Below, one piece after another: positions 1 to 32,000 of a stretch of DNA of 32,000 bases (positions are counted from its first letter, which is position 1; the number at the start of each line of letters is the position of its first letter). Where the stretch lies: the NCBI RefSeq assembly GCF_001564455.1, contig NZ_CP011391.1, positions 2,070,001 through 2,102,000 of the forward strand. The letters run 5' to 3'. A program made the translations under genes and the position numbers. Source of the stretch: Faecalibaculum rodentium. Lineage in GTDB: Bacteria > Bacillota_I > Bacilli_A > Erysipelotrichales > Erysipelotrichaceae. The notes beneath the pieces are model-generated. The model had not been told where the DNA came from, made no database searches, and saw only the letters and a list, made by a program, of their open reading frames with translations.

Positions 1-8672: not shown

Positions 8673-9567
8673 GTCCCTGGGTCTGGATGACGAAATCCGG
8701 GACCTTCTGGAAAAATCCATGATTGGGATGTCCGAGAAAGAAGTCGGAGCCTGGATGGACCACATTTATGATCCGGAGAATATGTTCGTCATGATCCGGG
8801 ATGACCGCCCCGTGTCCTGCATTCAGGTCAAACACCGTGTCCTTCATCTCACAAACCGGCAGCTGACGGTATCAGTGCCGGTTCTTTTCTGTACCCACCC
8901 GGATTACCGCCTCCAGCGGTGTTTCGGGAAACTCATGGAAGCCGTCATTGCACAGGCTTCGGCGAACGATCTCGCGCTCTTGACCGTCAGCGACCAGGTG
9001 AAGGTCCTGGAAAAACGCAGCTTTTTTCCCGTCGCCAGATGCCGCGAGTACTGGCTCGACAGGATACAGATTCCACCCCTGTCGGATGGATCCGTACGGC
9101 CATGGCGCGGGGAGGATCTGTATCCGGTGTATCAGGGATTTGTCCGGAATTTTCCCATCCGGCTGGAACTCAGCCGCGATGAGTTTGAGGCGCATCTTGC
9201 ATATCTGCGTGCTGCCGGGCGCCGGATCTGGGTGGCGGCGGATCAGTGGACGCATGTCGAGGGCTTTGGCGTGACGCTGCCTGTCTCGACGGGGATCCGC
9301 TTTGAGTTGCTAGCCTATGAGAACAGCCGGGCGCTGGTGAACCTTCTGGCGAGACAGGCGCGCTATACCCAGACCCTGGTGGTGAGAACCGGTCCCAATG
9401 AAGCGCTGGAGCGGCTGTTTGAAGGTGTCGTGCACCGCCCGAAGGACTCGGTGCTGGTGCGCCTCACCAACTGGCAGCTGTTGAGCCGGTGGCTGAATAT
9501 GGAACTCCGCAGCCCTCAGGCGCTCTTTGATGCCTTCCCCGCCGCGATGTGGTTTGGCCTGTTGTAG
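8650..9567 (+). CDS. GNAT-family acetyltransferase, Eis-like architecture (GNAT plus SCP2-like C-terminus), tentative
   Basis: ATG 8650 is preceded by GGAGGTGGAGG (8634-8644). VPVLFCTHPDYRLQRCFGKLMEAVI...LLTVSDQVKVLEKRSFFPV resembles the GNAT acetyl-CoA binding motif A, and the C-terminal part resembles the Eis-type sterol-carrier-like tail. The 8587 start is rejected because it has no RBS. Confidence 0.5.
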   Translation: MTHVIRSESLGLDDEIRDLLEKSMIGMSEKEVGAWMDHIYDPENMFVMIRDDRPVSCIQVKHRVLHLTNRQLTVSVPVLFCTHPDYRLQRCFGKLMEAVIAQASANDLALLTVSDQVKVLEKRSFFPVARCREYWLDRIQIPPLSDGSVRPWRGEDLYPVYQGFVRNFPIRLELSRDEFEAHLAYLRAAGRRIWVAADQWTHVEGFGVTLPVSTGIRFELLAYENSRALVNLLARQARYTQTLVVRTGPNEALERLFEGVVHRPKDSVLVRLTNWQLLSRWLNMELRSPQALFDAFPAAMWFGLL

Positions 9568-9617
9568 GCACCTGCTGCCAATGGTGGCTGGGCTGTCGTG
9601 ATGCATATTATAAAGAC

Positions 9618-9664
9618 AAACTCCCTCCGGGATCTTCCGTCAGATCCCCAGAGGGAGTTTTTCA
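9618..9664. terminator. Long hairpin terminator between convergent GNAT (+) and ATPase (-) genes
   Basis: AAACTCCCTCCGGGATCT-tccgtc-AGATCCCCAGAGGGAGTTT forms an 18-19 bp imperfect stem (9618-9660), followed by tttt. Confidence 0.7.
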
Positions 9665-9812
9665 TTGAATTGAACCCCGGAAAGCAGCATTTTCAAATTT
9701 GGCAACGAGTCCATTCATACTCTGGATCCTGTTTCTGAAGATGCCGCATACAGTCTCCGGTCTTTGCTGTCTTGCTTTCCTCAAACTGCCAAAGTTCAGA
9801 ATATATGGAACT

Positions 9813-11087
9813 TCAATCTTTCAGGCAACCAAGAGGTACAACATAAACTCCATCACTTCGTCTATATGCATATTGACCTGTTCCGGTTAATACCATGAGA
9901 AACGAAGGTTCTTTCATCTTTTCTGTATCCAGCTTTTCTCGCAGCTTTTTAAGATTCTCTGCTCCTTCTTCGATAAGTTTGTCGCCTCCAAGTTTTATTT
10001 CAATTAATCCATAAGAACCATTTCGAAGATGGATAACCGCATCACATACAAGCCCAGTTTTATCACGGTAATGATATACATCCCCATTGAGTGCTTCAGC
10101 ATAAACTCTCAGATCACGAATACACATCGCCTCAAACAAAAGGCCGAATGTCTTTAAGTCAGCTGTCAAATCTCCCGGGCCAACACCCAAGGCAGCAGCT
10201 GCAATAGAAGGATCTACAAAAAATCTGGTATTAGAAGTCCTGATAGTAGTTTTTGACCGCAGATTTGGATTCCAGGCTTTTAACTCCTCTATCACAAATA
10301 TTCTCTCTAAGGCACGTATATAAGAATAAACAGTTGAGGAATCCAGTGCCTTCATATCATTGGCTTCCATGTCCTGACGGATTACTTCACTCGTTGCCTG
10401 CGTTCCCTGATTTCGGGCGTAGGACTTCATGAAGAGCTTAACCCGTTCAGGATTCCTCAATCTTCCATCTGCACGGGAAACATCAGAATGAACAACTGCA
10501 TCATAATACCCTGCGGCCTGATCCAATACCGTTTCATCCGTAAATCCAATTGCAAGAGGCCAGCCACCACGACATGTCAGAAAAGCCAGTTTATCCATAT
10601 CCAGTGTATTGGTCCCCGTTATTTTTTCCGGAGAGTTGAACAGTTCTGCAAGGCTCACGTCTCCTGTAGATTCTTGTGACTCATAAAGACTCATTGGACG
10701 CATAGTCAGCCAGATAAAGCGCCCAGTTCCGGTATGTCGAATATGATCCGAAGATGGTGGAACAGCAGATCCTGTCAATATAAACTGACCAAGTTCATCT
10801 CTATGATCAACTTCATATCTGACAGCATCCCACAGTTTGGGTGCGAGCTGCCACTCATCAATCAGTCTTGGGGTTTTCCCTTCCAGAAGACGTTGCGGAT
10901 CCAGTTCAGCAAGTGTCATATTCTGTGCTTCATTCTTTGGATCGGCCATATAAAGAACACTACCGGCTATCTGTTCAGCCGTTGTCGTTTTACCACACCA
11001 TTTTGGCCCTTGAATCAAAACTGCTCCAATCCCCTTAAGCTTACGCTTTAGTATTCTATCTACTATTCTTGGCTTGTATTCTTTCAT
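9813..11087 (-). CDS. AAA-type ATPase with C-terminal PD-(D/E)XK-like module (AAA_14/DUF4143-like family)
   Basis: Walker A is LIQGPKWCGKTT and Walker B-like is RLIDEWQ. The C-terminal CDAVIHLRNGSYGLIEIKLGG carries a D...E-x-K nuclease signature. A strong RBS GGAGGAG lies upstream of ATG 11087. Sampled 60-nt lines are about 37-48% GC, against about 60% in the flanks. Confidence 0.75.
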   Translation of the reverse strand: MKEYKPRIVDRILKRKLKGIGAVLIQGPKWCGKTTTAEQIAGSVLYMADPKNEAQNMTLAELDPQRLLEGKTPRLIDEWQLAPKLWDAVRYEVDHRDELGQFILTGSAVPPSSDHIRHTGTGRFIWLTMRPMSLYESQESTGDVSLAELFNSPEKITGTNTLDMDKLAFLTCRGGWPLAIGFTDETVLDQAAGYYDAVVHSDVSRADGRLRNPERVKLFMKSYARNQGTQATSEVIRQDMEANDMKALDSSTVYSYIRALERIFVIEELKAWNPNLRSKTTIRTSNTRFFVDPSIAAAALGVGPGDLTADLKTFGLLFEAMCIRDLRVYAEALNGDVYHYRDKTGLVCDAVIHLRNGSYGLIEIKLGGDKLIEEGAENLKKLREKLDTEKMKEPSFLMVLTGTGQYAYRRSDGVYVVPLGCLKD

Positions 11088-11124
11088 CGTTCTCCTCCGC
11101 CTTGAATATTGTGTTTATAGCCCA

Positions 11125-11133
11125 ATTATCACA
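11125..11133 (-). promoter_or_regulatory. Candidate extended -10 promoter element for the ATPase gene
   Basis: The minus strand reads TGtGATAAT about 38 nt upstream of the ATG. The -35 position falls inside the first unit of the 23-bp repeat array. Confidence 0.4.
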
Positions 11134-11138
11134 GCATT

Positions 11139-11290
11139 CCCGAGTTTGGCCGATTTTCGTTCCTGAGTTTGGCCGGTTTTCATCCCTGAGTTTGGCTGGT
11201 TTTCATCCCTGAGTTTGGCCGGTTTTCATCCCTGAGTTTGGCCGGTTTTCGTTCCTGAGTTTAGCCAGTTTTCATCCCCGAGTTTGGCAG
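11139..11290. repeat. Tandem array, about 6.6 copies of a 23-bp unit (cctgagtttggccggttttcatc)
   Basis: Units start at 11139, 11162, 11185, 11208, 11231 and 11254, with a partial unit at 11277. They are contiguous, with 0-4 substitutions per unit. The period is not a multiple of 3, and no ORF runs through the array. Confidence 0.9.
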
Positions 11291-11328
11291 AAGCTGCCAA
11301 CGCCACCATCCCCATCACCACACCAACA

Positions 11329-11360
11329 CAAAAACAGCCCCTGGAGTTTGATGAGTTGCC
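11329..11360. repeat. Copy 1 of a 32-bp direct repeat (solo left arm of the downstream terminator)
   Basis: caaaaacagcccctggagtttgatgagttgcc is identical to 11477-11508, 148 bp away. Confidence 0.85.
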
Positions 11361-11469
11361 TTACCCAACTATCCGACAGCAGAAAACAATAACCCAAATT
11401 CACCAGCCCGACTCCTCACCTTGGTAAATCTCCTCCATTCTTATCTTCTCCACCATTCTCATCCTTCCA

Positions 11470-11536
11470 CCAAACCCAAAAACAGCCCCTGGAGTTTGAT
11501 GAGTTGCCATCGGCCAACCATCAAACCGCAGGGGCC
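11470..11536 (-). terminator. Terminator of the GTPase-NYN gene
   Basis: Long imperfect hairpin with arms 11485-11508 and 11512-11535 (gcccctg..gtttgatg..gttg..cc pairs). It starts 3 nt after the TGA stop at 11539-11541. On the minus strand it is followed by UGUUUUUGGGUUUGG. Confidence 0.75.
11477..11508. repeat. Copy 2 of the 32-bp direct repeat (forms half of the GTPase-gene terminator)
   Basis: Identical 32-mer. Here it pairs with 11512-11535. Confidence 0.85.
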
Positions 11537-11538
11537 TG

Positions 11539-14007
11539 TCAGTCATGTCCGTGTTGCCTGTACTCCTCGGGAATCACCGCGCTTCGCTCAATTGCCAGCT
11601 CCAGCTCCCGGGCGCTGATCCGTCTGGCACCCTTGGTCAGCACCGAGTTCTGGATCAGACCGTCGGATGTCGCCACATGCAGCTGATACTCGTTTCTGAG
11701 CACCGAAACCAGCTTCTCGATATAGGCATCCGCTGTCTGTCCCGCCCGGGTGTACACCACCTCCAGGGCTCCCCGCATATTCCGGGACCCGGGATTATCC
11801 TGCACCCGCCACCCATCGAACACCAGGATCATCCGGCACCCCAGATAGCCCTGGTAACTCGACAGGATCCGGATCAGTTCCTGTCTGGCATCATGCAGCG
11901 GCAGTGTCTTCAGACTGCTCCAGCTGTTGATGATGTTGTACCCATCCACCACATAGCACACAGGTTTGGGCGGATGCAGCGTGACATCCTGCTGTTCCAT
12001 TGCCATGTCCCGCCGCTTGTGCGGCTTCACGGTTTTCTTCTCGTTTTTGTTCCGCCCGGATACCGCCGCAAAGGCCTTCCGGGCTTCTTCCTCCGACACC
12101 ACGGAATTCCGGTGCCCTGCCGGGGTGTATCCAGCGGTCCGCTCGCTCTCCAGCGGAATGTGCATGTGCTCCGGCGCTTCATCCCAGGGGACCGTGAACC
12201 CCGCCCCGCCGGCACAGAACACACTGTCCGGTGTGTTGCGCAGATCCGCCACCGGATCATAGTCAATTTCCGCCAGGATCCTATCCTGGTCGGGACTCGG
12301 TTCATACTGGGTCTCTCCCAGTTCCAGCATTCCCCCGCCTTTGGTCAGGGCACGGAGTTCATTCTGGAAATCTGCCAGGTTCCGCAGGGGACCGCTCCCG
12401 GTGATGGCGTCATCCTGGACCTGCACGGAAGCACCCCGCTTCTCCAGCTCATAGAGGACAGTGCCGATGAACTGGCTGTCACACTGAATGGAAAAGGAGA
12501 TCATGGGCTCCAGCAGCACCGTTTCTCCCGCTTCCCTGGCGGTCATGAGCGCCTGCCGGACCGCGCGGTTCGCTGCCTGACGAAAATCCCCGCCTTCGGT
12601 GTGCTTCAAGTGACCCTTTCCGGCGGTGACAGTGATCTTCACATCCGTCAAGTCACTCCCCGACAGAACCCCTTTGTGGCGCTTGTGGCGCAAGGCCGAC
12701 AGGATCTGTGCCTGGAACCGTGGCGAGAGTGTATCTGTGTCCACCTCACTCTCCACCGTGATCCCGCTCCCGGGTTTTGCAGGCTCCAGCCGCAAATGCA
12801 CCTCGGCGTAATGACGCAGGGGTTCAAAGTGACCGTATCCCTTCACCGGCGCGGTGATGGTCTCGCGATACACCGGGGTGCCGACAGAGAACCCCACATC
12901 GATGCCGGCCAGATCGCGGATGCGCCGGGTGAGGACTTCCTTCTGCACCTCCCCCGCGAGACGGATCCGGATCCCCCGTCTGTCGCTTTCGATATCCAGC
13001 GTCGGGTCCTGGGCCGAGAGCCGGGCCATGACCGGCCCCAGATCCGGGGCTCCTTCCGGCACCAGGATCTCGTACGCCATGGACGGCACCAGCTTCGGGC
13101 CTTCCACCGGTGCCTGGGCACCGAACACATCCCCCGGAACGAGGTCTGTACCCGTGACCACTGCTGTCATCCCCGCCGGAACGCCACCTGTGGGGGCATT
13201 CACGAGCCTGTTTCCCTGGAACACCTTCACCTGATCAAACCGGAGGTCTTCCAGCTTCGTCCTGGGTTCCAGGACACCGCCGGTGACCTTCACATGCACA
13301 CCGGCATCATCGCGCTTGTATACAAATCCCCCCAGATCCGGGCCATAGACCCTTTCCGGTGCCAGATCTGTCAGGGCATCGAGCAGCTCTGCGGTCCCCT
13401 CATGATGCAGGGCGCTCCCGAAAAACACCGGAAAGAGCTTCCGGGCCGCCACGCGGGTACGGATGTGATCCCGGGAAATCTCCCCCGTCTGGTCCCATTC
13501 CTCCAGCAGGGCATCATCTGTCAGGGCAATCTGTTCCGGATCCAGGGGAACCGCCGCAGCAGAGAGCTGTGTCTGGATATCGGCCAGCAGGTCTTCCTCA
13601 CTGCGCCTGGCGAGATCCATTTTGTTCACAAACACCAGCGCGGGAATTCCCCCGGCCTCCAGCAGCCGCCAGATGGTTTTCGTATGCGACTGCACACCGT
13701 CCAGGCCCGAGACAATGACCACCGCAAGATCCGCCGCCGAGAGCCCGCGCTCCATTTCGCTGGAGAAATCCGCATGCCCCGGTGTGTCAATGACCTGCAC
13801 CCCGGTGTCCCGCCAGGCAAATCCCGCCTCCTTGGCGTAAATCGTGATCCCCCGCTCCCGTTCCTGGATGTCGTCATCCAGCACCGTTGTCTGTTTGTCC
13901 ACCCGCCCGGGGTGGCGGATGGCCCCCGCTGTATACAGCAGGCTTTCTATCAACGTGGTTTTCCCCGCATCCACATGTGCGAGGATCGACAGCACAATAT
14001 GTTTCAT
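11539..14007 (-). CDS. Translational GTPase (TetM/TetO/EF-G-like) fused to a C-terminal YacP/Rae1-type NYN ribonuclease domain
   Basis: From ATG 14007 the GTPase motifs are MKHIVLSILAHVDAGKTT (G1), RGITI (G2), DTPGH (G3) and NKMD (G4), in an EF-G/TetM-like body of about 640 aa. A basic linker follows. Residues encoded by 11542-11961 read VVDGYN...LVFDG...QTADAYIEKL...HVATSD...RISAREL, matching the YacP/Rae1 motifs. The frame is uninterrupted in this assembly. The 82 extra N-terminal codons in the ORF track (to 14253) lack homology and an RBS. Confidence 0.85.
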   Translation of the reverse strand: MKHIVLSILAHVDAGKTTLIESLLYTAGAIRHPGRVDKQTTVLDDDIQERERGITIYAKEAGFAWRDTGVQVIDTPGHADFSSEMERGLSAADLAVVIVSGLDGVQSHTKTIWRLLEAGGIPALVFVNKMDLARRSEEDLLADIQTQLSAAAVPLDPEQIALTDDALLEEWDQTGEISRDHIRTRVAARKLFPVFFGSALHHEGTAELLDALTDLAPERVYGPDLGGFVYKRDDAGVHVKVTGGVLEPRTKLEDLRFDQVKVFQGNRLVNAPTGGVPAGMTAVVTGTDLVPGDVFGAQAPVEGPKLVPSMAYEILVPEGAPDLGPVMARLSAQDPTLDIESDRRGIRIRLAGEVQKEVLTRRIRDLAGIDVGFSVGTPVYRETITAPVKGYGHFEPLRHYAEVHLRLEPAKPGSGITVESEVDTDTLSPRFQAQILSALRHKRHKGVLSGSDLTDVKITVTAGKGHLKHTEGGDFRQAANRAVRQALMTAREAGETVLLEPMISFSIQCDSQFIGTVLYELEKRGASVQVQDDAITGSGPLRNLADFQNELRALTKGGGMLELGETQYEPSPDQDRILAEIDYDPVADLRNTPDSVFCAGGAGFTVPWDEAPEHMHIPLESERTAGYTPAGHRNSVVSEEEARKAFAAVSGRNKNEKKTVKPHKRRDMAMEQQDVTLHPPKPVCYVVDGYNIINSWSSLKTLPLHDARQELIRILSSYQGYLGCRMILVFDGWRVQDNPGSRNMRGALEVVYTRAGQTADAYIEKLVSVLRNEYQLHVATSDGLIQNSVLTKGARRISARELELAIERSAVIPEEYRQHGHD

Positions 14008-14339
14008 GGGTTCACTGTACCATTGATTGCCAAAACAGGAAAATGCCGTGGTTGCCGGTGCTGATGGTGAAAGAGGCCGATGGCGGCTTCCGTCGGGCAT
14101 AAGCCGGCATAAGTCCGGGTGATGATGGATGATGCCATCCATTGATGAAGCCGGGAGCATCGTTTGGAAAGACAGGCCTGTCTGACCATCATCGGCAGGG
14201 GAACTTTTGAAACCGGGGCTTTTCAGCCACCATCGGCAGGGAAAACGATACATTTCAGACTGTGGCAGGTTCTGTCGGGCAGGTCCCGGGGTTTGGGGAT
14301 GGGTCTCTTCTATAATGGAGGCATAAGGGGGCGCATTTC

Positions 14340-14936
14340 ATGAAATCATGGACACTCATTGCCTGTGCGGGTCTGCTTGCGTTGGCGGGCTGCACGAATT
14401 CAGTGGCACAGGGTACCACTCAGGCGAAGGAACCTGTACAGGAACAGCAGGATGCTTTCAAGAAACAGGACACATCGGCGGATACGAACACGGATGTGAA
14501 GGACACGACGGAATCAAAGGGTACGGCGAACACCACGACGACCGATAGCTCTGATGCGGTGAGCAAAAACGCCGACAGGCTGCATCAGGGGCTGAAGGAT
14601 GCGGGGTTCACGGTGTCGGACTACGAGGCGGAGCTGCATGAGGTTTCGTTCGATGCGACAAACGGCAACAGTTTCCTGGGTGCGGATGTGGAGTATATCC
14701 CGAATGCCCGTACGTCGTACGATCATCAGAAGAACGACAATGATGTAACGGTGGAGAACGAATACACGGATGGTGCAAGGTCGATGTGTGTGCTCCGGGA
14801 TCTGGAGGACAACACGTATGAGATCCTGGGTGTGGATGAAGACAGCGATCTGCTGTATGACATTGATGACATCAAGTCCGAGGATATCGGTACGGTGAAG
14901 CACATCATGGTGCAGGTGGGATTTCCGGCTGAATAA
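14340..14936 (+). CDS. Lipoprotein, hypothetical
   Basis: Signal peptide with lipobox MKSWTLIACAGLLALAGC, followed by a T/D/K-rich linker and a globular C-terminal part. TATAAT lies at 14311-14316 and GGAGG at 14318-14322 upstream. Confidence 0.65.
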   Translation: MKSWTLIACAGLLALAGCTNSVAQGTTQAKEPVQEQQDAFKKQDTSADTNTDVKDTTESKGTANTTTTDSSDAVSKNADRLHQGLKDAGFTVSDYEAELHEVSFDATNGNSFLGADVEYIPNARTSYDHQKNDNDVTVENEYTDGARSMCVLRDLEDNTYEILGVDEDSDLLYDIDDIKSEDIGTVKHIMVQVGFPAE

Positions 14937-14996
14937 GGACCCTGCTGCGGATCCGGTTCCATGACTTGACTGGATCACCGGTTGGACGCTGCGTGA

Positions 14997-15048
14997 CAAA
15001 AAGCCCCGGGTGGCGGGATTCGAGAATGCCTGGCCGACCGGGGTTTTT
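14997..15048 (+). terminator. Possible terminator after the lipoprotein gene (weak)
   Basis: aaaaagccccgg ... ccggggttttt. There is only a 6-bp GC core stem (15003-15008 / 15038-15043) with a long 29-nt loop, followed by a T5 run. Confidence 0.35.
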
Positions 15049-15220
15049 GTGTGGGCGGTGGATGGGAGTCCCTTGCCACCGACTGGCAATAGAGATCAAC
15101 TTTTGTCTTCTGTCTTCGTATATGGGATTTGTACCGGCCGTACCGGGTATCACACAAAAAGCTCCGGGTCCCGGCCATTGCGGCGAAATCCAGAGCCTTT
15201 GCTGTGTCTGATTGTCTGTG

Positions 15221-15631
15221 TTACTGCTTGAATCCGTAGGTCTTGTTGACAAATTTCGCTGCATCCACCATGACCCGGGTGTGACTGGCCTGTCCAATCA
15301 GGTCGTTTCCCTGCCAGGCTTCGCACCAGAACTCCATTTTCCGGCCATCGACTTTGGTCAGCGTGGCGCGCACTTTGATCGTGGCGCCCAGGGGGCTGGC
15401 CTTGAGGTGATCCAGGTTGAGTTTCGTGCCGACTGATGTCATGGCTTCCTGTTCCTCAGGTTCCACGGTGAGGTCATTGGCCTGTCCTATACAGGCACAG
15501 GCGGTTTCTTCCATCCAGGCTGCGAGCTGGGGCGTGGCGAGGACTGCCAGGGAGCCGGATTTCATGGTGCTGGCCAGGCCGGATTCTTCCACGACTTTTT
15601 CCAGGTCCACGTATTTGTTCATCATGTTCAT
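15221..15631 (-). CDS. Hotdog-fold thioesterase (FlK/4HBT-like family)
   Basis: 136 aa. LAVLATPQLAAWMEETA...TSVGTKLNLDHLKASPLGATI...GRKMEFWCEAW...IGQASHTRVMV is the typical small hotdog thioesterase pattern. RBS GAAGGAG lies upstream. Confidence 0.7.
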   Translation of the reverse strand: MNMMNKYVDLEKVVEESGLASTMKSGSLAVLATPQLAAWMEETACACIGQANDLTVEPEEQEAMTSVGTKLNLDHLKASPLGATIKVRATLTKVDGRKMEFWCEAWQGNDLIGQASHTRVMVDAAKFVNKTYGFKQ

Positions 15632-15806
15632 GGGTTGGTTCGCTCCTTCTTTTTCCTCATTTTAGCACGCAGGGTGTTTGAGCCTTGTGTACACTCTCCT
15701 GTGTTTGTGGTTCTGCATGCTGGTGATGAAAGCCGTGACCAGTCCTGGAGATACAAGGCAGAAACAGGTGTACACTGTGCAGGCATTCCAGTCCTGTGCT
15801 TGTGCA

Positions 15807-15844
15807 GAAAGGGGTTACAGTGGACATGAGGAAAGGGGTTACAG
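15807..15844. repeat. 14-nt perfect direct repeat gaaaggggttacag, two copies with a 24-nt period
   Basis: Copies lie at 15807-15820 and 15831-15844. A third degenerate gaaagg follows at 15857-15862, merging into the sORF RBS. Confidence 0.8.
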
Positions 15845-15869
15845 AGTATCTATCCGGAAAGGAGCAGTC

Positions 15870-15917
15870 ATGTCGATATTCTATCTGATCTACCTGGCAG
15901 CTACTGGCAAGTTCTAG
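15870..15917 (+). CDS. Candidate 15-codon small ORF (MSIFYLIYLAATGKF)
   Basis: AAAGGAG (15858-15864) lies 5 nt before ATG 15870. The peptide is hydrophobic. A GC-rich hairpin terminator follows about 80 nt downstream. There is no homology evidence. Confidence 0.3.
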   Translation: MSIFYLIYLAATGKF

Positions 15918-15996
15918 CAACCGGTCAGTCCTGTGCCGGATTTCTCTGAAACTTTTCCAGTCATGGCCATATCATTGTTTTTCTTCTGACACAGAG

Positions 15997-16042
15997 AAAG
16001 CCGCCGGCTCCTGCAGGAAAGCGGAAGCCGGCGGCTTTTGAC
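15997..16042. terminator. GC-rich hairpin terminator in non-coding region
   Basis: Perfect 13-bp stem aaagccgccggct (15997-16009) with agccggcggcttt (16026-16038) and a 16-nt loop. T4 lies on the plus side and tttctct on the minus side. Confidence 0.55.
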
Positions 16043-16074
16043 TGTTGGCACGGTGACATAGCTGGATAAAGCAT

Positions 16075-16118
16075 CAAATCAATCGGAGAGATTATAACCA
16101 ATCTCTCTGATTGATTGG
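16075..16118. repeat. 19-bp-arm inverted repeat (hairpin or operator)
   Basis: caaatcaatcggagagatt (16075-16093), loop ataacc, then aatctctctgattgattgg (16100-16118). There are two non-Watson-Crick positions, one of them G-U. No adjacent U-run. Confidence 0.6.
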
Positions 16119-16214
16119 TTAGATTCATGATACTCTCACCAGAGTTGTGATTCTGCCCCCGCTATCCGTGAGTACCCACGCCTGCCTCTTCTCATTTCAT
16201 CCCACAAACCGCAG

Positions 16215-16266
16215 ACAGCGTCAACCTGGCATTTGATCAGACTGACGCTGTTTTCCGTTTCTCTTT
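16215..16266 (+). terminator. Plus-strand rho-independent terminator with no annotated upstream gene
   Basis: acagcgtca (16215-16223) pairs with tgacgctgt (16243-16251), followed by ttttccgtttctctttt. The minus-strand side is not U-rich. Confidence 0.5.
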
Positions 16267-16307
16267 TATAAGTACCAGGCGGGTTCGCCGCCATCGGTAT
16301 CCTGAAC

Positions 16308-17678
16308 TCAATACGCTCCCTGGTCGCCTTTGCCAAGCATGGACTTGGCGGTGCGGATCAGCAGGACGAAATCCAGCCACAGGTTCCAGTTGCGGTAATA
16401 AAAAGCGTCGAGCTCCAGCCGCTGGTCAAAGTCCACATCGCTGCGTCCGTGAGTCTGCCACATCCCGGTGATGCCGGGTTTCATCGCAATGACATCCTCG
16501 TACTGATCCCCCATGTCTTCTTTCTCCCGCGGAAGATAGGGCCTAGGCCCGACCAGGGACATATCGCCTTTGAGAACGTTGAAAAACTGCGGGAATTCAT
16601 CCAGGGACTTTTCCCGGAGAAACTTCCCTGCTTTCGTGATCCGCGGGTCGTCCTTCAGTTTCTTGTTGACTTCGTATTCTTCGCGAATCGCGGCATCCCG
16701 CTCCATCATCTCTTCGAGGATTGCCTCGGCGCCCGGGACCATAGTGCGGTATTTGTACATTTTGAACAGCCGTCCATCGCGACCAATGCGCTCCTGGACA
16801 AAGAAAATCGGGTCTTTGTCCCCCTGCCGGCGATTGGAGATCCAGACATAGACCGTGAGGGGCACCAGGATCACCATGCCGGGGATCGCCGCAATGATAT
16901 CCGCGATGCGTTTGGCCGCCAGCTGGAAATACGGATCGCGGGTCCGGGACGTGGCAATGAGCAGCGAGCCGTCGAAGTCGTTGATCTGCGATGCGAAGTT
17001 GATCTCCCCGTCAATGCGGGGCATGATGTTGACATTCGGGACCAGATCATAGGCTTTGCCGAAGATGCGCTTCATGTCAGATTTCCCCAGGTCGGGAATC
17101 GCGATCAGGATCGTGTCAATGTCATGATCCGCCACGGCTTTTTCGAGCTTCTGCCAGGGATACACCTTTCGCGGGAGCTTTTCCTCCGTTTCCTGCACCA
17201 CATGAAGCGACGGATCCGAGGAGCAGTCCACGAATCCCAGGGGATCCATGAGGGAGAACCGGTTTCGCCGGCATACGCTGTAAAGCTGCCGTGCTTCGGG
17301 TCCCGTGCCGACGATGAGTACATTGTGCTTCACATGCTTCCAGAACCAGAGATGGGCGTAGCGGTTCAGGATCACCACGACAATGAAGTCAATGGCATAG
17401 AAGAGAGTGAGATAAAAAACATCATGCCATGGGAATCCATGACCATACGAGAACATCATCAAGCTTGCAATATATCCACAAATATAAGATACAAGCAAAA
17501 ATTTCAGTTCATCCCACACCAGCAGTGCCTTGTGGCGGTAGCGCCCGGCAATGAACTGCATCAGCACCCAGACTATCAGGAACCGGAATCGAATGTTCAT
17601 GGGAAAAGGAAACAAAAGAAGCAACAGCCAGGTGCACAGAGTTTCCAGTCCACATTTGATTATTCCCAGTTTGCTCAT
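16308..17678 (-). CDS. Polyprenyl-phosphate sugar phosphotransferase (WbaP/CpsE-type priming transferase)
   Basis: 456 aa with N-terminal TM segments and a C-terminal bacterial sugar transferase domain (RIGRDGRLFKMYKYRTM...DEFPQFFNVLKGDMSLVGPRP...PGITGMWQ). RBS AAAGGAG. Confidence 0.88.
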   Translation of the reverse strand: MSKLGIIKCGLETLCTWLLLLLFPFPMNIRFRFLIVWVLMQFIAGRYRHKALLVWDELKFLLVSYICGYIASLMMFSYGHGFPWHDVFYLTLFYAIDFIVVVILNRYAHLWFWKHVKHNVLIVGTGPEARQLYSVCRRNRFSLMDPLGFVDCSSDPSLHVVQETEEKLPRKVYPWQKLEKAVADHDIDTILIAIPDLGKSDMKRIFGKAYDLVPNVNIMPRIDGEINFASQINDFDGSLLIATSRTRDPYFQLAAKRIADIIAAIPGMVILVPLTVYVWISNRRQGDKDPIFFVQERIGRDGRLFKMYKYRTMVPGAEAILEEMMERDAAIREEYEVNKKLKDDPRITKAGKFLREKSLDEFPQFFNVLKGDMSLVGPRPYLPREKEDMGDQYEDVIAMKPGITGMWQTHGRSDVDFDQRLELDAFYYRNWNLWLDFVLLIRTAKSMLGKGDQGAY

Positions 17679-17795
17679 TGTGTCTCCTTTCGTGACCTGT
17701 GTTTATGGTATACATACGACTGCCCAAATGCTTGATTTGATTAAGTTAAGCAGTCAGTACTATTCTGCCCAGTCAAGATGTAAATAGCTTCTGGA

Positions 17796-18914
17796 CTATT
17801 CCTTGTTTAACGCCAGTTCCCGGTCCGCCATTTCCAGCGCACTGGCTGTCACGGCATCCATGTCGTAGTATTTGTATTCACCCAGACGGCCGCCGAAAAT
17901 CACGTTTTCTTCCTGATTCGCCTTTTCTTTGTAGGCCTGATAGAGCCGCTGGTTTTTCTCATCGTTCACGGGATAATATGGTTCATCTCCCGGCTGCCAT
18001 TCAGAGCTGTATTCCCGGGAAATAATGGTTTTGTCGCTGCCCAGATCCTCGAACCACTTGTGTTCAATGATCCGCGTCCAGGGTGTCTCCCGGTCGGTGT
18101 AGTTCACTGCAGCGTTGCCCTGGAAATTCGGGATATCCAGTGTCTCGGTCTCAAATCGCACGGAGCGGTATTCCAGGGGCCCGAGTTCATACTTGAAATA
18201 CGCGTCGATGGGCCCTGTGTAGACCACTTTGTCTGCCAGAGCGTTCCATTTTTCCCGGTCCTTCAGATAGTCCTCTCCCGTCAGGACTTCGATACCATCC
18301 AGCATGTGTTCAACCATCTGCGTATAGCCGCCAATGGGAATGCCCTGATAGGCCGCATTGAAGTAATTGTTATCAAAAGTAAGCCGTACCGGCAGCCGGC
18401 GGATGATGAAAGACGGCAGCTCGGTGCAGTCCCGTCCCCACTGCTTTTCGGTGTAGCCCTTGATGAGCTTTTCATAGATGTCGCGTCCCACCAGGGAAAT
18501 CGCCTGTTCCTCTAGGTTTTTAGGCTCTCCTTTGATTTCCTGACGCTGTTCCTCGATTTTGGCTGCCGCTTCTTCGGGTGTCACGACGCCCCAAATCTGG
18601 TTGAAGGTATACATGTTGAAGGGCAGCGAATAGAGCTGGCCTTTGTAGTTGGCCACCGGGGAGTTGGTGAAGCGGTTGAATTTCGTGAACCGGTTCAGGT
18701 ACTGCCACACTCGTTCGTTGTTGGTGTGAAAGATATGCGCGCCATAGACATGGACGTGGATGTTGTGCTCTTTCTTCGTGTAGACGTTTCCGGCGATGTG
18801 ATCCCGTTTGTCAATGACGAGCACCGACTTGCCGGCATCTGTCGCCTGTCTGGCAAAGGTGGCACCGTACAGGCCGGATCCCACCACCAGGTAATCGTAG
18901 TGTTTCTGTTTCAT
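17796..18914 (-). CDS. glf: UDP-galactopyranose mutase
   Basis: YDYLVVGSGLYGATFA (FAD-binding fold), HVYGAHIFHTNN, YSLPFNMYTFNQ and GGRLGEYKYYDMD are highly characteristic. RBS GAAGGAGAA. Confidence 0.93.
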   Translation of the reverse strand: MKQKHYDYLVVGSGLYGATFARQATDAGKSVLVIDKRDHIAGNVYTKKEHNIHVHVYGAHIFHTNNERVWQYLNRFTKFNRFTNSPVANYKGQLYSLPFNMYTFNQIWGVVTPEEAAAKIEEQRQEIKGEPKNLEEQAISLVGRDIYEKLIKGYTEKQWGRDCTELPSFIIRRLPVRLTFDNNYFNAAYQGIPIGGYTQMVEHMLDGIEVLTGEDYLKDREKWNALADKVVYTGPIDAYFKYELGPLEYRSVRFETETLDIPNFQGNAAVNYTDRETPWTRIIEHKWFEDLGSDKTIISREYSSEWQPGDEPYYPVNDEKNQRLYQAYKEKANQEENVIFGGRLGEYKYYDMDAVTASALEMADRELALNKE

Positions 18915-19158
18915 AGTGTTTCTCCTTCGAGTATTAAATCTATTTTATTGTTTTCCAGCAGAACAAAAAACCGTGCTTCCAAAATTGTTCCACATCGTCA
19001 GACAAAAGTTCTTTGAAAACGCTTAGCTAAACAACGTCGAACGATTATTCTTAGTAACTTCCATATTTAAGGTACTCTCTCCAATTATGTTCTCAAAAGC
19101 AAAAAGCCCCCTTCGTATTCCATGAAAAGAGCTTTTCCAAATCATTTTATTCCGCCAC

Positions 19159-20949
19159 TCAATACCCGACACCGGGATTGACATAGCCGCCATCTACATA
19201 TCCCGGGTCCGTATACCCCGGATCCACATAACCGGGATCGGTGTACCCGGGATCGACATACCCCGGATCGGTATACACAGGTTCCTGAACCGTCTGGTCA
19301 TACGTCGTATCCTGACCAGTGCCTGGATCCTGCACCGTCACGTTTTCCTCCACCGTCACATCCTGCTCCGGCTGCGGACTCGGTTCATCATTGGCTGGGA
19401 CTTCAGAAGGATCCGCGTTGATTGCTTCCACTTCCTCCGCGCTCTTGCCTTCGATCACCGCTTCGATGCGCTTTTTCGCCGTCACAACCGTTTCATTGTC
19501 CGGGATCATGACAGATGCATTGTTGCCCAGTTCTGCACAGAACTCCGTGGAGCCCTGGCCATCCAGCGAATAGGTGATGAACTGCCAGTCCGGCATTTCC
19601 TTGAGCTGGAACTGGATCAGAGACTGGATCTCATTCTGCGACAAGTCGGTCTGGAAGGCACCGGAAAGTGCATCCATCAGAGCCGGGTAGTTGCCAATCA
19701 CAGACGGGCTAGTGGCTTTCTTCACGATTGCCATCAGCACCTCCTGCTGGTTCTTCACACGCTGGCGGTCGCCATCCTGATAGGCATACCGCTCACGTGC
19801 ATAGCACAGCGCTGCCTGGCCATTCAGGTGGTTGATGCCCTCTGTCACGCCGTAATCCGTGCCGAAGTAGTCATTGGTGTAGAAATGATCCACAGCCAGA
19901 CCCGGCTTGACATCCACATCAATGCCGCCCAGGGCATCCACGAGATTCACGACCGAGGTAAAGTTCACCTTCGCGGTGTAGTTGATGTCGATTCCCAGCA
20001 GCGACTCGATGGTTTTCTTCGTCGTCTCGGTTCCATGCAGACCGGTGTGTGTCAGCTTGTCCTTCGCCCCATTCTGGCAGCCGGCGTCTTCTTCGCAGAC
20101 CGTCGTTACATAGTAGTCACGGGGAATGGATGTCAGAAGCACCGTCCTGGTCACGGGGTTGATCGTGGCCAGCATGTTCACGTCACTGCGGCTGCTTTCC
20201 GCAAAGCCATCCCGGGAATCCACACCGGAGATCAGCACCGTGAAGGGATTTTTCGTGATGTCATCCACGGAATTGGTCGTGGACTTGTTTTCCGTCTTGT
20301 AGGTATAGGTATAGACCACCTGCGTATCTGTCCCGAAGTTCTTGAACTTCTCGTCCTCCAGGTCATTGATGTTCCCGCGATAGGCATCATTCAGAATAAT
20401 CGCCGGCACTTCCTTGTCATAGAGACCGTTCACCATTCCCTGAATGTTGTCATACTGCTTGTCCTGGAACGTCACACCTTTGCCGGAAAGATCCTGAATC
20501 AGTGCCTGGGTGCTCGCCAGGGAGATGCTCTTCAGCGAACCCACCGTCTTGCCCTCCAGATCCTTCTCCGAAGTGATCCCGCTGTCCTTCAGCGCAATCA
20601 CCTGCACCGTTGTCGTGGTTTCATTCCCGAAATCCGTCACGTTTCCCAGAAGCCCCGTGGCCTTGGAAATATAGTAGGTTCCTGTTCCATACACCAGGAT
20701 CATCATGACAGTGATCGTGGTCAGGATGATTTTCGAAGCCGTGCCCCTGGTGAATCCCAGCTGCAGGACCATGACCAGCGCCGCAATGATCAGAATGATC
20801 ACACAGCCGATCATGAGCATGTTTTCCGGCAGCATTCCCAGTTTCACGATCTCCCAAATCAGGAAAGCCGTCAGCAACAGCATGATCGCCGCCAGGATCC
20901 AGGATGCGGTTTTGAAGGCTTTGTTGGATGTTGTCTGTGCTTTTCTCAC
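19159..20949 (-). CDS. LCP family (LytR-CpsA-Psr) polymer-to-cell-wall phosphotransferase with C-terminal DPGY-repeat tail
   Basis: GTG start with GGAGGAA 7 nt upstream and a GTGA overlap with the preceding gene. Three N-terminal TM segments. LCP core: TVLISGVDSR...RSDVNMLATINP...LTSIPRDYYV...INHLNGQAALCYARER. Tail: YTDPGYVDPGYTDPGYVDPGYTDPGYVDGGYVNPGVGY. Confidence 0.85.
   Translation of the reverse strand: MRKAQTTSNKAFKTASWILAAIMLLLTAFLIWEIVKLGMLPENMLMIGCVIILIIAALVMVLQLGFTRGTASKIILTTITVMMILVYGTGTYYISKATGLLGNVTDFGNETTTTVQVIALKDSGITSEKDLEGKTVGSLKSISLASTQALIQDLSGKGVTFQDKQYDNIQGMVNGLYDKEVPAIILNDAYRGNINDLEDEKFKNFGTDTQVVYTYTYKTENKSTTNSVDDITKNPFTVLISGVDSRDGFAESSRSDVNMLATINPVTRTVLLTSIPRDYYVTTVCEEDAGCQNGAKDKLTHTGLHGTETTKKTIESLLGIDINYTAKVNFTSVVNLVDALGGIDVDVKPGLAVDHFYTNDYFGTDYGVTEGINHLNGQAALCYARERYAYQDGDRQRVKNQQEVLMAIVKKATSPSVIGNYPALMDALSGAFQTDLSQNEIQSLIQFQLKEMPDWQFITYSLDGQGSTEFCAELGNNASVMIPDNETVVTAKKRIEAVIEGKSAEEVEAINADPSEVPANDEPSPQPEQDVTVEENVTVQDPGTGQDTTYDQTVQEPVYTDPGYVDPGYTDPGYVDPGYTDPGYVDGGYVNPGVGY
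19162..19290 (-). repeat. Coding tandem repeat (15/30-nt period) specifying the DPGY[TV] pentapeptide tail
   Basis: Repeating ccgggatc(g/c)(g/a)(t/c)(g/a)ta(c/t)ac units are visible in the DNA and as (Y[TV]DPG)n in translation. Confidence 0.8.
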
Positions 20950-21713
20950 GTAGCGTTTCCTCCTGTCAGTTTCTTCAGACCGAACTCTGCCCGGTTCCTC
21001 AGGCGTCTCAGCTGCAGTCTTCGTTTCTGCGCCGCCGTCATCTCTGTCTGGAGCACCGGCAGCGTCTTCACCCGCAGATCACGGGCCCGGACCCAGACAT
21101 TCAGAAGCCGTTCCGCGAGAAATCCGTAAATACGCTTCTGATAGTCGTTGTAGTCCGCAAGATCCACTGACGGTTCCAGTTCCTCCAGGATCTGAAACAG
21201 CCAGCGGCAATAGGCATCGTACCGGTCTTTCCGGCATACCATCATATTATATTGACACAATCCGCCCTGATTCATGACAGAATCGAAAGCCGTCAGCGCA
21301 TCCGGGTCCTGTTTTTCGATGATAGCTCTTACATTGTCCAGATCCTTCGCAAATCCGGACTCATTCGCATACTGTTGATAAACCGTTTCTTTATAAGGCT
21401 CGAACTCCGCCAGCAGGATATCGTGATCTCCCAGCAGCTGTTCGATCTCCGCAGACCGCAGGATCCCCTCCCGGCCCTGGAAATACCGCCGATAGTGGGA
21501 AATCGAAACCACATCGCTCTCGTGGTCGTTTTTCCAGATCCAGTACAGCCCCGTCAGCTCACACCAGTTGGGATTCTTCGCCGAAATCTCATCCCCGGTG
21601 TTATCCCGCAGCCAACCCAGGTCCGGTCCGTTTCCCACTTGCAATGGTGTGTAGTCCGGCAGCTTTGGCGGCGTAAAGGCCTTGTGTGTGATGATATAGT
21701 TCGTGACTTTCAT
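20946..21713 (-). CDS. DUF4422-family glycosyltransferase (putative galactofuranosyltransferase)
   Basis: ITHKAF...YTPLQVGN...RDNTGDEISAKNPNWCELTGLYWIWKN...ISHYRRYF is the signature DUF4422 N-terminal block. ATGA overlap with the upstream GT1. Confidence 0.8.
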   Translation of the reverse strand: MKVTNYIITHKAFTPPKLPDYTPLQVGNGPDLGWLRDNTGDEISAKNPNWCELTGLYWIWKNDHESDVVSISHYRRYFQGREGILRSAEIEQLLGDHDILLAEFEPYKETVYQQYANESGFAKDLDNVRAIIEKQDPDALTAFDSVMNQGGLCQYNMMVCRKDRYDAYCRWLFQILEELEPSVDLADYNDYQKRIYGFLAERLLNVWVRARDLRVKTLPVLQTEMTAAQKRRLQLRRLRNRAEFGLKKLTGGNAT

Positions 21714-22912
21714 GCCTCTGTCCCCTTTTCATCAGATGCCGATGATGGCTGACCGGCTTCGCTGTTATCCGACCGTATACCGGCTTCAGCCGCTCGGTCC
21801 AGATAGAACTGTTCAAAGGCTCTGGCCGCTGCCTTGATTTCATATCCTGCTTCTGCAATCTCCTGAGTCGTATTGCGACGATGCAGGCGGCTTTCATCGA
21901 CCGTCTTCAGAATGGCGTTCGCCCAGATCTCCGGGGAAGATTCCAGGGGTATATACTGCGTCAGTTCCTTGAGCGGCAGCTCCCGGGCCACCGCTGTGGA
22001 TGTGATCACCGGCAGACCCGTTGCCTGGGCTTCCACCCCGACCACCGGCAGACCTTCGAAGAAGGAAGGCAGGACAAAGACATCCATGGCATTCATCAAT
22101 GCCGGGATGTCTTTTCGCAAGCCCAGGAACATTACGGAATCCTCCAGGCCCAGAGTCTTCACTTTGTCCCGGATCTCCGGTTCCAATTCGCCGGCCCCTG
22201 CCAGCAGCAGGATTGCCTCTGGACTCTTCCGGTGCACCGCTGCAAAGATATCGATGAGAAAGGAATGGTTTTTCTGCAGGCTGAACCGTCCCACGTGCCC
22301 CAGAACCGGGGTATTTTCCGGGATCCCCAGCAACTCTCTGGTTTTCTTTCGCAGCGCCGGGTCCAGCCTAAACCGGTCAGTATCCACCGCGTTGCGAATC
22401 ACCGTATACCGCTGGTCCTGGATCACGGACTTCGGGAATTTCCATTCAGCCGCCAGATCCGAACAGGCGAGATAATCCGTGGGGTACTTCAGCAGATACG
22501 GAATGGATAGAGTCTTGATGACGTGATATTTCAGGTTTTTGAATCCCCCGCAGTGGGAGTGCACCACCCGGATTGGTACCTCTGCCTCTGCCGCCAGCTT
22601 CGCGCCTTCCATCAGGGCATAGGTGCTCCCGGAATGAATGTGCACAATGGGATAGGGATGCCTGGACAGGAAGTCCTGCACGGATTCCCGGAAGACCTTG
22701 TTGTTGTTTTCTCCGAAGGGATGATCATACGTGAATACCTGTCCGCCCATGGATTCGATCTCCGCCTTCAGGTCCGGATTGTCGCAGTTGAAGGGTGTCA
22801 GAAAATCCAGCTGCACCTTCTTGCGGTCCATGTTCCGGTACATGTTCATCAGGAAGCTTTCCTGACCGCCGTTGGCCATGGGTTCCCGGAAGACCTCCAG
22901 CACCCGGATCAT
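21710..22912 (-). CDS. Glycosyltransferase family 1 (GT4-type, GT-B fold)
   Basis: 400 aa. N-terminus VLEVFREPMANGGQESF. C-terminal half GHVGRFSLQKNH...LLAGAGELE...VFVLPSFFEGLPVVGVEAQATGLPVI shows the E-x7-E region. Confidence 0.85.
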   Translation of the reverse strand: MIRVLEVFREPMANGGQESFLMNMYRNMDRKKVQLDFLTPFNCDNPDLKAEIESMGGQVFTYDHPFGENNNKVFRESVQDFLSRHPYPIVHIHSGSTYALMEGAKLAAEAEVPIRVVHSHCGGFKNLKYHVIKTLSIPYLLKYPTDYLACSDLAAEWKFPKSVIQDQRYTVIRNAVDTDRFRLDPALRKKTRELLGIPENTPVLGHVGRFSLQKNHSFLIDIFAAVHRKSPEAILLLAGAGELEPEIRDKVKTLGLEDSVMFLGLRKDIPALMNAMDVFVLPSFFEGLPVVGVEAQATGLPVITSTAVARELPLKELTQYIPLESSPEIWANAILKTVDESRLHRRNTTQEIAEAGYEIKAAARAFEQFYLDRAAEAGIRSDNSEAGQPSSASDEKGTEA

Positions 22913-23790
22913 TGTGCTTTCTCCACCCGGGGGTCAAAGGTCAGCCCTTCCCGGGATCCGGACCAGATGATGCCCAGCCGCTCCAGTTTGTGGTCCGGCG
23001 CCTTGATCAGCACCCGCGCAGAATGATAGAGGATTTTCGCTCCCTGGTACAGGATCCGGCTCCCCTTCTCTTTCTTCGCGATATAGACCTCATTGCGGTA
23101 GGCAAAGCGGTATCTGGGCAGTCTTGCAGCGGCATCGGTGGCAATGTTGGACCCTTCGTTGTTGGCAGTCTTGTGAATGACCGTGCTGGCCGGTACATAC
23201 CAGCAGGGAAGCATCTTCGAGAGCCGCCTGGTGTACTCCACGTCATCCCCCCAGATGAAGAACTCGGAAATGGGCAGACCCGCTTTACGGACAGCCGCAG
23301 CCCGCAGCAGAAGGGACACGAAAGTCGCCTGGCGGCAGCGCTGTGGCTTGTCGGCATCCAGGGCGCCTTCCAGCAGTTTCTGTTCGTTCATCCGGCAGCG
23401 GGTTCCGTCTGTCCACAGCACCCGGGAGGACAGGAACCCGAAATCGGGATGGGCTTTGGCCACCCGCATAAGCTGTGTCAGGGAATCCGGCTGCACGATG
23501 CAGTCGTCGTCCATGATCCAGAAGTATTCATACTTCTGTTTCAGAGCTGTCTTCAGGGCAAAGTTGAACCCCCCTGCCCCTCCGAGGTTCGCTCCTGTAT
23601 TGTGATAAATGATCACTCCCTGATCCACAAAGTCCTGCAGAGTATCCTGCGTTCCATCTGTGCTTGCATTGTCAATCACGATGATGTCACATGGGGTCTG
23701 GCTGCAGATTAGAGCTTTGATGCACTCCTTGAGCAGGTCCTTACGATTGTATGTGACAATCAACGCCGCCGTTTCAGCTGTGGATATCAT
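22909..23790 (-). CDS. Glycosyltransferase family 2 (GT-A fold)
   Basis: AALIVTYNRKDLL...IIVIDNASTDGT...NLGGAGGFN...FWIMDDDC shows the DxD-type motifs. Confidence 0.85.
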   Translation of the reverse strand: MISTAETAALIVTYNRKDLLKECIKALICSQTPCDIIVIDNASTDGTQDTLQDFVDQGVIIYHNTGANLGGAGGFNFALKTALKQKYEYFWIMDDDCIVQPDSLTQLMRVAKAHPDFGFLSSRVLWTDGTRCRMNEQKLLEGALDADKPQRCRQATFVSLLLRAAAVRKAGLPISEFFIWGDDVEYTRRLSKMLPCWYVPASTVIHKTANNEGSNIATDAAARLPRYRFAYRNEVYIAKKEKGSRILYQGAKILYHSARVLIKAPDHKLERLGIIWSGSREGLTFDPRVEKAQ

Positions 23791-25003
23791 TGGGCAGCAT
23801 CTCCTTTCTTCTCTCAGTTAACTTGATATAACTGCCTCCAGCCAGAATAAATGGGTTATATAGTGGATTGATAAGCCGGACTTCCACGAATGAGAAGAGC
23901 AGAATCACCACAAAGAAGGCCAGATACAACATGTCGTGGCGCCGATACAGATCCAGTACCACCTGACGACACCAGCTGAATACCAGCAGCAGGAAAATCA
24001 GACCATAGTTTAGCAGAATGTTCAGATAGGAACAATCGACATAGAGATATTGCATACCAGGCTTGTAAGTGATACCCTGACCTGCCCAGACAATGCTCTG
24101 ACCAAAAAAGGACAGGCCATACTTCTGCCAGGCTTCCGCTGCATTGGCAAGCCGCCCGGAGAGGATGTCGTTGAGTTTTCCCATGAATCCTGCGCCCTGG
24201 TACAGGCCAGCCAGCAGCATCGCAACGATGGTCAGGATCACCGGCAGCCAGAGAACGACTAGCTTCACCCACCGGTTTTCCAGCCAGTCAAGCCAGCTCG
24301 GTTTCTGCCACCAGGTCAAGGTAATGACAAGCACGAATATAGTAGTGAAGAATGCCATTTTTGTGTCGGTGAGAATGAACAGAGCCGTGGCCAGCTGCAG
24401 GAGGAAGACGAAGATCCAGCCATTGAGACGCTTTCGTTCCAGGTGTAGAAAGAGCATGGATGCAAACACAAACAGGACTGGGGCGCTGGTGACCCAGGTG
24501 AAGCCCAGGCTGTAGCGGATGCGTTCTGTGTCCATGATCACATTGGGAAACAGGCCCAGGGCTGCAAAGAGCGGTATCATGGTCAGTGTAGCGGTCTGGA
24601 TGATGAGCACCACCCGGAACAGTGTCTTCCGGGGCAGCACTGCCATGGAGCCAACAGCGAGCATCAGAATCATGAATTCCGTACTGCGGGAAAAGAAAAA
24701 GACCAGTCCCGTCACAGCCAGGTAAATCACAAACGGCCAGAGGCGGTACTGTCTAAGTCCCAGGGCACAGAGAATGCACAACGCCATTGCCGCATAGGAT
24801 GCATAGCGCAGAACTAGAAAGACGGTGTCATAAATCTGGTTATAGTATTCGGAGGCAGATTCAATGAGCATTACATTGCCCAGCCAGGAAGACCCCAGGA
24901 AAAGTGCCAGGACAGTGCAAAGAATCAGTACCTGGTACTGTCGATAAAAACAGCCAAACCCGGAATCAGCGAAGCGTTCTGTCAATGTCTCGAAAACTGT
25001 CAT
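23774..25003 (-). CDS. Polysaccharide polymerase (Wzy-like / O-antigen ligase-like multi-pass membrane protein)
   Basis: About 10-12 hydrophobic segments with no soluble domain, sitting between the GT and flippase genes. ATG 25003 is preferred (AAGGGAG 8 nt upstream) over ATG 25021. The call rests on context and topology only. Confidence 0.6.
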   Translation of the reverse strand: MTVFETLTERFADSGFGCFYRQYQVLILCTVLALFLGSSWLGNVMLIESASEYYNQIYDTVFLVLRYASYAAMALCILCALGLRQYRLWPFVIYLAVTGLVFFFSRSTEFMILMLAVGSMAVLPRKTLFRVVLIIQTATLTMIPLFAALGLFPNVIMDTERIRYSLGFTWVTSAPVLFVFASMLFLHLERKRLNGWIFVFLLQLATALFILTDTKMAFFTTIFVLVITLTWWQKPSWLDWLENRWVKLVVLWLPVILTIVAMLLAGLYQGAGFMGKLNDILSGRLANAAEAWQKYGLSFFGQSIVWAGQGITYKPGMQYLYVDCSYLNILLNYGLIFLLLVFSWCRQVVLDLYRRHDMLYLAFFVVILLFSFVEVRLINPLYNPFILAGGSYIKLTERRKEMLPNDIHS

Positions 25004-25004
25004 A

Positions 25005-25784
25005 TCAGAAGCTCCCTTCATACTTTTTTCCGAAGAATTTCGCTTTCAGAAACGCTGTCCCCTTCTTCACCCAGGGAACCGGTTCCATGGAAATCACAGG
25101 GACTTCTCTGTAAGTCAGGTGATTGGTGCTGATCCAGACGTCTAGGAGCAGTTCAGAAATTCGTCCAAACAGCCTGGCCTGAAACGCATCATACCGCCGG
25201 TAATCTACTTCCTTCTGTAGCTGTTTTAATACCCCGAATAGAAATGTGCAGTACTTGTCTGCAAGCTCCTTTTTCATGATGAACATATTGAACATATGAC
25301 TGGATGTGGATTTCAAATGCCGGTCAAAAGCCGGTAGATACTCGGGATACTTTCTGGCGATAATATCTCGGGTTTTATCCAGATCTTCTTTGTAGTGGGT
25401 ATGAGCGTAATGATCCCCGACAGATTCTATATAATAGTGCCTCTTTTTGGGCAGGATGATATCCGTGTTCTCCAGCAGCTTTTCCACCTCTTTGGTGGTC
25501 AGGACCGAGTCAAAAGGTGTTTCTCCCTTGTGCTTACCCTTGAAATGACGTCGGTAATGAGCCAGGCCGATGTAGTCGGTCACCAGGTTCTTCCAGCCCC
25601 AGTACAACCCTGTCAATTCGCAATAGTAGGGATTCAGACTCGATATATTGTCCCCATCGTCATCCCGCTGATAGCCAATAGAGGTTTTGCCGGCTGCACC
25701 AACCTGAACAGGTAGATACATAGAATCACTGGGGATGGTATAGGGCTTGTGTGCGGCAGTAATAATTTTGATCAAAAAAATCAC
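25005..25784 (-). CDS. DUF4422-family glycosyltransferase, second paralog
   Basis: ITAAHKPY...YLPVQVGA...RDDDGDNISSLNPYYCELTGLYWGWKN...LAHYRRHF. GTG start with a GTGA overlap with wzx; an alternative TTG lies 9 nt downstream. GC is lower than in the first paralog. Confidence 0.8.
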   Translation of the reverse strand: MIFLIKIITAAHKPYTIPSDSMYLPVQVGAAGKTSIGYQRDDDGDNISSLNPYYCELTGLYWGWKNLVTDYIGLAHYRRHFKGKHKGETPFDSVLTTKEVEKLLENTDIILPKKRHYYIESVGDHYAHTHYKEDLDKTRDIIARKYPEYLPAFDRHLKSTSSHMFNMFIMKKELADKYCTFLFGVLKQLQKEVDYRRYDAFQARLFGRISELLLDVWISTNHLTYREVPVISMEPVPWVKKGTAFLKAKFFGKKYEGSF

Positions 25785-27235
25785 CTCGGTTTCTCACATG
25801 TTTTTAATAATTTATTCACAACGCTCATGACAATAGACTCTCGGCAGATCAGCAGTGTCAGCACGCAAGTTCCAAAAAACAACAAGGCGCTGACAGCCAG
25901 CTGCCAGAACAGGCTGGAAAGCTGCAATCCTCTCAATCCCCATAATACGAGACTGCCAGCGAAAATCATCAGGATGAGCTCTTTGAACTCGATGGTCTGA
26001 ATGATGGATGTCAGCAGTTTACGTAGATACCAGAACTGAAGCAGTGTGACAGCAAACTCCGCACAAAGTGTACCGATGGCTGCGCCAGAAGCTCCGAGAG
26101 ATGGTATGAGCAGCAGGTTAAGCAGAAAGTCTACTACTGCTCCGAATATTACAGAGCGAAGTACCAGTATTTCCTTCCCGGTGGGGACTAGAACCTGAAT
26201 CCCGGTAATGTTGGAGAGACCGATAAAGACAATGGTGGGCATGAGAATGATCATCGGTGCCACTGCAGGCAGATAGCCCGGTCCTGATAAAAACTCCACC
26301 ACCGGTCTGGCATAGACAGAAAAGTAAATGCAGCAAGGGATGGAAAACAGTAGTACAAAGGAGAAGGCCTTTGATACCAGTGACAGGAATTCTTTCTCTT
26401 TTCCCTGCTCATAATAATAGGAGAGTCTGGGCAGTAGTACAGTCCCCAGCGAGGTCACCAGTGTGACCAGAATGGTCTTGATCTTGATGGCTGCGTTGTA
26501 GTATCCCACCACTTCGTTATCCTTTATGACTCCCAGCATCACCGTATCAAGGTTTGTATAGACGGTGGTTGCAACAGACATGAAAAAGAAGGTGAAGATG
26601 GGATACAAGTGCCGTCGAAAATTCCAGGGTCTGCAGGGATGTAGATTAACCAGTTTCCGCAAGCGAATGAAGTTGAACACAGCTGATCCAAAGGAAGATA
26701 TAACTGTGACCAATCCGTACCAGAGTACATCCCCGGAATTACGGACAAGCAGAAACATGAGAGCCAGCCCCAGGGCCTTGAAGAGTACTGATACAAATGT
26801 GATGTAGGAATACTCTTCCAAGGCCTGGTATACCCAGTTCACGCCGATAACATTCAATAAAATAGCCGCTGAACAGATGGTGTAGAGGGTGGATTCTTCC
26901 CTGAATGTCGGTACGAACCACAAGAGGAGAAAGAATGCTGTATAGGAAATGAGCGCCATGATCAGGTTAATAATCAGCAGTTCCTGAACCGTTTTAGATA
27001 ATTTTTCTTTATTATCCCGGACCTGGGCACATGCCCGGATCCCGTATGATGGTACTCCTAACATTGCAACCATGGTAAAGTAGGAAATCAATGAGGTGCC
27101 CATCGCTACTGCCCCCGTACCGTTGGGTCCTAAAATCCGCGAAACGTAAGGGAAAGTTATAAGTGGGAATAAGACCGAAGAAGCAGTTAAAAAAAAGTTC
27201 ATAAAGAAGTTCAATGCTATTGATTTATTTTTCAT
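25781..27235 (-). CDS. Oligosaccharide flippase (Wzx, MOP superfamily)
   Basis: 484 aa with about 12-14 TM segments and an N-terminus typical of polysaccharide biosynthesis protein family flippases (FFMNFFLTASSVLFPLITFPYVSRILGPNGTG). Confidence 0.8.
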   Translation of the reverse strand: MKNKSIALNFFMNFFLTASSVLFPLITFPYVSRILGPNGTGAVAMGTSLISYFTMVAMLGVPSYGIRACAQVRDNKEKLSKTVQELLIINLIMALISYTAFFLLLWFVPTFREESTLYTICSAAILLNVIGVNWVYQALEEYSYITFVSVLFKALGLALMFLLVRNSGDVLWYGLVTVISSFGSAVFNFIRLRKLVNLHPCRPWNFRRHLYPIFTFFFMSVATTVYTNLDTVMLGVIKDNEVVGYYNAAIKIKTILVTLVTSLGTVLLPRLSYYYEQGKEKEFLSLVSKAFSFVLLFSIPCCIYFSVYARPVVEFLSGPGYLPAVAPMIILMPTIVFIGLSNITGIQVLVPTGKEILVLRSVIFGAVVDFLLNLLLIPSLGASGAAIGTLCAEFAVTLLQFWYLRKLLTSIIQTIEFKELILMIFAGSLVLWGLRGLQLSSLFWQLAVSALLFFGTCVLTLLICRESIVMSVVNKLLKTCEKPR

Positions 27236-27248
27236 AATAATTTATATA

Positions 27249-28344
27249 CTAAGGCACTAAAGGCTTGAATATCCGGATTTTTCTTAGTAGATTGATTAAT
27301 AAGATAGAAATAAAAATAATTAACCAAGGACCAATGAGTCGCCACCAAATTGACGTTTGACTGATGTCCATGAAATGCAATAAACCTAGAAGAACTAGCT
27401 GATGAAGTAAATAGATACCAAAAGTATATGGCCTGAACCATTCAGAAAATCTAATAATTGCTAATTGAATTCTATTTTTTCTATTTTGGCACTTGTTATA
27501 GATCTGTCGAATCAGTATAAAAACAGCAATAGACTGAAGATAGCAAGGGAGATTGTAATAGCCTTTGAAAGTCTCTACAATGTGATTCGCATTTATTGAT
27601 AAGTAGTAAGTTGGAATTAGTTGCATAATAAACCCTATTGTACCCAATATATAAAGTACAATTCTTGTTCTTTTTCTTATGCTGTAATTACCAATTAAAT
27701 ATCCTATTATAAAATATAGATAATAGTTTGCAGATACAGGCATCAACTGAGATACAGAGATTTCAGAAAAAATGTATTACAAATAAATACAGCTACAACA
27801 TTCAGCAAGAATCCCAAAACTGCAAGATATTCAAAAACATGCTTCCTGGATGCATTGGATATATTGGAGAATAACGGAACTGTTATGCAGATAGTAAAAT
27901 AAGGAATGAAAAACCAATATACACTCACTAAGTTTCCATTAATTAGACCATCAATTATTACAGGGAAAGTAATTTCTAAGAGAGGAAACCATTCTAATAC
28001 TATACTTTGATAATAAACGCCTAATACACTCCAAAAAAAATAAGGAATTAATACTTTCATTGCCCGATTCCTCAAGAATCTCTTTGTTCCATTCCTTTCT
28101 ATACTTGGAATCAAAGTTATACCGGAAATCATAAAAAAATTGGAACAGCCCAATAGAGAACTGTTTCAATTATATTTGCTGTCATCCAATATCGAGCTTT
28201 CGGATCAAAATCCCAGAAGCATGTATTCACATGCAGATATACAACAGCTATAGCAGCTGCTACACTTAAAAAATCCACAGTCTTATCAAAATTTGTGAGG
28301 TGTTGGTTCAGCATCTTATCCTTATAATATTCCATAAAAATCAC
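27249..28344 (-). pseudogene. Acyltransferase family 3 (O-acetyltransferase-type) gene split into three ORFs by two -1 frameshifts in homopolymer tracts
   Basis: ORF 28129..28344 ends ...YWAVPIFL* and the next frame reads FFMISGITL. Together these restore the family motif AVPIFFMISG if the A7 tract (28133-28139, T7 on the coding strand) were 8 long. The second break is restored if the A6 tract (27767-27772) were 7 long, giving ...CNTFFSEISVSQLMPVSANYY... The restored length of about 365 aa is typical for the family. Confidence 0.75.
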
Positions 28345-28373
28345 TCTTATCTTTTGACAATTGCGGTATCAAG

Positions 28374-29870
28374 TCACCGCAAGAAATTATCTATGTAGTA
28401 ATTGCTAGGAGAATACAACATGGTGTCCAGTTTTTCCAAACCATACTGTTCAACTAGGGAGTCCTCGGTTTTAAATAGATCCGTTCCCAATCCTAATCTC
28501 TCCGAATCATACTGAACTCCCAAGGCACTCAAAGTCGTTGGAAACATATCCAAAGCGATAAACTCTCTTGAATCGCTTCTCTGAGGTATGGTCGCCGAAT
28601 TAAGAATAGTATAATAAATCGATCTTTTAAAGTCTGAGTCAATTTTTTTTGACCATTCGTCATCCATTGTCAAATGATCACCAACGAGAATAATTGTTGT
28701 ATTAGGATACCACTCTTGAGTCTCACACCATTTCACAAACGAATAGACTCGTTTATCAGAACAGCGGATTACATTGGAATATTGGCTGTCTTCAGTCTGC
28801 TCGCAATCCGGACACAAATATCCATCATAAAAATGAGTATCTGCGGTCAAAATTGTCAGGTTGAATGGTTGCTTATTTTTTAAATCAGACAAGATGTTTT
28901 TGGCATAATCAAACAGCTTTTTATCCTCAAAGCCCCAGTTTTCCCAATACTCTTGTGAAATCAGGCCGTGATTCTTTGCCCAATACACATCTTTGATATC
29001 GTAGTCCCCATGACTTTTGAAGTAGGTGCTTCGGCTGGAATAATTTGCATCGGATCCAAGCAGGAACATATTAGTATATCCGTTGTCTTCCAGAATATTC
29101 CCTAACGCATAGGCGCCAGGAATCACAGTAGCATTTGGATCAAAGTCATCCTGTGCTCTGAAACTCTTGATATTGATCCCTGCAGTCTGTGCTACAAGAG
29201 ATCCCATTGTCCATCCCATGGCTCCCGAAGCCATGAACGAGGATCCTGCTCCAAAGTTTATCCCTTCTTTTCTCAGACGAGATAGATTAGGTATCAAACT
29301 TTTTTCAAAATCCCCTCCATTATTGATGTCATCATAAGTCTGCTCCATCGATTCCATATATATATAGATCAAATTCCGCTTCTGCTCTGGAAATGAAAAA
29401 TGAACAGTTTTAGGATCAACATAATAATCCTGGTAAATTGTACCTGACCCCTGTTGTGCAGTCAGATAAGGACCTATTTTTGAAGCTTTGAATAAGTAGA
29501 ATGAAGATAACGAGAAACAAAGCACAACGATAATCGTTGAGATTAATATTTTCTTATTATTCTGAGTTGTGAATACTGTTTTATACAAACCCCAAAATAA
29601 TAGAACTGTACTTATTATCGGTAAAACCACACACCAGAAAATGCCCTTCATCACTATTTTTTTGTCAGCATTCCCTAATGGCTGAGCAAGATTAAATAGT
29701 ATTTGTTCAAACGATACGTTGGCAAAATTAGATTGCAGATAAAACCCACTAAAGAAAAAAAGGCAAGTCAATAGAATTAAAATAACAGAAATTATAATAA
29801 CGACATATCTTTTCCATTTGTTTTGTCTCATAATTTCCACTATACAACCTGATTTCCAGAATATATCCAA
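28374..29870 (-). CDS. Alkaline-phosphatase-superfamily transferase (LtaS / OpgB phosphoglycerol-transferase-like)
   Basis: N-terminal TM block followed by a sulfatase-type domain: NLIYIYMESMEQ (metal ligand region), GAMGWTMGSLVAQTAG (nucleophile Thr region, OpgB-like), FLLGSDANYS and ILVGDHL. About 30-33% GC in sampled lines. The start may be Met14 (29831). Confidence 0.75.
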   Translation of the reverse strand: MDIFWKSGCIVEIMRQNKWKRYVVIIISVILILLTCLFFFSGFYLQSNFANVSFEQILFNLAQPLGNADKKIVMKGIFWCVVLPIISTVLLFWGLYKTVFTTQNNKKILISTIIVVLCFSLSSFYLFKASKIGPYLTAQQGSGTIYQDYYVDPKTVHFSFPEQKRNLIYIYMESMEQTYDDINNGGDFEKSLIPNLSRLRKEGINFGAGSSFMASGAMGWTMGSLVAQTAGINIKSFRAQDDFDPNATVIPGAYALGNILEDNGYTNMFLLGSDANYSSRSTYFKSHGDYDIKDVYWAKNHGLISQEYWENWGFEDKKLFDYAKNILSDLKNKQPFNLTILTADTHFYDGYLCPDCEQTEDSQYSNVIRCSDKRVYSFVKWCETQEWYPNTTIILVGDHLTMDDEWSKKIDSDFKRSIYYTILNSATIPQRSDSREFIALDMFPTTLSALGVQYDSERLGLGTDLFKTEDSLVEQYGLEKLDTMLYSPSNYYIDNFLR

Positions 29871-30187
29871 AAAGTGACTTCTTATTTTTTACTGTTTCTT
29901 TTAACTCGTAGAATATCATTGTTTTTATAATTTCATTTATTAAAATCGTTATATGTTAGATATAGTTACAAAGTTATATCAGTCAGGTCTAAGAGAAGGA
30001 AAAAGAGAATCGAAACAAGTGAAGGAAATATCTTAAATAGAACTGACTATTCCGATAACCTTTAGAATATTTATATTTAACAATATTATCATTAATGCAC
30101 TGATTAAAGTGTTATTTTATACTGTCAGACCGCTTATTTGATATAGAGCGAAATTTGCAATTTTTCAGTCTTTCACACTATCTCAGT

Positions 30188-32000
30188 TCACCAACTCTCC
30201 ACCACCATCTCCAGCAGCTCCGCAGCTGCCACTTTATCCTTCACCCGAATCAGATGGTTCCAGGCATCCTCCGGACCTAACAGGTTGATGCCGCCATCCC
30301 ACACCAGTTCCCTGTCGATCACCGCAAACGGATCAACCGGATCATCCAGCTCCCGGACGGAAAAACCTGCTTCTTTCAACCGGCGGATCGCTGCATCCTT
30401 GGTCCCTTCCCAGCCATCATCGGCAGTAGTGAAAATGACAACGTCCACTTCATTCCTGCCTTCCATAGCCTGAAGCACTTTCTCTGCCCTGGAAAGAGTG
30501 ATGGCAGGACTGGAAATTACGACTTCCTTTCTGGACTCCCGGAGATCCTGGAGGAAGGCATCCAGATAGTTGTCCAGGTCGAATATCGCATTGACGGTCT
30601 GGGATACCGCAGGATCTGTTGTCTGCAGCTGCCAGGCCGCCTTTTTGTATGTCTTCAGACGCTTTCGATACATCCCCTGGAATACCGGAATCCGCCGGTC
30701 AATGTAGTCATATACCTGCACTGTCTTCTTTCCGGGGTAGTCCCTGTTCAGCCGGCCGAGGAACTGCAGAAGCAGCCCTTCAAAGGCAATGGGTGATACA
30801 AGAAACAGGGTATCGAGCCGGGGATAGCTGAATCCTTCTCCGATTTTCTGGCCTGTGGCAATGATGAGAACTGATTCGTTGTCCGGAACTCTCTTCAGCT
30901 GACTCAGCTGTTCCCTGTTCTCTTTCTCAGAGTTGTCTCCATAAACCAGGAACAGATGATCTGCACTTCCTTCCAGGTGTCTGGCCAGCGTGGCTGCATG
31001 TGATTTCAGCCTTACGAATATGGCACAGGTATGACCTTCTGCAAGGGCCTGACGGACATCACCTGCAATCAGTTCGTTTCTCACAGGATCCTGTGCAATG
31101 TATTCATACAGCTCGTAGATGGCTGGCTTTTCTTCCCGCAGGCAGAGGCTGCGGGTAAACCGCGGGATAAGGAGCCTCTGCAGGTTCTGGCTCTTCGCCT
31201 TATCCATGGCACTGTAGGTGTGCCGAATATCGCCAATGAACATGGTGATAAGAGGATCCAGCTTGTCCGCCCGTTTCGGTGTGGCTGTCATGCCGTAGAG
31301 ATACGCAGGAGAAATCCGGTCCAGGATCTTTCGAAAGGTCGGAGATGCTGCATGGTGGCATTCATCCACGATGACCATTCCATAGCGGTCAGGAATGGAA
31401 TCCATGTTTCCCAGTGTCTGTGCCATGGCGATATCCACAAGGCCTGTCATGGTGTTTTTGGATCCCTTCAGGACACCGATGTGGCTTTTTCGCCTTCTGG
31501 TTTTCCCAGCCTTTGTCCGATACTCCGGAAGGGGTTCATCAAATTTCAAAAACTCCTCCAGCTCTTGCTGCCACTGTTCCAGAAGTGCGGTCTTTTCAAT
31601 GAGAATCAGCGTATTGACCTTCCTGTGCGCTATCAGGCTGGCTGCCACAACGGTTTTTCCGAAGGAAGTGGCGGCAGAGAGAATTCCATAGTCGTATTTC
31701 AGCAGTTCTTCCTGCGCTGCCTGCTGTTCCTGTCGGAGCGAACCCTGGAATTCAACGCGAAGCCATGCTCCCTTTTGCCGTTTGTCTCTGATCCGATAGT
31801 CGATGCGGCTGCTTTCCAGCCGGTGTTTCAGCGTATCCCGTATTCCACGGGGCAGCCGGATATAGCCGTCCACATCGCTGCCGATATACAGGATGCGGGG
31901 TGTGTTCCAGTTGGAATATCCAAAGCGTGTGTTCTCATACCAGGCGGGATTTGCCATGGCTGCCAGATTCCGAATCTGATTCTGCAGTCTGGGATGGAGT
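30188..32000 (-). CDS. SF2 helicase (DEAD/DEAH, ResIII-like), 5' end outside the window; degenerate PLD-like C-terminal domain
   Basis: Motif I AATSFGKT, motif II VDECHH, motif III GMTATP and motif VI QFLGRLNR. The frame stays open upstream of the Met at 31957 to the window edge (...LHPRLQNQIRNLAAMANP...). The last 114 aa (30188-30532) follow a PLD-like pattern without the HxK dyad. Confidence 0.8.
   Translation of the reverse strand, partial: LHPRLQNQIRNLAAMANPAWYENTRFGYSNWNTPRILYIGSDVDGYIRLPRGIRDTLKHRLESSRIDYRIRDKRQKGAWLRVEFQGSLRQEQQAAQEELLKYDYGILSAATSFGKTVVAASLIAHRKVNTLILIEKTALLEQWQQELEEFLKFDEPLPEYRTKAGKTRRRKSHIGVLKGSKNTMTGLVDIAMAQTLGNMDSIPDRYGMVIVDECHHAASPTFRKILDRISPAYLYGMTATPKRADKLDPLITMFIGDIRHTYSAMDKAKSQNLQRLLIPRFTRSLCLREEKPAIYELYEYIAQDPVRNELIAGDVRQALAEGHTCAIFVRLKSHAATLARHLEGSADHLFLVYGDNSEKENREQLSQLKRVPDNESVLIIATGQKIGEGFSYPRLDTLFLVSPIAFEGLLLQFLGRLNRDYPGKKTVQVYDYIDRRIPVFQGMYRKRLKTYKKAAWQLQTTDPAVSQTVNAIFDLDNYLDAFLQDLRESRKEVVISSPAITLSRAEKVLQAMEGRNEVDVVIFTTADDGWEGTKDAAIRRLKEAGFSVRELDDPVDPFAVIDRELVWDGGINLLGPEDAWNHLIRVKDKVAAAELLEMVVESW

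Follow-up and report, generated by a model that had tools for sequence, protein, structure and literature searches.

In the Hbs1-Dom34 system, a translational GTPase that probes the A site is paired with cleavage of mRNA beside the stalled ribosome. Among the endonucleases that act on stalled ribosomes are SmrB and Cue2 (PMC12407103) and Rae1 (YacP) of Bacillus subtilis, whose cutting of mRNA is translation- and frame-dependent, requires stalled ribosomes and feeds tmRNA rescue (PMC12407103, PMC10351889). One of the operons targeted by Rae1 in B. subtilis encodes an antibiotic-induced efflux system, and the D7N D81N mutant of the enzyme is catalytically dead (PMC10351889). Only in 2025 did the discoverers of Rae1 shift its cleavage position from the A site to the stalled ribosome's trailing end, 12 nt upstream of the A-site codon (PMC12407103), while the YacP family had first been predicted to act in rRNA/tRNA processing, from an operon shared with mrnC and yacO (PMC5499597; PMC4342817). 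For the Tet ribosomal protection proteins, Pro509 of TetM is situated in the tetracycline site, where it contacts C1054 (PMC8161019). The fusion of a GTPase of this general type to a YacP-type nuclease has already been reported (Atkinson 2015, PMC4342817; Matelska 2017, PMC5499597), and the architecture itself is not a first sighting. Our literature search found no functional study of it, in agreement with an earlier note on this DNA that knew of none.

The gene described here is from Faecalibaculum rodentium, a mouse-gut bacterium, and was analysed within a 32,000-nucleotide stretch of its chromosome (hereafter, the window). The complete coding sequence of the GTPase-NYN fusion occupies positions 11539-14007 of the minus strand (the strand of all features of the gene given below) and consists of 822 codons plus a stop, with zero internal stops in the translated frame. 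The mechanically called open reading frame extends further upstream, to 14253; we accepted the start at 14007 because the RefSeq protein and its 99%-identical relatives are likewise 822 aa long. The RefSeq protein, WP_067559033.1 (Faecalibaculum rodentium), is an exact sequence match located on a 2.54-Mb contig, its 90% cluster holds 252 members from many contigs, and the identical architecture was found in all 120 of the 120 best database clusters (42-99% identity, 809-879 aa). Given the RefSeq identity and the recurrence of the architecture in hundreds of species, the fusion is not an artefact: a frameshift, a hidden stop or the misassembly of two separate genes, which the earlier note had listed among the points to check, is ruled out, and the gene is confirmed as real and conserved. 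The single-frame fusion of a translational GTPase with a YacP/Rae1-type NYN ribonuclease that the note had proposed is therefore borne out, with Pfam matches for both halves (GTP_EFTU, EFG_IV, EFG_C and NYN_YacP). Every motif it had quoted (AHVDAGKT, RGITI, DTPGH, NKMD, VVDGYN, LVFDG, QTADAYIEKL, HVATSD and RISAREL) and its basic stretch, NKNEKKTVKPHKRRD, are present in the translation, and the nuclease span it gave, 11542-11961, agrees with the Pfam-based 11572-11961.

Residues 1-574 are laid out as a five-domain GTPase of the EF-G/Tet type. The G domain (residues 2-217; 13357-14004; Pfam GTP_EFTU, E = 1.8e-52) has a per-region conservation of 0.66 and carries the P-loop AHVDAGKTT, switch I RGITI, switch II DTPGH (with His78), NKMD and SAL, with the G1-G5 motifs, T55 and His78 being invariant across 58 relatives. 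Domains II and III (about residues 218-379; 12871-13356) were delimited on the AF2 model and by Foldseek matches to EF-G and TetM as an EF-G-type beta-barrel and an alpha/beta domain, respectively, and the corresponding Pfam models, EF-G_D2 and EFG_III, were matched in relatives. Domain V (residues 497-574; 12286-12519) is matched by Pfam EFG_C (E = 4.7e-13). The AF2 model has the five-domain EF-G fold (mean pLDDT 81.5), and Foldseek matched it to ribosome-bound structures of EF-G, mtEF-G2 and TetM with E values of 1e-39 to 1e-47. That is, the body has both the G1-G5 motifs with the catalytic His and the five-domain architecture of the EF-G/EF2-type superfamily.

Domain IV (residues 380-490; 12538-12870; Pfam EFG_IV, E = 2.5e-18) has the highest conservation of all regions (0.73), and by this measure it is under the strongest constraint in the protein. 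Alignment with Tet proteins and EF-G revealed two family-specific tips, GHFEPLRHYAEVH (residues 390-402) and GHLKHTEGGDF (residues 465-475); an ultra-conserved domain IV tip owned by this family is, as judged from these alignments, a new element of the present work. Domain V is followed by a small, conserved module (residues 575-621; 12145-12285) that was recognized by conservation, alignment and the AF2 model, in which it is a folded beta-hairpin element; its consensus is YDPxxDLRNxxxSVFCxxGxGxxVPWDExxxHMHI, and it had no Pfam match.

The module leads into a K/R/E-rich tether (residues 622-682; 11962-12144) that includes SEEEARKAF and GRNKNEKKTVKPHKRRD, has the lowest conservation of the protein (0.42) and is predicted to be disordered (AF2 pLDDT <50). 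The tether is about 60 aa here and ranges from 53 to 185 aa (median 63) in 221 long, i.e., nuclease-bearing, forms, and the observation that it is never shorter than about 53 aa among these forms is also new. At its end is the YacP/Rae1-type NYN endoribonuclease domain (residues 683-812; 11572-11961), which Pfam NYN_YacP matches over residues 686-809 (E = 9.3e-38; 130.3 bits vs. a gathering score of 24.6), with scores of 131-165 bits in four distant relatives, and whose alignment to 5MQ8, the crystal structure of B. subtilis YacP/Rae1, gave E = 9e-21. The Pfam match extends over profile positions 2-130 of 166 (relatives reach up to 147), so that roughly the last 20-35 positions are missing from the fusion. 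On proper alignment the catalytic acidic residues are kept: D688, D731, D760 and D782 correspond to Rae1 D7, D53, D81 and D104 and are all invariant in the 58 relatives, including the equivalents of the D7/D81 pair. Conservation of the domain in long forms (42-99% identical proteins) is 0.63, lower than that of domain IV; the invariant catalytic residues together with this level of conservation indicate that the nuclease is under strong selection where it is present. The GTPase and NYN halves are both complete and look catalytically competent, and the domain content of the protein shows it to be, at the sequence level, a free-standing accessory translation factor made of a GTPase body, a tether and a Rae1-type NYN nuclease.

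The 5' intergenic region (14008-14339) was examined by motif, Rfam and fold scans, which gave no leader peptide, attenuator, terminator, consensus promoter or riboswitch; nor does a clear Shine-Dalgarno sequence precede the ATG. Its RNA fold is unremarkable (z = -0.7) and no Rfam family was found in the whole window; these scans found no regulatory leader like that of tet(M). The locus is chromosomal, adjoins leu genes and a polysaccharide cluster, and has no mobile element at the gene. Clustering of the ORFs from 82 loci gave no conserved operon partner; the commonest neighbor family, a generic ABC exporter, was found at 16 of the 82 loci and in variable positions. The downstream neighbor in the window (9813-11087) gives a strong match to the PADLOC candidate PDC-S01 (E = 2.9e-62); none of the 80 other loci has this PDC-S01-like ATPase, which among them is unique to the window. 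In Agathobacter rectalis, a BrnT/CopG toxin-antitoxin pair is located upstream of the fusion. The architecture census that the earlier note had suggested reveals a widespread, free-standing chromosomal gene: gut and rumen Bacillota gave matches in hundreds of species-level genomes, spread over Erysipelotrichaceae, Oscillospiraceae, Lachnospiraceae and Ruminococcaceae, and some of these genomes bear the labels Agathobacter, Roseburia, Blautia, Dorea and Ruminococcus. F. rodentium itself is missing among the at least 80 genome-scan loci listed, the best match listed being 49% identical. The fusion is a housekeeping-type gene.

The most likely of the readings weighed here, at a probability we would place a little short of even, is that the GTPase docks on the stalled ribosome and that the tethered nuclease then cuts the mRNA at the ribosome's edge, as opposed to the protein acting in classical tetracycline protection. 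Under this hypothesis, the body in its GTP form would dock in the factor-binding site of a ribosome with a free or stalled A site, and the family-specific domain IV tip would probe the decoding centre. The tethered nuclease would leave the intersubunit space, a reach estimated from the length of the tether, and cleave the message at the outer edge of a ribosome that has stalled or collided, as stand-alone Rae1 does 12 nt upstream of the A-site codon. The cut would commit the message to decay and leave the ribosome for tmRNA to rescue, and the factor would be released by GTP hydrolysis. Counting against this hypothesis are the missing end of the YacP profile and the nuclease-free short forms of the family described below. 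The earlier note had instead pictured delivery of an A-site nuclease by the GTPase; this premise is outdated since the cut site of Rae1 was revised by its own discoverers (PMC12407103), and the anatomy of the fusion argues against such delivery as well, because the disordered tether is long (at least about 53 aa) and the A site would already be occupied by domain IV. A more specific version of edge cleavage, which we consider somewhat less likely still, is that the protein represents a single-polypeptide bacterial no-go-decay factor, in which the specialised domain IV senses the stalled or collided ribosome and GTP licenses a Rae1-type cut at the edge or at the disome interface.

Alternatively, the GTPase might be the functional core, acting in rescue, splitting or anti-stalling through domain IV, with the nuclease as a dispensable add-on. 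The family comprises 399 clusters at 50% identity, and complete short forms account for 32 of the 150 best representatives; they have no NYN domain, keep both domain IV motifs and the post-domain-V module, and end 0-26 aa after the latter. These short forms, which represent about a quarter of the family lineages (a new observation), are real mid-contig genes, and no NYN gene adjoins them at loci L089, L091 and L092 (L090 was too short to judge), and a split gene was not seen. With about a quarter of lineages free of the nuclease, the GTPase chassis has a role of its own, and the lack of both an NYN domain and an adjacent NYN gene in the short forms means that nuclease action is not essential to the chassis; the stronger conservation of domain IV relative to the NYN domain points the same way. 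However, a dispensable nuclease is at odds with the invariance of its catalytic residues and the conservation of 0.63 in long forms; the basal branches, too, belong to long forms, as do about three quarters of the lineages. We regard this alternative as unlikely.

The RNA target of the fusion could be mRNA, rRNA or tRNA, and the protein might accordingly be an rRNA/tRNA-directed factor whose GTPase would dock on defective, idle or immature ribosomes and whose NYN domain would cut rRNA or bound tRNA, in quality control, turnover or maturation. Such a role would return to the one originally predicted for YacP (PMC5499597; PMC4342817), and with its anchor in the intersubunit space, a tether of at least 53 aa could bring many rRNA elements within range. 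Nonetheless, Rae1, the only characterised enzyme of the YacP family, cuts mRNA in a translation- and frame-dependent manner, and rRNA-processing genes show no conserved association with the fusion gene, which makes this role improbable to a similar degree.

Ribosomal protection against tetracycline or another A-site antibiotic, with the RNase providing a second resistance mechanism as suggested by Atkinson 2015 (PMC4342817), appears to us quite improbable, even though, among characterised proteins, TetB(P), Tet(W), Tet(M) and Tet(O) are nearest to the body (identities of 29-32% across 97-99% of it) and TetM gives the best sequence match among solved structures. Also in its favor, the family forms in a rough NJ tree a clade of its own that is the sister group of the Tet proteins (a new finding), some members are labelled TetM/W/O/S family by NCBI, and an antibiotic-induced efflux operon is among the B. 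subtilis Rae1 targets (PMC10351889). Yet the fusion scores only 316.2 bits with the NCBIfam model NF012153 (tet_protect) against a cutoff of 775, and it is also far under the cutoffs of the Tet(M), Tet(Q), Otr(A) and Tet M/W/O/S models. The place of TetM Pro509 is taken by K468 in the fusion, and by Lys in 57 of 58 family members and Arg in the remaining one; the Tet loop III sequence YYSPVSTP is wholly replaced by GHxKHTEGG (GHxKHTEGGDF) in the family, and loop I differs as well. While tet(M) has a leader peptide and an attenuator, the fusion gene has neither and is a chromosomal gene found off mobile elements and in variable housekeeping contexts. The earlier view that this is not a plain tetracycline-protection protein thus holds, and the TetM-family resistance label is, on this sequence evidence, probably wrong, which matters for resistome surveys, as pipelines often apply it to these genes.

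Finally, a toxin-like effector that responds to stress or phage and shuts off translation by cutting ribosome-bound RNA (abortive infection) is very improbable. The PDC-S01-like neighbor at one locus and the BrnT/CopG pair at another speak for it. Against it, there is no conserved immunity or partner gene, the ATPase is missing at all the other loci, the only PADLOC-DB model match of the fusion itself is a marginal one to its GTPase (LeoA, E = 4e-4), and the gene is broadly distributed and free-standing in housekeeping neighborhoods; a defence-island reading was rejected on the PADLOC result and the uniqueness of the neighbor.

Compared to Rae1/YacP of B. subtilis (PDB 5MQ8/5MQ9; Pfam PF05991), the nuclease of the fusion is of the same NYN fold family and, in addition to the four acidic residues, conserves N10 and S103 as N691 and S781; a link to the ribosome is common to both, although it is putative for the fusion. 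Rae1 stands alone, as a protein of about 170 aa that spans the full-length profile and has demonstrated activity, whereas the NYN domain here is truncated relative to that profile, forms the C-terminal end of an 822-aa GTPase, and has an activity predicted from sequence. The Tet proteins share with the fusion the five-domain layout and a short G' region, and TetB(P) also the YDP motif after domain V, but the Tet C-terminal helix is replaced by the folded post-domain-V module, the tether and the nuclease. EF-G (fusA) and EF-G2 have the same fold (Foldseek E ~1e-45) and a likewise intact GTPase centre, and the domain IV tip residue H466 aligns with H573 of Thermus thermophilus EF-G; however, identity to the fusion is only 26-32%, the EF-G model TIGR00484 gives 206.9 bits vs. 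a cutoff of 659.4, the loop I GGRGQ of EF-G is deleted, with loop I shortened to GHFEP--LRHYAEVH, and, unlike EF-G, the fusion gene is located outside the str operon and carries the extra C-terminal nuclease.

As a natural fusion, the protein serves as a "Rosetta stone" that ties a Rae1-type nuclease to a factor-site GTPase, and it makes the question of how Rae1-type nucleases find stalled ribosomes directly testable, since docking, GTP dependence and cleavage position can be studied on one protein. If the no-go-decay reading is true, it would fix where and how these nucleases engage the ribosome, and it would suggest that the tetracycline protection proteins branched off, as a sister lineage, from a rescue factor with a housekeeping role in gut Firmicutes. 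The likeness to SmrB, MutS2, Cue2 and Dom34-Hbs1 is a functional analogy only, in which the combination of a GTPase with mRNA cleavage would be alike: there is no sequence relationship, the nuclease of the fusion being an NYN and not an Smr domain. What distinguishes the fusion from these collision and no-go-decay systems is that it would place the sensor and the nuclease on one polypeptide.

The gene at 11539-14007 (-) runs for 822 codons with no interruption in frame, and Pfam matched both halves of its product: GTP_EFTU at residues 2-217 (E = 1.8e-52), EFG_IV at 380-490, EFG_C at 497-574 and NYN_YacP at 686-809 (E = 9.3e-38, 130 bits vs. a 24.6-bit cutoff). The single ORF joining an EF-G/Tet-type GTPase to a YacP/Rae1-type NYN nuclease, as proposed in the earlier note, is thus confirmed, and all motifs quoted there were found in the translated protein. 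The protein is identical to one that RefSeq lists for Faecalibaculum rodentium, a mouse-gut member of the Erysipelotrichaceae, as "translation factor GTPase family protein" (WP_067559033.1, on a 2,542,486-bp contig), which makes the window chromosomal DNA of that species; its 90% cluster has 252 members, and in a search of 5.8 billion proteins the GTPase plus PF05991 architecture appeared in 120 of the 120 best clusters (42-99% identity, 809-879 aa). The exact match and the recurring architecture exclude a mis-assembly join of two genes. Upstream of the accepted ATG (14007) the frame is open for 82 more codons (window 14008-14253 (-)), but the encoded peptide, high in Cys, Trp, Pro and His, looks non-coding; no clear Shine-Dalgarno sequence precedes the ATG. 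It is important to note that the architecture is not new here, having been reported by Atkinson 2015 (PMC4342817) and Matelska et al. (PMC5499597) and annotated in RefSeq; full-text searches found no functional study of the fusion in the literature covered.

Both halves are intact by sequence. The C-terminal 186 aa align with the B. subtilis YacP/Rae1 crystal structure 5MQ8 (E = 9e-21), such that Rae1 D7, D53, D81 and D104 correspond to D688, D731, D760 and D782 of the fusion. In an alignment of 58 full-length relatives, the NYN residues D688, N691, D731, D760, S781 and D782 are invariant, as are the P-loop, switch I Thr55, DTPGH78, NKMD and SAL of the GTPase; since these include the equivalents of D7 and D81, the positions of the published catalytic-dead Rae1 mutant D7N D81N (PMC10351889), GTPase and nuclease both look catalytically competent. 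Mean conservation among the same relatives was highest in domain IV (0.73), followed by the G domain (0.66), the NYN domain (0.63) and residues 626-684 (0.42). An AlphaFold2 model built with this alignment (mean pLDDT 81.5) predicts an EF-G-like body of five domains, after domain V a small folded module (575-621) with a beta-hairpin at 595-606, disorder over residues 622-679, and a confidently modelled NYN domain at 683-812. The module carries the conserved motif YDPxxDLRNxxxSVFCxxGxGxxVPWDE..MHI, and in Foldseek the body matched ribosome-bound EF-G, mitochondrial EF-G2 and TetM (E = 1e-39 to 1e-47). Across 221 long-form proteins (i.e., relatives with the C-terminal NYN), the K/R/E-rich tether is 53-185 aa long, with a median of 63.

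The nuclease is not universal in the subfamily. The best 150 representatives comprised 85 N-terminally complete and 21 N-truncated long forms, 32 complete short forms of 619-708 aa that lack the NYN domain (e.g., P0145, P0154, P0157, P0159, P0169 and P0177), and 12 ambiguous cases. Short forms end 0-26 aa beyond the post-V "MHI" motif and retain the module and both domain IV motifs; at three such loci (L089, L091 and L092) the genes lie mid-contig with natural stops, the downstream genes are unrelated, and no NYN gene adjoins them. Neighbour-joining of 96 members put long forms on the basal branches, with 20 short forms grouped in one clade nested among long forms and about six more scattered. 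The likeliest history is that the fusion arose early and the NYN was then lost secondarily, which is tentative because it comes from a distance tree alone. The existence of short forms implies that the GTPase chassis does a job independently of the nuclease; a function centred entirely on the GTPase, with the nuclease dispensable, is unlikely when set beside the invariant NYN residues. The nuclease is a payload, strongly conserved yet missing from some members.

EF-G and TetM dock at the ribosomal factor-binding site, and from this family-wide knowledge and the Foldseek fold match we infer that the body would dock likewise, with domain IV, the most constrained part, sensing the state of the decoding centre. 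In the TetM-70S structure, the TetM C-terminal helix reportedly packs beside domain IV, near h44 and H69; since the post-V module takes the position of this helix in our alignment, the tether would begin deep in the intersubunit space. We estimate that it could span about 80 Å as a random coil and, if fully extended, as much as about 200 Å, and the minimum of 53 aa would be consistent with a need to reach surface mRNA. The earlier note had envisaged GTP-gated delivery of an mRNA nuclease to the A site; this interpretation is supported in part, in that ribosome-directed mRNA cleavage is still the best reading, but A-site delivery is not, given the disordered tether and that a folded NYN domain and domain IV could not both occupy the A site. 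Its premise that Rae1 cuts in the A site is also outdated by Deves et al., who suggest that Rae1 may sense collided ribosomes (PMC12407103). The factor might instead sit on a queued ribosome, its nuclease reaching the mRNA between neighbours, the site of Rae1 cleavage on the present view, and cleavage may then lead to tmRNA rescue, as with Rae1 (PMC10351889). We advance this overall mechanism (factor-site docking, domain IV sensing, a tethered mRNA cut and tmRNA rescue) tentatively, as having a little less than an even chance of being correct. Cleavage directed at rRNA or tRNA, which a tether starting between the subunits might also serve, seems rather unlikely. The family bears directly on the way Rae1-type nucleases interact with ribosomes that have stalled, and its function would be unlike that of any system studied so far.

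That the fusion is a Tet-like protection factor with an RNase attached is quite improbable. TetM is the closest solved structure by sequence (E = 1e-56), and among annotated genes TetB(P), Tet(W), Tet(M) and Tet(O) come nearest, with 29-32% identity. However, when family members were aligned with Tet(M), Tet(O), Tet(W), TetB(P) and two EF-Gs, Tet loop III, YYSPVSTPADF, was replaced by (G/A)HxKHTEGGDF, and TetM Pro509, which occupies the tetracycline site against C1054 (PMC8161019), by Lys468 (K in 57 of 58 members, R in the other). Further, tet(M) has an annotated leader peptide, whereas the 332-nt 5' region of the fusion revealed no leader peptide, attenuator, Rfam or other regulatory element. 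The tetracycline-resistance label routinely put on family members is probably wrong; for instance, the 933-aa Agathobacter rectalis fusion (locus L001) is called TetM/W/O/S-family in RefSeq, a name that finds no support in loop III.

The distribution is housekeeping-like. A scan for the two domain IV motifs specific to the family, in which each species was represented by one genome, gave at least 596 confirmed stretches, corresponding to at least several hundred species rather than one species per stretch, because one gene may yield two stretches; among the matches listed, each of the best 80 loci spans domain IV through the NYN domain. An exhaustive HMMER search (query residues 380-625) returned 399 clusters at 50% identity and E <= 1e-30. 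By genome label, carriers are gut and rumen Bacillota (among them Erysipelotrichaceae, Oscillospiraceae, Ruminococcus, Peptostreptococcaceae and Lachnospiraceae, the last including Agathobacter, Roseburia, Blautia and Dorea); major commensals of the gut widely carry the family. Two fusion genes in metagenome bins of non-Bacillota assignment (L004, Bifidobacteriaceae; L050, Alloprevotella), on short contigs and 42-46% identical to Firmicutes proteins, probably represent binning contamination. ORF clustering across the collected loci found no conserved neighbour gene. In the window the neighbours are leu genes, a GNAT, an AAA_14/DUF4143 ATPase, a lipoprotein-like ORF, a thioesterase and a polysaccharide cluster, and the A. 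rectalis and Monoglobus loci have housekeeping surroundings too. A role as a defence toxin is most improbable, the fusion itself having no PADLOC match. The ATPase directly downstream (9813-11087 (-)) matches the PADLOC phage-defence candidate PDC-S01 nearly full-length (E = 2.9e-62); this adjacency looks incidental because such an ATPase is missing beside the fusion at 80 of 80 other loci. The A. rectalis gene is immediately preceded by a divergently oriented BrnT/CopG toxin-antitoxin pair (L001 4426-4934). Between leuA and the GNAT, ORFs 7554-8270 (-) (238 aa) and 8292-8765 (-) (157 aa) had no Pfam match; the latter overlaps the 5' end of the GNAT ORF (8587-9567, opposite strand), so at least one of these two calls is probably wrong. 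Where the polysaccharide-synthesis cluster ends, G+C falls to 0.33-0.36 over positions 27000-30000 (about 0.53 elsewhere); this stretch, with a sulfatase-family (LTA-synthase-like) ORF and a fragment of an acyltransferase gene, is probably a part of the cluster gained by horizontal transfer, and adjoining it at the window edge is a 589-aa ORF (30188-31957 (-)) with a ResIII/DEAD helicase domain, resembling a type III restriction res subunit.

Compared with EF-G, the GTPase is about 25-30% identical, and His466 of the fusion takes the place of T. thermophilus EF-G His573 in the alignment; loop I is shortened in the family, with the invariant sequence GHFEPLRHYAEVH. No curated NCBIfam model passed (tet_protect 316 bits vs. 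a cutoff of 775; EF-G 207 vs. 659), and a rough neighbour-joining tree placed the family as a single clade, sister to the Tet proteins. Based on this placement, the failed models and the loop replacements, we regard the family as a translational-GTPase subfamily of its own, neither Tet protein nor EF-G.

Follow-up and report, generated by a model that had tools for sequence, protein, structure and literature searches.

A putative polysaccharide O-acyltransferase gene of the acyltransferase-3 (AT3) family in Faecalibaculum rodentium is most probably a slippage-made pseudogene, whose two single-base deletions are fixed in a common lineage of this species; we put the probability of this reading at about 85%. 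The gene lies in the window, that is, the 32,000-nucleotide stretch of contig NZ_CP011391.1 (positions 2,070,001 to 2,102,000) that was analysed. Both lesions are real and do not vary between independent samples or haplotypes, and the gene was intact in its ancestral state. F. rodentium is a mouse commensal that has been studied widely; we found no paper on its capsule, its polysaccharide locus or its AT3 gene.

The AT3-gene (PF01757) pseudogene occupies positions 27249–28335 on the minus strand (1087 nt, compared with 1089 nt and 362 aa for the intact allele) and is read as three consecutive ORFs in three different frames. Fragment 1 (28129–28335, minus strand; ORF 28129–28344 with the ATG at 28335) encodes 68 aa (MEYYK...AVPIFL), ends with TGA and covers TMH1, including His35, and the larger part of TMH2. 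Fragment 2 (27743–28132, minus strand; ORF 27743–28153 with the ATG at 28132) encodes 129 aa, running from MISGITL to NTFF and then into LKSLYLS; these last seven residues are out-of-frame. Fragment 3 (27249–27743, minus strand; ORF 27249–27746 with the ATG at 27743) encodes 164 aa (MPVSANYY...KPLVP). The exact protein of fragment 1 (P0122) is found on 109 contigs, and that of fragment 2 (P0123) on 49 contigs. The delimitation of the whole pseudogene is based on the match of the repaired translation to PF01757 and on the intact alleles P0131 and P0001, which share its syntenic position.

The frame is lost in two T tracts of the coding strand. Lesion 1 (28133–28139, minus strand) is a T7 run, seen as A7 on the plus strand, where both intact alleles have T8; the coding strand at this first junction reads CCA ATT TTT TTA TGA, and the lesion falls inside the I-F-F codons (codons 66–68) of the FFXISG motif. 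Lesion 2 (27767–27772, minus strand; codons 189–191) is a T6 run; here the sequence is T7 (F-F-S) in the closest intact allele and T6CC (F-F-P) in the distant one. A third long run, T8 at 28033–28040 on the same strand, is in frame and does not differ in length between the window and the closest intact allele. The pseudogene has no stops or indels beyond the two frameshifts; the exception is the MAG L019, with a deletion of 194 bp.

With one T added to each tract, the gene encodes a 362-aa protein that matches Pfam profile PF01757 (Acyl_transf_3) from end to end (profile positions 4–324 of 326, E = 2e-32, 113 bits with a gathering score of 31 bits). This agrees with the original prediction, which had read the three minus-strand ORFs as a single acyltransferase-3 protein. 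Fragments 2 and 3 alone match consecutive parts of the profile (positions 53–175, E = 2.6e-11, and positions 188–324, E = 8.2e-11, respectively), and the full profile is matched by both intact alleles, P0131 and P0001. By the Pfam definition, the predicted product of the repaired gene belongs to the AT3 (PF01757) family. There is no NCBIfam equivalog for the repaired protein, the best model being NolL with 20 bits at a cut-off of 425, and a PDB sequence search with the intact allele gave no match.

The conserved motifs of AT3 proteins are R/K-X10-H in TMH1, FFXISG in TMH2, and RXXR after TMH2 (PMC7448272). An extra T in tract 1 had been proposed to bring back the family motif, and it does: the repaired segment AVPIFFMISG is invariant among eight aligned homologues, as is the FFXISG motif within it (F67-F68-M-I-S-G72), which in the unrepaired window is cut by lesion 1 into ...PIFL, a stop, and then MISG.... 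The TMH1 histidine H35 is present and invariant, and the basic motif after TMH2 is present as K85-R86-F-L-R89-N-R91, with R81 and R91 invariant in the alignment. The R/K-X10-H motif is incomplete, with Ser at position 24 and the nearest upstream basic residue at K18. Since Ser24 is also found in the aligned intact relatives, the missing basic residue appears to be a trait of the clade rather than a sign of decay. R/K-X10-H is a catalytic motif of the characterised members and not a Pfam criterion, and the assignment to the AT3 domain family stands; details of acyl-donor binding may differ from those in the characterised proteins.

The repaired protein has an AT3-only architecture of approximately 360 aa with no SGNH domain, like Oac of Shigella phage Sf6 and WbaK. 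It shares with these two proteins and with Salmonella OafA/OafB a full-length PF01757 domain, the TMH1 histidine (H35), FFXISG (F67–G72) and an RXXR-type motif (R86-F-L-R89). Unlike the characterised AT3 O-antigen acetyltransferases, it has Ser at the basic position of R/K-X10-H, and it shows low sequence identity to all named proteins. The gene neighbourhood suggests O-acyl transfer to a surface glycan as the predicted role.

The pseudogene is part of a low-GC cassette (27200–30199; 27–45% GC versus approximately 45–60% on either side), which contains exactly the AT3 pseudogene, an upstream phosphoglycerol-transferase-like gene and the leader of the latter. The upstream gene (28374–29870, minus strand) is intact in the window and encodes a 498-aa membrane protein with a sulfatase fold (PF00884, E = 1e-18); its match to the NCBIfam family of phosphoglycerol transferase I has E = 2e-47 and is below the family cut-off. 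Downstream, a gene for a Wzx-type flippase (25781–27235, minus strand; PF01943, PF13440, PF03023) starts 13 nt past the AT3 stop, which places the pseudogene inside a polysaccharide operon. Nearby genes of this cell-surface polysaccharide locus, at whose edge the cassette lies, encode glycosyltransferases, LytR-CpsA-Psr, Glf and a priming transferase. An Rfam scan of the window gave no match.

The cassette is probably of horizontal origin, because its GC content is foreign and its relatives are distant: outside the F. rodentium alleles the nearest AT3 relatives are at most 42% identical, and the two of them with a named source come from Agathobacter and Methanobrevibacter. A scan of genome contigs with the repaired protein found only relatives with at most 35% identity (Lachnospiraceae, Collinsella, Haemophilus and Weissella), the best of them in a Lachnospiraceae MAG at 35%, and no F. 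rodentium locus; the species representative in the scanned genome set evidently lacks this allele. The state of the phosphoglycerol-transferase-like gene varies by lineage. In sister lineages it has been degraded independently, consistent with an accessory module that the cell can do without. The 286-aa "sulfatase" calls in two assemblies (L011 and L015), at first considered as mutations of this gene, turned out to be start choices of the gene caller.

Two intact alleles reveal what was lost. The closest one, P0131, encodes 362 aa, has 97.9% nucleotide identity to the window gene and is found in four Logan assemblies (L083–L086); it is the sole full-length member of the 90% cluster that holds the fragments of the window. 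Twenty-three substitutions and precisely two indels (T8 versus T7 and T7 versus T6) separate the window gene from it. The original prediction that T7 at 28133–28139 and T6 at 27767–27772 are single-T contractions is thereby confirmed. The distant allele P0001, found by a protein search with the repaired query, encodes 361 aa and has 81% amino-acid and 83% nucleotide identity; its tracts 1 and 2 read T8 and T6CC, respectively. Its locus has the same position and contains genes for a helicase, the sulfatase-fold enzyme, AT3, a Wzx flippase, DUF4422, glycosyltransferases, LytR-CpsA-Psr and Glf. From this 83%-identical allele with its F-F-P codons, lesion 2 could be taken for the loss of a C from the CC pair; this interpretation was dropped given the T7 (F-F-S) of the 97.9%-identical allele.

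The intact allele contains only three runs of seven or more bases (T8, T8 and T7), which make up 23 of its 1089 nt, and both indels fall inside them. If two indels were placed uniformly, the chance that both hit such runs would be approximately (0.021)^2 = 4.5e-4, and we infer that both lesions are slippage mutations. The runs themselves are not significantly enriched, with three observed versus a mean of 1.3 after synonymous-codon shuffling (P = 0.08), and both mutated tracts encode conserved Phe residues. Tracts of this type are capable of switching reversibly, and the species does have an intact T8/T7 allele.

Homopolymer under-calling would be a trivial explanation of the same pattern, with a true genome of T8/T7 and an intact gene, and an assembly error of this kind was one of the options left by the original prediction. 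The three fragments are also found on a contig of 2,542,486 bp, which matches the published size of the complete genome of strain ALO17; that genome was assembled from PacBio RS II C2 reads alone, an indel-prone chemistry (PMC4752744). The metagenome data agree with the isolate, however. At least 12 independent assemblies (Logan/SRA, ENA and NCBI MAGs) match the region 27200–28400, including both lesions, with 100% identity. Among them are L011–L015, L017, L018, L020–L022 and L024 (for L014 and L015 the identity covers the 1163 bases present on their contigs), and two more (L016 and L023) have one substitution each. The matching contigs come from different studies, from different SRA/ENA run series, from NCBI MAGs and from other assembly pipelines, and presumably, given how these sources are built, from short, low-indel reads. 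The same T7/T6 configuration is present on two further haplotypes, and the rest of the cassette (28345–30190) is 100% identical in seven of the matching assemblies. We regard the chance of a sequencing error as negligible. JGI metagenome data gave 0 matches, both to a pattern in which the tract lengths were left free and to a 38-mer that all three alleles share.

The suggested comparison of tract lengths in related strains was made on 34 F. rodentium loci. Twenty of these are T7/T6 (with T7 at tract 1 in all, and T6 at tract 2 wherever tract 2 is readable), and 14 are intact, four with T8/T7 and ten with T8/T6CC; there are no intermediates. A 122-aa protein, P0133, that looked like a tract-2 length variant was rejected, as its contig (L088) ends 22 nt past an unrelated junction inside the tract. 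In the collection, fragment 3 is found in 278 blocks and the second broken haplotype, P0125, in 108, compared with 132 for the intact P0001 and four contigs only for P0131; the broken allele family is thus the commonest form of the locus in public (mouse-gut) data.

These counts bear on the possibility that the gene is a phase-variable contingency gene, in which reversible slippage in the T tracts toggles O-acylation and the window captures an OFF/OFF state. The original prediction had offered phase variation alongside decay, and the location of both lesions in homopolymer runs and the existence of a T8/T7 ON state in the species are what it would lead one to expect. The neighbouring gene has an A8 tract that reads A9 in two MAGs of otherwise 99.7% identity, a polymorphism between near-identical strains, so homopolymers of the cassette are mutable on short time scales. 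There are also precedents: several lesions of pneumococcal wciG (35B/35D) are 1-bp indels in 6–7-bp homopolymers, with interconversion suspected (PMC6018339), and H. influenzae oafA, an AT3 gene with a phase-variable tetranucleotide repeat, was frameshifted in the first sequenced strain (PMC9558356).

Tract lengths that switch should vary between samples, but T7/T6 is found in 20 of 20 loci of the broken allele family, from at least 10 run-accession series and on three DNA haplotypes; consensus assemblies are blind to minority ON cells and to tract-length variants within a population. Exact look-ups among approximately 15 billion proteins, made for four protein variants of the broken allele (window, L089, L087 and L016 types), found no fully repaired protein and none repaired at tract 1 or at tract 2 only. 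The ON states are confined to alleles that are 2.1% or 17% diverged, and the only T8/T7 allele, being 23 substitutions away, is not a recent revertant. Furthermore, the two lesions coexist, and two independent +1 events would be needed to restore the frame. The tracts are short (7–8), lie at codons 66–68 and 189–191 rather than at the 5' end, encode conserved residues and are not significantly over-represented. Phase variation therefore seems unlikely to us; the part of the original prediction that is upheld is the decaying acetylation gene, with its broken T7/T6 allele fixed across samples and haplotypes.

The relationships of the alleles point the same way. In a tree with allele B as the outgroup, the intact L083 branch has 11 derived changes and the broken clade has three shared ones; within the clade, L087 has no private changes and the window has eight. 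L087 thus has both lesions on an ancestral-like haplotype, eight substitutions from the window, and the OFF state is kept across 0.7% sequence divergence. On this tree, one ON-to-OFF change per tract accounts for all the data. One OFF haplotype (L089–L091) has both lesions and three further substitutions, all three nonsynonymous; one of these, P264S, hits a residue that is invariant among homologues.

The DNA changes in the broken clade are eight nonsynonymous and four synonymous, small numbers that look compatible with neutrality. The nonsynonymous to synonymous counts, also small, are 5:6 on the broken lineage versus 6:5 on the intact lineage. Given these two ratios, either the decay is young or the counts are too few to read.

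The low level of further damage leads to another possibility, that the gene is not dead: the three ORFs could be translated by termination–reinitiation and assemble as a split AT3 enzyme, or slippage on the T runs, during transcription or on the ribosome, could produce some full-length protein. Together the three ORFs keep residues 1–67, 69–191 and 199–362, that is, 354 of 362, and have lost only F68 and an unconserved 7-residue loop; no extra stops or indels have accumulated. At both junctions the stop of one fragment overlaps the start of the next (ATGA at 28129–28132 between fragments 1 and 2, and TGATG at 27741–27745 between fragments 2 and 3). Such overlaps are unremarkable, since 15% of all possible 1-nt deletions in the gene would give a stop overlapping a native ATG. 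Junction 1 splits the FFXISG motif in TMH2 (PMC7448272), and fragment 2 would have to start in the middle of a helix. The loss of an invariant Pro in a widespread OFF haplotype, where three of three changes are nonsynonymous, also speaks against a protein that still functions. RNA polymerase generally slips to an appreciable extent only where a run reaches about 8–9 bases or more, and here one molecule would have to be rescued twice. All this makes residual function very unlikely. We speculate that a three-piece split AT3, or low-level slippage on the T runs, could lead to leaky, population-heterogeneous acylation hidden from consensus assemblies, and consider this very unlikely as well.

We propose that the fixed pseudogene arose as follows. 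In the ancestor the gene was intact, with tracts of T8 and T7 as in P0131. Replication slippage would then have removed one T from each of two Phe-codon runs (ATT TTT TTT and TTT TTT TCT), which would be incidental to the Phe codons of an AT-rich, probably horizontally acquired gene. Lesion 1 truncates the protein within FFXISG of TMH2, so that a functional acyltransferase is not expected and enzyme activity was presumably lost. With no functional enzyme, the polysaccharide of this lineage would be expected to have no acyl decoration. The double-lesion allele would then have spread to become the commonest one at the locus.

The case adds one more example to a known phenomenon, routine homopolymer slippage inactivating an accessory gene. 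In Streptococcus pneumoniae, as here, an O-acetyltransferase gene of a Wzx/Wzy-type locus is knocked out, either wciG (35B to 35D) or wcjE (11A to 11E, 33A/33F). Inactivation of wcjE defines serotype 11E (PMC4072641), and for wciG 20 lesion patterns were found in 29 isolates (PMC6018339). The pneumococcal lesions are many, independent, sporadic and single, whereas F. rodentium has one double-lesion allele in most sampled members of the lineage. In pneumococcus the knock-out gives a non-acetylated glycan variant; in F. rodentium a corresponding loss is predicted from the sequence. H. influenzae oafA is likewise an AT3 surface-glycan O-acetyltransferase whose frame is set by repeat slippage, but its repeat is a dedicated multi-copy tetranucleotide, and its ON/OFF switching has been documented both inside single hosts and from host to host; F. 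rodentium has short Phe-coding T runs, two coexisting lesions and no length polymorphism within the broken allele family. The F. rodentium gene thus appears to share the mechanism of its lesions with the wciG/wcjE group, and with oafA the family but not the behaviour.

The three F. rodentium fragments that carry the RefSeq name "acyltransferase family protein" (WP_350309576.1 and WP_289967282.1) all belong to a single pseudogene and are not to be counted as genes. The 3-kb decoration module as a whole appears in at least four states: with both genes intact, with the acyltransferase broken, with both broken, and with a decayed phosphoglycerol-transferase-like gene and an intact acyltransferase. 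Since the state of the module varies, laboratory strains may differ in the acylation or glycerophosphorylation of their glycans, and such differences between strains could alter recognition by phages or antibodies.

The low-GC block (window 27200-30199) spans 3 kb and has sharp edges, with a GC content of 27-45% compared with about 45-60% around it. It holds only the acyltransferase pseudogene (window 27249-28335, minus strand), the phosphoglycerol-transferase-like gene (window 28374-29870, minus strand) and the leader of the latter, and is probably an imported decoration module. In the 362-aa repaired protein, obtained by adding one T to each of the two contracted tracts of the pseudogene, codon 24 (window about 28264-28266) encodes Ser. 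This position is occupied by the Arg/Lys of the TMH1 R/K-X10-H motif in characterised AT3 acetyltransferases, but by Ser in the present AT3 clade, its intact members included.

The state of the two genes differs among F. rodentium lineages. In the window the acyltransferase is broken and the phosphoglycerol-transferase-like gene is intact, while the reverse is seen in loci with the intact 361-aa acyltransferase P0001 (L001-L010). The degraded phosphoglycerol-transferase-like gene of these loci (about 8470-9962 in L001 coordinates) carries six in-frame stops among codons 1-300 and changes frame near codon 298; aligned with the window, it shows 33 gap openings. Decay of the two-gene module is accordingly reciprocal between lineages. 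Both genes are intact in L083-L085, which carry the closest intact acyltransferase allele; the 5' part of the phosphoglycerol-transferase-like gene is missing in L086, a further carrier of this allele.

The phosphoglycerol-transferase-like gene contains a homopolymer run of its own, A8 on the coding strand (window 28643-28650). The run is A9 in L012 and L013, two MAGs that are otherwise ~99.7% identical, and the gene is consequently frameshifted near codon 408. In lineages with an intact acyltransferase the run is interrupted (AAAAAGAA). A G-to-A change has thus produced a slippery run, and in some strains this run has slipped already, unless the A9 runs of L012 and L013 are MAG errors.

Two assemblies show further changes in the acyltransferase pseudogene. 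An extra 194-bp deletion, equivalent to window 27533-27726, is present in L019 (NCBI MAG GCA_948910895.1) and reflects either continued decay or an artefact of the MAG assembly. The 3.7-kb Logan contig L088 switches to unrelated sequence exactly within tract 2 (window about 27768) and ends 22 nt on; the switch may mark the junction of an insertion or be an artefact of the assembly graph, 22 nt being too short to tell.

The polysaccharide locus downstream (window 17000-27235) is mosaic among F. rodentium assemblies, the identity of L001, L003, L011 and L083 to the window varying by segment from 88% to 99.99%. Across these loci, gene calls for the flippase (window 25781-27235, minus strand) give a length of 484 or 440 aa, and in one locus group Gtf3-like and GT2 (352 aa) genes replace the DUF4422, GT4 and GT2 genes of the window. 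A 415-aa ORF within the polysaccharide operon (window 23774-25021, minus strand) has no match in Pfam or NCBIfam and, judged from its position, may be the Wzy-type polymerase.

The low-GC cassette is adjoined by a large minus-strand helicase gene with AEP-TOTE, DEAD and ResIII domains (window 30188-32000, continuing past the window end); its product is 892-964 aa long in relatives. The relatives differ directly upstream of the helicase (L018, L022 and L025 at 96-1658): in some this place is taken by a reverse transcriptase of the group II intron type (RVT_1 and GIIM domains), in others by a cluster of MqsA-like HTH genes. Elsewhere in the window, a segment of about 62% GC contains a 904-aa ORF (11539-14253, minus strand) in which translational GTPase domains resembling those of EF-G/Tet(M) (GTP_EFTU, EFG_IV, EFG_C) are joined to a C-terminal YacP-like NYN nuclease domain, an unusual fusion.
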